A stretch of DNA of 64,000 nucleotides from Candidatus Omnitrophota bacterium (GCA_015233145.1 JADFYI010000001.1:79345-143344); one strand, 5' to 3'; shown: positions 1 through 64,000, counted from the first letter of the stretch. Numbers and translations: made by a program. Notes: generated by a model not told the origin, from the sequence alone.

Positions 1-825
1 AAGCCAGGGGCTTTTCAAAAGATCGAGGGTGTTCAAAATATCGACAAGGTGATTGTTGTGGACCAGTCGCCTATCGGCCGCACGCCGAGGTCTAACCCCG
101 CGACATACACAGGTGTTTTTACGGATATCCGTTCGCTTTTTGCCATGCTTCCAGAATCCAAACTGCGGGGGTTTCAGCCCGGCCGCTTCAGCTTTAATGT
201 CAAGGGCGGCCGTTGCGAGGCGTGCCAGGGCGATGGGATCAAGGAAATTGAAATGCATTTTTTGGCGGATGTGCATGTGGAGTGCGAGGTCTGCCACGGC
301 AGGCGTTTTAATGAGCAGACGCTGGGGGTTGAATATAAGGGAAGGAATATCAGCCAGATTCTGGAAAGTTCTGTCCAGGAGGCCTTAAATATTTTTGAAG
401 GCATTCCCAGGGTGCGGCGTGTTTTGGAAGTTTTAAATGATGTTGGTCTGGGGTATATCAAGTTAGGCCAGTCTGCAACAACCCTTTCCGGCGGTGAAGC
501 CCAGCGCGTAAAACTGGCTTCAGAACTTTGCAAGCCTGCCACAGGCAAGACCTTGTATATCTTAGACGAACCTACAACCGGGCTTCATTTCGCGGATGTG
601 GAGAAACTCCTTACAGTGCTTCAACGGCTGGTAGACCGCGGCAATACCGTGCTTGTCATTGAACATAACCTTGAGGTTATAAAGAGCGCGGATTATTTGA
701 TTGACCTGGGGCCTGATGGCGGAGACAAAGGCGGAGAGGTTGTTTTTGCAGGAACGCCGGAGGGCATTGTCAGGCACGCGGGGTCTTACACCGGCAGCTA
801 TCTTAAGCCGTTCCTTTCAAAGTAA
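1..825 (+). CDS. uvrA: Excinuclease ABC subunit A, C-terminal part (5' end outside window)
   Basis: Frame 1 is open from nt 1. The translation has the UvrA C-terminal zinc module (CEACQGDG...CEVCHGRRF), ABC signature LSGGEAQRV, Walker [13 protein letters not shown] and VIEHNL. Confidence 0.95.
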
Positions 826-865
826 GTATTTTTTATATTTATATTATATAAATAGGCTATTCTTT

Positions 866-874
866 TGTTATAAT
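866..874 (+). promoter_or_regulatory. Extended -10 element TGtTATAAT placed 7 nt before the ATG at 882 (possible leaderless transcript)
   Basis: TATAAT at 869-874 is preceded by TGt at 866-868. There is no purine-rich SD between it and ATG 882. Confidence 0.3.
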
Positions 875-881
875 TTGCTCT

Positions 882-3380
882 ATGCGAAAGAATATTCTTT
901 ATCACTGTTTTGCTGTTATTTTTGCCACAGCTTTAATTTCTTTTGTCCTTGAGGCGTCTTTTTCACCCGGCGCTTATGCCGCTTCCAATGAAAAAGAGCT
1001 TTTTGTTGTGGCCCAGCGCGCGTTCGAGGACGGGTTTTACGATGTTTCCATCCGTTATGTGACCCAGCTTCTCTCTGAATTCCCCAAAACTGATAAATAT
1101 GTCGAGGCCAGGCTTTTGGAAGGTCAGTGTTATTTCTTTAAGAAGCAATTTTTAAAAGCGTTTACCGTATTTAAAGAAATTTCAGAGAAAGACACTTATA
1201 AAGATGCCAGCCTTTTCTGGCTTGGCGAAACGTATTTGAAAAGCGGCGATTATGACAAGGCGCGGGAGCAGTATGGCAAAGTCATTGAGGCTTTTCCCAA
1301 TTCGCTCTATGCGCCGCAGGCCTATTATTCTTTGGCGTGGAGTTATTTTGAAAAAGCAGATTATGCCCAAGCCAAGAAAGCCTTCCAGCAGCTTATCGAA
1401 AAGTTTCCTTCGAACAATCTTACGGAAGATTCTGCCTTTAAACTGGGGGAATGCGATTATAACGCTGGACAATATGAAGGAGCTATTTTTCAATTTAACA
1501 AATATCTTCAAGGGTTTTCCAATTCGCAAAGAGCCTTTGATGCGACGTTTAACATTGCAGAATCTTACTACTACCTTGAACAGTATGAGCAGGCTGTTAA
1601 TTTCTACAAAAAGTCCAAAGAGTTGACAAAAATCCCTAAAAATATTTTAAGCGCCGTCATTGGCCAGGGGTGGGGCCTGATCAAGCTGGCCAAATACGAG
1701 GATGCGTTAAAGGCTTTTACTGAAGCCGGGGATGTGGCCAAGGCCAATAAATTGGAAGAAGAAGACATTCTTTTGGGGAAGGCCAGCCTTTATGCCGCGG
1801 AAGAAAAGTTTTCCGACTCCATTGCCAGTTACACCGAGCTTGTGACGCGGTTCCCGGAGAGCCCGCGCGCTATTGAGAGTTATTTGGGCCGGGCCAATAC
1901 CTATTATCATCAGAACGACTATGCGAAAGCCATTGCTGATTATAAAAAAATTATTGAGCTTTTTGGCGCGAATGCCCAGTATCAAAAGACTGTTGAAAAG
2001 GCCCAGTTTGGCCTTGCCTGGACTTATTTGAAGTCAGGCGCCATTGACCAGTCCATTGACAGTTTTAAGGGCGTTCTCGAGAAGGCCGACAGCAAGATTG
2101 TTAAAGTGAGCGCCCTGACGCAAATCGCAGACGCCTATCAGGAAGCCGGCCAGCTCGACAAAGCTGTGACGACGTATGACCGCATTCTCAAGGAATTTTC
2201 AGATACGCCTTATACGGATTATGTGCAGTATCGTCTGGGGGTGGTGCTTCTGAAGACCGGCAAGCTGGATCCCGCAATCATGGCTTTCCAGGCACTGCAG
2301 TCTAATTTTTCCAAAAGCAAGTTTATCCTCGAATCCAATTATTACCTGGGAGTCGCGTATTTTAAGAAACATGACTGGGCAACGGTTGTCCAGATTATCG
2401 AGCCTTTTGTAAAGACCGTGAGCGTGGATAACGAGTTTGCTTCGGAAGCCCGTTATATGCTGGGGCTTTCTTATTTTAATCTGAAGCAGTTTGACAAGGC
2501 CGGGGCTGTTTTTAATGAGATTATTAAATTATTCGGGAATCAGGAAGCCGTGGTGTTAAACGCCAGGCTTGGGATTGCCAAAATTGCCTATGAACAGGGG
2601 AATACCAAAGACGCATTAGCGGCTTTTAGCGAGATTGTTTTTCGTTCGCCCAAAAGTGACGCGGCCCTCGAGTCGCTCCTCTGGCAGGGGCAGCACGCGA
2701 TGGCCACAGGCCTTTATCAGAGGGCCCTGGAATATTATTCGCAAATTTTAAATGGTTTCCCTGATACGGATAAGAAGTATCTTGTTCATTTTGAACTCGG
2801 CCGGGCGTATCACGCCCAGGGGCTTCTGGACAAAGCTTTGGAGCATTACCGTTTGGTGGATGCCGGGGCTGATCCTGATCTGGTGACCAAGGCCAAGCTC
2901 GCGATTGCCGATATTTTCTCGAGGGAGCTTGACCCGTCAAAGGCTGTTGAAACGTATCAGAATATTATTACCAACAGCCCGGAATTCAAGCGGGATGCTT
3001 TTATGAAAATTGCCCAGATTTACCGTAAGGATAAACAATATAAAGAAGAGCTTCAGGCTTATGAGAATGCGCTTCAAGCTCCCAAAGGTTCCGGTGGAAT
3101 CACCAATGCCGAAATCCAGTTTGCCATCGGAGATACTTACGAAATTACCAATGATATTGATAAGGCGATTGAGGCCTATTTTAAAATTCCCTACCTTTAC
3201 GAAAAGGAACGGCCGTGGGTCGTGAAGGCTTATTTCCGTATCGGCAAGCTTTATGAAAATAAAGAGGATTGGGACAAAGCGGTCACAGCGTATCAAAAGA
3301 TTGTCGAATATAACGTGGAAGAGTCCAAAGTCGCCCAGGAACGGATTCTTTCCATTCAGGACGCGTTAAAGAAGAAATAA
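882..3380 (+). CDS. Large TPR-repeat protein with N-terminal signal peptide (YbgF/CpoB-like repeats)
   Basis: 832-aa ORF. The N-terminus MRKNILYHCFAVIFATALISFVLEASFSPGAYA looks like a signal peptide. It contains many 34-aa A/Y/F-rich repeats (e.g. YAPQAYYSLAWSYFEKADYAQAKKAF). Confidence 0.8.
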   Translation: MRKNILYHCFAVIFATALISFVLEASFSPGAYAASNEKELFVVAQRAFEDGFYDVSIRYVTQLLSEFPKTDKYVEARLLEGQCYFFKKQFLKAFTVFKEISEKDTYKDASLFWLGETYLKSGDYDKAREQYGKVIEAFPNSLYAPQAYYSLAWSYFEKADYAQAKKAFQQLIEKFPSNNLTEDSAFKLGECDYNAGQYEGAIFQFNKYLQGFSNSQRAFDATFNIAESYYYLEQYEQAVNFYKKSKELTKIPKNILSAVIGQGWGLIKLAKYEDALKAFTEAGDVAKANKLEEEDILLGKASLYAAEEKFSDSIASYTELVTRFPESPRAIESYLGRANTYYHQNDYAKAIADYKKIIELFGANAQYQKTVEKAQFGLAWTYLKSGAIDQSIDSFKGVLEKADSKIVKVSALTQIADAYQEAGQLDKAVTTYDRILKEFSDTPYTDYVQYRLGVVLLKTGKLDPAIMAFQALQSNFSKSKFILESNYYLGVAYFKKHDWATVVQIIEPFVKTVSVDNEFASEARYMLGLSYFNLKQFDKAGAVFNEIIKLFGNQEAVVLNARLGIAKIAYEQGNTKDALAAFSEIVFRSPKSDAALESLLWQGQHAMATGLYQRALEYYSQILNGFPDTDKKYLVHFELGRAYHAQGLLDKALEHYRLVDAGADPDLVTKAKLAIADIFSRELDPSKAVETYQNIITNSPEFKRDAFMKIAQIYRKDKQYKEELQAYENALQAPKGSGGITNAEIQFAIGDTYEITNDIDKAIEAYFKIPYLYEKERPWVVKAYFRIGKLYENKEDWDKAVTAYQKIVEYNVEESKVAQERILSIQDALKKK

Positions 3381-3393
3381 TTGTTGGCAAAGT

Positions 3394-4038
3394 ATGGCAA
3401 CGACACTGGTTCAAATTACCCCCTGGAAGCTGATGATTTTAGGGGGCCCTATGATGGCGCCGATCCTTTTGTGTTCAGTATTGGCATTGGCCATGGTTAT
3501 TGAAAAGTTTCGTTATTTCACTTTTATTAATATCGACGCGGAAGCATTAAAAAGCAATATTTTTACAGCCATCCGCGATAATAATATCAAGGCCGCGCTG
3601 GGTGCTTGTGATGCGCATGATGTTCCGCTGGCCAGGGTGTTAAAAGCCGGGCTTTTACAGTACGGCAAGAGCCGGGAAGAGATTATACGGGCCATGGAAG
3701 AGGCCGGGGGTCTTGAAGTCCCGGAGCTTGAGAGGTTTCTTTTGCCGTTATTTATCATCGGCAATGTTGTTCCTTTTTTAGGACTTTTAGGGACGCTCCT
3801 GGGTTTGGGCAGTTCTTTTTATACGATTCATACTCGCGCCGTGGCTTTGAATCCTGCGGTATTCTCAGATCTGAGCTTCGGGGTGTGGGCAGCCTTTATT
3901 ACGACAGTCGCTGCTTTTCTCATCGCAGTCCCGGTATTTATTATTTATCAATACTGTATAAGCCGCGTGGAATATTATATACTTCAGATAGAGGCCGCAG
4001 GCCCGGATCTGGCAGATTTTTTGACACATACGGCGTAA
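3394..4038 (+). CDS. MotA/TolQ/ExbB family proton-channel protein
   Basis: 214 aa with three predicted TM segments. Conserved C-terminal region LGLLGTLLGLGSSF...AFITTVAAFLIAVPVFIIY. An ExbD/TolR gene follows. Confidence 0.8.
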   Translation: MATTLVQITPWKLMILGGPMMAPILLCSVLALAMVIEKFRYFTFINIDAEALKSNIFTAIRDNNIKAALGACDAHDVPLARVLKAGLLQYGKSREEIIRAMEEAGGLEVPELERFLLPLFIIGNVVPFLGLLGTLLGLGSSFYTIHTRAVALNPAVFSDLSFGVWAAFITTVAAFLIAVPVFIIYQYCISRVEYYILQIEAAGPDLADFLTHTA

Positions 4039-4063
4039 CGATGAAAAGGAGCTTTTTAAGAAC

Positions 4064-4465
4064 GTGCGGATCCAAAGAACTTACAGGCCTCTGAACGGCA
4101 TAAGGATGTTGTGGGCGCTGTTGGCGAATGTTATTGTTCTTTCACTGGCCTTTGTCATGTTGGGCTTTTATTTTACCCGGCCGGTGCCGTTTGGCATCAA
4201 GTTTACCAAGGCGGTCACAAGCGATGCCTTCAGCTCCGGCAATGTGGTTGTTGTTGTGACCAGTGAAAATGTTTTTTATGTTGCAGGCCATGTGACAACC
4301 CTGGCAGAGCTTAAGGAAATGCTGTCGGGGGCTGGCGGAGCTAAAAGGCAGATGTTGATTAAAGCTGACCGGCGTTCATCGCTGGGGCGGATTGTTGAGC
4401 TTATGAATCTGGCGCGAGGGTTGGGTGTTGAAAAGATTAACATTGCCACGGACCGTGAAGAGTAG
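4064..4465 (+). CDS. ExbD/TolR family biopolymer transport protein
   Basis: 133 aa with a single N-terminal TM (LWALLANVIVLSLAFVMLGFYF). C-terminal motif LIKADRRSSLGRIVELMNLARGLGVEKINIAT is typical of ExbD/TolR. GTG start. Confidence 0.8.
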   Translation: MRIQRTYRPLNGIRMLWALLANVIVLSLAFVMLGFYFTRPVPFGIKFTKAVTSDAFSSGNVVVVVTSENVFYVAGHVTTLAELKEMLSGAGGAKRQMLIKADRRSSLGRIVELMNLARGLGVEKINIATDREE

Positions 4466-4901
4466 TTTTGGGTTTGAGAGTTTTTGCCGGGCTTTATTGC
4501 TGGCCGCGGCAATCCATTGTGTGATGTTGGATTGCGTTGCGTTGACTTTTCGGGGTGTTCGTGAGGATTATCGGATAGATTTTTCTTTTTGGGGGAGTAT
4601 TTTAAGGAAAGACGAACTGGCTGTTTGGCGGACGCGCGATGAGGGCGCTGTGGGATTTGATGATGGCTTGCTTTTTGAAAAAAGTAAAAAGCCTTTTGAA
4701 CAGGCCTGGGATCATGGGGTTGTGGTTGACAAGCCCGAAGACACTGGCATTGTTTCCAGTGTTACGGAAGGGCCGCTGCCGCCCAAGTTTTCAGGTCCAA
4801 GGGCGTCTCTTGCCGAGGAGAAATCACCGCCTTTATCAGGGGCAGACAGCGATTTTCCTGCGGCTCCTAACATTCGCCTGAGGCTGCCGAGCCATGATTA
4901 A
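4425..4901 (+). CDS. Hypothetical TonB/TolA-like membrane-anchor protein (no recognisable C-terminal TonB domain)
   Basis: 158-aa ORF overlapping both neighbours. Hydrophobic N-terminal segment FCRALLLAAAIHCVMLDCVAL, then an acidic/Pro-containing tail. Position after ExbB-ExbD matches TonB/TolA. The start codon (GTG 4425) is uncertain. Confidence 0.35.
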   Translation: MLKRLTLPRTVKSSFGFESFCRALLLAAAIHCVMLDCVALTFRGVREDYRIDFSFWGSILRKDELAVWRTRDEGAVGFDDGLLFEKSKKPFEQAWDHGVVVDKPEDTGIVSSVTEGPLPPKFSGPRASLAEEKSPPLSGADSDFPAAPNIRLRLPSHD

Positions 4902-5133
4902 AGTGGGGTTGACGGAAAGTGTGGCGTTGTTTTTCTTGATTATTATCATGGGGGTATTTTTTTTATGGTTTTGGGGCGGCCGGTCAAAAAGAGGGCGCCG
5001 GGCATTACGGGATGATTTTCAGAAAACAGAAATCACCTTAAGGTGTCCTTATTGCGGAAATGTTTTTTTTAATTTAAAGAAAATGGAAATTGTTCAATGC
5101 CCTGTGTGTCATAATTTTGTAGAGGAGGATTAG
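4894..5133 (+). CDS. Small membrane protein with C-terminal zinc ribbon
   Basis: 79 aa with TM segment VALFFLIIIMGVFFLWFW, followed by CPYCGN-x16-CPVCHN. The ATG overlaps the upstream stop, and the stop lies 3 nt before the next gene. Confidence 0.5.
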   Translation: MIKVGLTESVALFFLIIIMGVFFLWFWGGRSKRGRRALRDDFQKTEITLRCPYCGNVFFNLKKMEIVQCPVCHNFVEED

Positions 5134-5136
5134 TTT

Positions 5137-5568
5137 ATGATGAGAAATTTGAGAAATAAATCCGGTATGGTGATGATGCTTGTGATCGCGGTGGTCATTA
5201 CAATGTCTTTGCTTGTGATTGGCCTGATGAGCCGCAACATTTCCCGTTCGCTAACAGTGGAAAATCAGGTGCAGGAAGTGGATGCTGATACTGTTGCTAA
5301 AGGCGCATTTTGGAAGGCTTATACAAAAATTTCTAAAGAAGTAGCCGCTGGAGCTACGCCAGAATCGGTTTGCTGCCTTCAGGGCGCAGGGTGCGCTAAC
5401 GGCGTTCCTGCTCCGAATCCAAATCCTGTTGTTGTCAGTACAACTACCGGCACGCGTAGTTATACTGTCACGTACATTCTTTGTGCTTTGGGTCAGCCTG
5501 GTTGTGTTAATAATAACGTGGGCGCGACAGCCATGCCGTGCAGGATTGATGTCAGGGTCGACTATTAG
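5137..5568 (+). CDS. PilX-N-like pilus-associated protein (Cys-rich, no prepilin cleavage motif)
   Basis: 143 aa. The N-terminus MMRNLRNKSGMVMMLVIAVVITMSLLVIGLMSR resembles the PilX N-terminal hydrophobic segment. GAGGAGG sits 9 nt upstream. The C-terminal part has several Cys. Confidence 0.4.
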   Translation: MMRNLRNKSGMVMMLVIAVVITMSLLVIGLMSRNISRSLTVENQVQEVDADTVAKGAFWKAYTKISKEVAAGATPESVCCLQGAGCANGVPAPNPNPVVVSTTTGTRSYTVTYILCALGQPGCVNNNVGATAMPCRIDVRVDY

Positions 5569-5597
5569 GTCGCGCCTTAAAATTTTTCTGAATTCTT

Positions 5598-5626
5598 TTG
5601 ACATTTCCTCTCTATAACTGTTTAAT
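5598..5626 (+). promoter_or_regulatory. Putative sigma70-type promoter for the pilM operon
   Basis: TTGACA (5598-5603), 17-nt spacer, TTTAAT (5621-5626), within the 155-nt AT-rich gap before pilM. Confidence 0.35.
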
Positions 5627-5723
5627 AGATATATATTTACATTAGAGAAAGTCAGCAGACTTTCTTTTCCTTGCTTATGAATCGTCCAAAGCAAGGCAAC
5701 AAGCATGACATTTAAAAAACTCT

Positions 5724-7295
5724 ATGGCAGGAACCAATAAATTAGGGGTTTACTGGGGGGTCGACGGCATCAGCCTTGTCGAGGTTGCCAAATCCGTGCC
5801 GCTTGAAACTGCCTATGTTTCTTTTGATGAGCTTCAGATCGGAAACCTGACCAATACTGTTACCGAGGATGTCCGCCTTTTAGAGCTTTTGCAAAAGGCT
5901 GTGAGGAACAAAGGTTTTTCAACAACCGAAGCGTATCTTTCCCTTCCTTCCCGCGATATCATTGTCCGCTGGTTTCTTATTCCATGGCTCAAGCCTCACG
6001 AGGTTCAGGGCGTTGTTGCGTTTGAAGCCAGGAAATATATCCCGTTCCAGCTGGAAGAACTCATTTACACCTATTATCCCTCCACGATTTTAAGGGGCGG
6101 CGTTAAACAGATTGGCGTCCTTTTTACAGCGATCCGCAAAGACAGTTACAAAAAATACGTTAATGTCCTTTCCCAATCAGGCATGAATGTTGTTTACAGC
6201 GAGCCTTCGTGCATGAGCTTTTTGCGCACGCTTTTTACCAAGAAAGTTTTAGACGCCAATCAGGTGGCTGCAGTCCTGACCATGGATCAGGATGGCGGAG
6301 AGCTGAATATTGTGTCTGACGGGTTTGTCAAGTTTATCCGTGATTTCAGGCTCTCAACGCCGCAGTCGGCTGATAATGACGGCGGCGAAGAGGTTTTACG
6401 CGCCAAGCTTTACAATGAAGTCCGTATTTCCTTTGATTTTTTTAACCGCCAGCATCCGGAAACCGAAGTGTCGCGCATCATTTCTTTCACATCATCCATG
6501 AATAAAACCCTTTGCGCGGGCTTGAGCGATGATCTGGGAATTCCTGTCCTGCCGGTTGATACCGTAAGCTTGCTGGACCGCGCCGGGATTACAGACATGG
6601 GGGCAGCCAATGCTTTTGGTGTTGCCTTATCCGGCAGCGTCCGGGAGGTGATTGATCTTAATTTGTCAGAAGGGGATGCTTCTTGCGCTGTGTCGGCCAA
6701 GGATGAAAAGAAAACTATCAAAATTCCTTCGTTCATGTTTCCTGTGATAGCAGGGGTTTTTCTGGTTTTTGTGCTGGGCTTTATTTGGACCGTGACAAGC
6801 GCGCTTCTCCTTGAAAAAGGAAAAAAGGTGGCGGCATTAAATAACAGCCTTGGAAAATTCAGCGATGTCTCTCTTGATGACATTGAGTTTAAAAGAAGCG
6901 CAGAACGTAAAGTTTTAAATGCCATTAATAGTTTGGAACTACGCTCTTCTGTGACCCCGCTTGTGGTGAGGGTTTTTCAGCTTATTCCTAATGGCATGTG
7001 GCTGTCGACTGTGAATGTTATGTATGTGCAGTCTGACGCTGGTTCGAAGAAAAATGCTGATGATAGCGCTTCGCAGGACAGCGGAAAAACGAAGTCATCT
7101 GTTAATTTGCTGCTGACAGGAAAAATTTATTTGGGTGACGGCAATTCAGAATTTGACGCGGTCAACCGCTTTATTATGACGTTGCGAACAGATGCGAAAG
7201 TGGCGGCTTTTTTAAAAGATATTAAATTAACGAGTTTAAAAACAGAGACTTTAGGTAAAAATACAGTCACAGTTTTTAGTATCAATTGTCAGTGA
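5724..7295 (+). CDS. pilM: Type IV pilus assembly protein PilM fused to a PilN-like TM/periplasmic module
   Basis: 523 aa. The N-terminal ~330 aa is an actin-like PilM region (GVYWGVDGISLVEV...). An internal TM, FMFPVIAGVFLVFVLGFIWTV, lies near residue 340 and is followed by ~165 aa of PilN-like periplasmic region. Confidence 0.7.
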   Translation: MAGTNKLGVYWGVDGISLVEVAKSVPLETAYVSFDELQIGNLTNTVTEDVRLLELLQKAVRNKGFSTTEAYLSLPSRDIIVRWFLIPWLKPHEVQGVVAFEARKYIPFQLEELIYTYYPSTILRGGVKQIGVLFTAIRKDSYKKYVNVLSQSGMNVVYSEPSCMSFLRTLFTKKVLDANQVAAVLTMDQDGGELNIVSDGFVKFIRDFRLSTPQSADNDGGEEVLRAKLYNEVRISFDFFNRQHPETEVSRIISFTSSMNKTLCAGLSDDLGIPVLPVDTVSLLDRAGITDMGAANAFGVALSGSVREVIDLNLSEGDASCAVSAKDEKKTIKIPSFMFPVIAGVFLVFVLGFIWTVTSALLLEKGKKVAALNNSLGKFSDVSLDDIEFKRSAERKVLNAINSLELRSSVTPLVVRVFQLIPNGMWLSTVNVMYVQSDAGSKKNADDSASQDSGKTKSSVNLLLTGKIYLGDGNSEFDAVNRFIMTLRTDAKVAAFLKDIKLTSLKTETLGKNTVTVFSINCQ

Positions 7296-7302
7296 GAAAA
7301 AC

Positions 7303-7968
7303 ATGGAATTCCCGGATTTAAAAAATTTTAATCCCAACTCTATCAAGGGCTTTGATCCGGCCGCGATCAAGAAGCTCAAGTCTGAGGATGTCCGTGAATT
7401 TCTCATGGCCAGAAAGTTTGAATTTTTGGCTGCTATTTTTGTTTTGATTACGGTTTTTGCAGGTTTTTATATTTTTTCGAATAATATGGCGCAGGTTAAG
7501 GATTTGGATAACAAGATCCAGGCCTTACAAGCCAAGCAGGAGCCCATCGAGAAGTATAAGAAAACCCTTCAGGAAAAGGAAAAGGCTTTTCAGGCATTGC
7601 CGCCGTCATTAAACGAGTCGAGTTTTATTACACAGATTACCGAAATCGCAAGAAAGCGCCATGTCCGGATTTCTTCGTTTTCTCCGCCAGAGGTTGTTAA
7701 AATGCCGTTATCCAGTAAAGCAACTGTCAGGATTTCCTGTCTGGCTCCGAGCTTTAAAGAGGCTATTTATTTCTTAAATGATATTGAAAAATCAAAGTTT
7801 GCCATGAGAGTTGAGTCGTGGGCTGGAAAGCCCGGAGATTCTGAACAGGTCCAAAATTTTACAGATACAGAGAGTGGAAATGAAGCTGATGGCCTTGTCG
7901 GTAAAGGATTTATGATGGATCTTGTAATATCTTCCATTGAGGTGTTTTCCAGTGCAAAAAAGAACTAA
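7303..7968 (+). CDS. PilO-like pilus assembly protein
   Basis: 221 aa. TM FEFLAAIFVLITVFAGFYIF, a coiled-coil stretch (VKDLDNKIQALQAKQEPIEKYKKTLQEKEK), then a small alpha/beta domain. It sits between pilM/N and the secretin. Confidence 0.5.
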   Translation: MEFPDLKNFNPNSIKGFDPAAIKKLKSEDVREFLMARKFEFLAAIFVLITVFAGFYIFSNNMAQVKDLDNKIQALQAKQEPIEKYKKTLQEKEKAFQALPPSLNESSFITQITEIARKRHVRISSFSPPEVVKMPLSSKATVRISCLAPSFKEAIYFLNDIEKSKFAMRVESWAGKPGDSEQVQNFTDTESGNEADGLVGKGFMMDLVISSIEVFSSAKKN

Positions 7969-8551
7969 AAAATTTATATATATTTTAAGTATATTTTTTT
8001 ATTCTGTTCTTATAACATCATTTTTTATAGGAGTGACACGAGCTGACGATGATACGGCGGCTGGGCCTGTGGATGATATTGAGGCTGCGATTTCGTCATT
8101 GATCAATCCTTTTTTGGCTAAAACACCTATTGAAAAGCCGTTGCCAAGGCCGATTGTTGTTCCGCCTACTGTTGAGCCTTCACCGGTTCCACCGGCTGTG
8201 CCGATTATTGAGCCAGAGCCGCCCCCGATTCCTGTCATGCCTCCTGTTATTGGTCCTGGGGATATCGGAGACTCCACAGGCAGGGGTGATACAGGGGCGT
8301 CTGCGGTAAAAGTGACCGGGATTATTTATAATTCAAAGCGTCCCCAGGCGATTATTAACGGCCAGCTGGTTGATGTGGGGCAAACATTTGGAGATCAGGG
8401 CAAAATGAAACTTTTAGCTGTTGAAAAAGGCAGTATTAAATTTCTTTCTAGAGGGCAAGAGCATACCCAGACATTAAATCAAGGCAATGGCCAGGGGAAG
8501 TCGGAAAATCTTTTGGCCACTGGCATCTATCAACCAACAGGTTCCCGGTAA
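7937..8551 (+). CDS. Proline-rich PilP/GspC-like periplasmic protein
   Basis: Signal/anchor FIYILSIFFYSVLITSFFIGV, a Pro-rich linker (PRPIVVPPTVEPSPVPPAVPIIEPEPPPIPVMPP), and a C-terminal beta domain VKVTGIIYNSKRPQAIINGQLVDVGQTF. An alternative GTG start at 7952 is likely. Confidence 0.4.
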   Translation: MRCFPVQKRTKKFIYILSIFFYSVLITSFFIGVTRADDDTAAGPVDDIEAAISSLINPFLAKTPIEKPLPRPIVVPPTVEPSPVPPAVPIIEPEPPPIPVMPPVIGPGDIGDSTGRGDTGASAVKVTGIIYNSKRPQAIINGQLVDVGQTFGDQGKMKLLAVEKGSIKFLSRGQEHTQTLNQGNGQGKSENLLATGIYQPTGSR

Positions 8552-8558
8552 TACACTT

Positions 8559-10226
8559 ATGACAAATTATAATATTTTCTTCATGTCTTTCTTGCTGTGG
8601 ATTTTTTCCGCGACACTGCCTTCCTTTCAATCTCAACAAGCTTTTGCGGATGAAGGGGGAGGAAGTTTATTTGTCCTTCCTCAATACTCGCGGACGGTTT
8701 CCCTGGATTTTAAAAATGCCAACCTTCAGGATGTCCTTAAGGCCTTTTCTCAGCAGATTGGGATTAACTTTTTGATTAATCAGAATGTGCCGGAAAAAAA
8801 TGTGACTGTTTATCTTGAGAATGTGCCGACAGAAGATGCCCTTGAGATGATCCTTTCCGCCAATGATCTCACTTATGAGTATCAAAGCGATGTGAATACC
8901 ATTGTTGTCAAAACAATCCCTAAAAAAGAGGAAGATATCGTAACGCGCATATACCAGCTCAAGTATGCGACAGTTTCTTCTTCCAAGATGAATGCCCTTT
9001 CCATTGGCTATGATGAGGGATCTTCAAGTTCAGGAAGTTCCTCATCATCTTCATCCGGGTCTTCTTCTGCTTCAGCTTCTGCGACGGGAACTGCCGGTGG
9101 GTCGGGGACTTCCGCAACTTCAACCATTGAATCAGCCTTGACAGCGGCTTTGACTGAAAAAGGAAAAATAGCCCAGGATCCGCGTACCAATAGTTTGATC
9201 ATTACAGATATGGCTGTCAATTTTCCTAATATTGAGAAAATTATTGCCCGTTTGGATGTGCCTGTGGCGCAAATTCTTATTGAAGTTGAAATGCTGGATG
9301 TTTCCAAAGGTGTTTTGGATGACCTGGGGGTTAAGTATAGCGGGTCTTTCTTTTCTCTAACCGGTGCCAAACGGGCAGCAACGTTTCCTTTTAATGAACA
9401 AAATGTTTTAAGTAAGCCTAATAAATATTCACCTGCGCAAAGCAGTTCTTCCTCGAGCAGTTCTTCCTCGAGTAGTTCTTCCTCGAGTAGCTCTTCATCG
9501 GGGTCGAATACTGGCTTGGAATTTACAGGCGGGGCTTTTGATTTCTCTTCCGCCACATTGCTGATTCAGGCTTTAAAAACGCGTTCAGACACCAAGAATT
9601 TGGCCCGCCCGAGAATACTCACGTTGAACAATCAGACAGCCAGGATTGATATCAAAACCGATGAAGCTATTTCTGCGGATACCTCTGTTGTTTCAACCAC
9701 AGGAGGCGCGTCAACCTCTGGCACCACTGTGACGCGTGCCAATACTGGTGTCTGGTTAATTGTGACGCCGCAAGCCAATCTTGTTACCAGAGAAATTACT
9801 CTTGCGGTGGAGCCTAAGGTTATTGACAGCCATGCCAGTTCTCTTGTTGTTCCTGGTGGCGCTGCCATAAGGGATACTGAAGAGAGGAGCATCAAGAGTA
9901 TATTAAGGGTTCCTGATGGAAGGACGATTGTGATCGGAGGCTTGCTACGCACAACATTGACAGACACATCCACAAAAGTTCCGCTCCTCGGAGACATTCC
10001 GCTTTTGGGCGGCCTTTTCAGGCACAAGGAGCACACCAAGGCAGAGCGCGAGCTTTTGGTGATCATGACTCCTCATATTTTACTGGGTGCTGATGATCAG
10101 TTTGTGGCGCCGAGGGCTAATTCCCGGGGAAGGTATGTGAATGATGACCGGGAACAAAGCCTGGAGAATTCCAGGTCCATGAAAATTTTAAATGAACTAG
10201 ACAGTTATTCTTCCCAAAAAAGGTAA
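8559..10226 (+). CDS. pilQ: Type IV pilus / type II secretion secretin (PilQ/GspD family) with two Ser-rich linkers
   Basis: ATG 8559 gives signal peptide MTNYNIFFMSFLLWIFSATLPSFQSQQAFA. N0-like domain (LDFKNANLQDVLKAFSQQIGINFLI). C-terminal secretin core (VPLLGDIPLLGGLFR...RELLVIMTPHIL). Confidence 0.85.
   Translation: MTNYNIFFMSFLLWIFSATLPSFQSQQAFADEGGGSLFVLPQYSRTVSLDFKNANLQDVLKAFSQQIGINFLINQNVPEKNVTVYLENVPTEDALEMILSANDLTYEYQSDVNTIVVKTIPKKEEDIVTRIYQLKYATVSSSKMNALSIGYDEGSSSSGSSSSSSSGSSSASASATGTAGGSGTSATSTIESALTAALTEKGKIAQDPRTNSLIITDMAVNFPNIEKIIARLDVPVAQILIEVEMLDVSKGVLDDLGVKYSGSFFSLTGAKRAATFPFNEQNVLSKPNKYSPAQSSSSSSSSSSSSSSSSSSSSGSNTGLEFTGGAFDFSSATLLIQALKTRSDTKNLARPRILTLNNQTARIDIKTDEAISADTSVVSTTGGASTSGTTVTRANTGVWLIVTPQANLVTREITLAVEPKVIDSHASSLVVPGGAAIRDTEERSIKSILRVPDGRTIVIGGLLRTTLTDTSTKVPLLGDIPLLGGLFRHKEHTKAERELLVIMTPHILLGADDQFVAPRANSRGRYVNDDREQSLENSRSMKILNELDSYSSQKR
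9441..9500 (+). repeat. Four tandem copies of a 15-nt unit (AGC AGT TCT TCC TCG) encoding 20 consecutive Ser inside the secretin gene
   Basis: Read directly: agcagttcttcctcg / agcagttcttcctcg / agtagttcttcctcg / agtagctcttcatcg. Confidence 0.9.
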
Positions 10227-10230
10227 GGAC

Positions 10231-11958
10231 ATGCCACGTTTAAGACTTGGAGAAATTCTTATCAAGCAGGGGCTTATTACAGAGTCCCAGCTCCAGGAGG
10301 CCATGGAGGTTCAAAAGGCTGAAAAGGGGCACATTGGAGAAATTCTTGTCCGCCGGGGCATGATTAAAGAGGAAGACCTGGCCTCAGCATTGGGCACACA
10401 GCTTTTGATTCCGTATGCTTCCAAATCATCAGGGCTTTTGACTCCGCAAAAAGATCAAGGCCTTGAAAAGCTGATTACCTACGAATACGCCAAAGAACAT
10501 TTTGTCATTCCTCTCAATCGCAATATGAATTCCCTGACGTGTGCTATTGCCAATCCCTTTGACTTGATCATGATCGATAACATCAAGAAGATGACGGGTT
10601 GCGAAATTAATTTTGTGATTGCCACTCAAACCGACCTTACTGCAGCTGTGCAGGAGTTTTATATGTCATCTGACAGCGGTGGAAGGTCTGCGTTGTGGGA
10701 CCAGGCCCTTGAGAGGGGGCGCATTTCCGATATCGGCAAAAGCTTTGCCAGCAGTGAGGACAAGGTTGAAACAGAGCTCAGCCTGGATAAGCTTATTGCC
10801 AAAGCAGAAGAAGCGCCGGTCATAAAACTGGTTGATTTGATTATCCGCCAGGCTATTGATGAGCGGGCGAGCGATATTCATATAGAACCTTTTAAAGACA
10901 GGCTTGAGGTTCGCTACCGCATTGACGGCGAACTTTACCAAATTCCTCCTCCGGCCAAACATTTGCATCTTCCTATTGTTTCGCGTGTCAAGATTCTCGC
11001 AAAGCTTGATATTGCGGAAAAACGCCTTCCGCAGGACGGTCGTATTTCTGCCAAGCTTGAAGACAGGACTGTGGATCTTCGTATTTCCACGTTGCCCACA
11101 GTGTGGGGAGAGAAGGTTGTTATGAGAATCCTGGACAAGGATTCTGTGCAGCTGAACCTCTCAGTGCTTGGGTTTGATACCAAACAATTGGATCTTATCC
11201 GCCAGGCCTTAAAAACACCTTACGGCCTTTTCTTTGTCACAGGCCCCACAGGAAGCGGCAAATCAACGACCCTTTATTCTTGCCTGAGCGAGATTACAGA
11301 CCCTTCGAAAAATATTATGACAGCCGAGGACCCGGTTGAGTTTCGTATCGACGGAATTAATCAGGTCCAGGTGCGCTCGGAAATCGGGTTTACCTTTGCC
11401 GAGGCGCTCAGGTCTTTTTTGCGCCAGGACCCGGATATCATCATGGTGGGTGAAGTGAGAGACCTTGAGACCGCGCAAATTTGCGTGCGTGCCGCGTTAA
11501 CAGGCCACTTTGTGCTTTCGACCCTGCACACCAATGATGCGCCATCCGCCATCACGCGCCTTTTGGATATCGGGATTCAACCCTATCTTTTAACACCATC
11601 GCTGGTCATGATTATTGCCCAGCGCCTGGGACGCAAGCTTTGCCCCCATTGCAAAGAGGCTTACGAGCCAAAGCCTGAAGAACTCGGGGATATTAAGCTT
11701 AATGTTGACCTCATTTATCGCGCCAAAGGGTGCGATAAATGTTCCCATACCGGTTACAGGGGAAGAATGGTTGTGGCTGAGGTCTTGATGATTGATGATG
11801 AGATAAGGCGCCTGATTTCCAGGGGCTGCACTTATACGGATTTAAGGGATGCTGCCCGCAAGTCAGGGATGTCAACTCTTTATGAATCAGGTTTAAAACA
11901 GGTGGAAGCAGGGCTTACGAGTTTGGATGAGATTCTTGGCGTTACAGTAGGGTCATAA
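10231..11958 (+). CDS. pilB: Type IV pilus assembly ATPase PilB/GspE family with N-terminal MshEN-type domain
   Basis: 575 aa. Walker A GPTGSGKSTT, tetracysteine CPHC...CDKC, and an N-terminal tandem RLGEILIKQGLI.../HIGEILVRRGMI... motif. Confidence 0.9.
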   Translation: MPRLRLGEILIKQGLITESQLQEAMEVQKAEKGHIGEILVRRGMIKEEDLASALGTQLLIPYASKSSGLLTPQKDQGLEKLITYEYAKEHFVIPLNRNMNSLTCAIANPFDLIMIDNIKKMTGCEINFVIATQTDLTAAVQEFYMSSDSGGRSALWDQALERGRISDIGKSFASSEDKVETELSLDKLIAKAEEAPVIKLVDLIIRQAIDERASDIHIEPFKDRLEVRYRIDGELYQIPPPAKHLHLPIVSRVKILAKLDIAEKRLPQDGRISAKLEDRTVDLRISTLPTVWGEKVVMRILDKDSVQLNLSVLGFDTKQLDLIRQALKTPYGLFFVTGPTGSGKSTTLYSCLSEITDPSKNIMTAEDPVEFRIDGINQVQVRSEIGFTFAEALRSFLRQDPDIIMVGEVRDLETAQICVRAALTGHFVLSTLHTNDAPSAITRLLDIGIQPYLLTPSLVMIIAQRLGRKLCPHCKEAYEPKPEELGDIKLNVDLIYRAKGCDKCSHTGYRGRMVVAEVLMIDDEIRRLISRGCTYTDLRDAARKSGMSTLYESGLKQVEAGLTSLDEILGVTVGS

Positions 11959-11967
11959 TGGAGTTTT

Positions 11968-13206
11968 ATGCCTAAATTTATTGTCACAGCAAAAGACCAG
12001 GCGGGTCTTACAAAGACTCAGGTTCTGGATACCCCGGACAAGAACCACGCTATTAATATTGTTCAAAAACAGGGCTTGTTTGTGGTGAGTATTGAAGGGG
12101 TGGACAATACAGCAGCCATGTCGTCTTCCCCTGTTCTTAGAAAGCCTACGGCCCGCACTTTTTCGCACACAGGTGCGAATTTGGATGATATTGTTTCTTT
12201 TTCTAAGCAACTGGCCACCATGCTCGAGGCTGGCGTTCCTCTTTTAAGGAGTCTTACGGTTATTGCCGACCAGGTGGAGAGCAGGGAATTGGCACGTATT
12301 TTAAGCGAGGTGCGTGCGGATGTTGAATCAGGCCAGTCTTTCAGTAAGTCCTTAGGCAAGCATCCCCGTGTTTTTTCGCCTTTTTGGGTGAGCCTTGTGG
12401 AGGTAGGGGAAGCCTCAGGCACAATGCCCAAAATACTGATAAAATTGACAGAGTATATGGAGCAGGCGGCCCAATTTCAGTCGCAGATTACCGGGGCCTT
12501 GATTTATCCGGCCGTCTTGGTTTGTATTTGTATTGGTGCTATCTTGGTGTTTGCGCTTTTTGTGGGGCCCACGTTTGAGAAAATTTTTAAAGATATGCAT
12601 ATTCAGCTTCCCGGCATTACGGTCATGATGCTGGCATTTTTTTCCTTTATTAAAACAAAGATTTTGTACCTTGTAGGCGGGATTATTCTGGGCCTGTTTT
12701 TATTCAAGAATTATATCAAAACCCGCCCAGGCCGTTTGGCATGGGAGGCGTTTCTTTTTTCAATGCCTGTAGGCGGGCCTGTGATCAAGCTGGTGGTGAT
12801 TGAGAAATTTGCCTCGCAAATGGCAATTTTGGTGGAAAGCGGGGTTCCTATCCTTTATGCCCTTGAGATTTCAGAAAGGCTTGTGGACAACCTTATTTGC
12901 GGATCGGTGATTAAAGATATCCGGGAAGCGGTCAAGGAAGGGAAGTTATTGGCGGATCCCATGGAACGCAGCAACTTTTTTCCGCCGATGGCTGTTCAGA
13001 TGATTCGTGTGGGTGAGGAAACCGGTGAGTTGGGCCAGATGCTGAACCACGTGGCCAGGTTTTATAAATCGCAGGTCGAAGAATTTGTAAAGCGTTTCGG
13101 CACACTTATTGAGCCTTTTATGCTGGTTTTTATGGGCATTATTATTGGAACTATTGTTGTGTCTATGTTTTTACCGATCTTGTCACTTTCAACAGGGGGA
13201 GGTTAA
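11968..13206 (+). CDS. pilC: Type IV pilus platform protein PilC/GspF family
   Basis: 412 aa with two T2SSF-like repeats and three TM regions. Motifs LATMLEAGVPLLRSL and MAILVESGVPILYAL. Confidence 0.9.
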   Translation: MPKFIVTAKDQAGLTKTQVLDTPDKNHAINIVQKQGLFVVSIEGVDNTAAMSSSPVLRKPTARTFSHTGANLDDIVSFSKQLATMLEAGVPLLRSLTVIADQVESRELARILSEVRADVESGQSFSKSLGKHPRVFSPFWVSLVEVGEASGTMPKILIKLTEYMEQAAQFQSQITGALIYPAVLVCICIGAILVFALFVGPTFEKIFKDMHIQLPGITVMMLAFFSFIKTKILYLVGGIILGLFLFKNYIKTRPGRLAWEAFLFSMPVGGPVIKLVVIEKFASQMAILVESGVPILYALEISERLVDNLICGSVIKDIREAVKEGKLLADPMERSNFFPPMAVQMIRVGEETGELGQMLNHVARFYKSQVEEFVKRFGTLIEPFMLVFMGIIIGTIVVSMFLPILSLSTGGG

Positions 13207-13225
13207 TCAAAAAGAAGGCTGAAAG

Positions 13226-13398
13226 AGGTGGGAAACGATAGTTTATTATTTGTCCTTATATCACATCTTATCCGGTATCCCACCCAACAGCTTTTATATA
13301 CAGGCAAATTCTCGCAGGAAAGGAGGGCGAATAAAAATATTTGAGTGTGCCAAGAAGTTATTGTTTTTTTAATTTTATAATCATTTTTGGAGGAACAT
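13226..13398 (+). promoter_or_regulatory. Conserved upstream region of major pilin gene copy 1 (promoter/5' UTR candidate)
   Basis: Blocks shared with 16690-16862: GTCCTTATATC, CAGCTTTTATATA, GCAGGAAAGGAGGG, TTTTAATTTTATAATCATTTTTGG. TATAAT at 13376-13381 and SD GGAGG at 13389-13393. Confidence 0.4.
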
Positions 13399-13860
13399 AT
13401 GCGTAACAAAAAAGGTTTTACACTTATTGAAGTCATTATCGTTATTGTCATCATCGGCATTATGGCCACACTGGCATTGCCGCGTATCACCGGGCAGTTA
13501 AATTCTTCGCAGGCCGCAGAAGCCATGCAGATGTTCGGGGCCTTAAGGCGCAGCGCCATGAACTGTTTTGATGTGGCTAACGCAACAACCAACACTCTTT
13601 GCGATACGTGGGCAGAGTTAGGCATGACTGCACCTTCTGCCAATTCCAAGTTCACTTATCAGGTCGATACGGCAACTGCTGGAAACATTGCTTTTAGAGC
13701 CATGTTTAAAGCTGATAATACCCAGGCTCTTTGTATGTCCATTAATAATGCAACGGGCGATACCGCATATACATATCTTGGCACTGTGTTTGCGGGCACT
13801 GCCACAAGATTGGGCGGCGCTGCAGGTTGTGCAGCCGGTACCTATGCGGCTATTCTGTAA
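13399..13860 (+). CDS. pilA: Type IV major pilin candidate, copy 1
   Basis: MRNKKG|FTLIEVIIVIVIIGIMATLALP is a class III signal/prepilin motif with Glu at +5. 153 aa with four Cys. GGAGG SD upstream and an intrinsic terminator immediately downstream. Confidence 0.85.
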   Translation: MRNKKGFTLIEVIIVIVIIGIMATLALPRITGQLNSSQAAEAMQMFGALRRSAMNCFDVANATTNTLCDTWAELGMTAPSANSKFTYQVDTATAGNIAFRAMFKADNTQALCMSINNATGDTAYTYLGTVFAGTATRLGGAAGCAAGTYAAIL

Positions 13861-13877
13861 TACGAGTAATTTTACGA

Positions 13878-13908
13878 AGAGGGGCTGGGCAACCAGCCCC
13901 TCTTTTGG
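13878..13908 (+). terminator. Rho-independent terminator/attenuator after pilin copy 1
   Basis: AGAGGGGCTGG-GCAA-CCAGCCCCTCT, an 11-bp GC-rich stem followed by TTT. Confidence 0.7.
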
Positions 13909-13930
13909 GTTAAAAGAAGCAGGGAATTTT

Positions 13931-14350
13931 ATGAAAAACGGTTTTACATTAATGGAAATTATCTTGGTGATCGTGATCCTTGGGATCTTAGGCACGATTG
14001 CCATCCCGAGATTTACAAGCACTAATGAAACCGCTGTTGCCGGAGAAGCGGTTCAGATTTTGACGGCATTGCATGGTTCACAGGCACGGTATTGTATTGA
14101 TTATCCGGCATTATGTGTTGCGGGGTCGTATCCTACTGTTTGCAGCACCTATGATGTTGATGTTCCGGCAGCCATGAAGAATTTTCGTGTGCTGACAGTT
14201 GCTGAGGGCGGCAGTTGCCAGAACAGCGGGAACCTGAGTCTTAAAAAGATTAACGGGACGATTTATACAGTAACTGTCAGTCCGGCCAATGTTTTTTCTT
14301 GTTCGCCTGCGGGTAACGGCTGCTCAATGGCTCAGCGTATTTTTCCGTAA
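13931..14350 (+). CDS. Prepilin-type minor pilin (Cys-rich), copy 1
   Basis: MKNG|FTLMEIILVIVILGILGTIAIP N-terminus, 139 aa. The longer ORF from 13688 would run through the terminator and is rejected. Confidence 0.8.
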   Translation: MKNGFTLMEIILVIVILGILGTIAIPRFTSTNETAVAGEAVQILTALHGSQARYCIDYPALCVAGSYPTVCSTYDVDVPAAMKNFRVLTVAEGGSCQNSGNLSLKKINGTIYTVTVSPANVFSCSPAGNGCSMAQRIFP

Positions 14351-14363
14351 AGGGTGGGTGCGT

Positions 14364-14774
14364 ATGACAAAAAAAGGATTTTCATTGGCAGAGGTTATGG
14401 TAGTATTGGTGACTGTAGGCATTATTGCGGCTTACGGGATCCCGAACTTTGGGAAGGCTATGACCCGTGCCCAGGCGAGGAGTGCTATCAGCAATCTTCA
14501 GCTTATTTATTCGGCGCAGCAGTTATATTTTGCACGGCAGGGAGTTTATGTTGCTGAAGCGACTACTGCGGCTATTAATGGGATGCTGGGGAATAATTCC
14601 TTGAATATCGTGCAAACCGGAGGAACAACATATAGTTGCCAGATTGCGGCAGCACCCGCAACTTGCACTGCTGCTAACGCGGCATTTAATGTGGTGGTTA
14701 CGCTTACAATTGCTCTTGCGGATAATAATGTTAATCCTGTGTGTACGAATGTTACTGCGGGCAGTTGCCCGTAA
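14364..14774 (+). CDS. Prepilin-type minor pilin, copy 1
   Basis: MTKKG|FSLAEVMVVLVTVGIIAAYGIP N-terminus, 136 aa. Confidence 0.8.
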   Translation: MTKKGFSLAEVMVVLVTVGIIAAYGIPNFGKAMTRAQARSAISNLQLIYSAQQLYFARQGVYVAEATTAAINGMLGNNSLNIVQTGGTTYSCQIAAAPATCTAANAAFNVVVTLTIALADNNVNPVCTNVTAGSCP

Positions 14775-14779
14775 TCGTT

Positions 14780-15160
14780 ATGATAAAAATTTCGCGTTGT
14801 GGGTTTTCTTTGCTTGAGGTTCTTGTGGCTGCGGTTATTTTCGCGATCGCGGCTGTGGGTATTTTTGGCACTATATCAGCAGCGAGAACCCCGACAAGAG
14901 ATTCCAATGCCAGGCTTGGTGCGGCCACGGACATGAAAAGGGTTTCCGATAAGATTCAAAGCCTGATTACGGCAGGCGCCTGGACTGCGGGAGATCCTTT
15001 GCTCAGTCCTGGGCTTCATCAAATTACTAGTTGTGCTGCTGGTTGTTTATTTTCAGCCACGGAGCCTGCTCCTGCTGCGGGGTCAACATATACAATTACG
15101 ACGGATGCTGCAGGAGGCGTTAATATTAATATCAATATCGCCTACACTAGTAATTTTTAG
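14780..15160 (+). CDS. Prepilin-type minor pilin (PilV/GspI-like size), copy 1
   Basis: MIKISRCG|FSLLEVLVAAVIFAIAAVGIF N-terminus, 126 aa. Confidence 0.75.
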   Translation: MIKISRCGFSLLEVLVAAVIFAIAAVGIFGTISAARTPTRDSNARLGAATDMKRVSDKIQSLITAGAWTAGDPLLSPGLHQITSCAAGCLFSATEPAPAAGSTYTITTDAAGGVNININIAYTSNF

Positions 15161-15190
15161 AATATTGTTATAATTTTTTATAGGTGAGTT

Positions 15191-15823
15191 ATGGCGGCGC
15201 ATTCTTATAAAGGTATTACCCTTGCTGAGCTTCTAGTTTCTCTTGTGGTTGTTGGTGTTGTGATGGTGGGGGTGACTGCTGCAGATCATGCCTTCCGGAG
15301 ACTCGATCGTGAAAACACCCATGATTCAACGCTTTATGTGCGCGCCATGGCCCTCGCGGAAATGATTCGAAAGGATGCCAATCTTGCCGTTGGCTCAGCG
15401 CTAAGCCCCGGCGTTCAAATAGACACTACTGCTAATAATTTTTTATGTTTTCGGCAGGATAATAATCACGATGGCAGTATCGATAATAACCCGGGAACAG
15501 TCGCACCTTTTATTGGAGTCAGAGATTCCTGGCAATGTTATTCCAAGCCAGGGGATACGGCAGCGGATGTGGATGTTTTTAAATGTACAAAAACCATTCC
15601 TGCCGGGCCAAGCGTTTGTGCCGTGGGGGATACAGGGTATCAGTATGTCGGGAAAATGGCCTGGGATGTTTTTACCATTGCGCCAAACCCGCCGACGTTT
15701 GTCGGTACTAAATTTACATTTACCCTGATTGACAGGGACGATCCAACGTCAGCCCAGAGCATATCAAATCCTGAGGTCAGAATCCCGATTAATGTCAACC
15801 CTCCCGCATATTCGGCCTCTTAA
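15191..15823 (+). CDS. Prepilin-type minor pilin (PilW/GspJ-like size), copy 1
   Basis: MAAHSYKG|ITLAELLVSLVVVGVVMVGV N-terminus, 210 aa. Confidence 0.7.
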   Translation: MAAHSYKGITLAELLVSLVVVGVVMVGVTAADHAFRRLDRENTHDSTLYVRAMALAEMIRKDANLAVGSALSPGVQIDTTANNFLCFRQDNNHDGSIDNNPGTVAPFIGVRDSWQCYSKPGDTAADVDVFKCTKTIPAGPSVCAVGDTGYQYVGKMAWDVFTIAPNPPTFVGTKFTFTLIDRDDPTSAQSISNPEVRIPINVNPPAYSAS

Positions 15824-15825
15824 AT

Positions 15826-16560
15826 ATGCACCGTTTTTTTGCCAACCTCAAGGAAGATTCTCAAAATGTTGTTATTGATGATGCCGACGAGCTGCATCAT
15901 TTAACTCATGCCCTTCGCTTAAAGCCGGGAGACAGGGTTGAGCTCATCAATGGCTGCGGGCTTTTGGCCGAGGCCGAAATACTATCCATATTAAAAAAAG
16001 AAGCCAGGCTCCTTGTTTTAGCTGTCCGTAATGCAGGAAGTCCGCGTCTTCCTCGGATTATTCTGGCCTGCGCAATCCCTAAGAAATCAAGATTTGAAGA
16101 TATCATTGATAAGTGTACCCAGCTCGGCGTTGATGAAATTATCCCCATGATAACCGAACGCACAGAATGTGTGCTGTCAGACAAAGCATTGCCTGCAAAA
16201 ATAGGCCGTTACCAAAAAGTCTTAAGGAGCGCTGTCAAGCAGTCGAAAAGGCTTTTCTCGCCGGTTATCCATGCCCCCATGCTATTTGACCACGTTTTGA
16301 AAAACTTTTGTAACGCCTCAACAGCTTCCTTTATTCCCTGGCTTGAGGGGAGTCGTATCCCCTTGAAAGAGGCCCTGGCAGAGGCGTCAGGAAAAGAAAA
16401 AATTCTTTTCTTGATAGGCCCGGAAGGGGACTTTACTCTTGCGGAAGTGGCGCAGGCGAAAGAAAAAGGTGCGGTGCCCGTGTCGTTAGGACCGAATGTG
16501 CTTCGTGTTGATACCGCGGCCCAGTTTGTGGCAGGAATGGCTGTGGTATTAAGGCAGTAA
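15826..16560 (+). CDS. rsmE: 16S rRNA (uracil1498-N3)-methyltransferase RsmE
   Basis: 244 aa. MHRFF start, PUA-like N-terminal part, and the C-terminal SPOUT motif LFLIGPEGDFTLAEV...LGPNVLRVDTAA. Confidence 0.85.
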   Translation: MHRFFANLKEDSQNVVIDDADELHHLTHALRLKPGDRVELINGCGLLAEAEILSILKKEARLLVLAVRNAGSPRLPRIILACAIPKKSRFEDIIDKCTQLGVDEIIPMITERTECVLSDKALPAKIGRYQKVLRSAVKQSKRLFSPVIHAPMLFDHVLKNFCNASTASFIPWLEGSRIPLKEALAEASGKEKILFLIGPEGDFTLAEVAQAKEKGAVPVSLGPNVLRVDTAAQFVAGMAVVLRQ

Positions 16561-16689
16561 AAAAAGATTTTTTTCTCCCGTCGAGCTTTATATCTTTCCA
16601 TGGTTTTGCACGTCAATATTTTTTAAAAGATAACGTTTCCCTGAGTTGACAAGGGGTTGTGTTGTGTGACATCCTTTAACTAGGTAGCT

Positions 16690-16862
16690 GAAATAGGCGG
16701 GGAACGAGACATTATTATTCGTCCTTATATCGCATCATACCCAGTATCCCCCCTACAGCTTTTATATAGAGACAAATTTTGGCAGGAAAGGAGGGGGAAG
16801 GGGTATCGTGTGCCAGTATGTCACTCGTTCTTTTAATTTTATAATCATTTTTGGGGGAATTT
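16690..16862 (+). promoter_or_regulatory. Conserved upstream region of major pilin gene copy 2
   Basis: Shares sequence blocks with 13226-13398. TATAAT at 16840-16845. Confidence 0.4.
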
Positions 16863-17324
16863 ATGCGTAATAATAAAGGTTTTACACTCATTGAAGTCAT
16901 TATCGTTATTGTCATTATCGGCATTATGGCCACACTGGCATTGCCGCGTATCACAGGGCAGTTAAATTCTTCGCAGGCCGCAGAAGCCATGCAGATGTTT
17001 GGCGCCTTAAGGCGCAGTGCCATGAACTGTTTTGATGTGGCTAATAACACAACCAACACTCTTTGCGATACATGGGCAGAGTTGGGCATGAATGCGCCTT
17101 CTGCCCAGGCTAAGTTTAATTATCAGGTCGATACAGGAACTGCGGGGTTTTTGTCTTTTAGAGCGGATTTTAAAAGCACTGCTGGTCACGCAATTTGCAT
17201 GACCATTAACGATGTAAATGGCGATATCGCGTATGAATATGAAGGCACTATTTTTGCTGGTACGGTGACAAGATTGGGTGGTGTCGCAGGTTGTGCTGCT
17301 GCTGGCTATAATGCTATTCTGTAA
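16863..17324 (+). CDS. pilA: Type IV major pilin candidate, copy 2 (divergent C-terminal half)
   Basis: MRNNKG|FTLIEVIIVIVIIGIMATLALP. 153 aa. The first ~80 aa are nearly identical to copy 1 and the rest is clearly different. The four Cys are at the same positions. Confidence 0.85.
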   Translation: MRNNKGFTLIEVIIVIVIIGIMATLALPRITGQLNSSQAAEAMQMFGALRRSAMNCFDVANNTTNTLCDTWAELGMNAPSAQAKFNYQVDTGTAGFLSFRADFKSTAGHAICMTINDVNGDIAYEYEGTIFAGTVTRLGGVAGCAAAGYNAIL

Positions 17325-17341
17325 TACGAATAATTTCACGA

Positions 17342-17372
17342 AGAGGGGCTGGGCAGCCAGCCCCTCTTTTGG
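17342..17372 (+). terminator. Rho-independent terminator/attenuator after pilin copy 2
   Basis: AGAGGGGCTGG-GCAG-CCAGCCCCTCT + TTT. The stem is identical to copy 1 and the loop differs by 1 nt. Confidence 0.7.
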
Positions 17373-17394
17373 GTTAAAAGAAGCAGGGATTTTT

Positions 17395-17814
17395 ATGAAA
17401 AACGGTTTTACATTAATGGAAATTATCTTGGTGATCGTGATCCTTGGGATCTTAGGCACGATTGCCATCCCGAGATTTACAAGCACTAATGAAACCGCTG
17501 TTGCCGGAGAAGCGGTTCAGATTTTGACGGCATTGCATGGTTCACAGGCACGGTATTGTATTGATTATCCGGCATTATGTGTTGCGGGGTCGTATCCTAC
17601 TGTTTGCAGCACCTATGATGTTGATGTTCCGGCAGCCATGAAGAATTTTCGTGTGCTGACAGTTGCTGAGGGCGGCAGTTGCCAGAACAGCGGGAACCTG
17701 AGTCTTAAAAAGATTAACGGGACGATTTATACAGTAACTGTCAGTCCGGCCAATGTTTTTTCTTGTTCGCCTGCGGGTAACGGCTGCTCAATGGCTCAGC
17801 GTATTTTTCCGTAA
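17395..17814 (+). CDS. Prepilin-type minor pilin (Cys-rich), copy 2
   Basis: Nucleotide-identical to 13931-14350. Confidence 0.8.
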   Translation: MKNGFTLMEIILVIVILGILGTIAIPRFTSTNETAVAGEAVQILTALHGSQARYCIDYPALCVAGSYPTVCSTYDVDVPAAMKNFRVLTVAEGGSCQNSGNLSLKKINGTIYTVTVSPANVFSCSPAGNGCSMAQRIFP

Positions 17815-17827
17815 AGGGTGGGTGCGT

Positions 17828-18238
17828 ATGACAAAAAAAGGATTTTCATTGGCAGAGGTTATGGTAGTATTGGTGACTGTAGGCATTATTGCGGCTTACG
17901 GGATCCCGAACTTTGGGAAGGCTATGACCCGTGCCCAGGCGAGGAGTGCTATCAGCAATCTTCAGCTTATTTATTCGGCGCAGCAGTTATATTTTGCACG
18001 GCAGGGAGTTTATGTTGCTGAAGCGACTACTGCGGCTATTAATGGGATGCTGGGGAATAATTCCTTGAATATCGTGCAAACCGGAGGAACAACATATAGT
18101 TGCCAGATTGCGGCAGCACCCGCAACTTGCACTGCTGCTAACGCGGCATTTAATGTGGTGGTTACGCTTACAATTGCTCTTGCGGATAATAATGTTAATC
18201 CTGTGTGTACGAATGTTACTGCGGGCAGTTGCCCGTAA
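17828..18238 (+). CDS. Prepilin-type minor pilin, copy 2
   Basis: Nucleotide-identical to 14364-14774. Confidence 0.8.
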   Translation: MTKKGFSLAEVMVVLVTVGIIAAYGIPNFGKAMTRAQARSAISNLQLIYSAQQLYFARQGVYVAEATTAAINGMLGNNSLNIVQTGGTTYSCQIAAAPATCTAANAAFNVVVTLTIALADNNVNPVCTNVTAGSCP

Positions 18239-18243
18239 TCGTT

Positions 18244-18624
18244 ATGATAAAAATTTCGCGTTGTGGGTTTTCTTTGCTTGAGGTTCTTGTGGCTGCGGTT
18301 ATTTTCGCGATCGCGGCTGTGGGTATTTTTGGCACTATATCAGCAGCGAGAACCCCGACAAGAGATTCCAATGCCAGGCTTGGTGCGGCCACGGACATGA
18401 AAAGGGTTTCCGATAAGATTCAAAGCCTGATTACGGCAGGCGCCTGGACTGCGGGAGATCCTTTGCTCAGTCCTGGGCTTCATCAAATTACTAGTTGTGC
18501 TGCTGGTTGTTTATTTTCAGCCACGGAGCCTGCTCCTGCTGCGGGGTCAACATATACAATTACGACGGATGCTGCAGGGGGCGTTAATATCAATATTAAT
18601 ATCGCCTACAGTAGTAATTTTTAG
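18244..18624 (+). CDS. Prepilin-type minor pilin (PilV/GspI-like), copy 2
   Basis: Identical to 14780-15160 up to 18578. One amino-acid change near the C-terminus (IAYSSNF versus IAYTSNF). Confidence 0.75.
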   Translation: MIKISRCGFSLLEVLVAAVIFAIAAVGIFGTISAARTPTRDSNARLGAATDMKRVSDKIQSLITAGAWTAGDPLLSPGLHQITSCAAGCLFSATEPAPAAGSTYTITTDAAGGVNININIAYSSNF

Positions 18625-18654
18625 AATATTATTATAATTTTATATAGGTGAATT

Positions 18655-19278
18655 ATGGTGGCGCATTCTTGTAAAGGTATTACTCTTCTTGAGCTTCTGG
18701 TTTCTCTTGTGGTTGTTGGTGTTGTGATGGCGGGGGTGACTGCCGCAGATCATGCCTTCCGCAGATTTGATCGTGAAAACACCCATGATTCAACGCTCTA
18801 TATACGCGCCATGGCTCTGGCGGAAATGATTCGAGTGGATGCCAGTCTTGCAGTGGGTTGGGCAACAAGCCCTGGCGTTCAAATTGATACCACTGCTAAT
18901 AATTTTTTATGTTTTCGGCAAGATAATAATCAAGATGGGGTCATTGACAACAATCCAGGAACAGTCGCGCCTTATATTGGAGTCAGAGATTCCTGGAAAT
19001 GCTATTCCAAGCCAGGAGCTGCGGCAGCGAATGTTAATGTTTACAAATGTTCAAGAACCATCCCTGCAGGCGCAGGTGCTTGCACCGCTGCTGATCAATA
19101 TGTGGGAAAAATGGCTTGGAATGTATTTGCCACTGCGCCAAATCCACCGACGTTTGCCGGAAATCAATTTATATTTACCGTTATTGACAGAGATGATCCT
19201 ACGCTAGCTAAAAGCATATCCAATCCTGAGGTTAAAATTACTATTAATGTCAATCCTGTTGGCCATTCTGCTTCTTGA
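18655..19278 (+). CDS. Prepilin-type minor pilin (PilW/GspJ-like), copy 2 (diverged)
   Basis: MVAHSCKG|ITLLELLVSLVVVGVVMAGV. 207 aa versus 210 aa for copy 1, with many substitutions spread along the protein. Confidence 0.7.
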   Translation: MVAHSCKGITLLELLVSLVVVGVVMAGVTAADHAFRRFDRENTHDSTLYIRAMALAEMIRVDASLAVGWATSPGVQIDTTANNFLCFRQDNNQDGVIDNNPGTVAPYIGVRDSWKCYSKPGAAAANVNVYKCSRTIPAGAGACTAADQYVGKMAWNVFATAPNPPTFAGNQFIFTVIDRDDPTLAKSISNPEVKITINVNPVGHSAS

Positions 19279-19287
19279 ACATCCCTT

Positions 19288-19316
19288 TTGACATCTTTTT
19301 CTCCCTTATGTATAAT
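19288..19316 (+). promoter_or_regulatory. Consensus sigma70-type promoter upstream of recA
   Basis: TTGACA (19288-19293), exactly 17 nt, TATAAT (19311-19316). A strong SD, AGGAGG, precedes ATG 19419. Confidence 0.55.
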
Positions 19317-19418
19317 CAAGCTCCCCTTAATTAGGAATCCTGTTTAAAAGCTTTAATTCTTGCCCCATACAGATGGCTTTTAAATTGGAATAAATATTAT
19401 TAATTATCAGGAGGAGTC

Positions 19419-20486
19419 ATGAACGAAGTTAAAAAACCTACACCGGCGGATGTGGAAAACAAGCGCAAGGCCCTGGATCTGGCGCTGACCCAGATTGAAA
19501 AACAGTTTGGCAAAGGCTCCATCATGAAGATGGACGGCCAGGCCAGGCTCGATGTGGATGCCATCCCGACAGGCGCCATTTCACTCGACCTGGCACTCGG
19601 TATCGGAGGGATTCCGCGCGGCCGCGTTGTTGAAATTTTCGGGCCGGAATCTTCAGGAAAAACAACCCTGACGTTAAGTGTTATCCATCAGATTCAGAAA
19701 AAAGGCGGGGTTGCGGCTTTTGTGGACGCGGAACATGCCTTTGATGCTACGTATGCGGCCAAGCTGGGTGTCAAGCTCGAGGACCTTTTGGTTTCCCAGC
19801 CGGATACCGGCGAGCAGGCGCTCGAGATTGCTGAAACTCTGGTGCGTTCCAATGCCGTTGATTTAGTGGTCATTGATTCTGTGGCCGCGTTAACGCCCAA
19901 GGCTGAAATCGAGGGCGATATGGGTGACAGCCACATGGGCCTGCATGCGCGGCTTATGTCGCAGGCCTTGCGCAAGCTGACAGCCGTCACGAGCAAGTCC
20001 AACACCTGCCTTATTTTCATTAACCAGATCCGCATGAAAATCGGCGTCATGTTTGGAAACCCTGAAACCACGACCGGCGGTAATGCCCTTAAGTTTTATT
20101 CGTCGGTGCGCATTGATTTAAGAAAGATTGAAACCCTTAAAAAAGGGGAAGAGGTGTACGGCAACCGTGTCAGGGCCAAGATCGTGAAAAACAAGGTTGC
20201 GCCGCCGTTTCGGGAGGCTGAGTTTGAGATCCTTTTTGACGAGGGGATTTCCTACCTTTCCGATATTATGGATTTGGGAACAAAATACGAAATTCTTGAA
20301 AAGTCAGGGTCATGGCTTTCGTTTGAGGGCGAGCGTTTGGGGCAGGGACGGGATAATGTTCGCAAGTATTTGCAGGATAACCCCAAAGTTGCCCAGAAAA
20401 TAGAAAAGGCTGTTTTGGAAAAAGCCAAGGTCAAGCCCACGACTGAGCCGCGCGTTGGCAAGGCCGAGGCCAAAAAGGCAGCGTAA
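19419..20486 (+). CDS. recA: Recombinase RecA
   Basis: 355 aa. Walker [11 protein letters not shown], with FVDAEHALD-like and [29 protein letters not shown] motifs. Confidence 0.97.
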
Positions 20487-20502
20487 TTTGGACGAATTAG
20501 AG

Positions 20503-20946
20503 ATGCTCAAAAAGGCGAAGGGTTACGCCCTTCGCCTTTTCAAATTAAGGCCACAGAGCGCCCTTGAGCTGGCTCAAAAACTTCGCCTCAAAGGGTATGG
20601 CGAAGAGATTGTTGAAAAAATCGTCCTGGATTGTAAAATATCAGGGTTTGTCAACGATGAGGAATTTGCCAAAGCCTGGCTCACGAGCCGCCTTAAAAAG
20701 TATGGCTTTCGCCGTGTGACGCTGGAGCTGGAGCGCAAAGGCATTGGAAAAGAGTTCATCCAAAAAGCCTGGGCTGAAACAAGAAACGATTACGATGAAG
20801 AAGCCCTGGTTCGCGACATTGTAGCCAGGCGTGTAAGAGTTTATCAAACAATCCCGCCTCTCAAACGCAAGAAACGCACCATGGATTATTTAATCCGTCG
20901 GGGTTTTGGTTTGGAGACGATTAACAAGGTGTTAAGAGAGTTATGA
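20503..20946 (+). CDS. recX: RecA regulator RecX
   Basis: Follows recA. Helical-repeat protein (ALRLFKLRPQSALELAQKL...). ATG 20503 is chosen because the 20455 start would overlap recA. Confidence 0.75.
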   Translation: MLKKAKGYALRLFKLRPQSALELAQKLRLKGYGEEIVEKIVLDCKISGFVNDEEFAKAWLTSRLKKYGFRRVTLELERKGIGKEFIQKAWAETRNDYDEEALVRDIVARRVRVYQTIPPLKRKKRTMDYLIRRGFGLETINKVLREL

Positions 20947-23591
20947 CAGGAAACGACATCCGCACAAAGTATCTTGAATTTTTTAAGTCTAAAAACCACA
21001 AGATTGTGATGAGCGATTCTTTGGTTCCCAAAGACGACCCAACGGTTCTTTTTACAACCGCAGGCATGCAGCAGTTTAAGCCGCAGTTTATGGGGCACAT
21101 TACTGATTTTACGCGCGCCACATCATCCCAGAAATGCCTGCGCACGGATGACTTGGCCGAGGTGGGGGTCACGGATTTTCATCATACCTGTTTTGAAATG
21201 TTGGGGAATTTTTCTTTCGGGGATTATTTTAAGAGTGAAGCCATTTCCTGGGCCTGGGAATTTTTGACAAATGTTATGAATATCCCAGCCGACAAGCTCT
21301 GGGTGTCGGTGAATAAGGATGATGTGGAGGCTTACGATATTTGGTCAAAAAATATCAAGATTCCTGCTTCCCGGATTGTCAAACTCGGCGACAAATCCAA
21401 TTTCTGGCCGTCGAATGCCCGTTTGAACGGGCCTAATGGCCCGTGCGGCCCGTGTTCGGAAATCTTTTTTGACTGGGGCGTCAACCCCCAGTGCAAGAAT
21501 CCGGATTGTAATCCTGACTGCAGCTGCGGCCGTTTTTGCGAGGTTTGGAACCTGGTTTTTACGCAATATAACCGCAAAGAAGGCGGAGTTCTGGAGCCTT
21601 TGCCAGCCAAGAACATTGATACCGGCATGGGGCTTGAGCGCCTCACAGCGGTGATGCAGGGCAAGCGCAATAATTTTGAGACAGATCTTTTTACGCCGAT
21701 TTTAGAGGCAATCCATAAGGCTGTCTCGGCTGAGAAAGCTAAAATCACGTTGCGGGAGAGCCGTGTCATTGCCGACCATATTCGCGCCGTGACCTTTGGC
21801 CTTGCAGACGGCGTTATGCCTTCCAATGAAGGCCGTGGCTATGTTATGCGCCGCCTGATTGTGGATATGACCAATATTTTAATCCAGGCCGGGATTAAAA
21901 AGCCTTTGGTGTATACATTTGTTGCTTCCGTGGTCAAGGTGATGAAGTCGCCCTACCCTGAACTTGCGGACAAGGAAAAAGAAATTGTTACCACGATTAA
22001 GCGCATTGAAGAAGCGGTGATCAAGTTGAATGGTGAAAAGGTTCCCGAGTTTCTAACAGAGCTGGATCAGCTCAAGGCTGACAACAGGGGCAATGCGGAT
22101 GCCTTGGGCGAGATGATGTTTCGTTATCGCGATACCTATGGCCTTCCCATGAACCTGATTCAGGCCAGGGTTTTGGAAAAATTCGGCGAGCCGGTGTCAA
22201 AAGCAGCTGGCGTTATTGTTGAGAAGCTCATGGAAGAACAGAAAGAGCGTTCACGCGCGGCCAGCAAAATGCAGGGCGATGTTTTTCTGTCTTCGGGTGT
22301 TGATGTGAAAGCAATCCCCAAAACTGTTTTTTTGGGGTTTGACCAGCCCTCAGCCGATGTCACCGTGGTTGCGATCTTTGTGGATGGACAGAAGGTGGAT
22401 GAGGCCAAGGACTCTCCTCATGTCCTTATTGTTTTTGATAAAACGCCGTTTTACGCCGAGCAGGGTGGACAGACAGCGGATATCGGCCATGTCCTGGCTA
22501 GAAAAGGGACTGTGGAAATTAAAGATACCCAAAAACAGGGGGAAGTTTTTATTCACCACGGGGCTCTTAAAGGAGAACTCAAGGTCAATGAGGTGGTGAA
22601 GGCCTCGATTGACGGTGAACGCCGCATGGCGATCATGCGCAATCATACGGCCACACATCTTCTTCAGGCCGCGCTTCGTCAGGTTTTAGGCGAGCATGTG
22701 AAACAGCAGGGGTCTTTGGTGGATGAAAACCGCCTTCGTTTTGATTTCACGCAGCCCAAGGCGCTTTCCAGGGAAGACCTGGAAAGGGTTGAAGATGTTG
22801 TGAATTCTTTTATCAGGCGTTCGGATATAGTTTTAAAAAAAGAAATGTCGATTGAGGAAGCCAAAACGAGCGGAGCTTTGGCATTTTTCGCCGAGAAATA
22901 TGGCGATAAGGTGCGGATTGTTTCGGTCGGGGAATATTCCAAGGAATTTTGCGGAGGCACGCACCTTGATACCACAGGCCAGATTGGCCTTTTTAAAATC
23001 CTGTCAGAGGGCGCTGTGGCGCAGGGGATTCGCCGTATAGAGGCGGTGACTGGTGTGGGTGCCTTGGCTTATGTTCGGGGCCGCGAAAAAGAGCTTCAAA
23101 ATGCCGCTGCGGTCTTGAAAGTTTCGCCAGAGGATCTTGTGCCCCGCCTGGAAGCCCAGGTGAAGCGCATGAAAGACCTTGAGAAAGACCTTAGTAATCT
23201 TAATTTTGAGATCATGAAAAATTCAATTGCTGATGTGATTGCCAGGGCTGAAGTTGTGGGCGGCATCAGTTTTGTAACACATCTTTTTAAAGATATTGAT
23301 ATGGAAACGCTTCGCCGGGTTTCTGATCTTGTGAAGCAAAAGTGCCCTTCATTTGTGGCTCTTCTGGCCGCCACATCCTCGGAGAGCGGTTCTGTGATAG
23401 TGTCCATCTCCGATGACTTGGTCAGGAAAAATATCAAAGCCGGGGAGCTTATCCAGAAAATTACGCCGCTTTTTAATGGCTCTGGCGGCGGGCGGCCGAA
23501 CATGGCCCAGGCCGGGTGCAAAGACCCTTTGAAACTCGCCTCGGTTTTTGAAGCAGCCCAAAAGATTGTTAAAGAAAGCTTAAAGACATGA
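20943..23591 (+). CDS. alaS: Alanine--tRNA ligase
   Basis: 882 aa. FTTAGMQQFKP, HHTCFEMLGNFSFGDYFK, editing-domain HTATHLL and a C-terminal DHHA1-like GGGRPNMAQAG. Confidence 0.97.
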   Translation: MTGNDIRTKYLEFFKSKNHKIVMSDSLVPKDDPTVLFTTAGMQQFKPQFMGHITDFTRATSSQKCLRTDDLAEVGVTDFHHTCFEMLGNFSFGDYFKSEAISWAWEFLTNVMNIPADKLWVSVNKDDVEAYDIWSKNIKIPASRIVKLGDKSNFWPSNARLNGPNGPCGPCSEIFFDWGVNPQCKNPDCNPDCSCGRFCEVWNLVFTQYNRKEGGVLEPLPAKNIDTGMGLERLTAVMQGKRNNFETDLFTPILEAIHKAVSAEKAKITLRESRVIADHIRAVTFGLADGVMPSNEGRGYVMRRLIVDMTNILIQAGIKKPLVYTFVASVVKVMKSPYPELADKEKEIVTTIKRIEEAVIKLNGEKVPEFLTELDQLKADNRGNADALGEMMFRYRDTYGLPMNLIQARVLEKFGEPVSKAAGVIVEKLMEEQKERSRAASKMQGDVFLSSGVDVKAIPKTVFLGFDQPSADVTVVAIFVDGQKVDEAKDSPHVLIVFDKTPFYAEQGGQTADIGHVLARKGTVEIKDTQKQGEVFIHHGALKGELKVNEVVKASIDGERRMAIMRNHTATHLLQAALRQVLGEHVKQQGSLVDENRLRFDFTQPKALSREDLERVEDVVNSFIRRSDIVLKKEMSIEEAKTSGALAFFAEKYGDKVRIVSVGEYSKEFCGGTHLDTTGQIGLFKILSEGAVAQGIRRIEAVTGVGALAYVRGREKELQNAAAVLKVSPEDLVPRLEAQVKRMKDLEKDLSNLNFEIMKNSIADVIARAEVVGGISFVTHLFKDIDMETLRRVSDLVKQKCPSFVALLAATSSESGSVIVSISDDLVRKNIKAGELIQKITPLFNGSGGGRPNMAQAGCKDPLKLASVFEAAQKIVKESLKT

Positions 23592-24811
23592 AATTATTGA
23601 AACAAAACAGCAAAAATATTGAAGCGCTTTATAATCGCAACATGAATTATCGGCGTCAAAGCACGATTGATAAAGTGCAGCGCATTGTGGAAGACGTGCG
23701 TTTAAACGGCGATGATGCGGTCTTGAAATACACGCGCCGTTTTGACAAGGTCAAGCTTCTGGCCAGGGATTTACGGGTTGGAGAAAGCGAGATCAGCAGC
23801 GCCTTTCAGAATATTACGCCTGAATTTATTGATACGCTGAAACTCATAATCCAGAATGTTTCCGCGTTTTATAAGAAACAGGTCAAAAAACCGTGCTGTA
23901 TCAAGAGTGAAGACGGTATTCTTTTAAAAGAAGAATTCCGGCCCATTGAGACTGTTGGCGTTTATATCCCGGCAGGCACAGCGCCGTTGGTTTCCTCGGT
24001 TTATATGACTGTGATCCCGGCCATGATTGCCGGTGTTGAGCGTATTGTGATTGTAAGTCCTCCGGCAAAAGACGGCCATGTGAATCCCTATATTCTGGCA
24101 GTCGCCAATCTTTTGAATGTGAAAGAAATTTATAAAATGGGCGGGGCGCAGGCCATAGCGGCGTTAGCTTTTGGAACAAAAACAGTTCCCAAAGTTGATA
24201 AAATCGTCGGCCCTGGCAATGCCTATGTGACAGAAGCCAAGCGCCAGCTTTTTGGGTATGTGGATATTGACATGCTGGCCGGGCCCACAGAGCTTGTGGT
24301 CATTGCCAACCGTTGCAGTAATCCGGATTATGTGGTTGCGGATTTTGAGTCGCAGATCGAGCACGCGGGAGGGCTTTCAATCCTTATTTCCACCTCAAAG
24401 CAGCTCGTAAAACAGGTTAAAAACAGGGTCCAGGGCGGCATTGTGATTTACGCGAAAAACATGGATGAGGCCTGTGATATCGCCAACAAGATTGCCCCGG
24501 AACATCTGCAGATTTTGACCAATGACCCTAAAAGCGTTGCCAAAAAGATCAAGCATGCCGGCGCGATTTTCTTAGGGCCCTACAGCCCGACCCCGGTCGG
24601 GGATTATATTGCAGGCCCGAGCCATGTGCTGCCGACATTAGGGACGGCAAAGTTTTCATCCGGGTTAAGCTTGTCGAGTTTCTTAAAGACGAGCCATATT
24701 ATTTCCTATTCCAAAAAGGCCCTTGAAAAAGTGCGGGAGCCTTTGGAAAAGGTGGCATTGATTGAAGGGTTAGTCAAACACGCTGAAAGCGTTAATGTCA
24801 GGTTTAAGTAA
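23588..24811 (+). CDS. hisD: Histidinol dehydrogenase
   Basis: 407 aa. GVYIPAGTAPLVSSVYM and AGPTELVVIA motifs. ATGA overlap with alaS. Confidence 0.9.
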   Translation: MKLLKQNSKNIEALYNRNMNYRRQSTIDKVQRIVEDVRLNGDDAVLKYTRRFDKVKLLARDLRVGESEISSAFQNITPEFIDTLKLIIQNVSAFYKKQVKKPCCIKSEDGILLKEEFRPIETVGVYIPAGTAPLVSSVYMTVIPAMIAGVERIVIVSPPAKDGHVNPYILAVANLLNVKEIYKMGGAQAIAALAFGTKTVPKVDKIVGPGNAYVTEAKRQLFGYVDIDMLAGPTELVVIANRCSNPDYVVADFESQIEHAGGLSILISTSKQLVKQVKNRVQGGIVIYAKNMDEACDIANKIAPEHLQILTNDPKSVAKKIKHAGAIFLGPYSPTPVGDYIAGPSHVLPTLGTAKFSSGLSLSSFLKTSHIISYSKKALEKVREPLEKVALIEGLVKHAESVNVRFK

Positions 24812-24832
24812 GGTAATCAATCGGAGGCCAAC

Positions 24833-25450
24833 ATGACCCCTAGAACAGCAGAAATAGAACGTAAAAGTAAAGAAACCCATATTAAGGCCAAGGTGAATAT
24901 CGACGGAAGAGGCGACCGTTCTGATATCAAGACCGGCCTCGCCTTTATGGACCATATGGTGGAGCTTTTTTCGTTTCACGGCCTTTTTGACATTGAGCTT
25001 GAAATTATAAAGTCTGATACCCAGATTGATATTCACCATACCAATGAGGATATCGGTATTGTGCTGGGAAAGGCCTTTAAAGAAGCCCTTTTAGATAAGG
25101 CAGGCATCCGCCGTTTTGGTTTTGCCGGGGCTCCGATGGAGGCGACTGTCGCGCGCGTGATTATTGATATCAGCGGCCGCGGGTACTGCAAGCTCAACAT
25201 CCAGGATGACAAGGTTCTTCAGTTAAAGAACCACGAAGAGTATTCATTGACGTATCTTGAACATTTCTTAGAATCGTTCGCCCATAGTTTGGGGGCAACA
25301 TTAAGCGTTACATTGCAGAATGTTTCTGATGATGTACACACCAATGTCGAGGCAGTGTTTAAGGCTTTGGGCCTTGCCTTGGATCAGGCCACACAGATCG
25401 ACCCCCGCAGGGAAGGGATTGTGCCATCGACAAAAGGGATTATAGATTAA
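24833..25450 (+). CDS. hisB: Imidazoleglycerol-phosphate dehydratase
   Basis: 205 aa. RKSKETHIKAKVNIDG, FMDHMVELFSFHG, HHTNEDIGIVLG. Confidence 0.9.
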   Translation: MTPRTAEIERKSKETHIKAKVNIDGRGDRSDIKTGLAFMDHMVELFSFHGLFDIELEIIKSDTQIDIHHTNEDIGIVLGKAFKEALLDKAGIRRFGFAGAPMEATVARVIIDISGRGYCKLNIQDDKVLQLKNHEEYSLTYLEHFLESFAHSLGATLSVTLQNVSDDVHTNVEAVFKALGLALDQATQIDPRREGIVPSTKGIID

Positions 25451-26053
25451 ATGATTTCGATTATTGATTACGGCATGGGAAATTTGCGCAGCGTGGAAAA
25501 GGCACTCCAAAGCGCGGGCGGGACTGTATCTGTCATTTCAACCCCATCGGAAATTGTGAAGGCCGACAAACTTGTTTTGCCGGGTGTGGGTGCTATGAAG
25601 CCGGCCATGGACAGGCTCAGTGAGCTGGGGCTGATTGGGCCTATCAAAGACTTTGTGGCCAAAGGCAAGCCTTTTTTAGGGATCTGCCTGGGGCTTCAGC
25701 TCTTGTTTGATTCAAGCAGCGAAGGCGGCAATGTCCAAGGGCTCGGCATTGTTGCGGGGACTGTGGAACGTTTTTCTGATTCTGTTAAGGTCCCGCAGAT
25801 GGGCTGGAATAAAATCCGTGCTGTTCAGGAAAAATGCCCTTTGTTCAAGAATGTTCCTGACGGCGCATTTGTTTATTTTTGCCACTCGTATTATGTGAAA
25901 CCCAAAAATAAAAAGGTTGTTTCCGCTCTGACAGATTACGGATTGGAGTATGCTTCTGCGATTTGCACGGATAATATCTGGGGCGTTCAATTTCACCCGG
26001 AAAAAAGCCAGGATGTCGGGCAGGGTATTTTAAGGAATTTTGTCGCATGTTAA
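25451..26053 (+). CDS. hisH: Imidazole glycerol phosphate synthase, glutaminase subunit
   Basis: 200 aa. IIDYGMGNLRSV, LPGVGA, GICLGLQLLF, GVQFHPEKS. Confidence 0.92.
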   Translation: MISIIDYGMGNLRSVEKALQSAGGTVSVISTPSEIVKADKLVLPGVGAMKPAMDRLSELGLIGPIKDFVAKGKPFLGICLGLQLLFDSSSEGGNVQGLGIVAGTVERFSDSVKVPQMGWNKIRAVQEKCPLFKNVPDGAFVYFCHSYYVKPKNKKVVSALTDYGLEYASAICTDNIWGVQFHPEKSQDVGQGILRNFVAC

Positions 26054-26769
26054 TTATTCCAGCCATTGATATTAAAGAAGGCAAGGTTGTCCGCCTTTTT
26101 AAAGGGCAGTTTGACAAGGTCACAGAGTATGGTTCTGATCCGCTGGAAACGGCCATGTATTGGCAGGCGCTGGGCGCTCCCTACCTTCATGTCGTGGATT
26201 TGGACGGCGCCAAAACCGGGGAGCGTGCCAACCGCGATGTGATCAAGCGCATGGCCAAAGAACTGGAAATCCCGTTGGAAACCGGTGGCGGCATCCGAAG
26301 CCTGGAGGCTGTTCGGGAACTTTTGGACGCGGGGATTGACCGGGTTATTTTAGGGACCAGGGCTGTTGAAGATAAAAAATTTCTTTCCAAAGCCCTTGAG
26401 ACCTGGGGCAGTAGCATTGCGGTCAGCCTTGACTGTTCTAATGGCTTTGTGGCCCAGCGCGGCTGGGTCGAAACTTCTCAAGTGAAGGGCAAGGATTTTG
26501 CGCAAGAGCTTGCTCGCATGGGCTTAAAATATATTATTTATACGGATATTGCCCGTGATGGAACTCTGTCTGGTGTCAATATGCAGGGGTTAAAAGAAAT
26601 GCTCGATATCCCGGATGTTAATATTATCGCTTCCGGCGGAGTTAAAAATTTAGACGACATTAAAGCCTTGTTGGCCTTAAAAAACGAGTGCCTTTTAGGG
26701 GTCATTACAGGCAAGGCTATTTACGAGGGGACGCTTAACCTCGAAGAAGCGTTAAAGTTATCATGTTAA
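26047..26769 (+). CDS. hisA: ProFAR isomerase
   Basis: 240 aa. [29 protein letters not shown]. Confidence 0.9.
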
Positions 26770-27521
26770 CCAAGCGCATTATCCCATGTCTGGATGTTAA
26801 AGACGGCCGTGTTGTGAAGGGGGTCAATTTTGTCAACCTTCGCGATGCCGGGGATCCGGTAGAAGTGGCCCGGGCCTATGACAAGGCCAAGGCCGATGAG
26901 CTGGTGTTCCTTGATATTACGGCGAGCCATGAAGGCCGAAAGATTTTTATTGATGTGGTTAGGCGCACGGCGGAGCAGATTTTTATGCCCCTGACAGTGG
27001 GCGGCGGGATCAATTCTGTGGCCGATATCCGGGCGCTTTTAAATGCCGGGGCTGATAAAACATCCATTAACACGGCCGCTGTCAAAAATCCTGAGCTGGT
27101 ACGGGAAGCCTCTGACCGTTTCGGCAGCCAGTGCATTGTGGTTGCCATTGACGCCAAACGCGTGGGCAATACCTGGAAAGTTTTTACCCATGGCGGCCGC
27201 AATGAAACAGGGAAAGAGGCGGTCAGCTGGGCAAAGGAAGTCCAAAAACTGGGGGCTGGAGAAATTCTTTTAACGAGCATGGATGCTGACGGGACAAAGA
27301 ATGGCTTTGACCTTCCTTTAACCAAGGCTGTCACTGAGGCTGTCAATATTCCTGTCATTGCCTCTGGCGGCGCTGGGAAAGTTGAAGATTTTGCAGATGT
27401 TTTCTCAAAAGCCGGGGCAGATGCCGGGCTGGCTGCCTCGATTTTTCATTATGGTGAGATTTCAATCGCAGAAGTCAAAAATTACCTTCATGGCAAGGGC
27501 ATACACGTGCGGTTAGGTTAA
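26763..27521 (+). CDS. hisF: Imidazole glycerol phosphate synthase, cyclase subunit
   Basis: 252 aa. [43 protein letters not shown]. Confidence 0.95.
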
Positions 27522-27528
27522 AATTGAT

Positions 27529-29028
27529 ATGCGTCAAATAACAGAAAAAGAATTTTTGTCTTTTGCCAAACAAGGGAATCTTGTGCCGGTCTTTAAAGAG
27601 ATTTACGGCGACCTGGAAACCCCGGTCTCGGCGTATATGAAGCTTTTGAAAGGCTCCCGGTATTCGTTTCTCCTGGAATCTGTGGAGGGCGGAGAAAAAC
27701 TGGCGCGGTATTCTTTTTTAGCATGCTCGCCAGAGCTTGTTTTAAAGACCAAAGGCCGCGACGCCGAAATCTTTCGTTTTTCAAAAAAAGCGGTCACCCG
27801 TCAAAAATGCACTTTTAAGCGCACGCCGCTCGAGCTTGTGAGAGAACTGATATCCGGTTACAAGTTTGTTAATATTCCGGGCCTTCCGCTTTTTTGCGGA
27901 GGGCTTGTGGGATATATCGGTTATGACACTGTCCGGTTTTTTGAGAAACTCCCTGACACCGCGAAAGATGATCTGGATTTGCCGGATGTGCTTTTGATGA
28001 TGGCCAAGGATATTGTGATTTTCGATCATTTGTACCATACGATCAAGGTTGTTTCCTGCGTCGATGTTGCTGACACGGATAAGAAATCGCAGTTGCAGAA
28101 GAAATTTAAAGCGGCACAGAAGAAAATCAGTTCTTTGATTGATATCCTTTCCGGGGACCTCCCGAAACTTAAAAAATCTTCAGTGCTTCAGGAAAAGCTC
28201 AAAGTCCGTTGCAATGGCACCCCAAGCGGTTTTGAGGCCATGGTCGAGCGCGCCAAAGAAGAAATTCGTGCGGGAGAAATTATTCAGGTTGTTTTGTCCC
28301 AGCGTTTTGATGTGGACATGAAAACCAATCCTGTCATGCTTTACCGCACTCTTCGGGCACTTAACCCGTCGCCGTATATGTATCTTTTAAACCTGGATGG
28401 TATTCATGTGGTGGGGTCGTCACCGGAACTTCTGGTGCGTGTTGAAAACGGGATTGTGGCCACGCGCCCTATTGCCGGCACCCGTCCGCGCGGAACAACA
28501 ATGGCCGAAGATGAGGCGCTTGAGGGAGAACTTTTAAAAGACCCCAAGGAACTTGCCGAGCATGTGATGCTGGTTGATTTGGGGCGCAATGACCTGGGCC
28601 GTGTTTGTAAGGAAGGCACTGTCAAGGTGACCGAGCTCATGGCGGTTGAAAAGTATTCGCATGTCATGCATATTGTTTCGAATGTCCAGGGCGCTTTAAA
28701 GCCGGGGGAAGACGCAATATCAGCGCTTGAAGCCACTTTTCCCGCCGGGACTCTGTCGGGCGCGCCCAAAATCCGCGCCATGGAAATTATTGAGTCTCTG
28801 GAGCCTACAAAACGCGGGCCCTATGGCGGATGCGTGGGATATTTTAGTTTCTCGCAAAATTTGGATACTTGTATTACAATACGTACCATTATTATTAAAG
28901 GAAATAAGGCGTATATTCAGGCCGGAGCCGGTATAGTGGCTGATTCCGACCCGAAGTACGAATATACAGAGTCAGTGAATAAGGCTAAGGCACAAATCCG
29001 GTCGCTTGAAATAGCGCACCAGAGGTAA
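27529..29028 (+). CDS. trpE: Anthranilate synthase component I
   Basis: 499 aa. N-terminal LLESVEGGEKLARYSF feedback motif and the C-terminal chorismate-binding domain (GTLSGAPKIRAMEII, GPYGGCVGYF, GAGIVADS). Confidence 0.88.
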   Translation: MRQITEKEFLSFAKQGNLVPVFKEIYGDLETPVSAYMKLLKGSRYSFLLESVEGGEKLARYSFLACSPELVLKTKGRDAEIFRFSKKAVTRQKCTFKRTPLELVRELISGYKFVNIPGLPLFCGGLVGYIGYDTVRFFEKLPDTAKDDLDLPDVLLMMAKDIVIFDHLYHTIKVVSCVDVADTDKKSQLQKKFKAAQKKISSLIDILSGDLPKLKKSSVLQEKLKVRCNGTPSGFEAMVERAKEEIRAGEIIQVVLSQRFDVDMKTNPVMLYRTLRALNPSPYMYLLNLDGIHVVGSSPELLVRVENGIVATRPIAGTRPRGTTMAEDEALEGELLKDPKELAEHVMLVDLGRNDLGRVCKEGTVKVTELMAVEKYSHVMHIVSNVQGALKPGEDAISALEATFPAGTLSGAPKIRAMEIIESLEPTKRGPYGGCVGYFSFSQNLDTCITIRTIIIKGNKAYIQAGAGIVADSDPKYEYTESVNKAKAQIRSLEIAHQR

Positions 29029-29057
29029 GTCAAACACAACGAAAGGGTAGAGCAAAG

Positions 29058-29312
29058 ATGCAAGTTAAGATCAGAATGCAGAGAGCCGGCGATCCGGCAC
29101 AGAAGAACATCAACTGGCGTATTGTCGCCATCCCAAAATGTTCACCGCGCGATGGGCGTGTTTTGGAAATTTTAGGGTATTATGATGCCGCCAAAAAACC
29201 TGCGCAGTACAAGCTTGAAGTGGAGAAGCTTGAAAAGTGGGTTAAAAACGGCGCCACGATGTCGGACACGGTTAAATCGCTTTATCTCAAAACTAAAAAA
29301 GCAGGCAAATAA
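29058..29312 (+). CDS. rpsP: 30S ribosomal protein S16
   Basis: 84 aa. MQVKIRMQRAG...RIVAIPKCSPRDGRVLEILGYYD. Confidence 0.9.
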   Translation: MQVKIRMQRAGDPAQKNINWRIVAIPKCSPRDGRVLEILGYYDAAKKPAQYKLEVEKLEKWVKNGATMSDTVKSLYLKTKKAGK

Positions 29313-29383
29313 ACTGACAGGCCGGGCTTCTTAAGCCTTTTTTGTCGGATAGTTTGTAACTTTTGTTTGAAAGGATTTTTCTC

Positions 29384-29656
29384 ATGCAGCCGAATATGAT
29401 GATGCAGCTTCTTCCGATGGTGATTATTTTCGGGATATTTTATTTTCTGGTGATCGCTCCTGAAAAGAAAAAGCAGAAAGACCACCAGGATATGGTGGGT
29501 AATTTGAAGAAAAATGATGAGGTCATTACTTCAAGCGGCATTCATGGGGTCGTTGTTAATCTTAAAGAAAAAACAGTTGTCCTTAGGCTTGATGATAATG
29601 TCCGCGTTGAATTTTTAAAGGAAGCTGTTCATGTTGTTACAAAGAAGGCTGAATAA
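29384..29656 (+). CDS. yajC: Preprotein translocase subunit YajC
   Basis: ATG 29384 gives MQPNMMMQLLPMVIIFGIFYFLVI (TM), then VITSSGIHGVVVNLKEKTVVLRLDDNVRVEF. It sits upstream of secDF. Confidence 0.85.
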   Translation: MQPNMMMQLLPMVIIFGIFYFLVIAPEKKKQKDHQDMVGNLKKNDEVITSSGIHGVVVNLKEKTVVLRLDDNVRVEFLKEAVHVVTKKAE

Positions 29657-29689
29657 AACTTTAACTCTTAACATATAAAAAGGGAAGCT

Positions 29690-31888
29690 ATGAGCAAGGG
29701 ACTTCGAAATCGTTTTCTTCTGATTTTGGGAATTATTGTCGCGTGTGTGGTTTTTTCCTGGCCGATTAATAAGCGTATCAATCTGGGGCTTGACCTTAAG
29801 GGCGGGATGCACCTGATCCTCAAGGTTGAAACAGAGAGCCTGCCGGATAAAGCTAAAAACGATGCGGTTTTGCGCGCCATTGAAATTTTACGCAACCGCA
29901 TTGACAGCCTGGGCGTGGGAGAGACATTGATCCAGCGCCAGGGAGACAATCAGCTTTTGGTTCAGCTTCCGGGCGTGACAGACCGTGAGAAGGCTGTGGA
30001 AATGGTCAAGCGCGTGGCGCACCTGGAATTCAGGCTTGTGAATAGCGACCAAACGAAATATCAGGAAGCGATTAAAGGCACGGCTCCCGCTGGTTTTGAA
30101 CTGAAATACACCAAGGGTGAGCATACAGAGCCTGTTCTGGTGGAATCAAAGCCTATCATGGGTGGTGAAGCTATTTCTGATGCCAAGGTGGATTTTGACC
30201 AGATGGGCGGACAAAGGATTTCCCTGTCTTTTAACAGCACCGGAGCCAAAGATTTTGCAGATCTCACCACAAAACATGTGGGCGAACGTTTGGCCATTGT
30301 CCTTGATGGTGAAGTGCTGTCTGCTCCGAATATTCGTGAGCCAATCCTCACAGGCAATGCTGAAATTACAGGCCAGTTTACCTTTGATGAGGCGTCATTA
30401 CTGGCCTTGGCTCTCCGTTCCGGTTCTCTTCCGGTTCCCATTCATATTGAGGAAGAGCGCACCATTGGCCCTCTTCTCGGCAAGGATTCGATTCATTCAG
30501 GTATCCGCGCCACAGTGTTTGGTTCAGTTTTTGTTCTGGCGTTTATGATCCTTTATTATTGGCTTGGCGGCATGATTGCCTCCGTTGCGCTTCTAATGAA
30601 CCTCCTTATGATTATTGGAGCCATGGGTTTTATCAATATTATGCTTCCCGCCTCCCAGGTGACGCTGACGCTCCCAGGTATCGCCGGTATCGTCCTTACG
30701 CTGGGTATGGCTGTTGACGCCAACGTTCTTATTAATGAACGTATCAGGGAGGAGTTGGAAAACGGGCGGCCGTTAGCCGCGGCATTGGCGAGTGGTTATG
30801 ACCGTGCCTTGAGCGCCATTATTGACTCGCATGTGACGTCTTTAATTGCCTCGGTCTTATTGTTCCAATTTGGTTCAGGCCCTATCAAGGGTTTTGCGGT
30901 CACGCTTTTCGTGGGTCTTGCGGCAAGCCTTTTTACTGCTGTGTATGTGACTCGCGCCATGTTTGATTACCTGCTCGAAAACCGCCACATCACGACGTTA
31001 AAGATGCTTCGGCTTTTCAAGCACACGAATATTAATTTTTTGAAGTCAATGTATTTCTTCCTTCTTCTGTCAGCGGTTGTGACAGCAGCGGGGTTGTCGG
31101 TCATTGTGGCCAAAAAGAACATGGCTTACGGGATTGATTTCGTGGGCGGCCAGGTGCAGGAGTACCGTTTTAAGAAAGCGGTTCCGGCAGAAAAAATCCG
31201 TCAGGCGCTCAAAGATGCCAATGTCAAAGACGCGGTTATCCAGCAGTTTGAGAAAAATCCCGAGGATGTGATTGTCCGTTCGAGTGAAGATACTTACGAA
31301 AAGGTGGTTGAGACTTTCAAGAAAGAATTTAAGGACAATTCTTTTGAGACTCTCCGTATTGAAAAAGTCGGGCCGGTTGTTGGAAAAAACCTCCGTGAGC
31401 GCGCCTTGTGGGCCATTGTTTTGGCTTTGGGCTCGATTTTAGTATATGTGGGCATACGCTTTAAGAATTTCGGGTTTGCCGCGGCAGGTGTTATCGCGCT
31501 CATTCACGATATTCTTGTGGCGCTGGGTCTTTCGGTCATGCTGGGGCGTCAGATAGACCTTCTGGTCGTGACCGCACTTTTAACCATTGCGGGTTATTCA
31601 ATCAATGATACGATCATCGTGTTTGACCGTGTCCGTGAGAACATGCTGAAGAATAAAAAGATGCCGCTGGCTGAGGTCATTAATTTCAGTATTAATCAGA
31701 CCCTGGGCCGCACCATTTTGACAACCTTTGTGACCTTGCTGGTTGTTGTGGCGCTCTTTTTCTTCGGAGGAGAGGTGCTAAATACATTCTCTCTTGTTCT
31801 TATGATTGGTTTTATCTGCGGGGTTTATTCAACGATGTATATTGTGACTCCGCTGGTTTTGGTCTTTCAGAAGAAGTGGCAGCAGTAA
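29690..31888 (+). CDS. secDF: Fused protein-export membrane protein SecD-SecF
   Basis: 732 aa. SecD part (LGLDLKGGMHLIL, large periplasmic domain, six TM) continues into the SecF part (YGIDFVGG...TIIVFDRVREN). Confidence 0.92.
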   Translation: MSKGLRNRFLLILGIIVACVVFSWPINKRINLGLDLKGGMHLILKVETESLPDKAKNDAVLRAIEILRNRIDSLGVGETLIQRQGDNQLLVQLPGVTDREKAVEMVKRVAHLEFRLVNSDQTKYQEAIKGTAPAGFELKYTKGEHTEPVLVESKPIMGGEAISDAKVDFDQMGGQRISLSFNSTGAKDFADLTTKHVGERLAIVLDGEVLSAPNIREPILTGNAEITGQFTFDEASLLALALRSGSLPVPIHIEEERTIGPLLGKDSIHSGIRATVFGSVFVLAFMILYYWLGGMIASVALLMNLLMIIGAMGFINIMLPASQVTLTLPGIAGIVLTLGMAVDANVLINERIREELENGRPLAAALASGYDRALSAIIDSHVTSLIASVLLFQFGSGPIKGFAVTLFVGLAASLFTAVYVTRAMFDYLLENRHITTLKMLRLFKHTNINFLKSMYFFLLLSAVVTAAGLSVIVAKKNMAYGIDFVGGQVQEYRFKKAVPAEKIRQALKDANVKDAVIQQFEKNPEDVIVRSSEDTYEKVVETFKKEFKDNSFETLRIEKVGPVVGKNLRERALWAIVLALGSILVYVGIRFKNFGFAAAGVIALIHDILVALGLSVMLGRQIDLLVVTALLTIAGYSINDTIIVFDRVRENMLKNKKMPLAEVINFSINQTLGRTILTTFVTLLVVVALFFFGGEVLNTFSLVLMIGFICGVYSTMYIVTPLVLVFQKKWQQ

Positions 31889-31910
31889 TTTCTTTTGTGA
31901 CGACAAAATA

Positions 31911-31954
31911 ACCCCTGGGAAAAAAGCAAAGGCTTTTAACTCAGGGGTTTTTTG
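31911..31954 (+). terminator. Rho-independent terminator after secDF
   Basis: ACCCCTG...AAAAGC-AAAG-GCTTTT...CAGGGGT, a nested stem followed by TTTTTT. Confidence 0.55.
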
Positions 31955-31995
31955 TTCCGAAGTTGAGTTGGAATTTTCCTTATTGCAAGAGCCAC

Positions 31996-32109
31996 CGGGG
32001 GCATGTCAGTCGCTCGGACAGTCCTCACTTCGCCGCCAAGTTTAGAATTATAGTTTTTGAATTTTTGTGGAGCGGCTCGTTGCGGAACTCGCTTTGTGAC
32101 ATGCCCCCG
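31996..32109. repeat. Perfect 13-bp inverted repeat (CGGGGGCATGTCA / TGACATGCCCCCG) bracketing 88 nt
   Basis: Left arm 31996-32008 and right arm 32097-32109, read directly. The interior has an AT-rich core and GCTCG-type short repeats. Confidence 0.8.
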
Positions 32110-32132
32110 ACGTCTCTTTAACAGGCGGTTTT

Positions 32133-34028
32133 ATGTTCCAATCCCTTAAATATTTTGTCGGACAGTCGGTTGACTTTAACGCGTTGGCCGATGATTTTAC
32201 CCGTTTTGGTTACGGCTGCGTCAAGAGTGTGGCTGCTCCGGGCGAGTTTGCCTTGCGCGGTGGCATTATTGATATTTTTCCTGTCAATTTTGATTCTCCT
32301 ATCCGCATTGATACGGATGACGATGCCATCCGCCTGATTTATTCTTTTAACATTGAAACCGGAAAAAATATCTGGAATCACAGGGCTGTCATTATTCTAC
32401 CCCGAAAAGAAAAGTCCGGCGGCCTTTTTAAGTCAGATATGCCGATCAGCCACTTTGTGGACATTGAGAAAGGCGATTATGTTGTCCATAATCTCCACGG
32501 CATCGGCAAATTCCTGGGTGTGCAGGATTTTGAAATCAATAACAGCCAGGTGGAGCATTTTGTTATCGAGTATCAGGGGGGCGATAAACTTTTTGTCCCC
32601 AGGCACGACATCCACCTCGTGCAAAAATATGTCTCATTTACCAAAAAGCCGCCAAGGCTTTTTAAGCTGGGTTCCCGTGAATGGGAAAAGGTCAGGAAGC
32701 TCATTGAAAAACGCATCCAGCACCTGGCCGCAGAACTGTTGCGGGTTCAGGCCCTTCGCACGAGTTTAAAGGGATTTAAATTTTCAGCAGACACTGCCTG
32801 GCAGAAAGAGTTTGAGGGGAAGTTTCCTTTTGTGGAGACTCCGGACCAGACCAGGGCCACTGAAGAAGTCAAGGCTGATATGGAATCCGAGCTTCCCATG
32901 GACCGGCTTTTATGCGGCGATGTGGGCTATGGCAAGACCGAGGTGGCCATGCGCGCGGCTTTTAAGGCAGTCATGGACGGTAAACAGGTGGCGGTCTTGG
33001 TTCCCACAACAGTTTTGGCTGAGCAGCATTATTATAATTTCTCAAAACGCATGAAGGATTACCCGATCCGAATCGGCATGTTGTCCCGTTTTCGGACAAA
33101 AGCTGAACAAACGCAAATTGTCAAGGAAACAGCCCTGGGGAAAGTGGATATAGTGATCGGCACGCACCGGCTTTTGTCAAAGGATGTTTCTTTTAAGGAT
33201 TTAGGGTTGATTGTGATTGATGAAGAGCAGCGTTTCGGTGTTGTAGCCAAGGAGCGTTTGAAACATATGAAACTCCTGGCGGATGTCCTGACGCTTACGG
33301 CCACACCCATCCCGCGCACGCTTTATATGGCGCTTGCAGGCTGCCGGGATATGTCAGTCATTTCAACGCCCCCTCAAAACAGGGTTCCGGTTGTGACCCA
33401 GAGGATTCATTTTGATGAGGATATTATCCGCCAGGCCATTGAACGTGAACTGAAGCGCGGCGGGCAGGTGTTCTTTTTACATAATCATATTGAGGATATT
33501 GCGCCGGTTGCCGCGATTATCAAGCGACTGGTGCCTCAGGCCCGCTTGGCTGTTGGCCATGGGCAGATGCCCGGCAGAATGCTCGAGGAAATCATGCTCA
33601 AATTTTTAAAAGGCGAGATTGATTGTTTGGTATGTACCACTATAATAGAATCCGGTATAGATATCCCTAATGCCAACACCCTGATTGTGAACCGGGCAGA
33701 CCGTTTTGGGTTGTCAGATTTGCATCAATTGCGGGGCCGTGTCGGGCGGTTGGACGTTAAGGCGTATGCCTATTTTGTGATTCCTGAAAAGACTCTTCTT
33801 TCAGGGGTGGCTAAAAAACGCCTGGAAGCGCTTTTAAAATTTACTGATTTGGGCGCCGGGTTTCATATTGCCTTTGAAGATTTGCAGATTCGCGGGGCAG
33901 GAAACCTGTTGGGCGGCCAGCAGCACGGGTATATTTCCACCCTTGGCTTTGATCTTTATTGCCGCATGTTAAAAGAATCTATTGAAAATATTAAGAAGGA
34001 GATGCAAAAAAATAATGCGAATATTTAA
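32133..34028 (+). CDS. mfd: Transcription-repair coupling factor, shortened form (631 aa)
   Basis: PGEFALRGGIIDIFP segment, CarD/RID-like GDYVVHNLHGIGKFLG, and SF2 translocase motifs GDVGYGKTEV, DEEQRFG, TATPIPRT, QLRGRVGR. An in-frame stop at 32097 fixes the N-terminus. Confidence 0.85.
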   Translation: MFQSLKYFVGQSVDFNALADDFTRFGYGCVKSVAAPGEFALRGGIIDIFPVNFDSPIRIDTDDDAIRLIYSFNIETGKNIWNHRAVIILPRKEKSGGLFKSDMPISHFVDIEKGDYVVHNLHGIGKFLGVQDFEINNSQVEHFVIEYQGGDKLFVPRHDIHLVQKYVSFTKKPPRLFKLGSREWEKVRKLIEKRIQHLAAELLRVQALRTSLKGFKFSADTAWQKEFEGKFPFVETPDQTRATEEVKADMESELPMDRLLCGDVGYGKTEVAMRAAFKAVMDGKQVAVLVPTTVLAEQHYYNFSKRMKDYPIRIGMLSRFRTKAEQTQIVKETALGKVDIVIGTHRLLSKDVSFKDLGLIVIDEEQRFGVVAKERLKHMKLLADVLTLTATPIPRTLYMALAGCRDMSVISTPPQNRVPVVTQRIHFDEDIIRQAIERELKRGGQVFFLHNHIEDIAPVAAIIKRLVPQARLAVGHGQMPGRMLEEIMLKFLKGEIDCLVCTTIIESGIDIPNANTLIVNRADRFGLSDLHQLRGRVGRLDVKAYAYFVIPEKTLLSGVAKKRLEALLKFTDLGAGFHIAFEDLQIRGAGNLLGGQQHGYISTLGFDLYCRMLKESIENIKKEMQKNNANI

Positions 34029-34950
34029 ACCATTCTTACTTTTTTTGTTTTTGGCAGTTTTTATGCTTCCGTTGAAAGCCCATGCGATGGATGATGCCAT
34101 TCTTGCCATTGTCAATGACGAGGTGATAACGATTAAAGACCTTCAGGCGTATATGAAAGGCGTTTATGCGCAGCTTAAAATTGAAGGCAAAAGCCAGGAC
34201 GAAGCCAATGACATTATGAAGCAGTATGAAAGTAAGGGCATTAACCAGTTGATTGATGACCGCCTTATCCTGGCTGCGGCGGAAAAAGCCGGGATTATGA
34301 TCAAGCCCAAGCCCATTGATGAAAGGCTTGCCGACATCAAAAAGAAATACGCGTCGGAAGAGGAATTTACCAAGGCGATCCTCAAAGAAGGGATGACGAT
34401 AAGCGAGATTCGAAAGAAGATTGAAAATCAGTATAAAGGCCAGGTTGTGATTGACGATGAGGTGCGAAAGAAAGTTTCCGTGAACCCCCAGGAAGTGACA
34501 GATTATTTTAATGCCCATGCGTCAGAATACCGCACCAAGCCGAGGGTATTTTTGGAATCCATTTTTGTCAAAACTTCTTTCGGCCGTAGCGAGGCAAAGG
34601 CCAAAATCGAGAAGGCTGCCTCCGAGATTAAAGCAGGCGCTGATTTTAAACAGGTGTCGGCAAAATATTCCGACCTTCCTTCTGTCGGTGAAATCAATCA
34701 GGAAGATATCCGTCCGGAAATGAAGGATGCTGTTCTTGCCTTAAGAGCCGGGGAGGTTTCTGGAATTATTGAAGTTGATAATGGCTACTATATTTTTAAA
34801 ATGGGCGGATTGACGAGCGGTTCAGATGTGTCGCTTAAGGACATGAAAGACCAGATTTATCAGCAGATTTTTGATGAAAAGTTTCACAAGCGTTTTGAAG
34901 AGTGGCTGGCTGACTTAAGAAAGAAGGCTTATGTCGAGATCAAAGAGTAA
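34015..34950 (+). CDS. SurA-like periplasmic chaperone / parvulin-type peptidyl-prolyl isomerase
   Basis: ATG 34015 gives signal peptide MRIFKPFLLFLFLAVFMLPLKAHA. SurA-N-like domain (ILAIVNDEVIT) plus a PpiC domain (GADFKQVSAKYSD...GYYIFK). Confidence 0.75.
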   Translation: MRIFKPFLLFLFLAVFMLPLKAHAMDDAILAIVNDEVITIKDLQAYMKGVYAQLKIEGKSQDEANDIMKQYESKGINQLIDDRLILAAAEKAGIMIKPKPIDERLADIKKKYASEEEFTKAILKEGMTISEIRKKIENQYKGQVVIDDEVRKKVSVNPQEVTDYFNAHASEYRTKPRVFLESIFVKTSFGRSEAKAKIEKAASEIKAGADFKQVSAKYSDLPSVGEINQEDIRPEMKDAVLALRAGEVSGIIEVDNGYYIFKMGGLTSGSDVSLKDMKDQIYQQIFDEKFHKRFEEWLADLRKKAYVEIKE

Positions 34951-35869
34951 CGTGATAGGAATCACAATGGGCGACCCCGCGGGCATTGGCCCTGAGGTGA
35001 TTGCCGCGGCTTTGTCAGGTTTCCGATGCCCTTCCGGTGTCGAGTTTCTTGTGATCGGGAACATGGATGTTTTTACGCGTTTTTGGCCCAGGGGGAAGGA
35101 ATTGCCCCTCTTTATTCATATTGCCGAGAATTCTGCCCGGCATATTTCTGGCCGGCCAACCCTGCAATCAGGCAGGGATTCCCTGGCCTATTTAGATAAG
35201 GCTGTGGAGATGCTTAAAAAGGGTAGTTTACAGGCCCTTGTGACCGGCCCGGTGAGTAAAGAATCTGTGGCGCATTTTGTGAAAGGTTTTAAGGGGCACA
35301 CAACGTATCTTGCGAATGCTTTTGGAAAGAAGAATGTTGAAATGGTTTTTGTGGCGGATGACATCAAAATGGTTTTGGTGACCAGGCATATTCCGCTCAA
35401 AGAGGTTTCCTCCCGCGTGACAAGGCTTAAGGTGGAAAGCGTGATTGAAACAACACATGCTTTTTTGGTCAACTCTTTTGGCATCAAAGCCCCTAAAATT
35501 GCTGTTTGCGGGTTGAATCCTCACGCCGGAGAAGGCGGGGCGATAGGCCAAGAGGAAATCAGGGAAATTATTCCGGCGATGAACCGGCTTAAGAAAAAGA
35601 AAATATTAGTTTATGGCCCTTTTCCTGCGGATACCCTTTTTGAGCCGCGCAACCGCAGGGGGTATGATCTCATTGTCACCATGTACCATGACCAGGGGTT
35701 AACGGCCTTAAAATCACTTTATTTTGACAAACTTGTTAATTTGACGGTGGGCCTGCCTTTTATCCGGACGTCTCCGGCGCACGGTACTGCTTTTGGGATT
35801 GCGGGTAAAGGTGTTGCCAACTCCGGCTCTATGCTTGAATCCATCAGACTGGCAGGAAAATTTGTTTAA
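34931..35869 (+). CDS. pdxA: 4-hydroxythreonine-4-phosphate dehydrogenase
   Basis: 312 aa. GDPAGIGPEV, GHTTYLA, GLNPHAGEGG, YHDQGL. Confidence 0.9.
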   Translation: MSRSKSNVIGITMGDPAGIGPEVIAAALSGFRCPSGVEFLVIGNMDVFTRFWPRGKELPLFIHIAENSARHISGRPTLQSGRDSLAYLDKAVEMLKKGSLQALVTGPVSKESVAHFVKGFKGHTTYLANAFGKKNVEMVFVADDIKMVLVTRHIPLKEVSSRVTRLKVESVIETTHAFLVNSFGIKAPKIAVCGLNPHAGEGGAIGQEEIREIIPAMNRLKKKKILVYGPFPADTLFEPRNRRGYDLIVTMYHDQGLTALKSLYFDKLVNLTVGLPFIRTSPAHGTAFGIAGKGVANSGSMLESIRLAGKFV

Positions 35870-36680
35870 GAGATCAAATAAGGGATGCCCTGGATTAGGG
35901 TTTATTCCCAAAAAACGTTTGGGGCAGAATTTTTTAAGAGACCAGCGCGTTCTTCGCCGGATTATTGAAGCCTGTGAATTGAAAAATGATGAGACGGTCC
36001 TTGAGATCGGGCCGGGGCAGGGCGCTCTGACCAGGAGCATCGCGCCGTATGTCAAAGACATTATTGCGGTTGAGGCTGACCCACAACTGGCGGATCAGTT
36101 GAGAAAGGATTTTGATCCCGCTAAATTGACTGTGCATGATTCTGATATTTTGAAATTTGATTTTTCAAAAATTCAGGGGCCCATCAAAGTTGTCGGCAAT
36201 TTGCCGTATTACATTTCAACGCCTATTATTGAACTGGTGATCACAAACCGGAAGTTATTCACGTCGTTGTTTATGACTGTTCAGCTCGAATTTGGCGAGC
36301 GTTTGGTGGCGGCTCCCGGCAGTAAAGAATACGGCTCTTTTTCCTGTTTTGTCCAGTTTTACACGAAGCCGAGGATTCTTTTTAAGATTCCTCCGAGCGC
36401 TTTTCATCCCGTCCCGAAAGTGACGTCATGCTTTATGCGCCTCGACCTTCGTCTTGAACCGCCGGAAGAGGTCAAGGATGAAACGTTTTTCTTAAAAGTT
36501 ATCCGCCAGGCGTTTTTGCAGAGAAGAAAATCCCTGGTCAATTCTTTGGGAGCTTTGGCATCAAAAGATAAATTGTTTCTGGCGTTGTCTGCGGCAGGCG
36601 TTGACCCCAAGGCCAGGGCCGAAGAGCTGGGGTTGGCGCAATTTGCCAGGATCGCGGATGCGCTTTTTGTGAAGGGATAA
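35862..36680 (+). CDS. rsmA: 16S rRNA (adenine1518/1519-N6)-dimethyltransferase RsmA/KsgA
   Basis: KKRLGQNFL and VLEIGPGQGALT motifs. The start is set at TTG 35862 because there is no in-frame ATG between the pdxA stop and the LGQNFL motif, so it is uncertain. Confidence 0.85.
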   Translation: MFKRSNKGCPGLGFIPKKRLGQNFLRDQRVLRRIIEACELKNDETVLEIGPGQGALTRSIAPYVKDIIAVEADPQLADQLRKDFDPAKLTVHDSDILKFDFSKIQGPIKVVGNLPYYISTPIIELVITNRKLFTSLFMTVQLEFGERLVAAPGSKEYGSFSCFVQFYTKPRILFKIPPSAFHPVPKVTSCFMRLDLRLEPPEEVKDETFFLKVIRQAFLQRRKSLVNSLGALASKDKLFLALSAAGVDPKARAEELGLAQFARIADALFVKG

Positions 36681-36684
36681 GGTT

Positions 36685-37065
36685 ATGGAACATCAAATTT
36701 ATTATCATGATACAGATGCCGGCGGGATTGTTTATTACGCGAATTATTTAAAGTACCTTGAAGAGGCTCGCACCGAGTTTCTGGAAGCCAGGGGTTTGGG
36801 GATCCAACCGTTTTTAAAACAAGGGCTTCTTTATGCCGTGCGTTCATGCCAGATTGTCTATAAGGCGCCGGCACGTTATGGTGATATTATCTGTTCCGAT
36901 GCTGTTTTAGAAAAAATGACCGGCGCACAGCTTTTTTTTAAGCAAAAAGTGTGGCAAAAGGCCACGAACCAGGTGCTCGTTGACGCGGAGGTTGTCCTGG
37001 TGTGTTTAAACAAGGATTTTAAGCCCTGTTCCATTCCGGCGGATATGAAAGCGAAACTGGCATGA
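36685..37065 (+). CDS. YbgC/4HBT-family acyl-CoA thioesterase
   Basis: 126 aa. YYHDTDAGGIVYYANYLKYLEEARTEFL hot-dog fold signature. Confidence 0.8.
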   Translation: MEHQIYYHDTDAGGIVYYANYLKYLEEARTEFLEARGLGIQPFLKQGLLYAVRSCQIVYKAPARYGDIICSDAVLEKMTGAQLFFKQKVWQKATNQVLVDAEVVLVCLNKDFKPCSIPADMKAKLA

Positions 37066-38696
37066 AAATTTCATCAAAAATTTTCCTTTTAGTGGCCATG
37101 CTCCTGACGATATTGACTATTGTCGGGGTTGTCAGCGGTCATCTCCAAAATAGGATTGGAGGGGAGTTGAAAGGGGTTGTCAACCGGGACATTGTCCTTA
37201 TGGAAACCGCAACCTCGATTACCAGGCTCCAGCTTCAGAAAGCCATTATTTTTGAACGCGTCAGGCGAATTGCCGAGGAGCTGGCTTATCAGAATCCGCC
37301 GCCTGCGCGTAAGGAACATCTGATTTTTTATACTAAACTCGACAAATCCAGTTTTGATGAGCTGGCTAAGAATGGCGCGTTGGAAATTGTTAATAACAAG
37401 CTCCTGATCGATGAAAGTTTAAGGACTACGAAAGATAAAAACGCTCAGGAGGGCTTGAAATCACTGGCTGCGGTTTTTAAAGAAATTGAAAAAGCCCATA
37501 TTCATTATGATTCCCTGACGGATGACATTTTTAATATGATTGTGAGCGGAAAATATGAGATTTCCCAGGATGATTTAAGCCAGATTCACCGGGATGAGAC
37601 CAAGCTGACATCAGCGTTGCAGAATTTAATTGCTACGGTCCAGAATTTTACACAGCAGTCTCTGGCCAAGGCCAGAAACTATGAGGAGACGGCCCGGCGG
37701 ATTTTATGGGCCACTGTGATTATAAGCCTGCTTTTGGGAATCGCGTTAGCGGTCTCTATTATTCATAGCATCACAGAGCCTCTTAAGAATTTGGTTTTTG
37801 CCTCGAATAAAATCGGCGGAGGAGATTTAACAGTCCGCCTCAATGAAAAGTCAAAAGATGAGTTTGGCGAACTGAGCCGTGCTTTTAATGAAATGTCAGG
37901 CCAGCTTAAAGAGTCCAAGGAAAAACTGGAAGAACAGTTGAACCTCACAGGACAGCAAAAAAAGGATCTGGAAGTTGTGAACCGCGAGCTTGACCGTTTT
38001 GTCCATACCGTGAGTCATGATATCCGTTCTCCCTTGATGAGCATTTCCTGGTACGCCGATCATTTAAGGAGAGGATATGCAGAGAAAATTGATAAAAAGG
38101 GTCAGGAAAGTCTTGAAGGCATTGCCCGCGGGGTTGAACGCGCCAATTCCCTTATCAAAGACCTGCTCACCTTGACCCGGATTTCCAGGGTCCGCAACCC
38201 TTATACTTTTGTCCAAATAGGCGCGCTCATTGACGAGGTTGTGGCCAACCTTGAGTATAAGATCAAACAAAACAAGGTGGACCTGGAAATCGGGCCGAAC
38301 ATGCCTTCTATTATCTGTGACGGGATAAAATTGAAAGAGGTTTTCTTAAACCTTTTGACCAATGCTATTAAATTTTCATCCGGCAATGACAGTGTGCAGC
38401 CCAAAATATCTATTTCTTATTTAGAGCAGCCGGATTGCCATGAGTTTACTGTCAAAGATAACGGAATTGGAATAGCCCCGGAGCACCATAATGAAATATT
38501 CGCCATATTTAAACGACTGGATGCGGCCAAAGATTACGAAGGCACGGGAGCGGGGTTAAGTATTGTCAAAAGCGTTATTGATGACCATGGCGGTAAAGTT
38601 TGGGTAGAGTCTGATGTCGGCAAGGGGTCTGAATTTCATTTTACAATCCCCAAAGGCCTTGAAATTCATCGGGTTGTGATTGGCGCAGAGGCTTAA
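37062..38696 (+). CDS. Sensor histidine kinase (two TM, extracytoplasmic domain, HAMP, HisKA, HATPase_c); no adjacent response regulator
   Basis: 544 aa. HAMP-like EPLKNLVFASNKIGGGDLTVRL, H-box FVHTVSHDIRSPL, N-box LLTNAIKFS, G-boxes DNGIGI and GTGAGLSIV. Confidence 0.88.
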   Translation: MKISSKIFLLVAMLLTILTIVGVVSGHLQNRIGGELKGVVNRDIVLMETATSITRLQLQKAIIFERVRRIAEELAYQNPPPARKEHLIFYTKLDKSSFDELAKNGALEIVNNKLLIDESLRTTKDKNAQEGLKSLAAVFKEIEKAHIHYDSLTDDIFNMIVSGKYEISQDDLSQIHRDETKLTSALQNLIATVQNFTQQSLAKARNYEETARRILWATVIISLLLGIALAVSIIHSITEPLKNLVFASNKIGGGDLTVRLNEKSKDEFGELSRAFNEMSGQLKESKEKLEEQLNLTGQQKKDLEVVNRELDRFVHTVSHDIRSPLMSISWYADHLRRGYAEKIDKKGQESLEGIARGVERANSLIKDLLTLTRISRVRNPYTFVQIGALIDEVVANLEYKIKQNKVDLEIGPNMPSIICDGIKLKEVFLNLLTNAIKFSSGNDSVQPKISISYLEQPDCHEFTVKDNGIGIAPEHHNEIFAIFKRLDAAKDYEGTGAGLSIVKSVIDDHGGKVWVESDVGKGSEFHFTIPKGLEIHRVVIGAEA

Positions 38697-38781
38697 AAGA
38701 GAGCAGTGTCCTCTTAATTTTGATTTGCCTTGTCACATTTTCCGGGTAATGTTAGTATTCTAACTTAATTAAAAAACTATT

Positions 38782-39066
38782 ATGATAAATAAAGAGACAG
38801 TTAACTACGTGGGGGCGCTGGCACGCCTGCACATTGATCCTCAAAATGCGGACAGGTTCGCGAAGAACCTGGAAGATATTCTTCATTATGTCGAGAAATT
38901 GAATACTTTGGACGTTTCTTCGGTCAAGCCTACAAGCCATGTTCTGGATGTTGAAAATGTATTTCGCGAGGACACAGTGATCCCTTCTTTATCCCAGGAT
39001 AAGGCCATGGGGTTTGCGGTTGAGCATCACAAGGGTTTTTACAAAGTTGCGAAAGTCATTGAATGA
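38782..39066 (+). CDS. gatC: Asp/Glu-tRNA(Asn/Gln) amidotransferase subunit C
   Basis: 94 aa. [16 protein letters not shown]...[13 protein letters not shown]. Confidence 0.9.
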
Positions 39067-40490
39067 ACTTTTATAACCTTACAGCCCATGAACTTTTGAG
39101 TCTTCTGGATCAGAAGAAAGTTATTTCCGAAGATGTTCTTAAGAGCCTTAAAGAACGTGTGTCTTTGGTGAATAAAAAAACGAATGCCTTTATCCGTGAG
39201 CCGCAAGTATCATCTCCGGCGAAAGGGGCTTTCGGGATTCCTGTTGGGATTAAGGATAATATTTGTATTGCCGATGAACTTGTGACTTGCGGCTCTAATA
39301 TTCTTAAAGGTTTTCGTCCTCCTTATGATGCCGGTGTTGTAGAAAAGATTAAGGCCCATGGCAGCGAGGTTTGGGGCGGGCTTAATATGGATGAGTTTGC
39401 TTTCGGCTCATCTTGTGAAAGTTCTTTTTATGGCCCGACACGCAATCCCTGGGACCTGGAACGCGTCCCTGGCGGATCGTCGGGTGGTTCAGCCTCGGCC
39501 GTGGCCGCAGGCGAGGCGGTATGGGCCTTGGGGAGCGACACAGGCGGGTCTGTCCGCCAGCCGGCATCTTTTTGCGGTGTGGTGGGATTAAAGCCAACGT
39601 ACGGCAGGGTCTCCCGTTACGGATTGGTGGCCTTTGGATCGTCGCTGGACCAGATCGGGCCGATTACCAAAGATGTTACGGATTCCGCGCTTCTTTTAAA
39701 TATGATCGCTGGTTTTGACAAACGCGATTCCACATCCGTTGACACTCCGGTGCCAGACTACGCCAAGGCCCTGGTCAAAGACGTTAAGGGATTAAAAATC
39801 GGGATCCCTAAAGAATATTTCATTGACGGCATTGATCCTGAAGTCGCATCGGCTGTCCACGAGGCCATTGATATCTTGAAAAAAGAAGGCGCTGTTATTA
39901 AGGATATTTCTTTGCCGCATACCGAATATGCGGTGGCAACGTATTATATTGTGGCCACGGCCGAGGCCAGCTCGAATTTGGCAAGGTTTGACGGCGTTGA
40001 GTATGGGTTAAGGGAAGTCCCTGACCGTGTCCGTAAAACGCCTTTAATTGATATGTACGAAACAACCCGCGAAAAAGGGTTTGGCGATGAGGCCAAGCGC
40101 CGCATTATGCTGGGGACGTATGTCCTCTCCTCAGGGTATTATGATGCGTATTATTTGCGCGCCCAAAAAGTGCGCACATTGATAAAACAGGATTTTGACA
40201 AGGCTTTTGGGGAGTGCGATGCCATCCTTTGCCCGACATCGCCGACAACAGCATTCAAGATCAATGAAAAGGTGAATGACCCTTTGGCCATGTACCTTTC
40301 TGATATTTTTACGATTCCGGCGAATTTGGCAGGGATTCCCGCGATATCCATCCCGTGCGGTTTTGACAAAAAGAAGCTTCCCATAGGCCTTCAGATTATG
40401 GGCAAGCCCTTTGCCGAAGAAACTCTTTTTCGGATCAGCTACACCTACGAACAAAATACGCCTTGGCATTTGGAAAGGGCGAAACTTTAA
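39063..40490 (+). CDS. gatA: Asp/Glu-tRNA(Asn/Gln) amidotransferase subunit A
   Basis: 475 aa. Amidase signature [14 protein letters not shown]...[12 protein letters not shown]. Confidence 0.95.
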
Positions 40491-40491
40491 T

Positions 40492-41928
40492 ATGGAATTT
40501 GAAACAGTCATAGGGCTTGAAGTCCACCTTCAGTTGAATACGGAAACCAAGATTTTCTGCGGTTGCCGCAACCATCAGTTTGGCTCTGAGCCTAACACCC
40601 ATGTTTGCCCGGTGTGCCTGGGGTTACCCGGATCGTTGCCGGTTTTAAACCGCAAGGTTCTTTTAAGCGGCATCAAGGTGGGGCTGGCCTTAGGGTGTGA
40701 GATCAATACTTTTGTGAAGTTTGACAGAAAGAATTATTACTATCCTGATCTTCCCAAAGGGTATCAGATTTCCCAATTTGATTTCCCGATTGCGAAGAAA
40801 GGTTTCTTAAATATCAAGGTGGACGACGGAGAAAAGCGCATCGGCATTACCCGGGCGCATCTCGAAGAAGATGCGGGAAAGCTTATTCATGACGACGAAT
40901 TGAACGCCTCGCTTGTGGATTATAACCGCACAGGAACGCCCCTTGTCGAGATTGTTTCCGAGCCGGACATGCGTTCGGCCCAGGAAGCGTACGATTATTT
41001 GACAGCGTTAAAATTGACCCTGACTTATCTTGGCGTTTCCGATTGCGATATGGAAAAGGGCAGTTTGCGCTGTGATGCCAATGTTTCGATTCGTCCCGCA
41101 GGCCAGGCCGCGCTTGGCACAAAGACAGAATTAAAGAACATGAACTCTTTCAGCGCTGTCAAGCGCGCGATTGAGTATGAGGTTGACCGTCAGACGAGGA
41201 TTGTGATTTCCGGCGGGAAAGTTGTGCAGGAAACTCTTTTATGGGACGAGGCCAAAGGGACAACTCATACAATGCGCAGTAAAGAAGAGGCGCATGATTA
41301 CCGGTATTTCCCTGAACCTGACCTTGTGCCGTTTACCTTAACAGATTCTGACATTAATGCTGTTTTCAAGGAACTGCCTGAGCTGCCGTATGTTAAACTC
41401 TTTCGTTTCAAAAAACAGTACGGGCTTAACGATTATGATGCGTTTATTTTGATTTCTGACCGTTCAATTGCAGATTTCTTTGAAAAATGTGCTGTTTTAT
41501 ATTCTGATGCTAAGAAAATTGCGAACTGGCTTAATGGCCCTTTGATGAAAGAATTGAATGGCCGTAAGAAAAGTTTTTCACAACTGTCGCTTTCCTCAGA
41601 GGAGATGACAGGTTTAATACGCAAGGTAGAAGAAGGGGTTGTCAGCAATTTGGTCGGCAAAGACATCCTGACCACTCTTTTAGATACAGCTAAAAGTGTC
41701 AATGCTATTATTGAAGAACAAGGCCTGGCCCAGGTTTCCGATGATGCCGCGTTGATAAGGGTTGTTGATGAGGTGATGGCTGCGAATCCCAAAGCCATTG
41801 CGGAAATTAAATCCGGAAAAACATCGGCCATGGGTTTTTTGGTTGGCCAGGCCATGAAAAAGATGAACGGAAAAGCTAATCCCAAGAAATTGGGGGAAAT
41901 ACTGAAGGGGAGATTTGAAAATGTTTAA
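40492..41928 (+). CDS. gatB: Asp/Glu-tRNA(Asn/Gln) amidotransferase subunit B
   Basis: ATG 40492 gives MEFETVIGLEVHLQLNTETKIFCGC, the canonical GatB N-terminus. C-terminal YqeY-like tail. Confidence 0.95.
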   Translation: MEFETVIGLEVHLQLNTETKIFCGCRNHQFGSEPNTHVCPVCLGLPGSLPVLNRKVLLSGIKVGLALGCEINTFVKFDRKNYYYPDLPKGYQISQFDFPIAKKGFLNIKVDDGEKRIGITRAHLEEDAGKLIHDDELNASLVDYNRTGTPLVEIVSEPDMRSAQEAYDYLTALKLTLTYLGVSDCDMEKGSLRCDANVSIRPAGQAALGTKTELKNMNSFSAVKRAIEYEVDRQTRIVISGGKVVQETLLWDEAKGTTHTMRSKEEAHDYRYFPEPDLVPFTLTDSDINAVFKELPELPYVKLFRFKKQYGLNDYDAFILISDRSIADFFEKCAVLYSDAKKIANWLNGPLMKELNGRKKSFSQLSLSSEEMTGLIRKVEEGVVSNLVGKDILTTLLDTAKSVNAIIEEQGLAQVSDDAALIRVVDEVMAANPKAIAEIKSGKTSAMGFLVGQAMKKMNGKANPKKLGEILKGRFENV

Positions 41929-43354
41929 AAAAGTTTTGGCTCTTGTTGCCGTTGTTGCAGGAATTGTTTTCTTTGCCAACCTGGCTGTTTCCCAGTCGGA
42001 GAAAATTCCGGCGAAGTCGTCTGCCGGTTCATTGGAAACACCGCTTCAGAATTCTACGGTTGTCACGAATGCTGAGGCCGTAAAAAAGAATGATGACCCC
42101 AAGGCCAATGACCTTTATGCCCAGGTTGAGCTTTTTAGTTACGCCTTGACCACGATCCAGTCGGAATATGTGGAGCAAAAAACTCCCAAAGACCTTATTT
42201 ACGGGGCCCTGACCGGCATGCTTGATTCTTTGGATCCGCACAGCCAGTTTCTTGCTCCTGAGGATTATGATGAATTGAAAACAGAAACCCAGGGCAAGTT
42301 CGGCGGCCTGGGCATCGAGATTTCTGTCCGCGACGGGCTTCTGACGATTGTGACGCCCATTGAAGATACCCCGGCATGGAAGGCCGGCCTTAAGTCCGGG
42401 GACCGCATTGTAAAGATTGAAAAGACTTTAACCCGGGATATGTCGCTCAATAATGCTGTTAAAAAACTGCGCGGCGACCCTGGAACAAAGGTTCATATTA
42501 CCATTCTGCGCGAGTCTGAAGGGAAAATCCAGGAATTCGAGATCACGCGTGAGATTATTCATGTTAAAGATGTGAAAGATCCCCATATTATAGAGGATGG
42601 GATTGCGTATCTCCGCTTTGTGGAATTCCGCGAAGATTCCTATGCGCAGGTTTATAAGAATTTAAAAAGTTTAAAAGAGCAGGGTGCGACCGCGCTTATC
42701 CTCGATGTCCGTAACAATCCCGGCGGACTTCTAAATGTGGCCATTAAAATCAGCGAGATGTTTTTACCCTCAGGCCAGGTCATTGTTTCCACAAAAGGCC
42801 GGCATCCTTCCCAGGACAGCGTCAGTATTTCCCATAACACTGAAAATTTATTTGCGGATTGGCCCATAGTTATTCTTATCAACGAAGGGAGCGCTTCAGG
42901 GAGCGAAATTCTGGCCGGAGCTTTAAAAGACAACAAGCGGGCCGTGACCCTGGGGGTTAAATCTTTTGGCAAGGGCTCTGTCCAGTCCGTGATCCCGCTG
43001 CCGGATGGTTCGGGTTTGCGTTTGACAACAGCCAAATATTTTACGCCTTCCGGTATTTGCATCCATGACATCGGCATTACGCCGGACATTGTGATTGAAC
43101 GGGTTTATCCGCCGGCCGAAGACGAGGAAAAGCCCAAAAACGGGAAAAAAGACCTCAAGGATTCCAAAAAGGTTTTTGAGGATATCGAGTTAAAAGAAAC
43201 CGCGAATCCCGATGAAGCCGAGAAAAAGAAAAAAGAGGATGAGCTTAAGAAACGCATGAGCGACGACAACCAGATTCAAAGCGCGATCAGTGTCATTAAA
43301 GGCATTCGCGTTTACAAGAAATTGCAGGCCTCAGATGCCGTTACAAAAAAATAA
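41921..43354 (+). CDS. ctpA: C-terminal processing (S41) peptidase with PDZ domain and Lys/Glu-rich tail
   Basis: Signal peptide MFKKVLALVAVVAGIVFFANLAVS, PDZ (GLKSGDRIVKIE), and S41 catalytic region (NEGSASGSEILAGALKD...GKGSVQ). Confidence 0.88.
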   Translation: MFKKVLALVAVVAGIVFFANLAVSQSEKIPAKSSAGSLETPLQNSTVVTNAEAVKKNDDPKANDLYAQVELFSYALTTIQSEYVEQKTPKDLIYGALTGMLDSLDPHSQFLAPEDYDELKTETQGKFGGLGIEISVRDGLLTIVTPIEDTPAWKAGLKSGDRIVKIEKTLTRDMSLNNAVKKLRGDPGTKVHITILRESEGKIQEFEITREIIHVKDVKDPHIIEDGIAYLRFVEFREDSYAQVYKNLKSLKEQGATALILDVRNNPGGLLNVAIKISEMFLPSGQVIVSTKGRHPSQDSVSISHNTENLFADWPIVILINEGSASGSEILAGALKDNKRAVTLGVKSFGKGSVQSVIPLPDGSGLRLTTAKYFTPSGICIHDIGITPDIVIERVYPPAEDEEKPKNGKKDLKDSKKVFEDIELKETANPDEAEKKKKEDELKKRMSDDNQIQSAISVIKGIRVYKKLQASDAVTKK

Positions 43355-43361
43355 CAAAAGC

Positions 43362-44246
43362 ATGCCCTTCTGGGCCATGATTGTCTGGATTTTGGTGGCC
43401 TTGATGTGTATCGGCGGGTATTTCCTGCTTCAAAAAAAACATCCTCAACCTCCGGCGAAACCTTTAAAACAGGCAGGCAAGCTGCCCCTTAAAAAGGCCC
43501 CGCCGATTCCTGTTGGGCAGGTTTCCAAAAAAACTTACCCCAAGCCTGCAGGGGCTGTTTCTTATGGCAAGGCCGCCATTATCATTGATGACTGGGGTTA
43601 TAATCGCAGCCATTGCCAATATCTTGCCCAAATGCCTGTGCCGGTCGCGGTCGCGATTTTGCCCCATTTGCCGTATTCCAAAATCATTATTCAATGTGCC
43701 AAAGATAACGGGCAGGAGCCGATGCTGCATTTGCCTTTTGAGCCCCACAGCGCAAAAGAGGCTTTTGAAAAAGATTATGACATGACAACAGACATGTCAG
43801 ACGCTGAGGCCAGGGCCAAGGTGGTAAAAATCCTTAATGAAATGACAGGGGTTGTCGGGGTTAATAACCATACCGGGTCCAAGGGGACGGAAGATGAAGT
43901 TTTGGTTACCAATGTTTTAACGGAATTAAAACGCCGGGGGCTTTTTTTTGTGGACAGCATGACCTCCGACCGTTCGGTTTGCGGGATCGTGGCGCAAAGG
44001 CTTAAAATGCGCATCGGCCGGCGGGATATCTTTTTGGACAATCGCAACGAACGCGCCTATATTGAACGCCAGTTTGCCGATGCCATGCAGCTTGTCCGTC
44101 AGAATGGCCATGCCATTATTATCGGGCATGACCGGGCGTTGACGCTTGATGTTATTATTGAGCAGGCGCGTAAATATTCCCAGGAAGGGTATCAGTTCAT
44201 CACTGTTAAAGATTATATCAGGCAATATGAATATTCTGGGAATTGA
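43362..44246 (+). CDS. Divergent polysaccharide deacetylase family protein (YibQ-like)
   Basis: N-terminal TM MPFWAMIVWILVALMCIGGYF, then IIIDDWGYN, AILPHLPYS, HLPFEPH, NNHTGSKGT, FFVDSMTS and DIFLDN. The start (43335 or 43362) is uncertain. Confidence 0.75.
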   Translation: MPFWAMIVWILVALMCIGGYFLLQKKHPQPPAKPLKQAGKLPLKKAPPIPVGQVSKKTYPKPAGAVSYGKAAIIIDDWGYNRSHCQYLAQMPVPVAVAILPHLPYSKIIIQCAKDNGQEPMLHLPFEPHSAKEAFEKDYDMTTDMSDAEARAKVVKILNEMTGVVGVNNHTGSKGTEDEVLVTNVLTELKRRGLFFVDSMTSDRSVCGIVAQRLKMRIGRRDIFLDNRNERAYIERQFADAMQLVRQNGHAIIIGHDRALTLDVIIEQARKYSQEGYQFITVKDYIRQYEYSGN

Positions 44247-45210
44247 AACATCCTGTGACGAGACCTCTGCAAGTGTTGTCCGCGACGGGAGGCGGGTCCT
44301 CTCGAACGTTGTGGCCACGAGCCTTAAGGAACATCAGAAATTCGGCGGCATTATCCCTGAGATTGCCTCGCGAAGGCAGCTTGAGTTTATCAATATTGTG
44401 ACAAAAGAAGCGCTCGTAACAGCAGGCCTTACGCTCAAAGACATTGACGCTGTCGCGGTCACAACACACCCCGGGCTTATCGGGTCTCTTCTGGTGGGCA
44501 TTTCCTTTGCCAATTCATTGAGTTTTGCCTTAAACAAGCCTTTGATCAAGGTCAACCATATTCATGCCCATCTTTATGCCAATTGCCTTTCTGTTTTTCA
44601 AGGGAAGAACAACGGGGAGGGCGTCATTTTTAAAGAATCGTCTCTTCCTGCGGTAGGCCTGGTTGTTTCCGGCGGGCATTCGAGTTTGTTTTTTATTAAA
44701 GATTTCAGGAATATGCGCCTTATCGGGCAAACCCGTGATGACGCGGCTGGAGAGGCTTACGATAAAGTCGCGCGCATTTTGAATCTGGGTTATCCCGGCG
44801 GGCCTGTGATTGACAGGCTTTCGAAAAATGTTTCTGATAACGACATTCATTTCCCCTGCGCCATGCTTCCGGGAACCCGTGATTTCAGCTTTAGCGGTGT
44901 CAAAACAGCAGTGCTTTATTACACGCGTCAACATTCTGCGAAACCCGGATACTCCGTAGAGCGGGTGGCGCATGCTTTTCAGGAAAGTGTTGTCAAGGTT
45001 TTGACTGAGAAAAGCCTGGAGGTCGCGCGTAAAAAGAAGGTCAAAGCCCTTCTTGTTGGCGGGGGGGTTGCGGCCAATTCAGCCCTGCGTTCATCGTTGG
45101 AGGCGGAGGCCTTAAAATCAGGCATTAAGGTTTATTTTCCTGGAATGCCTTTGTGCATGGATAATGCGGCCATGGTTGCAGGCCTTGCCTATCATTATTA
45201 TAAAACCTAG
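44227..45210 (+). CDS. tsaD: tRNA N6-adenosine threonylcarbamoyltransferase
   Basis: ATG 44227 gives MNILGIETSCDETSASVV. HIHAHL metal site and GGVAANSALR. Confidence 0.93.
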   Translation: MNILGIETSCDETSASVVRDGRRVLSNVVATSLKEHQKFGGIIPEIASRRQLEFINIVTKEALVTAGLTLKDIDAVAVTTHPGLIGSLLVGISFANSLSFALNKPLIKVNHIHAHLYANCLSVFQGKNNGEGVIFKESSLPAVGLVVSGGHSSLFFIKDFRNMRLIGQTRDDAAGEAYDKVARILNLGYPGGPVIDRLSKNVSDNDIHFPCAMLPGTRDFSFSGVKTAVLYYTRQHSAKPGYSVERVAHAFQESVVKVLTEKSLEVARKKKVKALLVGGGVAANSALRSSLEAEALKSGIKVYFPGMPLCMDNAAMVAGLAYHYYKT

Positions 45211-45226
45211 AATTATCCCGGTTTTA

Positions 45227-45255
45227 TTGACTATCGCCCTTCAATCTGTTATAAA
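45227..45255 (+). promoter_or_regulatory. Putative sigma70-type promoter with extended -10 for the bactofilin-HTH operon
   Basis: TTGACT (45227-45232), 17 nt, TGtTATAAA (-10 at 45250-45255). Confidence 0.4.
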
Positions 45256-45331
45256 AAGCTTATAAGAGCCCCTGTTTTCTTTGGGAAAAATGCTGCAGGG
45301 AAAGTTCAGGATTGTTAAAGAGGAGAAGAAA

Positions 45332-45862
45332 ATGGTTTTCGGTGAGAAAAAACAAGTAAAGACTGAAAATCCCCATAAATCCATTGAAATTAACGCAGAG
45401 ATGCACGGCTCTCTGGCATTTAAAGATCCGGTAGACCTTAAAATCAACGGGATTTTTTCAGGCAGTCTGGATGTGAGGGGCACGCTTTCCATTGGTGTCA
45501 ATGCCGACGTGCAGGCAGACATTAACGGGGACAATGTTATTGTTGCCGGGAAAGTCAAAGGCAATATCCGTGTGACCAAAATGCTCACCTGCATGCCCAC
45601 GGCTGTTGTGAACGGGGATATTTATACTCCCAAGCTTAATATTGTTGAGGGCGCCATTTTTCAGGGGGCCTGCCATATGTCTGTTTCCGAAGTCAGCGAA
45701 TGGATGAATATCAAGGAATTGGCCTCTTATCTTGAGCTTGATGAGGCTGTGATTGGCGAACTGGTGAATACCGGAAAGATCCCTGTGGTCAGGGAAGGCG
45801 AAACGCTGAAGTTTGAACGCTCACAGATTGATCATTGGGCTGTTTCAGGAATTGTCAAATGA
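45332..45862 (+). CDS. Bactofilin-domain protein fused to a C-terminal excisionase/MerR-type HTH
   Basis: Strong SD (GAGGAG) before ATG 45332. Residues ~20-115 show the bactofilin beta-helix pattern (INGIFSGSLDVRGTLSIGVNADVQADINGDNVIVAGKVKGNIRV...VNGDIYTPKLNIVEGAIFQG). Residues 125-170, MNIKELASYLELDEAVIGELVNTGKIPVVREGETLKFERSQIDHW, are HTH_17-like. Confidence 0.7.
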   Translation: MVFGEKKQVKTENPHKSIEINAEMHGSLAFKDPVDLKINGIFSGSLDVRGTLSIGVNADVQADINGDNVIVAGKVKGNIRVTKMLTCMPTAVVNGDIYTPKLNIVEGAIFQGACHMSVSEVSEWMNIKELASYLELDEAVIGELVNTGKIPVVREGETLKFERSQIDHWAVSGIVK

Positions 45863-46164
45863 CCTTGAGTCCCTATGTTACAGTACGAGAAGCTGCACAG
45901 ATCCTTGGCATTGCCGAGGGGAAAATCATGTCTCTGGTTGAATCGCATAAGCTTCAGGCCTACAGAATAGCAGACCAATACTTGCGCCTTAAGCGCAAAG
46001 ACATTGAGATGCTCAAAAATTCCGGTGAAATTGTTTCAGAAAACGTTAAGTTTCCTTATACGGCCAGGGAAAGATTCCGTGATCTTTTGGCTTATAACGA
46101 TTTTTATATTGTATCGTTTCTCGTCATTGTTGTCCTGCTTGGGATTATTTTCTTCAGCAACTAA
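45859..46164 (+). CDS. Excisionase-type HTH protein with C-terminal transmembrane anchor
   Basis: ATGA overlap with the upstream gene. VTVREAAQILGIAEGKIMSLVESHKLQAYRIADQYLRLKRKDIEML is HTH_17-like. C-terminal TM FYIVSFLVIVVLLGIIFF. Confidence 0.65.
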   Translation: MTLSPYVTVREAAQILGIAEGKIMSLVESHKLQAYRIADQYLRLKRKDIEMLKNSGEIVSENVKFPYTARERFRDLLAYNDFYIVSFLVIVVLLGIIFFSN

Positions 46165-46181
46165 TCTCTTTTGAAATTCGC

Positions 46182-46210
46182 TTGCCAATTTTAATGCTTT
46201 ATCATAGAAT
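46182..46210 (+). promoter_or_regulatory. Putative promoter for the tRNA gene
   Basis: TTGCCA (46182-46187), 17 nt, TAGAAT (46205-46210), about 50 nt before the tRNA 5' end. Confidence 0.35.
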
Positions 46211-46260
46211 TGTGTCCTATTTTCGGCGGCAAAGTCCGGTTTCATTCCTTAAAAGATTTT

Positions 46261-46334
46261 GCCGAGGTAGCTCAGTTGGCTAGAGCAAGCGGTTCATACC
46301 CGCTAGGTCGAGAGTTCGAATCTCTCCCTCGGCA
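46261..46334 (+). tRNA. tRNA with anticodon CAT (elongator Met or lysidine-modified Ile2; not initiator-like)
   Basis: Manual cloverleaf: acceptor GCCGAGG/CCTCGGC, D arm GCTC-AGTTGGCTA-GAGC, anticodon arm AGCGG-TTCATAC-CCGCT (CAT at 46295-46297), variable loop AGGTC, T arm GAGAG-TTCGAAT-CTCTC, discriminator A. 74 nt, CCA not encoded. A G1-C72 pair and the absence of a GGG/CCC anticodon stem argue against fMet. Confidence 0.9.
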
Positions 46335-46564
46335 TTTTTTATTCCTTCTTCTTATCTTCCTCATTAACGAATAGATGTATCGAGCGCCTCTAGTGCCGTT
46401 GCATCAATTTGTTTATGAATTTCTCCGACACTTTAGTTTCGCGTTGACAACCACTGACATCTTTTTGCATTTTGTGCATTTGTATATTATACTTTTTCTG
46501 CATGTTTCCTATTACACACCTAATGAACAACATAAAGACAAAATTTTTATAATCGGAGAGTTCT

Positions 46565-49243
46565 ATGATTAAGAAAGTTTTTAGTTTATTTCTTCTCGGC
46601 AACTTTTTTCTGTCGTCAGTGTTGCCAAACAGTGCTTATGCTCAGGCATTGACCCTGCCGACGCCAGGAACCATGTTGGCAACCAGCGAAGCCTACGTGC
46701 CCCTCATTTTCAAAGGCTTGCAAGTCCAGCCCAAAAACCCCATGCTTTTCGATTTCATTGTGGACACGGGTGATACTGGCTTAAAAGCAGGCAAAGATGA
46801 TGCCGCCATTCGCACAGAGTCCCAGAAGCTCATTAAGTATTTTTTGGCCTCCCTGACACTCCCTGAACAAGATCAGTGGGTGAATCTATCTCCCTATGAA
46901 CATGACCGCATGATGCCTGTCGAACTTGAAAAGACTGAACTTGGCCGGGATATGCTGGCACAGGATTATGTGTTAAAGCAGGTCACAGCGTCTCTTATTT
47001 ACCCGGAAAAGGATTTGGGCAAACAGTTCTGGTCAAAGGTCTATTCTCAGGTGCAAGAAAAATTTGGCAATGCCGAAATCCCAATGGATACCTTTAATAA
47101 GGTTTGGGTGGTTGCTGATAAGGCTGATGTGTACGTGAATAATAACACTGCTTTTGTCGTTGGAAGTCATCTGAAGGTCATGCTTGAGTCCGACTATTTA
47201 GCCGCTCAAAAGGCTGATACAACGACTGCTACAGGCTCACAGGAATACACCAAGCAGATTGTCCGTGAAATCATTCTTCCTGCGTTAGAGAACGAAGTCA
47301 ACACAGGTAAAAACTTTGCAAATCTCAGGCAGATTTTTCACGCCATGATTCTGGCGACGTGGTACAAAAAGAACCTCAAGGAAGCACTGCTCAATCAGGT
47401 CTATTCAAATAAGGGAAAAACCAATGGCGTTACTCTTGGGGCCACCAATGTTGATCCTCAGGCCATTTATAGCAAATATGTCGAAGCCTACAAGAAGGGT
47501 GCTTTTAACCTCATCAAGGAAGATGTTCTTGCCAATGGTGAAACAGTGCCTCGCAAGTACTTCTCCGGCGGTGAGGCACCGAATCTCGGAGCAGATAAGG
47601 CCATGCGACTTGTAGGAAAAGAAGCCGCTGGCAATTTTTCCATGAAAGACGCTGTGCGAGTTCAGGCAGGTGTCGAAAAAAGCGTGCCTACAGAAGAATC
47701 CCTTGGAACAGTCGCCGTCAAAGATGCGGCTATGAAGTACCCGTCAGTATTAAATAAAGACATGGGATTTGACAAATCTCGCCAGAAAATTATGGATGCA
47801 TTTAACAACGCAATTAATCAGGCTGGCCCCAAGTCAGAAGATAAAAGAGATTGGGATGGCCGAATTCAGGCAATGAACTTTGACGTCACGGACCTTTTGA
47901 ACAAAGAGTTAAACACTTACATTGCTCGGCTTCCTGATTCTGAACAGTTGAACCAGTTCGTTATCGGTCTATTGACCGATCTTTTTAACTTGCATAATCA
48001 AAGGGAAAAAGAGGGTGATGCTGAGGGTGCCCATTTCGTCTACGGCTTTCTTCACACCCTCAGTGCACGTATTGTCGGCGTTTACACAGGCTCCGATGGA
48101 GAAATTAGAGTTTCGGCATGGGTAGGCGAAGGCGGAATAAAAGAAAGGGTTGCTTGGCCTTTGTTTTCTCAGATTATTGCTAGCGACATTATCAAGGATA
48201 AGAGAAAAATTAATACCTACATGGTTTCGAGAGACCAGCTTGCTGAAACCATGGCAAGAGATATTACGGGTCTTGGATTAACTTTAAAGGCAGACGTGGA
48301 CTTTATTCAAGTGTGGTTTACTAATGACTCACAGCCACAGGACATGATTTCTATTAAAGCTTGGGATAAAGGCTTTCCGGAATCAGTAGAGAGTTTAATG
48401 AAGCTGATTAGTTTGACTGAAGATAAAACAGGAAAGAAAGCATCGACGGTTTGGCTTAATTTTTCAACTTCTGGAAGTGGAAAAGCAATGGAAGCCAACA
48501 GAAGTAATACTGTTCGTTTGACTTATAATATCGCTGATGCGGCCATGAAGACTTTTTCCCAAATGTGGACTCTTTTTTCAGTCCAAAGGCAAATTCAAAA
48601 TCGCCACGATGATAAAAATCCGTTAGCTTGGAAAAGTGTTTATGGGAAAGAAAATCATTTTTTTGACACCGTTGAGAATGCTTCAGAAATTGAATTGAAG
48701 AATGCAATACAAAGGCTCATGGGACAGAAGAATTTTGCCTTGCCTTTCTTAGACACAATTGTAAAGGCATCTGACGCTGAAGTGCTGGGTACCTTTATCA
48801 CCGCCATGCAACAGTCCCAACAATTTGCATGGGCTGCTGGCTTTGTTGAAGACATTGCAAATGAAAAAATGAAACAAAAGAGTGCGGTTGAGGCGGTTGC
48901 TGGCAGTAAGTTTGACCCCAAGACATTCGAACCCTATGATGAAATAACAGCAATTCTATGGCGTCTTTTTTCACTATGGCACCAAAAAGAGGCATCTGAA
49001 GACGGCACAAAGGATGCCGCTCAAGCAACACTGCCTCCCGGTGGTATTGACATGAACGCCCAGAAAATGCAGATGAATGAAAAGGGTCAGAAGATTGACA
49101 TAACCTTTGACCCGGCAACGGTTGAGCAGTTCAAGCGGGGCGACTTTACAGGATTAAAGCCTGTGATTTTTAACATAACGCCGATTGCCAATCCCTTGCT
49201 TTTGTTGGGATTAAATCAGGAAGCCGCTGCTCAGAATTCATAA
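46565..49243 (+). CDS. Large exported hypothetical protein (892 aa), no family assignable by eye
   Basis: Signal peptide MIKKVFSLFLLGNFFLSSVLPNSAYA. Long uninterrupted ORF with an SD-like GGAGAG upstream and a strong terminator downstream. Confidence 0.8.
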   Translation: MIKKVFSLFLLGNFFLSSVLPNSAYAQALTLPTPGTMLATSEAYVPLIFKGLQVQPKNPMLFDFIVDTGDTGLKAGKDDAAIRTESQKLIKYFLASLTLPEQDQWVNLSPYEHDRMMPVELEKTELGRDMLAQDYVLKQVTASLIYPEKDLGKQFWSKVYSQVQEKFGNAEIPMDTFNKVWVVADKADVYVNNNTAFVVGSHLKVMLESDYLAAQKADTTTATGSQEYTKQIVREIILPALENEVNTGKNFANLRQIFHAMILATWYKKNLKEALLNQVYSNKGKTNGVTLGATNVDPQAIYSKYVEAYKKGAFNLIKEDVLANGETVPRKYFSGGEAPNLGADKAMRLVGKEAAGNFSMKDAVRVQAGVEKSVPTEESLGTVAVKDAAMKYPSVLNKDMGFDKSRQKIMDAFNNAINQAGPKSEDKRDWDGRIQAMNFDVTDLLNKELNTYIARLPDSEQLNQFVIGLLTDLFNLHNQREKEGDAEGAHFVYGFLHTLSARIVGVYTGSDGEIRVSAWVGEGGIKERVAWPLFSQIIASDIIKDKRKINTYMVSRDQLAETMARDITGLGLTLKADVDFIQVWFTNDSQPQDMISIKAWDKGFPESVESLMKLISLTEDKTGKKASTVWLNFSTSGSGKAMEANRSNTVRLTYNIADAAMKTFSQMWTLFSVQRQIQNRHDDKNPLAWKSVYGKENHFFDTVENASEIELKNAIQRLMGQKNFALPFLDTIVKASDAEVLGTFITAMQQSQQFAWAAGFVEDIANEKMKQKSAVEAVAGSKFDPKTFEPYDEITAILWRLFSLWHQKEASEDGTKDAAQATLPPGGIDMNAQKMQMNEKGQKIDITFDPATVEQFKRGDFTGLKPVIFNITPIANPLLLLGLNQEAAAQNS

Positions 49244-49265
49244 AGAAAAAAGTTGAAGCCAGTGA

Positions 49266-49305
49266 ATGCCCGTTATTCAATGTGTTGAGTAGCGGGCATT
49301 TTTTG
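49266..49305 (+). terminator. Rho-independent terminator after the 892-aa ORF
   Basis: ATGCCCGTTATTCAA-TGTG-TTGAGTAGCGGGCAT, a 15-bp stem with two G-U pairs, followed by TTTTTT. Confidence 0.75.
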
Positions 49306-49528
49306 TTTGGAAGAGAGGAGTGCATTTAGCGGTTATCGCTGTTATATTAAGGGCTTTACAGATTCTAAAGTTCAGGGATAATAGTCGAATTCTTTTAAAA
49401 GTGTCTTACAAGCCACGTTGCTTCCTTAACAAGGAAAGTTTTTTAAGCTTTCCTTTTTTATGACTTTTTTTCAGCTTCTTCAGGTAAAATAAAGCCGTAT
49501 TTTTTAATCCCTTGGGAAGGTCCTTGAT

Positions 49529-50539
49529 ATGAAGAAATTAAGAGTCGGGGTTGTGGGCATGGGGTATTGGGGCCCCAATATTGTCCGTAATTTTAACCTT
49601 CTTGACAATGCCTGTGTCGCCGCTGCCTGTGACCTGGATGAAGCGTCAGCACGTAAGGCCTTAAAAATTTCTAAAGATATTTTGTTGGAAACAGATTACC
49701 GGAAAATTACTGATGCTCTTGATATTGATATTGTTTGTGTTGTGACTCCGCTGGCCAGCCATTATGAAATTGCCAAACGCGCGCTCGAGCAGGGCAAGCA
49801 TGTTTTTGTCGAGAAACCGTTTACCGCCACATCTCGCGAGGCCGAAGAACTGATCACGCTGGCTCAGAAAAAAAGCCTTTTGATCATGGTTGACCACACC
49901 ATGCTTTTTACCGGTGCGGTGCGTAAAATGAAAGACATTGTCAAAAGCGGTATTTTGGGCAAGCTTTTATATTATGATTCCATGCGCGTTAACCTCGGGC
50001 TTTTTCAGCGTGATGTGAATGTGATATGGGATTTGGCTCCGCATGATTTTTCCATAGCAGATTATCTTTTGGATGTTTCTCCGGTTTCTGTTTCAGCTCA
50101 TGGGATCGGGCATTTTAATGGGGCTATTGAGGATGTGGCCTATGTCGTCCTTTATTTTAATGATAATATTATCGCCCACTGCAACTTTAACTGGGTGTCT
50201 CCCATTAAAGTCAGGCATGTCCTTCTCGCCGGAGAGAATAAAAGCATTTTATGGGATGATTTGGAACCGGATGAAAAAGTGAAAATTTATGACAGGGGTG
50301 TTGAGGTCACGGGCCGCGAGGATATCTACAAGCTTTTGGTGCAGTACCGTTTTGGTGATATGCTGGTGCCCAAGCTCGATAATAAAGAAGCTCTGGCTTT
50401 TGAGGCGGAATATTTTATCAACAGCATTTTAAATAATACGCCTGTTATTAATGATGGAGGCGCGGGCTTAAGGATTGTCAGGCTGCTGGAAGCGTGCGAC
50501 CTTTCTTTAAAGAAACATGGCGAGCTCGTTAAAGTCTGA
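49529..50539 (+). CDS. Gfo/Idh/MocA family NAD(P)-dependent oxidoreductase
   Basis: 336 aa. Rossmann N-terminus LRVGVVGMGYWGPN, and EKPFT, typical of this family. Confidence 0.8.
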   Translation: MKKLRVGVVGMGYWGPNIVRNFNLLDNACVAAACDLDEASARKALKISKDILLETDYRKITDALDIDIVCVVTPLASHYEIAKRALEQGKHVFVEKPFTATSREAEELITLAQKKSLLIMVDHTMLFTGAVRKMKDIVKSGILGKLLYYDSMRVNLGLFQRDVNVIWDLAPHDFSIADYLLDVSPVSVSAHGIGHFNGAIEDVAYVVLYFNDNIIAHCNFNWVSPIKVRHVLLAGENKSILWDDLEPDEKVKIYDRGVEVTGREDIYKLLVQYRFGDMLVPKLDNKEALAFEAEYFINSILNNTPVINDGGAGLRIVRLLEACDLSLKKHGELVKV

Positions 50540-50571
50540 GTTGAAATACCCTAAAAACGCAGGAATGTTTG

Positions 50572-51102
50572 ATGAGAAAACTTTTTTTTATGATTGCGCT
50601 GTTGACAGGAGCTTACGCTTCTTTGGCGCATGCCCAACTAAATCCTCTTCTTGAGTCAACATCCAGGTATCAGAATGTCCGGGTTGAAAGGGTCATTTCT
50701 GCGGATACGATTTTGATCAATGGCAATGAAAAGGTGATGTTAATAGGGATAAAAGCACCCAATCCTCCCAAGAAAGAATACGCCCAGCGCGATAGCCATG
50801 GCTTTATTGTCGAGGATGCGCCAACCCCGGAAACTCCGGTTGAGGTCGCATCGTATCGCTTCGCCGCTGACCTTTTGGAAGGGAAAACCGTGTCTTTGCA
50901 GTTTGATTCCCAGCGGCGCAATGAAGACAATGTTTTAGAGGCATACGTCTTTTTGCCGGATAAGAGAATGGCTAATATTGAAATATTGCGCAATGGTTTT
51001 GCTGATTTGAAGATACGCCCTCCGAACATGCTTTATGTTGATAAATTTCGTTCCGCCTATCAGGAAGCGCGCCGGGAAATGCGCGGCGTCATCGGTCAAT
51101 AA
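50572..51102 (+). CDS. Secreted staphylococcal-nuclease-like (SNase/thermonuclease) domain protein
   Basis: Signal peptide MRKLFFMIALLTGAYASLAHA. VERVISADTILINGNEKVMLIGIKAP...EAYVFLPDKRMANIEILRNGFA resembles the SNase OB-fold. Confidence 0.55.
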   Translation: MRKLFFMIALLTGAYASLAHAQLNPLLESTSRYQNVRVERVISADTILINGNEKVMLIGIKAPNPPKKEYAQRDSHGFIVEDAPTPETPVEVASYRFAADLLEGKTVSLQFDSQRRNEDNVLEAYVFLPDKRMANIEILRNGFADLKIRPPNMLYVDKFRSAYQEARREMRGVIGQ

Positions 51103-51128
51103 AAACAGTTCGTAAATATTTTATACAT

Positions 51129-52133
51129 ATGGATTTTATCCCTCAGATTCACCAGTCAATTGTCCGGCAGAAACTTGTTGCGAAAAGTTGCAGGCTTGTT
51201 GTTGCCGTATCCGGCGGCATGGATTCCATGGCCCTTCTTTATGCCCTTTATTCTTTAAAGCATGAACTGGGCGTTGAATTAATTGTGGCTCATTATGACC
51301 ACAAGCTTCGCCGTTCGTCGGGCCTGGACCGTCGTTTTGTGCAGGAAATTTCTTGTTTTTTGGGTTTGCGTTGTGTTGTCGGGATCAATTTAACAAAGCC
51401 GCCCAAAACCGGCTCAATCGAAGAATACGCCCGTAAAAAACGTTATGCGTTCTTGATCAAAACAGCCCGGGATTCAAAAGCCGATTTTGTTGCGCTGGCG
51501 CATCATGAAGATGATCTTGCGGAAACCGTGCTCTTAAGGGTCTTGCGTGGAACAGGCCTCAGGGGATTGCGAAGCATGGCTCCTAAAAGCCTCATGGAGG
51601 GCGTCACTTTGATCAGGCCGTTTTTGGACATCTCCAGGCAAGACATCGAGCGTTTTGTAAAAGGCCGAAAGATCCCTTTTGTTATGGATTCCACGAATTT
51701 CGACACATCGTTTGACCGTAACAAGCTGCGCCTTAAGGTTATTCCGTTTATTGAAAAAGAATTCTTCAGGTCTTGCCAATCGGCCCTGGCCGGGCTCGCG
51801 CGAAGTTCCATTGTTGATTATTCTTTTCTTGAGTCTGAGGCGGAAAAAGCGTTTTTGCGCGTGGCCTCAGAGAGAAAAAAGAGCGTTTCCATTAACCTTA
51901 AGGATTTCTTTTCTTTGCATCAGGCCATTCAGAGGATGGTTTTAAGGCGGGCCTTTGAAAAAGTGCGCGGGAACCTGCGCGCCCTTGGGTTAAAGAATAT
52001 GGCAGAAGTGGAGGATTTTTTGGCCCAGCCGTCAAGCACTGGCAGGCTGGAGCTTCCTCAAGGACTCGTCGTTATCAAAAAAGGCCGCGGTGTTGTCGTT
52101 AGGGTTAACAAATCTTTTAAATTACAGGCTTGA
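51129..52133 (+). CDS. tilS: tRNA(Ile)-lysidine synthase
   Basis: 334 aa. PP-loop VAVSGGMDSMAL, and HHEDDLAETVLLRVLRGTG. Confidence 0.88.
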   Translation: MDFIPQIHQSIVRQKLVAKSCRLVVAVSGGMDSMALLYALYSLKHELGVELIVAHYDHKLRRSSGLDRRFVQEISCFLGLRCVVGINLTKPPKTGSIEEYARKKRYAFLIKTARDSKADFVALAHHEDDLAETVLLRVLRGTGLRGLRSMAPKSLMEGVTLIRPFLDISRQDIERFVKGRKIPFVMDSTNFDTSFDRNKLRLKVIPFIEKEFFRSCQSALAGLARSSIVDYSFLESEAEKAFLRVASERKKSVSINLKDFFSLHQAIQRMVLRRAFEKVRGNLRALGLKNMAEVEDFLAQPSSTGRLELPQGLVVIKKGRGVVVRVNKSFKLQA

Positions 52134-52177
52134 GAAATTGTCTTTGTGCAGATAAAATGGGGTCATAAAAATTGAGG

Positions 52178-53398
52178 ATGACCGTGCTGCAGCGTAGAAT
52201 AATTCTAATATTTGTAATACTTTTAATTAAGACTGCTGTTGGTTGGGCGCAAATTCCCACTGATGGCCTGTATAAAGAGTATTATGAAGATGGAAAGTTA
52301 AAAGCCGAAAAGACGTATGCCGGCGCGCAACTTAACGGCCCTTTTCGTGAACACTATCAGGATGGCAAGCTTCTCAGTGTCGGGACTTATAAAGATGGCA
52401 AACTGGAAGGGGCTTATAAATCATATTACCCCAACGGCAATGTTTTTCTTGAGAAGCATTATGTCAACGGGGCCCAGCATGGAGTCAATAAAGAATATTT
52501 TGAGAATGGGAACCCCAAGAGCATTGAGAGTTATAAATTTGATGCGCTGGACGGTTTATGCAAATATTTTTATGAAGATGGAGCGCTTAAGTATTCCCTT
52601 GAATTTGCTTCAGGCGAATTAAACGGCGAGAGCCGTGAATATAATGAGCTCGGCATCCTGACGAGTTCGGTCTTTTATAAAAATAACGAAATGAACGGCG
52701 AGGCCCGTGAATACACGGATACGGGCAATCTTCATGCGATCTGGAATTACAAGGCCAACCAGAAGGACGGTATTTCCAGGGTTTTTTATGATAATGGCAA
52801 GGAGGAGTGGATCCTTAATTTTATTGACGGAGAAATTAACGGGGAGGGAAGGCATTTTTCAAGAAACGGGGTTCTTCTTCTTGACGCAGAATATAAAAAC
52901 AACCAGTATCACGGGCTTGTCAAAGAATTTTACGACTCCGGAAAACAAAAAAGCGAATGTGCCTATAAGGAAAGCATTAAAAACGGCGCGTGTAAAGAAT
53001 TCCACCCCAATGGCAGGCTTTGGATTGAATGGTCTTATGACAAAGGAGAGAAGCAGGGATTGGCCAAAGAGTATAAAGAGAGCGGGGATTTATGGATGGA
53101 AGTCACTTATGAGCGGGGGAAGCAAAATGGGGTTATGCATGAATACTATCCTAATGGTAAGATAAAAAAAGAATCCCAGGTTGTTAACGGCGTCCAGGAG
53201 GGAGAAAGCAAATCTTTTTATGAAAGCGGCGAGCGCATGAGCGATGAGACCTATTTTAACGGGAAGCTTCAGGGGGAAATTCACCTGTATAATAAAGACG
53301 GGAATATCGCTTATATTGACACTTACGATCAGGGTAATAAGATCAAGCGTAAAGGTTTTGATGCCCGTGGAAAAATGGATTTTGAGCAAAATTACTAA
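52178..53398 (+). CDS. MORN-variant / YwqK-type repeat protein with N-terminal signal/anchor
   Basis: About 15 consecutive ~23-aa repeats of the form G.(K/R)EYYxNGKLKxExxYxNGKLxG. N-terminal hydrophobic IILIFVILLIKTAVGWA. Confidence 0.7.
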   Translation: MTVLQRRIILIFVILLIKTAVGWAQIPTDGLYKEYYEDGKLKAEKTYAGAQLNGPFREHYQDGKLLSVGTYKDGKLEGAYKSYYPNGNVFLEKHYVNGAQHGVNKEYFENGNPKSIESYKFDALDGLCKYFYEDGALKYSLEFASGELNGESREYNELGILTSSVFYKNNEMNGEAREYTDTGNLHAIWNYKANQKDGISRVFYDNGKEEWILNFIDGEINGEGRHFSRNGVLLLDAEYKNNQYHGLVKEFYDSGKQKSECAYKESIKNGACKEFHPNGRLWIEWSYDKGEKQGLAKEYKESGDLWMEVTYERGKQNGVMHEYYPNGKIKKESQVVNGVQEGESKSFYESGERMSDETYFNGKLQGEIHLYNKDGNIAYIDTYDQGNKIKRKGFDARGKMDFEQNY

Positions 53399-53428
53399 AG
53401 AGACGACAATAAGAAAGTAGAGTTGACG

Positions 53429-55354
53429 ATGGCAGACCTTCCTAAAAAGACGTTTAAAACGTCGAATAATAAAAATAAAAACCGGCAGGGGCCGGACAAT
53501 GGCAGCGGTGCCTGGATTTTTTGGGCGATTATTATCCTTGTTTTTTTGCTTATCGCCAATCCGGCGAATACGAATTACAACATTAAAAGCGCTCAAAAGA
53601 TGACTTACGGAGAATTTTATGCGCTTTTGAAAAGCAATAAAGACACTCAAAAAATAAAGAAACTGGTCCTTGCGGAAGGCTCTGAGCCTGTTTTGAAAGG
53701 GACTTTTAAAGACGGCGGGGAATTTAAGGTCAGCATCCCGCAGGATGACAAGGATCTTCTTCCAACCATTCGTGAGAACGTGACGGACTTTTCAGTCCAG
53801 CCCCTTGAAGCGTTCTGGTCGCAGTTTTTCTTTTCTTTTGTCCCGGTATTCCTGATTATTTTCTTTATTTGGTTTGTTGGTCGCCGGGGCACGGAAATGG
53901 GAAATAAAATCTGGTCTTTCGGGAAATCCCGCGCCCGTGTTAATGAAAAAGGACAGACCAAGGTGACCTTTAAAGACGTGGCTGGCGTTGATGAAGCCAA
54001 GGAAGAATTGCAGGAAATTATTGAATTCTTAAAAGACCCCAAGAAATTCGAACGTTTGGGCGGAAAAATCCCCAAAGGCGTTCTTTTGGTAGGGCCTCCG
54101 GGAACAGGGAAAACCCTTTTGGCTAAAGCCGTGGCAGGTGAGGCTGAGGTTCCGTTCTTTTCTTTAAGCGGTTCGGATTTCGTGGAGATGTTTGTGGGTG
54201 TTGGCGCTTCCCGTGTGCGCGACCTTTTTGAACAGGCCAGAAAAGCGGCCAGGGTGTCGGGCAAGGGCGGGATTATTTTTATTGATGAGATCGACGCTGT
54301 TGGCCGCCAGCGTTTTGCGGGAATTGGCGGAGGGAATGACGAGCGTGAACAGACCCTCAATGCCCTGCTTGTGGAAATGGACGGGTTTAGTTCCCCGAGC
54401 GGGCTTATTGTCATGGCAGCCACCAACCGTCCGGATACGCTGGATCCCGCGCTTCTTCGCCCCGGAAGATTTGACCGCAGGGTGGTGGTCGGCCTTCCGG
54501 ATATTAACGGGCGGGAAGGCGTTCTTAAGGTGCATTGCCGCAATATCAAACTTGACGCTGATGTTGATTTGCGTAAAATTGCCCAGCAAACAGTTTATTT
54601 TTCTGGGGCAGACCTGGCGAATGTTTGCAATGAAGCCGCTCTTCTTGCCGCTCGGCGAGCGAGAGATACGGTCAGTATGGCAGAATTTCTGGCAGCCGTG
54701 GAACGGGTCACCATGGGGCCGGAGAAAAAATCACATGCCACATCAAAGAAAGAAAAAGAGATGACAGCTCATCATGAGGCCGGGCATGCGCTTTTGAGCC
54801 TGCTTCTTGATGAAGTGGATACCTTTAGCAAGGTGTCTATTATCCCGCGCGGTATGGCCGGCGGTTATACGCTCACGCCTCCGACGGAAGACAAGCATTA
54901 CCATACCAAAAAAGAACTTTTTGGCCAAATGACGGTCCTGATGGGCGGCCTGGTGGGCGAAGAAGTTTTTATGGCAGATACCACAACCGGCGTTTCCAAT
55001 GATCTTGAGAAAGTGTCTTACCTGGCGCGTAATATGGTGTGTGCCTTTGGCATGACCGATGAGTTGGGCAAGCGCGCCTTTGGCCGCGGCCACCAGCCTT
55101 CCTTTTTGGGCCGGGATATTTTTGAAGAAAAGGATTACAGCGATGCCACAGCCAAGCGCATTGATGAAGAGGTCAAGAGCCTGGTTGACTCCGCCTATAA
55201 TCGTGCCAAAAAGCTTATTACGGAGAATCGGGACAAACTTGAAATCATAGCTTCGCGCCTTATTGAAAAAGAAGTTATTGATATTGATGAGGCCAGGACT
55301 CTTTTAGGCATGCCGGCAGCGCCGTCAGTCAACACAGATACCAAGGCGTCATGA
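53429..55354 (+). CDS. ftsH: ATP-dependent zinc metalloprotease FtsH
   Basis: Two TM segments, AAA+ Walker [14 protein letters not shown], Walker [13 protein letters not shown], and zinc motif HEAGHAL. Confidence 0.97.
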
Positions 55355-56226
55355 TGAAGGAGCGTGGGGTTTTTCGGTTTCATGCGCGAGGGCAAAGTTT
55401 TAAGCTCGGTATAAAGACATTGGTGATGGGGATTTTGAATGTCACCCCGGATTCTTTTAGCGGAGACGGCGTTTTAAAGGGTTACAAAAAAGATTGTTCT
55501 TTTATATTATCAAGGGCAAGGAAAATTGAGGCTGACGGCGCTGATATTATTGATGTCGGCGGCGAATCAACCAGGCCTGGCGCTCAAATGGTGAGTACGG
55601 ATGAAGAATGCCGCCGTGTGGTTCCGGTTGTCAGGCTTTTGGCAGGGAAGTTGTCTATTCCCATTTCGGTTGATACTTATAAACCTTTGGTCGCTGAGGA
55701 GGCCCTGCGGGCAGGCGCTTCGATTGTGAATGTGATTCAAGGCACGCCCGTTGATGAAAAAATTCTTTTTTCTGTTAAGAAATATAATGCCGGGATTGTC
55801 CTTATGCATATGCGGGGGGTTCCTCAAACAATGCAAAGGCATGCGCGGTATAAGGATTTTTTGAAAGACGTTTTTTCAGAGCTTAAGAAATCAGTTGAAA
55901 AATGCCGTCAATTCGGTATAAAAGAAAGCAATATCGTCGTTGACCCGGGGATAGGTTTTGCAAAAACGGCCCGGCATAATCTTTTGATTTTGAAAAACCT
56001 GGACCGGTTTTCCGCTCTGGGCGTTCCCATTCTCGTGGGGACATCCCGGAAGTCTTTTATAGGCAAGGTACTTCAAAAAGACGTGAGTGACAGGGTTCTC
56101 GGGTCTTTGGCCACAGCCACTGCCGCTGTTTTAGGCGGAGCGCATATTGTCCGGGCGCATGATGTCAGAGAAACAAGGGAAGTTGTTTCGATGTCGGATG
56201 CCATTCTTAATGCTTCATTAACCTGA
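55351..56226 (+). CDS. folP: Dihydropteroate synthase
   Basis: 291 aa. GILNVTPDSFSGDG, IIDVGGESTRPG, DPGIGFAK. Confidence 0.92.
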   Translation: MMKERGVFRFHARGQSFKLGIKTLVMGILNVTPDSFSGDGVLKGYKKDCSFILSRARKIEADGADIIDVGGESTRPGAQMVSTDEECRRVVPVVRLLAGKLSIPISVDTYKPLVAEEALRAGASIVNVIQGTPVDEKILFSVKKYNAGIVLMHMRGVPQTMQRHARYKDFLKDVFSELKKSVEKCRQFGIKESNIVVDPGIGFAKTARHNLLILKNLDRFSALGVPILVGTSRKSFIGKVLQKDVSDRVLGSLATATAAVLGGAHIVRAHDVRETREVVSMSDAILNASLT

Positions 56227-56238
56227 ATAAGGTGAACA

Positions 56239-57009
56239 ATGAATTTTTTTCTCTGGTCCACTATCAAGCCGTTTCTTGAAATCCTGATTCTTTCCTATGT
56301 CATTTACCGCATTTTGGTTTTCTTTCAGGGGACACGCGCTTTTCAGGTCCTTAAAGGGGTGACGTATCTTCTTGTCTGTTTTTTCCTTTCCCAGCTTTTG
56401 GGGTTTGATACCCTTAATTGGCTTCTGACAAAGTTTTTTGCGATTTCCATCCTTGTTTTTGTGATTATTTTTCAGCAGGAAATCCGCCAGGGGCTGGCGC
56501 GTCTGGGGCAGGGCCACCTTTTTACCGTCTTTTTGGAAGAATCTGAACTCATTGCCCTTATTGATGAACTTACGGACGCGGTGTTTAAATTGTCGGACAA
56601 GAAAACAGGGTGCCTTATTGCCATTGAGCGGGAAGCAAAATTAAACACTTATATTGAAAGCGGAATTCCCCTGGACGCCCTGATCGGCACGGAAATTGTG
56701 CAGACCATTTTTAAGCATGATTCTCCAATGCACGACGGTGGCCTTATTATCCGTGGGCCAAGGATCATTGCCGCGGCCTGCCTTTTTCCTTTATCCGACA
56801 ACCAGAATTTAAGTAAAATCATCGGAACCCGCCACCGCGCGGCGTTGGGGCTTACAGAACAGACCGATGCCGTCACAATCATGGTGTCCGAGGAGACAGG
56901 GGAAATTTCGATTGCCTGTGACGGGAAGTTTATTCCTATTACCGGGCCGGAACGCCTTCAGTCGTCTCTGCGCGACCTTCTGATTGTTCATACGGGAGCT
57001 AAAAAATGA
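56239..57009 (+). CDS. cdaA: Diadenylate cyclase CdaA (DacA)
   Basis: Three N-terminal TM segments plus a DAC domain (HDGGLIIRG, GTRHRAALGLTEQTDAVTIMVSEETGEISI). Confidence 0.92.
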   Translation: MNFFLWSTIKPFLEILILSYVIYRILVFFQGTRAFQVLKGVTYLLVCFFLSQLLGFDTLNWLLTKFFAISILVFVIIFQQEIRQGLARLGQGHLFTVFLEESELIALIDELTDAVFKLSDKKTGCLIAIEREAKLNTYIESGIPLDALIGTEIVQTIFKHDSPMHDGGLIIRGPRIIAAACLFPLSDNQNLSKIIGTRHRAALGLTEQTDAVTIMVSEETGEISIACDGKFIPITGPERLQSSLRDLLIVHTGAKK

Positions 57010-57113
57010 AAAAATTTTTTCTTCACAACCTTTCTTTAAAAATAATAGCCCTGGGGCTGGCCGTTATTACCTGGATTTATGTTAACGGGGAGCTTTTAAA
57101 ACCGGATCGTTGA
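57006..57113 (+). CDS. 35-codon ORF matching only the N-terminal membrane anchor of CdaR/YbbR (mini-protein or gene remnant)
   Basis: ATGA overlap with the cdaA stop. The translation MKKFFLHNLSLKIIALGLAVITWIYVNGELLKPDR* parallels the CdaR N-terminus (compare B. subtilis ...NNRWAVKIIALLFALLLYVAVN). No YbbR domains follow. Confidence 0.35.
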   Translation: MKKFFLHNLSLKIIALGLAVITWIYVNGELLKPDR

Positions 57114-57127
57114 GCCACAGGAAGATT

Positions 57128-57850
57128 ATGCCGCTTTTGGGTGTTAATATTGACCATATCGCAACGTTGAGACAGGCACGGAGAGAATTTGACCCTGATC
57201 CTGTCAAGGCGGCCCTGGTTTGCCAGGATGCGGGTGCTGACAGCATTGTGGCGCATCTTCGGGAAGACCGGCGCCATATTAATGATGATGATGTCAAGCG
57301 CTTGCGCCGGGCCTTGAGAATCCGCTTTAATCTGGAAATGTCCATTAACCCCGGTATAGTGGCCGTTGCCTGCAGGCTTAAGCCTGATCAGGTGACTCTT
57401 GTTCCGGAACGCCGTGAGGAGCTGACCACCGAAGGCGGGCTGGATGTTAAGAAAGGCTTTAATAAATTAAAAGCGTGTTGCAGGAAATTGGCAGATAAAG
57501 GCATTGATATCAGTCTTTTTATCGCGCCTGACAAGGTCCAGATTGAAAAGACCAAAGACTTGGGCGTGCCTATTGTTGAATTTCATACCGGTTCATACGC
57601 CCAGGCCAGGACTGCTTTTTCTCGTCAACAGGAACTTAAGCGGCTTATGGGCATGGCCGCGTATGCCACGAAGCTTGGCCTCACTGTTAATGCTGGCCAC
57701 GGGCTTAAATACCACAACACTTTGCCTGTGGCTCTGATTCGTGGCATGAATGAGTTAAATATCGGGCATTCTATTATTTCACGTGCAGCTTTTGTGGGAT
57801 TAAAACAGGCTGTGCGTGAGATGATTACCATTATAAAGGCGCGTTCGTGA
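57128..57850 (+). CDS. pdxJ: Pyridoxine 5'-phosphate synthase
   Basis: ATG 57128 gives MPLLGVNIDHIATLRQAR. HLREDRRHI, and EFHTGSYA. Confidence 0.92.
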   Translation: MPLLGVNIDHIATLRQARREFDPDPVKAALVCQDAGADSIVAHLREDRRHINDDDVKRLRRALRIRFNLEMSINPGIVAVACRLKPDQVTLVPERREELTTEGGLDVKKGFNKLKACCRKLADKGIDISLFIAPDKVQIEKTKDLGVPIVEFHTGSYAQARTAFSRQQELKRLMGMAAYATKLGLTVNAGHGLKYHNTLPVALIRGMNELNIGHSIISRAAFVGLKQAVREMITIIKARS

Positions 57851-58200
57851 TGATTACAGGCACCGGCGTTGATATTGTTGAAATTCCGCGCATTCGAAAA
57901 GCCGTGGAGACGTGGGGAGATAAATTTTTAAATAAAATTTTTACTTCCGAAGAGATTGCTTACGCCAAAAAGCACGAGGTGCCATATCCCCATTATGCCG
58001 GACGTTTTGCAGCTAAAGAAGCTGTTTATAAAGCGCTGGGTGATAAGAAGATTACCTGGCAGGACCTCACAATTGTTAACGATTCCGACGGGAAGCCCCT
58101 TTGCCGGCTCAAAGGGAAAAGGCTTCAAGGTAAAATCCATCTTTCAATATCCCACTCCAAATACTATGCGGTTGCCTCAGCCATTGTTGAGAAAGAATAA
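57850..58200 (+). CDS. acpS: Holo-[acyl-carrier-protein] synthase
   Basis: MITGTGVDIVEIPRI and FAAKEAVYKAL. TGATG junction with pdxJ. Confidence 0.9.
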   Translation: MITGTGVDIVEIPRIRKAVETWGDKFLNKIFTSEEIAYAKKHEVPYPHYAGRFAAKEAVYKALGDKKITWQDLTIVNDSDGKPLCRLKGKRLQGKIHLSISHSKYYAVASAIVEKE

Positions 58201-59011
58201 AAACGCGAGCAAGAAAGATTTTGGTCACGTTCTTGTCTTGGCAGGTTCTCCGGCTATGCTGGGAGCCTCGGCGCTTTGCGGGCTTGCGGCAATGCGCGCT
58301 GGCGCTGGTTTAACAACCCTTGGCATTCCCCAAAGCCTTAATTTAACCCTTCAGAAAAAGATTTCTTCTGTTTTGATGACGCTTCCTTTGCCGGAAACTC
58401 AAGGAAAAACATTTTCCGTAACTGCCTGTAAGACGCTTTTTCCGATATGGCAGAAATATCAGGCTATGGCGATCGGGCCTGGAATAACGCTCAACCCCTC
58501 AACGAAAAAGTTCGCCATTAAGGTGATTCAAGAAGCGCCGTGTCCTTTGGTTGTTGATGCAGATGCGCTAAATGCCTTATCTGAAAATATCAGTGTCCTT
58601 AAGAAAACAAAGGCTTTCAGAATCCTTACGCCTCATTCAGGTGAATTTTCCCGTTTAACAGGCCTTACCCTTCAAAAGATAGAGGCCAACAGGGAGGCTT
58701 TGGCGCGTGGTTTTGCGAAACGCTGGGGCTGTATTTTGGTTTTGAAAGGGCAGCACACTGTTGTGGCATTTCCTGACGGAAAAATTTATATCAATAGAAC
58801 AGGCAATGCCGGCATGGCGACTGCCGGGAGCGGGGATGTGTTGACCGGGATGATCGCAGCCCTTCTGGCGCAGGGCATCATGCCGTTTGAAGCCGCAAAA
58901 TGCGGCGTTTGGCTGCATGGTATGGCCGCAGATAAGGCGATTCGTAATCGAAAGAAGTTTTCATTACTGGCAAACGATATTATTGAACATATTGGAATGA
59001 AATCATGTTAA
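58166..59011 (+). CDS. nnrD: ADP/ATP-dependent NAD(P)H-hydrate dehydratase (YjeF C-terminal type)
   Basis: ATG 58166 gives MRLPQPLLRKNKNASKKDFGHVLVLAGSPAMLGA. GSGDVLTGMIAALLAQG. The longer ORF from 57956 overlaps acpS and is rejected. Confidence 0.85.
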   Translation: MRLPQPLLRKNKNASKKDFGHVLVLAGSPAMLGASALCGLAAMRAGAGLTTLGIPQSLNLTLQKKISSVLMTLPLPETQGKTFSVTACKTLFPIWQKYQAMAIGPGITLNPSTKKFAIKVIQEAPCPLVVDADALNALSENISVLKKTKAFRILTPHSGEFSRLTGLTLQKIEANREALARGFAKRWGCILVLKGQHTVVAFPDGKIYINRTGNAGMATAGSGDVLTGMIAALLAQGIMPFEAAKCGVWLHGMAADKAIRNRKKFSLLANDIIEHIGMKSC

Positions 59012-61410
59012 GAGATTCCTCCGTGAATCGGGCGCGTCCAAAATCGATTTTTTCTTCCTTCTTATTTCTTATGATTTCAGGCCCCCTTTTGATTGTTGTT
59101 ATTGAAATATTTTTTCATCTTTGGCTAATTTTAACGCATCGTATTCCTATAGGGCATGAAGGGCTGACATATTTTATTTATCAGTACTTTTTTCTAAATA
59201 ATGCTGTTTTTACCGGTCAAATTCCGCAATGGATGCCCTATATCGGCCATGGCGAGATCGCAAGTGTTGAGTTTGCTTCTCAGGCAAGTTTAGGGCAAAA
59301 TTTATTTTTTCCATTAGCTCCATTCTTAAAAGCCATACCATTTAACGTTATATTTGATATCAATTTCTTTATAGACCATCTTCTTCTTATTGCAGGAGGG
59401 TGGCTTCTTGCCGGACAATATTATCGATCTGGCTGGACAAAGTTTTTTGTGGTTCTTTCACTGACAGGTTCTGTGATCTGGTCAACCCAGGTATGGTTTA
59501 ATTTTCACTTCTATTATGCATTTCCGTTAATTTTATATTTTTTTCATCGTTTTCTTGAAACATATAAATGGCGTTATTTTATTGCGGCAGGGAATCTTCT
59601 GGCCTTTCAAACATTGGGTGGCGCGGCATACCTTTTTCCTGTGGCGAGCCTGACGCTTTTTATCTATTTGTTTTCTTTTGTTTTAACAAACAGGGCTGAC
59701 TTTCTAAAGCAGACTTTCCCAAAGAAATTCTGGGTTAAGGCAATTCCTTCCTTGGTAGTTGTAGGAGTGGGCTTATTACTTGCTTTTGGTGTTCTTTATG
59801 CCGGGCATAATGAAATGATATTTTATGCTCACGGCCGTGGTAGAGACAACATTGTTCCCTTAGATAAATTCTTGGAGCATGGCGGGAATTTGACATTAAA
59901 CAAATGGTTGGAGTTGATTTTAGGAGTGTCTCCGGCTCTTGATTACACCCTTTATATCGGTTTATTGGGTGCTGTTTTCTTTATTTTGGGAGCGGTCATT
60001 TGTTTTCGTTCCCGATATCGGATGTTGGTATATTCGGCTGCTTTTTTATTGGCTATTTCGGTAGGTTCTTTTGTCGCCGTGTGTGCCTATTATGTTTGGC
60101 CTTTTATGAAAATATACAGGCACCTGGCGTTGATTTCACCCATTATAAAAATGCTCGTTATCTTTATTGCCGGGTTTGGGTTTGAAAGATTTATTTTATC
60201 TCCAAGCGATGTTTTTCAAAAAATTGCCTCTCAAGTCCGGCTTATTATCTTGGGGTTTGCCTTGTTGGCGATTTCTTTATTGGTTCTGGAAGTTTATTCT
60301 CCGGGAATAATCAAAAAGATTCCATTCTTTCTGGTGGATCCCGGCGGGCTTTACCTTGATAAGGGGCAGAATGTTCACCTTATCCCGGGCTTGCCGGTAT
60401 TGCCGACGAAAGATTCTTTCGTGGTTTTTCGTATTTTTGACGTGTTGTTATTTTCATTGTTAATAATTTTTCTACTAAAATTATCTAAAAAGCGAACCGA
60501 GTGGCTTATTGTTTTTCTTTTGTGTTTTCATGTGCTGGATCTTTATGGGTATAAATTTTCTGAAGTTAGCCGCAGAAGCTTTGTTGTTTCTCCATCTGAT
60601 CAAAAGTTTCTAAAATTTGAAAAGCCCATTTTCTCTTATCGTCGTTCCGAGGGGCTTTTTATTACAAATGACAGGGCTGGTTTTTTGAAAAGGTTTCCGA
60701 ATTCGAACGGATCTCCTAACACCGGGTATAATACTTTTGCATTTGCTGATGAAATAGGGAGCACGTTTCTGATTAATTATCTTCAAAAAGATTTTGATTT
60801 GTATTTAAGGGCGGTTAATCATCAAGATTTTTCAGATCGAGTTGTTTTCCCTAAGGGATTGGTCCCTTATAAGTATTTAAAATTTCCAGAAAATAAGGCG
60901 GCCCGGAAAATGTCAGGATTGGATGAGGACAAGATTCAATTTTATAAGAATGTTTCTTTTTTTGATAATGAGAAGTCCTTGTTTCAGGTTATGTCTGATG
61001 AAAAGTTCCATGGAGATGTCCCTTTGATTTTGGCCAAAGGTAATTTTTCATCAGTGCCGTGGAATGGTTCAGAGCATATTTATCCGAGGTATCAAGTTCT
61101 TCGTTTTGATGCTAATACTTTGGAATTGGAGGTAGAGCTTTCGAGTCCCGCATGGGTTTATATTGCAGAAAATTTCAGCAAAAATTGGGGTGCGACGGTT
61201 AACGGGGAGAAATCACGGATATATCGTGCTAATCTGGCGTATCAGGCGTTGCCCTTAACCGCAGGTCATAATCGTATTGTTTTTAACTTTTTTAACTGGC
61301 AAATGGTTATGCAATATTATTTTTGGATCGCGATATCTTATATTTGGGCGTTTGTTTTGATTTATTTATTATGGCGATCTTCAAAAGAAAAGAATGAATT
61401 ATGTTTCTAA
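59005..61410 (+). CDS. Large polytopic membrane protein, YfhO-like / GT-C-like putative glycosyltransferase
   Basis: 801 aa. At least 12 hydrophobic segments in the first ~520 aa, a ~230-aa soluble domain, then a final TM (YYFWIAISYIWAFVLIYLLW). This architecture and the IPQWMPYIGHGE motif resemble YfhO. Confidence 0.45.
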   Translation: MLRDSSVNRARPKSIFSSFLFLMISGPLLIVVIEIFFHLWLILTHRIPIGHEGLTYFIYQYFFLNNAVFTGQIPQWMPYIGHGEIASVEFASQASLGQNLFFPLAPFLKAIPFNVIFDINFFIDHLLLIAGGWLLAGQYYRSGWTKFFVVLSLTGSVIWSTQVWFNFHFYYAFPLILYFFHRFLETYKWRYFIAAGNLLAFQTLGGAAYLFPVASLTLFIYLFSFVLTNRADFLKQTFPKKFWVKAIPSLVVVGVGLLLAFGVLYAGHNEMIFYAHGRGRDNIVPLDKFLEHGGNLTLNKWLELILGVSPALDYTLYIGLLGAVFFILGAVICFRSRYRMLVYSAAFLLAISVGSFVAVCAYYVWPFMKIYRHLALISPIIKMLVIFIAGFGFERFILSPSDVFQKIASQVRLIILGFALLAISLLVLEVYSPGIIKKIPFFLVDPGGLYLDKGQNVHLIPGLPVLPTKDSFVVFRIFDVLLFSLLIIFLLKLSKKRTEWLIVFLLCFHVLDLYGYKFSEVSRRSFVVSPSDQKFLKFEKPIFSYRRSEGLFITNDRAGFLKRFPNSNGSPNTGYNTFAFADEIGSTFLINYLQKDFDLYLRAVNHQDFSDRVVFPKGLVPYKYLKFPENKAARKMSGLDEDKIQFYKNVSFFDNEKSLFQVMSDEKFHGDVPLILAKGNFSSVPWNGSEHIYPRYQVLRFDANTLELEVELSSPAWVYIAENFSKNWGATVNGEKSRIYRANLAYQALPLTAGHNRIVFNFFNWQMVMQYYFWIAISYIWAFVLIYLLWRSSKEKNELCF

Positions 61411-62894
61411 CCCCAGAAGATAAATATACTTCGTCGTTTTTTGCAGTGTGTATTTCTTTAATAGTATTTTTTATTTTCGGAACACTTTTAACAGTTAAAT
61501 ACTATTCTTTTGGTTATTACGATTGGGATTTGGCTTTTTTTTCACAAGCATCCTGGAATTTAATTCACGGCCGGCCATTTGTTTCCCTGGTGGGAATCAA
61601 TTTCTTTGGTGACCACAGTTATTTTTTTATGGCCTTTTTTCTGCCGTTTTTTGGGATTTTTCACTCGCCATTGGTATTGATTTATGCCAAGCTTCTGGCT
61701 TTTATCATCGCCGGGTATCTCTTTTTTCTTTATGCTGAAAAAAGGCTCGGTGGCCGGATCGGCATCCTTTTTTTAATCATGTATTTTCTTTTTCCGCCGA
61801 ATATTTTTGGATTGCTGTATGAATTTAACCCGGAGGCTTTTGCCCCGCCTGTTATTTTTTTGATGTTTCTGGCCCTTGATAACAGGAAATTTAAAGAGCT
61901 TTTTTTCTGGTCCATTGTTCTTATGACGATCAAGGAAAACATGGCTCTTGTGGCGTTTATGTTTTCACTTTGGGCCTTGGTGATTGCCGACAAGAAAGAC
62001 AAGCTTTTCCTGGGAGTCTTTGCTGTGTTTTGCCTGGCGGTTTTTATTTATCTTACCGCTTTTTGGGTTCCTTCCTTACGAGGATTAGGGCATCATGCCT
62101 TTACAGTGCGTTATCCTCAACTGGGCAGTAATGCGCTGGAAGTTGCTTTAAGCCCCTTTCTTAAGCCGCGGGAAGTTTTTGGGGCTCTCACAACAGCTCA
62201 AAACGGGTTTTATCTTTTTGAAATTTTCGGAATTTTTTCAGGTTTGGCGATTCTTACTCCCTGGCCGGTATTCTTGATGGCTCCTTTATTGTTGCAGCAT
62301 TGCCTGTCTTCCCATTTTCCGGAGCACACAATTTTCTATCATTATGGACCGACAATGGCTCCGTTTGTTTTTATAGCAGCCGTCCACACTTTATTCAGGA
62401 TTTCCCGTTTTAATAAAGGGAAGTTTTTGAAAAACGTTCTTTTGGCTGTTTTATTAGGGGGGACTTTTGTATCAGCTTTTTCTTATCGTGCAGATTTTTT
62501 TCTTCGGCTTAACATTCATAATGAGGTAGATATTCCGGCGGAATGGGCCATGATCAAGAGTATTCCTCAGGACGCTTCGGTTGTGGCGACATTTAAATAT
62601 TTAGCGCCTCTGTCTGTCAGGGATAATCTTTATTCTTTTCATATGGTTTATGACCGGGCTTTTCAGGATCTTTCCGGAATGCGCCGTTCAGAGCTGAACG
62701 TTGGCAAAGCGTTTTCCTTACCAGTTAATGTTGAGTATGCCTTGATTGATTGGAATGACTCCTGGCTTTTAGGGGCGCTGTTAAATGATAAAGACAAGGT
62801 ATTGGAAAGGATCAACGCGTTTTTAAAGAAATCTCCCTGGCGTGTGGTCAGGCAGGAAAACAAAAGTATTCTTTTAAGAAGGGATATTCATTAG
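61401..62894 (+). CDS. DUF2079-like polytopic membrane protein
   Basis: 497 aa. N-terminal motif YYSFGYYDWDLAFFSQASWNLIHGRPFVSLVGINFFGDHSYFF matches my recollection of the DUF2079 signature (Dlg.f.Qa.w...G......lg.Hf). It has a C-terminal soluble domain. Confidence 0.55.
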   Translation: MFLTPEDKYTSSFFAVCISLIVFFIFGTLLTVKYYSFGYYDWDLAFFSQASWNLIHGRPFVSLVGINFFGDHSYFFMAFFLPFFGIFHSPLVLIYAKLLAFIIAGYLFFLYAEKRLGGRIGILFLIMYFLFPPNIFGLLYEFNPEAFAPPVIFLMFLALDNRKFKELFFWSIVLMTIKENMALVAFMFSLWALVIADKKDKLFLGVFAVFCLAVFIYLTAFWVPSLRGLGHHAFTVRYPQLGSNALEVALSPFLKPREVFGALTTAQNGFYLFEIFGIFSGLAILTPWPVFLMAPLLLQHCLSSHFPEHTIFYHYGPTMAPFVFIAAVHTLFRISRFNKGKFLKNVLLAVLLGGTFVSAFSYRADFFLRLNIHNEVDIPAEWAMIKSIPQDASVVATFKYLAPLSVRDNLYSFHMVYDRAFQDLSGMRRSELNVGKAFSLPVNVEYALIDWNDSWLLGALLNDKDKVLERINAFLKKSPWRVVRQENKSILLRRDIH

Positions 62895-62912
62895 GAATTT
62901 CTTTAAAAAAAC

Positions 62913-62943
62913 AAGCCCTTCAGAGAAATTCTCTGAAGGGCTT
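62913..62943. terminator. Bidirectional rho-independent terminator between convergent genes
   Basis: AAGCCCTTCAGAG-aaatt-CTCTGAAGGGCTT, flanked by an A-run on the left and a T-run on the right. Confidence 0.8.
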
Positions 62944-62966
62944 TTATTTTTTTGTTTCTGTCCGGC

Positions 62967-64000
62967 TTATAAATGGCGGAAAATTTTGCCTTCTTCTTTT
63001 TCAAAGCTCGGTTTATAAGCGGATACCGGGCGGCCAAAACAAGTGCCCATCTGCTCATAAATAGCCACCTGATTTAAATCCACATGGCGCTGTTCAATGG
63101 CTTTCTTGGATTCCATGTAGCGAACCTTGTTGCCGTCAACTCCGACCACAGTAACACCCGTGATTCCTTGTTTGAGAAGAAGAACGCCTGCGGCGCCGGC
63201 TTCTTTGCCAAAGTTAACGTCATAAGCCGAGGAATGCCCGCAGCGGACCAGATGCCCGGGAACCACAGAGCGGACTTCCGGGATTTCATTCATTTTCTCG
63301 ACATACATCTTGGCTTTTTTCATCAAATCCTTGATTTCAGGATCAGCTTTGAGGCGTTTGGTAAGTTCCTGGCAAACGAATTTCGCGGCGCCGGCGAGTT
63401 TCTTATGGCCAAAAGAATCAGGGGTAGAGGATTCATCATAAATTTCCGAGCCATCCGCATTTTTTAACCCCTCGGCAACAACGATCATGTATTGTCCGGC
63501 CAGGACATCGCTTTTAAGAATCCTTGCAAAAAAGCGTTCCTTCATGTGGTTATAAACGATGTCAAAGTCCGACGGGACTTCCGGGATGAGGATGCAGTCT
63601 GCGTCAGCCGCAACGCCTCCGCGGAAAGCGGTGTGCCCTGCATAACGGCCGAAAACTTCAAGGACCATGATGCGGTTGTGGGTTATGGCCGTGGTTTTAA
63701 GCTCCTCCACATACAAGGAGATTTTATTAACAGTGGAATCTCCACCCACAGAGTAGGTCTGCAGGTCAAGGTCCATGGTTTTGGGCGCATGGACACATTT
63801 AATGCCTTGTTCAAAAAGGTCAACCATAACAGAACCGGAATCATCACCGCCAGAGATCACAAGGCCGTCGATCCCGAATTTTTTCATGCCTTGTTTTATA
63901 CGCTCATATTTGTTAGGGTCTTCAATTTTTTTGACTTTAACACGGGAATGCCCGGCTTCTGAACCTGCCAGATTGGCGTCAATCTTATCGGCGCGATCAG
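62967..64000 (-). CDS. pfp: Pyrophosphate-dependent 6-phosphofructokinase (5' end outside window)
   Basis: The reading frame stays open upstream of the listed Met to the window edge. It has GGDDS (Asp instead of Gly) and PKTMDLD (Lys instead of Gly), the two positions classically separating PPi- from ATP-dependent PFKs. Confidence 0.8.
   Translation of the reverse strand, partial: DRADKIDANLAGSEAGHSRVKVKKIEDPNKYERIKQGMKKFGIDGLVISGGDDSGSVMVDLFEQGIKCVHAPKTMDLDLQTYSVGGDSTVNKISLYVEELKTTAITHNRIMVLEVFGRYAGHTAFRGGVAADADCILIPEVPSDFDIVYNHMKERFFARILKSDVLAGQYMIVVAEGLKNADGSEIYDESSTPDSFGHKKLAGAAKFVCQELTKRLKADPEIKDLMKKAKMYVEKMNEIPEVRSVVPGHLVRCGHSSAYDVNFGKEAGAAGVLLLKQGITGVTVVGVDGNKVRYMESKKAIEQRHVDLNQVAIYEQMGTCFGRPVSAYKPSFEKEEGKIFRHL

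Follow-up and report, generated by a model that had tools for sequence, protein, structure and literature searches.

The tufA and tufB genes of Salmonella and the rRNA operons undergo concerted evolution by intrachromosomal gene conversion. Allelic exchange classically affects pilin genes, and in Neisseria there are many pilS copies, 5'-truncated and silent, in a system for which the G4 element beside pilE is required. In Myxococcus xanthus, paralogous sets of four minor pilins, named cluster_1 to cluster_3, serve a single type IVa pilus machine; these sets show at least partial redundancy and are thought to tune the tip of the pilus to different conditions (PMC7541494). Type IVa pili are near-universal in the Omnitrophota, a group proposed to be host-attached (PMC10066038). 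In the locus described here, from an uncultured Candidatus Omnitrophota bacterium, a pilin cassette is present twice as direct repeats on either side of rsmE, and the two copies share an identical core set in diverged flanks.

Anatomy and synteny of the two pilin cassettes

The repeats span 13218-15823 and 16687-19278 of the window (the whole 64-kb stretch of DNA analysed), and each contains, in identical order, a major pilin gene (A), a hairpin terminator and four minor pilin genes (B to E; Table 1). The preliminary description had reported a duplication with the same gene order in both copies, and this is borne out by the ORFs, by self-BLAST (90.7% identity over 2589 nt) and by a gapped local alignment pairing 13218-15802 with 16687-19257, with protein similarity running on to both stop codons. 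Indels are small and confined to the upstream leader, the A gene and the last gene (9 nt). On its left side the copy 2 repeat is longer by some 40-60 nt, reaching about 16627-16646, and takes in a promoter that is absent from copy 1. No homology was found past the repeat ends, and no composition anomaly was detected.

The N-terminus of all ten cassette products bears the prepilin methylation motif, and a scan of the window for this motif returned exactly these ten genes. Eight cassette proteins were scanned with PF07963 (A1, B1, C1, D1, E1, A2 and E2 among them) and all scored above the gathering threshold, B2, C2 and D2 being identical or nearly so to their copy 1 counterparts, and TIGR02532 matched A to D. 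The G|FxxxE motif followed by a hydrophobic alpha-helix places the products in the type IV pilin/pseudopilin superfamily, whose members have a class III signal peptide. A1 and A2 are 80% identical in amino acids, with every difference but one after residue 60, and E1 and E2 are likewise 80% identical. A1 is full-length and has its own ribosome-binding site and ATG. The hairpins that follow the A genes have folding energies of -27.7 (copy 1) and -27.4 kcal/mol (copy 2), with z-scores of -4.8 and -4.0.

Table 1. Features of the duplicated pilin locus and its neighbours (window coordinates).
Feature	Position	Strand	Basis
Pilus assembly operon	5724-13206	+	Pfam and NCBIfam matches
PilM-like	5724-7295	+	
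PilO-like	7303-7968	+	
ORF	7937-8551	+	
Secretin PilQ/GspD-like	8487-10226	+	
PilB/GspE extension ATPase, MshEN domain	10231-11958	+	
Platform protein PilC/GspF	11968-13206	+	
Leader U1, cassette 1	13218-13398	+	82% identical to U2; relatives' leaders also homologous
A1, major pilin paralogue 1, 153 aa	13399-13860	+	N_methyl, E 5.8e-10; first in cassette, terminator after
Hairpin terminator/attenuator, copy 1	13876-13906	+	13-bp GC-rich stem
Core copy 1	13927-15114	+	B1, C1, first 335 nt of D1
B1, minor pilin, 139 aa	13931-14350	+	ORF, prepilin motif
C1, minor pilin, 136 aa	14364-14774	+	ORF, prepilin motif
D1, minor pilin, 126 aa	14780-15160	+	ORF, prepilin motif
E1, largest minor pilin, 210 aa	15191-15823	+	N_methyl
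rsmE, 16S rRNA m3U1498 methyltransferase	15826-16560	+	TIGR00046, 153 bits (cutoff 41)
Major-pilin promoter, cassette 2	16646-16677	+	TTGACA, 18 nt, extended -10 TGaCATCCT
Leader U2, cassette 2	16687-16862	+	Alignment to U1
A2, major pilin paralogue 2, 153 aa	16863-17324	+	ORF, prepilin motif, similarity to A1
Hairpin terminator/attenuator, copy 2	17340-17370	+	13-bp GC-rich stem
Core copy 2	17391-18578	+	B2, C2, most of D2
B2, minor pilin, 139 aa	17395-17814	+	ORF, prepilin motif
C2, minor pilin, 136 aa	17828-18238	+	ORF, prepilin motif
D2, minor pilin, 126 aa	18244-18624	+	ORF, prepilin motif
E2, minor pilin paralogue, 207 aa	18655-19278	+	ORF, prepilin motif, similarity to E1
recA promoter	19288-19316	+	TTGACA, 17 nt, TATAAT; 12/12 matches
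recA	19419-20486	+	
recX	20455-20946	+	
alaS	20943-23591	+	

The label PilW-like, earlier given to E, was not supported: no PilW or GspJ model was significant. The PilW models of Pfam and NCBIfam did not match E; the gspJ model matched 3 of the 28 family members, with no E-value below 0.063. Among the weak matches the best were HpsC and PRK10557 (13 of 28 members each), with PilV and GspH besides. In a PDB profile search the N-terminal helix alone was matched, and the AlphaFold model (pLDDT 35.6) was unusable. Orthologues of E occur in at least 28 relatives. Its size and last place in the cassette fit a GspJ/PilW-class subunit without proving one.

The genes for the ATPase, platform protein, secretin, PilM-like and PilO-like proteins lie directly upstream of cassette 1 in a type IV pilus-like operon, in an order common to up to 80 Omnitrophota loci. 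In this phylum the succession pilMNOQ-pilB-pilC, five pilins, rsmE and recA-recX-alaS is recurrent, 42 loci having rsmE directly after the pilins and 34 then recA, and the four closest relatives have one cassette followed by rsmE-recA-recX-alaS, as do dozens of other Omnitrophota loci. The rsmE product contains the PUA-like N-terminal and SPOUT methyltransferase domains of RsmE above family thresholds (PF20260, 6e-12; PF04452, 1e-41), and the 2-nt gap between E1 and rsmE, as well as the adjacency of pilC and A1, are as in relatives. Cassette 2 occupies the rsmE-recA spacer just 5' of the recA promoter, which begins 10 nt past the E2 stop codon and is conserved in a 49-nt alignment to the recA upstream regions of two of these relatives (L001 and L002). 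Thus the placement of rsmE between the cassettes, which had been called unusual, and the nearness of recA, which had been hinted to matter, both reflect conserved Omnitrophota synteny; rsmE and recA are in their ancestral positions and only cassette 2 is new.

The two cassettes differ at their upstream ends. A phylum-conserved major-pilin promoter stands ahead of cassette 2 only; U1 is without the -35/-10 block, and its homology sets in after a gap of just 11 nt from the pilC stop codon. The pattern TTGAC-N15-20-TGNYATMCYTW has 2 matches in the window where 0.01 are expected, and it was found downstream of pilC on the + strand in 18 related loci, a major pilin gene being confirmed 170-420 nt downstream of 16 of those occurrences. 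The pilC-A1 interval contains neither a + strand sigma-70-like site nor a terminator. Cassette 1 has lost this conserved promoter, and expression of the cassettes is predicted to be asymmetric, A2 probably being transcribed from its own conserved promoter and A1 most likely by read-through from pilC.

Mosaic divergence between the copies

At a fixed shift of 3464 nt between the copies the longest uninterrupted match is 1188 nt as assembled, compared with a mean of 67 and a maximum of 149 in 2000 permutations, which agrees with the perfect core first described. That core was said to cover three minor pilin genes; B and C are indeed whole within it, and D is included for the first 335 of its 381 nt. 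Over 2567 aligned cassette positions there are 217 differences, none inside the core, and the right edge is sharp, with one difference per 10-15 nt from 15115 onward. Outside the core, exact shared runs do not exceed 44 nt. The geometry of the 3464-bp deletion predicted in the preliminary description is correct.

Realignment, by segment identities and the run-length permutation, upheld the claim of strongly non-uniform divergence. Identity between copies is 0.82 in the leader, 0.956 in A codons 1-60 (seven synonymous differences and one non-synonymous), 0.763 in A codons 61-153, 0.943 in the A-B spacer, 1.0 in the core and 0.908 in the D tail, and along E it runs 0.911, 0.817 and 0.776. The dS values follow the same mosaic: the core stands at 0 and the D tail at 0.03, A has 0.20 over codons 1-60 and 0.64 over codons 61-153, and E climbs along its length from 0.21 through 0.69 to 1.11. 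The core cannot be as old as the least-diverged coding flank (pS 0.17), because 0 differences over about 285 synonymous sites have a probability of about 1e-21 at that divergence; homogenisation of the core by gene conversion, as earlier proposed, is the best reading of this pattern. The paralogues are closer to each other than to orthologues, the identical tract is over-long and dS is heterogeneous, as in concerted evolution.

The companion claim that A and E diversify, taken as an effect of selection, was not supported. Across coding segments dN/dS ranges from 0.04 to 0.39, staying below 0.4 everywhere, with 0.39 in the A C-terminal part and 0.14-0.28 in E. The high dS (0.64-1.1) of the A 3' part and E indicates that these segments are older, not that they evolve faster as protein. 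Both cassettes are intact and under purifying selection.

Origin of the identical core

We regard as probable, taken as a whole, an account in which an older cassette duplication was followed by homogenisation of the core through intrachromosomal gene conversion, with both copies kept. Cassette 1 would stand at the ancestral site between pilC and rsmE, and cassette 2 would be a copy of the stretch that runs from the pilC stop codon through E, with the major-pilin promoter and leader. The duplication would date after the split from all sampled relatives. Non-reciprocal homologous recombination, presumably RecA-dependent, would repeatedly replace the central part of one cassette by that of the other, which would account for the identity of B, C and most of D; the latest conversion tract would be at least 1188 bp long, with its sharp right end at 15114/15115. 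The C-terminal two-thirds of A, and E, would retain the older divergence, about 20% in amino acids. With neither copy disrupted and purifying selection acting on both, the locus probably provides two pilus variants on one machine; these would be distinguished by the exposed portion of the major subunit and by one minor subunit, and would have three minor pilins in common.

Conversion is read here from the pattern, and a similar mosaic would result if a young duplication had received diverged alleles in its flanks. We consider it unlikely that a recent whole-cassette duplication had the leader, A and E of one copy replaced by alleles of other strains. The habit of pilin genes to exchange alleles, the abrupt right boundary of the core, and the frequency in related loci of major-pilin paralogues 70-90% identical, which makes diverged donors plausible, speak in its favour. 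However, replacement would need to have reached all non-core sequence, through two or more separate tracts of different ages (dS about 0.2 in the leader and A 5' part, 0.64 in the A 3' part and 0.21 to 1.1 in E), no A2- or E2-like allele was found in any database searched, and A1/A2 and E1/E2 are mutually closest by a wide margin: E1 and E2 are at most 36% identical to any orthologue, and A1 and A2 about 49% to that of L001. Programmed pilus variation, with cassette 1 as promoterless donor, cassette 2 expressed, and RecA-mediated exchange of A and E or a deletion switch, would change host or surface specificity or evade phages in the manner of pilE/pilS, and strikes us as very unlikely. The promoter asymmetry is compatible with it, as are the layout of pilC, promoterless pilin paralogue, canonical promoter and pilin gene, which recurs in 6 other loci, the host attachment proposed for Omnitrophota (PMC10066038), and the long perfect repeat, a strong recombination substrate. 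Against it, the two cassette copies would make a tiny repertoire; A1, for all its lack of a canonical promoter, is full-length, with RBS and ATG, and under purifying selection (dN/dS 0.33), which led us to reject a silent donor of the pilS type. A G-quadruplex motif (four tracts of G3 or more) is absent from both strands of 13000-19600, and an invertase is absent too; a Piv/Moraxella-type inversion switch was rejected, as 12000-21000 is free of inverted repeats at least 30 nt long and the ORFs of the region are all accounted for.

The remaining alternatives concern the assembly. No close relative was found among GTDB representative genomes or JGI metagenome contigs, the nearest other rsmE homologue being 59% identical. 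The source is one MAG, in which each cassette protein is a singleton cluster from a single 231,325-bp contig, and it is probably an Illumina/metaSPAdes short-read assembly, to judge from a protein-accession block shared with JADFXT and from published methods (PMC7602337). The 1188-bp repeat would then be one graph edge walked twice, so that sparse true differences in the core would be invisible. That the duplication and mosaic are real while the perfection of the core is inflated, a few differences having been merged by assembler or polishing, is somewhat unlikely. In a de Bruijn graph with k=55, SNPs more than 55 nt apart form bubbles that metaSPAdes pops, the edge being emitted twice, and exact runs elsewhere stop just below k=55, as expected of such a graph, but hidden variants have left no direct sign. 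Any such divergence would be at most 1-2%, compared with 5-24% in the flanks, and the mosaic and its interpretation would therefore hold. To an outright artefact we can give hardly any weight, whether strain variants of one cassette were chained or a sub-population state or 3464-bp circle was misjoined, the circle being a loop of core-E1-rsmE-promoter-A2 beside a chromosome reading pilC-A1-core-E2-recA. The single-contig, likely short-read MAG, a repeat exceeding typical insert sizes, and a structure that is a simple loop, which assemblers resolve by rule or coverage, would allow it. Yet a strain chimera requires shared k-mers at its joins, and the novel junctions (16561-16690 and 19276-19290) have no long exact word in common with the other copy, so that a de Bruijn mis-join of strain variants cannot explain them. 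To the left of U2 lie the rsmE 3' flank and the canonical promoter and not pilC, and to the right of E2 the conserved recA promoter and not rsmE; the assembled path is the only linear one using all edges, and the E1-rsmE and pilC-A1 arrangements agree with relatives. A circle would carry no replication gene and would leave the chromosome without rsmE and the conserved pilin promoter.

Comparison with described systems

The conversion account has parallels in tufA/tufB and the rRNA operons, which likewise are partly identical direct repeats on one chromosome, with RecA-dependent non-reciprocal recombination and mosaic divergence with sharp tract ends. Those are highly constrained housekeeping genes, whereas here three minor pilin genes are homogenised and, unlike in tufA/tufB, the unconverted parts are surface-exposed subunit domains. 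With pilE/pilS the locus shares more than one pilin copy near the expression site, promoter asymmetry and, on the conversion account, sequence moved between copies; in contrast to Neisseria, there are two copies only, both complete genes, and the putative conversion tract homogenises minor pilins and does not vary the major pilin.

Other Omnitrophota also have nearby major-pilin paralogues at the same locus (L008, L014, L017, L026, L031, L034, L035, L036, L041 and L050), with 70-90% nucleotide identity. A promoterless pilin copy adjoins pilC ahead of a canonical promoter in L026, L031, L036, L041, L050 and L051, and in L014 a second major pilin lies immediately 5' of recA. Those duplications are limited to a single pilin gene (about 0.2-0.8 kb) and lack an identical core, whereas here the entire 2.6-kb five-gene cassette is doubled and encloses rsmE. 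Like M. xanthus, this bacterium has several four-minor-pilin sets for one assembly machine; the M. xanthus clusters are dispersed, each with a PilY1, and use one common major pilin, whereas here the sets stand 0.9 kb apart without a PilY1-like gene, the major pilin also occurs twice, and the sets share three of the four minor pilins in identical form.

Gene content and setting of the two pilin cassettes

An offset scan, a gapped alignment and self-BLAST (2589 nt, 90.7% identity) bore out the preliminary description of a five-gene pilin cassette duplicated on either side of rsmE, and the perfectly identical core claimed there was recovered to the nucleotide as the longest exact run at an offset of 3464 nt. 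Indels between the two repeats are confined to the leader, the A gene and the last gene (9 nt). Each cassette encodes the major pilin A (153 aa) and the minor pilins B (139 aa), C (136 aa), D (126 aa) and E (210 aa in copy 1, 207 aa in copy 2); in both copies all genes are intact, with a ribosome-binding site, an ATG codon and a prepilin N-methylation motif, and a GC-rich hairpin of 13 bp lies 3' of A. The label "PilW-like" given earlier to E was not established, as we obtained weak matches only to HpsC, PRK10557, PilV and GspH. E1, used as a query for homologues, matched nothing beyond itself and E2, the PDB match of E was limited to the N-terminal helix, and the structure predicted for E1 from an alignment of two sequences was too poor to use (pLDDT 35.6).

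Coordinates of the features (window positions unless a comparison locus is named; L numbers denote PilC-anchored Omnitrophota loci)
Feature	Position	Remarks
Aligned repeats	13218-15802; 16687-19257	gapped alignment
Identical core	13927-15114; 17391-18578	1188 nt
rsmE	15826-16560	unambiguous RsmE
Leader blocks	13240-13330; 16710-16800; L001 11340-11420	also in L003
Pilin promoter, cassette 2	16646-16677
Other promoter-pattern match	40195-40230	within amidase ORF 39063-40490
Pilin promoter in relatives	L001 11263-11293; L003 8033-8063; L006 11266-11296	examples
Promoterless pilin paralogue	L031 11267-11685; L041 1535-1953
recA promoter	19288-19316	TTGACA-17-TATAAT, 12/12 matches
Sequence aligned with recA promoter region	L001 ~14772-14820; L002 ~14314-14362	49 nt
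Junction motif (TG)ACATCC(C)TTT	16667-16677; 19279-19289; 19289-19299	both cassette 2 junctions and recA -35 box
Second major pilin of L014	L014 19258-19665	just upstream of recA
PMT_2+TPR protein	L005 15113-16915; L014 17212-19017	examples; 600 aa
HTTM / vitamin-K-carboxylase-like membrane protein	L014 14402-15769	between last pilin and rsmE
PilM-like protein	5724-7295	523 aa; profile match at residues 45-214 only
Pilus extension ATPase	10231-11958	N-terminal MshEN, PF05157, 6e-15
tRNA-Met	46260-46335
892-aa ORF	46565-49243	no Pfam match at E <= 1e-5
PFK-like gene	62967-63887	- strand

The cassettes are preceded by genes for PilM-like and PilO-like proteins, a secretin, a PilB/GspE ATPase with an MshEN domain and PilC/GspF, and are followed by recA, recX and alaS. 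We compared this organization by tblastn of the window proteins against 80 PilC-anchored loci, in which the order PilM-N-O-Q-B-C, A-B-C-D-E-type pilins, rsmE and recA-recX-alaS was recurrent. The place of rsmE between the cassettes, previously regarded as unusual, reflects a pilin-rsmE order present in 42 of these loci, and the neighboring recA, also hinted at, is no peculiarity since 34 of the 42 run on into it. Each of the four closest relatives (L001-L004) has a single cassette, with a pilC-to-rsmE gap of 2.3-3.1 kb versus 2.6 kb for cassette 1. The sole novelty of the context is therefore the second cassette within the rsmE-recA spacer.

In about half of the related loci, the same spacer holds a membrane protein absent from the window, composed of a GT-C glycosyltransferase domain (PMT_2) and C-terminal TPR repeats, which may act as a glycosyltransferase of pilins or of the envelope; there the rsmE-recA gap is ~2.0-2.7 kb. 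The MshEN domain of the extension ATPase is elsewhere a c-di-GMP-binding module. The PilM-like protein exceeds the ~350-aa PilM profile, its long form is kept in relatives, and a fused PilN-like domain or a novel one may make up its C-terminal half. The region is otherwise ordinary chromosome (his, trp, secDF, mfd-like, amidase, tRNA-Met); GC skew is positive across the whole 9-24 kb, and nearly all long ORFs in the 64,000 nt lie on the + strand, with the PFK-like gene as the sole clear exception.

Mosaic divergence and the assembly behind it

The aligned copies differ at 217 of 2567 positions, and the longest identical run, 1188 nt, compares with a mean of 67 and a maximum of 149 in permuted alignments. 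This result and the heterogeneous dS obtained on realignment upheld the non-uniform, mosaic divergence reported before. By Nei-Gojobori estimates, dS was 0.20 in codons 1-60 of A and 0.64 in codons 61-153 (dN/dS 0.04 and 0.39), 0.03 in D, of which a 46-nt tail lies outside the core and for which dN/dS is not informative, and 0.21, 0.69 and 1.11 in the successive thirds of E (dN/dS 0.28, 0.16 and 0.14). The core showed no differences over ~285 synonymous sites, where ~48 are expected at the lowest flank pS of 0.17 (P ~1e-21). Its right edge is sharp, with one difference per 10-15 nt from 15115 on and none inside, and its left edge is gradual, tapering across the A-B spacer.

As synonymous divergence is itself heterogeneous, protein constraint cannot explain the mosaic, and the segments of the repeat differ in age. 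The mosaic is most simply explained if one recent conversion tract overwrote the center of an older duplication; the 3' part of A and E would keep the old divergence, ~20% at the amino-acid level, and older conversion tracts would explain the zones of intermediate divergence. Because dN/dS stays below 0.4 throughout, purifying selection maintains both copies, and the diversification of A and E advanced in the preliminary description is rejected insofar as it means positive selection. Concerted evolution of bacterial paralogues through gene conversion is textbook knowledge; if the structure is real, it provides a clean natural case of partial concerted evolution within an operon-sized repeat, and the current understanding of pilin gene families and gene conversion is not overturned.

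MAGs with JADF accessions were assembled from Illumina reads using metaSPAdes 3.13 (PMC7602337), and we infer that the source MAG belongs to this set from the accession block that the window proteins share with it (e.g., MBF0521830 on the 217,472-bp contig of locus L026). Exact runs outside the core do not exceed 44 nt, so that at k = 55 the core alone would be a repeated edge and the graph a simple loop, entered at A1, left at E2 and passing through E1, rsmE, the promoter and A2; no linear path other than the assembled one passes through every edge. An assembly that joined different strains into a chimera is unlikely, given that neither of the two novel junctions falls at a word found in both copies, and a chromosome accompanied by a 3464-bp circle is formally possible, though implausible. 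With the core written twice from one edge, sparse real differences between the two cores could be hidden. The cassette proteins are consecutive (MBF0484970-MBF0484980) on one 231,325-bp contig, each a singleton cluster. PilC relatives were all Omnitrophota MAGs, the best 67% identical; among 5.8 billion proteins, the best rsmE homologue after the source MAG itself was 59% identical, and an rsmE scan of metagenome contigs gave only three distant loci and nothing close. Neither an independent assembly nor a close relative was found in these two collections.

Promoter asymmetry and origin of the second cassette

Aligning the pilC-A spacers of the relatives with both window leaders revealed a promoter, conserved across Omnitrophota, made of TTGACA, 17-18 nt, an extended -10 element TGnCATACT/TATACC (TGnYATMCYT) and then TTAAnTAG. 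This pattern matched the window twice versus 0.01 expected: one match is ahead of cassette 2, with none ahead of cassette 1, and the other, inside the amidase ORF, is probably due to chance. The promoter lies 3' of pilC on the + strand in 18 related loci, and a major pilin 170-420 nt downstream, behind a long leader, was confirmed for 16 of them. PilC of the window stops at the orthologous residue (...LSLSTGGG-stop), as in L001; from this stop codon, only 11 nt lead to the start of leader homology in copy 1, which is without the ~60 nt bearing the -35 and -10 elements. We found neither a sigma-70-like site nor a terminator between pilC and A1, and thus A1-E1 are probably transcribed by read-through from pilC and A2 from a dedicated promoter. 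The succession of pilC, a promoterless pilin paralogue, and the canonical promoter with its pilin gene also occurs in L026, L031, L036, L041, L050 and L051, and the paralogue pairs share 70-84% nucleotide identity where self-BLAST detected them (all of these loci but L051).

Within the leaders (U1 and U2, upstream of A1 and A2), nucleotide conservation of the blocks ATTATTTGTCCTTATATCGCATCATACC and GAAAGGAGG extends across genera with PilC only 61-67% identical. RNAalifold gave no consensus RNA structure for the conserved leader, and the cassette region had no Rfam match.

The copied unit starts at about the pilC stop codon, takes in the spacer, promoter, leader and all five pilin genes, and ends with the stop codon of E. 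It could have arisen in either of two ways: a copy-paste event may have inserted it into the rsmE-recA spacer, with promoter loss in copy 1, or the stretch from the promoter through E, rsmE and the spacer may have been duplicated in tandem, the second rsmE and the first promoter then being deleted. Downstream of E2 we detected no relic of another rsmE, and neither the two left flanks nor the two right flanks share homology past the repeat ends. The recA promoter found directly 3' of E2 is, together with its surroundings, strongly conserved in the close relatives L001 and L002; the insertion therefore left it intact. The short motif repeated at the junctions is marginally non-random (p ~0.03-0.04) and may reflect microhomology that the duplication exploited, or be fortuitous; at such marginal support, we did not take it as evidence of a target-site duplication. 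Self-BLAST of all loci detected duplications of a single pilin in 10 loci, ~0.2-0.8 kb long and with 70-90% identity; a whole-cassette duplication was confined to the window, and so was an identical core. Among these 10 loci is L014, whose second major pilin has 74% nucleotide identity to the first; it is an independent duplication into the same spacer region.

Meaning and comparison with known systems

The duplication is real and neat but of an ordinary kind, in a phylum that is poorly known; more use may come from the comparative by-products, namely the phylum-conserved synteny, the conserved promoter motif of major pilins and the recurrent promoterless paralogue beside pilC. Type IVa pili are almost universal among Omnitrophota (PMC10066038). 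If the structure is real, a single machine in one uncultured Omnitrophota cell could display two kinds of pilus surface, and these would bear on the attachment of probably host-dependent nanobacteria. We consider it very improbable that the cassettes act together as a simple two-state device for pilus variation in a host-attached nanobacterium. In such a device, cassette 2, with the dedicated promoter, would be the expression site and cassette 1, weakly expressed or read through, the donor; across the core, conversion or deletion mediated by RecA would reshuffle the major-pilin surface and the E subunit made, and rsmE, caught in the loop, would penalize deletion and so stabilize the duplication. 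Were this true, promoterless pilC-proximal paralogues in other Omnitrophota would reflect a phylum-wide strategy.

Mobile-element, invertase and pilE/pilS-type mechanisms were set aside, as no G4 motif, inverted repeats or compositional anomaly were found in the cassette region. Two defining features of pilE/pilS-type variation fail here: the copies are full-length, and a G4 motif is absent. Machines served by multiple minor-pilin sets are known elsewhere, an example being the three clusters of Myxococcus xanthus (PMC7541494).

What the first reader, a model, noticed from the sequence alone, without database searches (positions are those of the whole stretch)
46335..49305. 892-aa orphan exported protein as a stand-alone unit immediately downstream of tRNA(CAT)
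After the tRNA comes a 230-nt AT-rich spacer with promoter-like hexamers (TTGCAT 46465-46470, 17 nt, TATACT 46488-46493) and a direct repeat TGCATTT-tg-TGCATTT. A single 892-aa ORF with a clear signal peptide follows, ended by a strong terminator. I cannot assign any enzymatic motif. Notable internal features are listed here. The N-terminal LTLPTPGTM...FKGLQVQPKNPMLFDFIVDTGD segment and the C-terminal PPGGIDMN...FTGLKPVIFNITPIANPLLLLGL segment feel familiar from uncharacterised proteins of uncultivated lineages, a recollection I cannot verify. A short motif DAA(M/Q) recurs three times (near nt 47720, 48530 and 49010) as if marking module boundaries. The tRNA-adjacent, monocistronic layout is typical of accessory or horizontally acquired cargo.
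Basis: partly seen in the sequence, partly recalled or inferred. Interest (0 to 1): 0.6.

Follow-up and report, generated by a model that had tools for sequence, protein, structure and literature searches.

The report
Omnitrophota export frame with swappable cargo
This gene is not an orphan: it belongs to a very large, unnamed protein family of Omnitrophota bacteria in which a conserved signal peptide, N-terminal domain and short C-terminal module frame an interchangeable middle, which in many relatives is a complete cytoplasmic-type enzyme or regulator joined in at a short D-x-A-M motif.

Summary
The 892-aa ORF (46565-49243), the upstream tRNA(CAT), the AT-rich spacer motifs, the terminator and the DAA(M/Q) motifs are all present as described. 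"Orphan" is wrong. The protein is 100% identical to a hypothetical protein of a Candidatus Omnitrophica MAG. Its first ~336 aa define a family of about 7,900 clusters at 50% identity, with several, often tandem, copies per genome and no Pfam, NCBIfam, PDB or Foldseek match. Members share a signal peptide, a ~310-aa N-domain (55-65% identical between paralogs) and a ~60-aa C-terminal module (GGIDLN...FDPAM...PVIxxITPI). The middle is unrelated in 98.7% of member pairs and often holds whole cytoplasmic-type domains (PGK, enolase, adenylate kinase, PGM, PPDK, REC, HTH). Composition is native, the flanks are housekeeping, and no integrase is present, so horizontal acquisition is not supported. Best reading: a Sec-exported frame-plus-cassette carrier, possibly processed at D-x-A-M. 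The mechanism is inferred, not shown.

The parts
46260..46335 (+). tRNA with CAU anticodon (context only, not part of the unit). It is elongator-type (G1:C72). Met versus Ile2 was not resolved.
   Evidence: ARAGORN; Rfam RF00005, 71 bits.
46464..46493 (+). Promoter-like -35/-10 pair (TTTGCA, 18 nt, TATACT), overlapping the TGCATTT-tg-TGCATTT repeat. A second candidate lies at 46524-46553.
   Evidence: 9/12 and 10/12 matches; region only about twice shuffles; sequence.
46556..46561 (+). Shine-Dalgarno-like GGAGAG, 3 nt upstream of the ATG.
   Evidence: Read from the sequence.
46565..49243 (+). The complete 892-aa CDS. It is 100% identical to MAG Candidatus Omnitrophica HQL16_00680.
46565..46642 (+). 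Signal-peptide-like N-terminus (aa 1-26: MIKK, hydrophobic core, PNSAYA|Q).
   Evidence: 137 of 146 family members have a positive n-region plus hydrophobic core; P at -8 and A at -6/-4/-3 before the mature LxLPxPG.
46643..47572 (+). Conserved family N-domain (aa 27-336), alpha/beta with no known fold match. Motifs: LxLPxPG, FDFIVDTG, WVNLSPYE, TELGRDMLAQDYxLKQ, FNKVW, GSHLKVML, RKYFSGG.
   Evidence: about 55-65 invariant columns; 7,908 representatives; AF2 pLDDT 85-96 in the cores; no Pfam, PDB or Foldseek hit.
47594..47734 (+). Post-N-domain linker (aa 344-390). It holds two D-x-A-M junction motifs (D344KAM, D387AAM) bracketing a confidently predicted beta-strand at aa 363-372.
   Evidence: strand pLDDT 83; motif positions have pLDDT below 50.
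47762..48094 (+). Middle module 1 (aa ~400-510), a predicted four-helix bundle with only weak relatives in other members (P0191, P0121).
   Evidence: pLDDT 66-82; Foldseek found only generic helical-bundle noise.
48209..48535 (+). Middle module 2 (aa 549-657), a ~108-aa mobile domain. It occurs twice in P0126 (61-64% identity) and twice in P0007 (32-35%).
   Evidence: The AF2 model is low-confidence here.
48536..49012 (+). Middle module 3 (aa 658-816), helical. It begins with the D658AAM junction, is ~30% identical to the module before the C-module of P0075, and has a sub-threshold SUKH-2/Syd hit.
   Evidence: Syd E=0.006, 16.7 bits against a cutoff of 25.
49013..49024 (+). Degenerate junction motif D817AAQ, directly preceding the C-module.
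   Evidence: Family consensus is D-x-A-M, then 5-8 residues, then GGIDLN.
49040..49216 (+). Conserved family C-module (aa 826-884): GGIDMN...FDPAT...GDFTGLKPVIFNITPIANPLLLLGL.
   Evidence: AF2 pLDDT 75-92. It is never found independently of the N-domain except as fragments of split genes.
49264..49307 (+). Intrinsic terminator: 17-pair stem, 4-nt loop, T-run.

Best explanation
The gene encodes one member of a very large, undescribed Omnitrophota-specific family built as a conserved frame around an exchangeable cassette. The frame is a Sec-type signal peptide, a ~310-aa N-domain of unmatched alpha/beta fold, a short conserved linker strand and a ~60-aa beta-rich C-terminal module. The cassette region between them holds one or more unrelated modules, each introduced by the short motif D-x-A-M in a flexible linker. 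In this protein there are three uncharacterised modules: a four-helix bundle (aa 400-510), a ~108-aa mobile domain (aa 549-657) and a helical module (aa 658-816). Shown here: family membership, the frame/cassette architecture, the specificity of the junction motif, native composition and a housekeeping neighbourhood. Inferred: the frame is an export, targeting or carrier device. It takes the polypeptide across the inner membrane by Sec and then directs it to a conserved partner (a secretion, attachment or delivery apparatus). That would explain why N and C stay 55-65% and 40-60% identical while the cargo is free to be anything. Also inferred: D-x-A-M is a protein-level recognition site, most likely for proteolytic processing, that separates modules so that each starts with Met like the free-standing protein it derives from. 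Most speculative: because much of the family's cargo is cytoplasmic-type (ATP- or NAD-dependent enzymes, REC, HTH), the destination may be the cytoplasm of a host or prey cell of these predicted epibiotic predators or parasites.
For: Family and frame. There are over 3,888 homologs covering only aa 1-336 and 826-884, and 7,908 representative clusters with the N-domain always at the N-terminus. At least 587 confirmed copies occur in Omnitrophota reference MAGs, at least 4-7 per genome among the best 80 loci alone, and 21 of 81 loci are tandem arrays. N and C identities co-vary (r=0.50), while the middles are related in only 132 of 10,296 pairs and in 33 of 897 pairs with N-domains at least 70% identical. 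Novel domain. There is no Pfam, NCBIfam, PHROG or PADLOC match, no PDB sequence or profile hit, and no Foldseek hit in PDB or BFVD despite pLDDT of 85-96 in the cores. Export. N-termini are signal-peptide-like in 137 of 146 members, and the query has no further TM-like segment. Cargo. 74 Pfam families occur in 65 middles, each in 1-2 members. Full-length PGK (profile 1-379 of 379, 281 bits), ADK, PPDK, PGM and REC are present. Junction motif. D.AM density is 1.66 per 1000 aa in family proteins against 0.07 in non-family proteins of the same loci, and 0 in 16,356 aa of this window's other ORFs. It clusters 0-60 aa after the N-domain and 0-30 aa before GGIDLN. Its Met lies 3-27 aa before Pfam profile position 1 of PGK, REC, enolase and PPDK, and a second motif lies 7 aa after the domain end in P0044 and P0101. 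All four sites in the query fall in regions with pLDDT below 50. It is not a DNA-level site, since synonymous and flanking positions carry almost no information. It is not an internal start, since SD-like sequences precede 7% of these Mets against 46% of true starts. Context. Omnitrophota are predicted predators or parasites (PMC10066038). Their giant proteins carry the same cytoplasmic-type Pfams behind signal peptides (10.1101/2023.11.21.568195; 10.64898/2026.06.07.730766).
Against: No experiment or proteomic datum shows export, cleavage or delivery. The signal peptide was judged by heuristics, not by SignalP or DeepTMHMM. No conserved neighbouring gene (protease, secretin, transporter) was found next to family members, so the postulated partner is unidentified. 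D-x-A-M often sits at predicted helix N-termini (D658, D817, FDPAT850), so it could be a structural capping motif rather than a cleavage site. Some members with enzyme cargo (P0077, P0114 PGM; P0038) lack linker D.AM motifs. Cytoplasmic-type cargo behind a Sec signal is a topological paradox that the delivery idea addresses only by speculation. The middle of this particular protein has no assignable function.
Confidence: 0.55

Rival explanations
1. Uncleaved surface-display or envelope scaffold. After Sec export the N-domain, perhaps together with the C-module, anchors or polymerises in the envelope or extracellular coat. The variable middle is displayed, as in flagellin (conserved termini, variable exposed centre) or SLH-anchored exoproteins. 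D-x-A-M is then only a helix-capping linker signature.
For: N and C co-diverge as a unit. Both are confidently folded while the linkers are flexible. D-x-A-M sits at predicted helix starts. HEAT and TPR repeats are the commonest cargo. Omnitrophota are reported to have an extracellular 'coat' and giant surface proteins.
Against: It does not explain why the Met of D-x-A-M coincides with the native N-termini of captured enzymes. It does not explain why ATP- or NAD-dependent enzymes, REC, GGDEF or HTH domains would be displayed outside the cell. No similarity to known anchors (SLH, LysM, OmpA, dockerin) was found.
Confidence: 0.25
2. Cytoplasmic or inner-membrane-tethered scaffold. The N-terminal hydrophobic stretch is not a cleaved export signal. 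The frame tethers or organises cytoplasmic enzymes and regulators inside the cell, for example on the membrane or on a polymer.
For: The cargo repertoire is overwhelmingly cytoplasmic-type. The 2026 preprint argues that nearly half of Omnitrophota long proteins are TM-anchored with cytoplasmic domains.
Against: A positive n-region, a short (~16 aa) h-region and a conserved P...A-x-A|Q site are typical of cleaved Sec signals, and an N-in orientation places everything downstream outside. The query has no 19-aa window reaching TM hydrophobicity.
Confidence: 0.13
3. One reading: an orphan accessory gene acquired horizontally and inserted at a tRNA gene.
For: It lies immediately downstream of a tRNA. 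It is monocistronic. A 13-nt direct repeat GGCATTTTTT[A/G]TT occurs at 46331 and 49295. The middle region has lower GC3 (0.39) than the flanks. Two HTH_17 (Xis-like) domain genes lie upstream.
Against: The family is huge, lineage-specific and multi-copy. Overall codon usage is native, and the N and C parts have GC3 of 0.51-0.53. There is no integrase or transposase, and the flanks are housekeeping. The repeat is just GGCA plus a terminator T-run. Family loci show no tRNA enrichment.
Confidence: 0.02
4. The N-domain is a self-processing (retropepsin-like aspartic) protease that cuts its own polyprotein at D-x-A-M.
For: FIVDTG (D67 conserved in at least 90% of members) is followed 60 residues later by LGRDML at the start of a helix, which mimics the DTG...GRD/N spacing of retropepsins.
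Against: hhalign against HIV-1 protease gives a probability of 0.7%. No aspartic-protease Pfam family matches even at E<=10. No Foldseek hit to any of the many retropepsin structures, despite pLDDT above 90 in this region. The predicted topology has an 18-residue helix where retropepsins have the flap strands.
Confidence: 0.03

Closest known systems
Omnitrophota giant or very long multi-enzyme proteins ('Archaeovorin' and 'Dockerin-type', West-Roberts et al. 2023 preprint; 'multi-enzyme metabolic clusters', 2026 preprint 10.64898/2026.06.07.730766)
   Same: Same phylum. Signal-peptide-bearing polypeptides tile the same set of cytoplasmic-type Pfams (PGM, REC, HATPase_c, HD, methyltransferase, PPDK_N, GGDEF, HEAT/TPR). 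Proteolytic processing into smaller units was suggested there too.
   Different: Those reports concern proteins of 10,000 aa or more and, in the sections I searched and read, describe no shared N-domain, C-module or junction motif. This family is 0.5-3.4 kaa with a precisely conserved frame. Whether the giants carry the same frame was not testable here.
T9SS cargo proteins of Bacteroidota (N-terminal Sec signal plus conserved C-terminal sorting domain)
   Same: A Sec signal peptide, arbitrary functional domains and a conserved ~60-90-aa beta-rich C-terminal module shared by many paralogs per genome.
   Different: There is no sequence match to T9SS CTD models. T9SS cargo has no conserved 310-aa N-domain and no D-x-A-M junction, and its cargo is typically extracytoplasmic-type enzymes. 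The phylum also differs.
Flagellin and other 'conserved termini, hypervariable centre' proteins (including flagellins with enzymatic inserts); from my own knowledge
   Same: The N- and C-terminal parts are conserved and co-evolve, while the centre is replaced freely and may be an enzyme.
   Different: Flagellin has no Sec signal, its termini are coiled-coil helices, and no homology was detected. Polymerisation of this frame is untested.
Polymorphic toxin/effector systems (CdiA, Rhs, MafB, LXG) and viral or bacterial polyproteins
   Same: A conserved trafficking part carries exchangeable cargo through recombination. Tandem paralog arrays occur. Short junction motifs demarcate cargo (for example VENN in CdiA; from my own knowledge).
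   Different: In those systems the variable part is C-terminal and toxic, with an adjacent immunity gene. Here the C-terminus is conserved, the cargo is housekeeping-type, and no immunity-like partner recurs.
C-terminal processing by S41 (CtpA/Prc) proteases, for example D1 precursor cleavage after D-L-A (from my own knowledge)
   Same: The junction D-x-A|M (often D-L-A-M) resembles the D-L-A|A site of pre-D1. Many family members end in non-polar tails (LAKV, LAGV, LLGL) of the kind bound by PDZ domains. An S41 Ctp gene lies 3 kb upstream.
   Different: This is purely a resemblance. No evidence links Ctp to this family, and Ctp is a common housekeeping gene.

Membership tests
Undescribed Omnitrophota 'frame + cassette' family (defined here) | N-terminal signal-peptide-like segment followed by the mature motif LxLPxPG | tested here: met
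   Query has MIKK, a hydrophobic core, AYA|QALTLPTPG; 137 of 146 members are similar.
Undescribed Omnitrophota 'frame + cassette' family (defined here) | ~310-aa N-domain with invariant motifs (FDFIVDTG, WVNLSPYE, TELGRDMLAQDY, FNKVW, RKYFSGG) | tested here: met
   Every motif is present in the query's translation. The alignments, built on the query as reference row, give 55-65 invariant columns, and N-domain hits reach E down to 1e-172.
Undescribed Omnitrophota 'frame + cassette' family (defined here) | ~60-aa C-module GGIDLN...FDPAM...GDFxGxxPVIxxITPI within ~90 aa of the C-terminus | tested here: met
   Query aa 826-884 aligns to it; G826, G827 and I828 are invariant.
Undescribed Omnitrophota 'frame + cassette' family (defined here) | D-x-A-M junction motifs after the N-domain, between modules and before the C-module | tested here: met
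   Query has D344KAM, D387AAM, D658AAM and D817AAQ; family enrichment is about 24-fold.
Undescribed Omnitrophota 'frame + cassette' family (defined here) | Omnitrophota host genome | tested here: met
   100% identical to the MAG Candidatus Omnitrophica protein HQL16_00680.
T9SS C-terminal-domain cargo | C-terminal domain matching T9SS CTD models (Pfam or NCBIfam/TIGRFAM) | tested here: not met
   No hit on the whole protein at E<=1 in Pfam or NCBIfam, and none on the isolated C-module in Pfam at E<=10.
Two-partner secretion TpsA / autotransporter | TPS beta-helix domain or C-terminal beta-barrel translocator | tested here: not met
   No Pfam hit. The AF2 N-domain is mixed alpha/beta with long helices, and there is no barrel.
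tRNA-associated genomic island | Integrase or recombinase adjacent to the tRNA | tested here: not met
   Pfam scan of 10 flanking genes finds only housekeeping families.
tRNA-associated genomic island | Direct repeat of the tRNA 3' end at the distal boundary | tested here: inconclusive
   Only a 13-nt GGCA+T-run match exists (46331 and 49295, 12 of 13), coinciding with a terminator tail.
tRNA-associated genomic island | Atypical composition or codon usage | tested here: not met
   GC3 is 0.447 against 0.494 +/- 0.049. Codon distance is 0.187, within 0.113-0.234. Only the middle is somewhat AT-richer, with GC3 0.39.
Retropepsin-like aspartic proteases (clan AA) | Detectable sequence-profile or fold similarity around DTG...GRD/N | tested here: not met
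   hhalign probability 0.7%; no Pfam match; no Foldseek match.
Polymorphic toxin systems | Variable C-terminal toxin domain plus a downstream immunity gene | tested here: not met
   The C-terminus is the conserved part. No recurrent small downstream partner occurs in 81 loci. The downstream gene here is a GFO/IDH/MocA oxidoreductase lying beyond a terminator.
Omnitrophota giant multi-enzyme proteins | Length of 10,000 aa or more with many tiled Pfam domains | tested here: not met
   The query is 892 aa with no Pfam domain. The family reaches at least 3,372 aa in the loci examined.
Omnitrophota giant multi-enzyme proteins | The same N-domain, C-module and D-x-A-M frame in the giants | not testable with these tools

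The most novel reading that the evidence does not exclude
Omnitrophota possess a phylum-wide, previously unrecognised protein-delivery chassis. Whole cytoplasmic genes are captured in-frame, start Met included, between a Sec-signal-bearing N-domain and a C-terminal module. The fusions are exported as polyproteins, cut at D-x-A|M junctions, and the released enzymes or regulators act outside the producer, most plausibly inside the host or prey cell of these epibiotic nanobacteria. The giant 'multi-enzyme' proteins would be the extreme multi-cassette form of the same system.
Probability: 0.2. Interest if true: 0.9.

Novelty: new variant of a known kind. Interest (0 to 1): 0.7.

Why it matters
Omnitrophota are ubiquitous, uncultivated nanobacteria predicted to be predators or parasites, and their biology is known almost only from genomes. 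This finding defines a family of thousands of proteins, several per genome. It has a novel-fold N-domain, a C-terminal module and a four-residue junction grammar, none of which is in Pfam or NCBIfam. It offers a concrete handle (an HMM of the frame plus the D-x-A-M motif) on an open puzzle already noted for the phylum's giant proteins: why glycolytic enzymes, kinases, response regulators and DNA-binding domains sit behind signal peptides. If the frame is an export or delivery device with a processing site, the question becomes directly testable with existing metaproteomes and simple reporter fusions. It would also supply a natural modular system for exporting arbitrary cargo.

Tried and rejected
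1. Known-family assignment. Pfam, NCBIfam, PHROGs, PADLOC, PDB sequence and profile searches, and Foldseek against PDB and BFVD all returned nothing significant.
2. Retropepsin-like protease in the N-domain (DTG...GRD with retroviral spacing). Rejected by hhalign, Pfam and Foldseek.
3. D-x-A-M as a DNA recombination or cassette site. Rejected: synonymous and flanking nucleotides carry almost no information.
4. D-x-A-M Met as an internal translation start giving a cytoplasmic copy of the cargo. Not supported: SD-like motifs precede 7% of these Mets, against 13% of other internal Mets and 46% of true starts.
5. Stand-alone C-modules. The short hits are fragments of split or frameshifted family genes.
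6. Conserved partner gene next to family members. None recurs in 81 loci.
7. Synteny of this locus in relatives. The closest homolog P0003 sits in an unrelated neighbourhood, and no locus is syntenic. The exact protein is not in the contig index.
8. Search with the middle region alone. It returned nothing, not even the self-match, so it is uninformative. Module relatives were instead found by local BLAST.
9. Riboswitch or leader RNA in the 230-nt spacer. None in Rfam.
10. Literature. No paper in the held library describes this frame.
11. N-C docking. It could not be examined because model coordinates are not exposed.


Full report
OBSERVATION. A tRNA with anticodon CAT lies at 46260-46335. A ~230-nt AT-rich spacer follows, with TTTGCA-18-TATACT at 46464-46493 and the TGCATTT-tg-TGCATTT repeat. 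Next come a GGAGAG ribosome-binding site and an 892-aa ORF at 46565-49243, ending at a 17-pair stem-loop terminator at 49264-49301. Promoter-like matches in the region are only about twice the shuffle expectation, so they are weak evidence. The N-terminus (MIKK, a 16-residue hydrophobic core, PNSAYA|Q) looks like a cleavable Sec signal, and no other TM-like segment is present. The DAA(M/Q) motifs are at aa 387, 658 and 817, and a fourth (D344KAM) was missed.

NOT AN ORPHAN. The protein is 100% identical to hypothetical protein HQL16_00680 of a Candidatus Omnitrophica MAG. It has more than 3,888 database homologs, a count limited by the candidate cap. The homologs align only to aa 1-336 (120 of 120 top hits) and aa ~826-884 (about 100 of 120), not to the middle. 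An exhaustive phmmer search with the first 340 aa finds 7,908 representative clusters at 50% identity, 6,058 of them at E<=1e-30. The domain is always at the N-terminus, in proteins of 432-2,887 aa among the best 150. The best 80 are all in MAGs labelled Omnitrophota/Omnitrophica, apart from some labelled 'uncultured Planctomycetales' and one labelled Ca. Elulimicrobium. Individual MAGs contribute at least 4-7 copies to that top-80 subset alone, and 21 of 81 loci hold 2-4 tandem copies within 10 kb. This window has no second copy.

ANATOMY OF THE FAMILY. The N-domain is unusually conserved for paralogs: 55-65% identity and 55-65 invariant columns, including LxLPxPG, FDFIVDTG, WVNLSPYE, TELGRDMLAQDYxLKQ, FNKVW, GSHLKVML and RKYFSGG. 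The C-module consensus is D-x-A-M-(5-8)-GGIDLNAxNMxLDVxxxGxGxxxxFDPAMxAxFxxGDFxGVxPVIxxITPIxxxxPLLGL. It is often followed by an acidic stretch and a non-polar end such as LAKV, LAGV or LAKG. N- and C-module identities co-vary (Pearson 0.50). The middles show any similarity in only 132 of 10,296 pairs, and in only 33 of 897 pairs whose N-domains are at least 70% identical. The closest N-domain relatives of the query (P0002 and P0006, 82-85%) carry an adenylate kinase where the query has something else. C-modules were never found on their own; short stand-alone hits are fragments of split genes. This is a conserved frame around an exchangeable cassette.

CARGO. Among 65 middles taken from genome loci, 74 different Pfam families were detected, each in one or two members. 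They include HEAT, TPR, REC, HATPase_c, UDPGP, NAPRTase, PPDK_N, HD, PGM, PP2C, several HTH families and GT2. Precomputed annotations add adenylate kinase, PGK, enolase, Glu/Ala dehydrogenase, GGDEF, sigma-54 AAA+, DnaJ, methyltransferases and epimerases. These are complete domains; for example PGK matches profile positions 1-379 of 379 at 281 bits. The query's own middle has no Pfam match, but it is not wholly unique. Residues 549-657 are a ~108-aa mobile domain present twice in P0126 (61-64% identity) and twice in P0007. Residues 658-816 resemble (30%) the module preceding the C-module of P0075. Residues 400-548 are weakly similar to P0191. A sub-threshold SUKH-2/Syd hit (E=0.006) in aa 679-722 is only a lead.

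THE D-x-A-M JUNCTION.
- Density: D.AM occurs at 1.66-2.4 per 1000 aa in family proteins. The composition expectation is 0.13, non-family proteins of the same loci have 0.07, and 16,356 aa of this window's other ORFs have none.
- Position: it concentrates 0-60 aa after the end of the N-domain and 0-30 aa before GGIDLN, with further copies scattered through multi-module middles.
- Cargo boundaries: where the cargo is recognisable, the motif's Met sits where the free-standing enzyme would start. It lies 7 aa before Pfam position 1 of PGK (P0095), 9 aa and 16 aa before REC (P0044, P0012), about 3 aa before the projected start of enolase (P0087), and 27 aa before PPDK_N (P0101). In P0044 and P0101 a second motif lies 7 aa after the last domain, just before the C-module. 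There are exceptions: the PGM members and P0038 have no linker D.AM motif.
- Level of constraint: it acts on the protein, not the DNA, because synonymous and flanking nucleotides carry almost no information.
- Not a start codon: SD-like sequences precede 7% of these Mets, against 46% of true starts.
- Flexibility: in the AF2 model all four query motifs fall in segments with pLDDT below 50.

STRUCTURE. AF2 with family alignments gives a confident N-domain: pLDDT 85-96 in the cores, and pTM 0.68 for the isolated domain. It is alpha/beta, with a hairpin-rich sheet and long helices. The model also shows a confident isolated strand at aa 363-372 between the first two junction motifs, a moderately confident four-helix bundle at aa 402-509, and a confident C-module (strands at 827-829, 836-841 and 864-874; helix at 850-858). 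Foldseek against PDB and BFVD found nothing below E=0.1 for either model.

NOT A tRNA ISLAND. GC3 of the gene (0.447) is within one SD of the window's genes (0.494 +/- 0.049). The N and C parts are at 0.51-0.53 and only the middle is lower, at 0.39. Codon-usage distance (0.187) is inside the native range. The flanks are an S41 Ctp protease, a polysaccharide deacetylase, TsaD, a bactofilin-HTH_17 protein and a small HTH_17 protein upstream, then GFO/IDH/MocA, TilS, a MORN protein and FtsH downstream. No integrase or transposase is present. The only att-like repeat is GGCA plus a T-run at two terminator-like sites. The closest homolog lies in an unrelated neighbourhood, no fetched locus is syntenic, and family loci are not enriched in tRNAs.

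HOW IT MOST LIKELY WORKS. Shown: membership of a huge lineage-specific family, the frame/cassette architecture, the junction motif and its placement, a signal-peptide-like N-terminus, and native genomic status. Inferred:
- The strongly conserved frame serves a common step for all members. After Sec export the N-domain and C-module would interact with a conserved partner for secretion, attachment or delivery.
- D-x-A-M is a recognition site, most simply for a protease, that separates modules so that each begins with Met.
- Because so much cargo is of cytoplasmic type, the destination may be another cell's cytoplasm. This fits the predicted predatory or parasitic lifestyle of Omnitrophota (PMC10066038) and reported transfer of predator molecules into prey (PMC13153191).
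No partner gene is linked to the family, and no experimental evidence exists, so I give the overall explanation 0.55. Most of that weight rests on the architecture and export parts, and much less on cleavage and delivery. The rivals are an uncleaved display scaffold (0.25), a cytoplasmic tether (0.13), a self-processing protease (0.03) and horizontally acquired orphan cargo (0.02).

COMPARISON WITH WHAT IS KNOWN. The nearest described phenomenon is the giant, signal-peptide-bearing 'multi-enzyme' proteins of the same phylum, which tile the same Pfam families. In the sections I searched and read, those reports define no shared N-domain, C-module or junction motif. By function the frame resembles T9SS cargo (Sec signal plus C-terminal sorting domain), flagellin-type conserved termini with a variable centre, and polymorphic effector systems with junction motifs. 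Every membership test run against such families failed (see the membership table). I therefore class it as a new variant of a known kind, namely modular exported carrier proteins and Omnitrophota multi-enzyme exoproteins. A 0.2 chance remains that it is a new cargo-delivery and polyprotein system.

VERDICT. 'Orphan' and 'horizontally acquired' are wrong. Interest 0.7.

Noticed in passing
window 13218-15802 and 16687-19257: A 2.6-kb direct duplication at 90.9% identity, with copies about 3.5 kb apart and several duplicated ORFs.
   Followed up: no
window 44146-52133: The tRNA(CAU) lies between tsaD (t6A37 synthesis) and tilS (lysidine-34 synthesis on tRNA-Ile2). The tRNA is elongator-type (G1:C72) and could be tRNA-Ile2 rather than tRNA-Met. 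ARAGORN calls it Met from the anticodon alone.
   Followed up: partly
window 45281-46164: A bactofilin domain is fused to an HTH_17 (Xis/MerR-like) domain. An overlapping small ORF follows, with a second HTH_17 domain and a hydrophobic C-terminal tail. This is an unusual pair directly upstream of the tRNA.
   Followed up: no
window 46331-46343 and 49295-49307: A 13-nt direct repeat GGCATTTTTT[A/G]TT at the tRNA 3' end and at the tail of the gene's terminator. It is most likely two T-run terminators rather than att sites.
   Followed up: partly
window 41915-43354: An S41 C-terminal processing protease (Ctp, PDZ-containing) lies 3 kb upstream. The family's D-L-A|M-type junction and non-polar C-terminal tails resemble S41 substrates (the pre-D1 D-L-A|A site, from memory). 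This is probably coincidence, but it is a testable candidate protease.
   Followed up: no
window 47573-49039 (aa 337-825): The cassette region has clearly lower GC3 (0.39) than the frame (0.51-0.53) and the genome (0.49). That is consistent with a different history or weaker constraint on the cargo.
   Followed up: no
P0217, P0223, P0225, P0240: A second sequence subtype of the C-module exists: GGIDLNTSNGMQWKVSKDGxGVEMxIDPAMIxRIRREGIxSLSPVIFRITPIxxIWPLVGLQAP. P0150 carries two C-module starts, at aa 2282 and 2537.
   Followed up: no
L011 (DYOU01000031.1): One family member (59% N-domain identity) lies in a MAG labelled Candidatus Elulimicrobium, which NCBI places in the Patescibacteria group. 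This is either a labelling or binning issue or the family reaches beyond Omnitrophota.
   Followed up: partly
L001 2146-4920 (-) and 5477-8452 (+): The closest homolog, P0003, sits head-to-head with a second, divergent family member (46% N-domain identity), next to AbiEii and RNA-ligase genes.
   Followed up: no
tool behaviour: The large-database search with the middle region returned no hit at all, not even the identical database protein P0001. That negative result should not be taken as evidence that the middle is unique.
   Followed up: partly
window 46643-47572 (aa 332-336 and 826-827): Invariant Gly-Gly pairs close the N-domain (RKYFSGG) and open the C-module (GGIDLN). C39 double-glycine peptidase domains have been reported in Omnitrophota giant proteins. 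A GG-dependent processing step is conceivable but untested.
   Followed up: no
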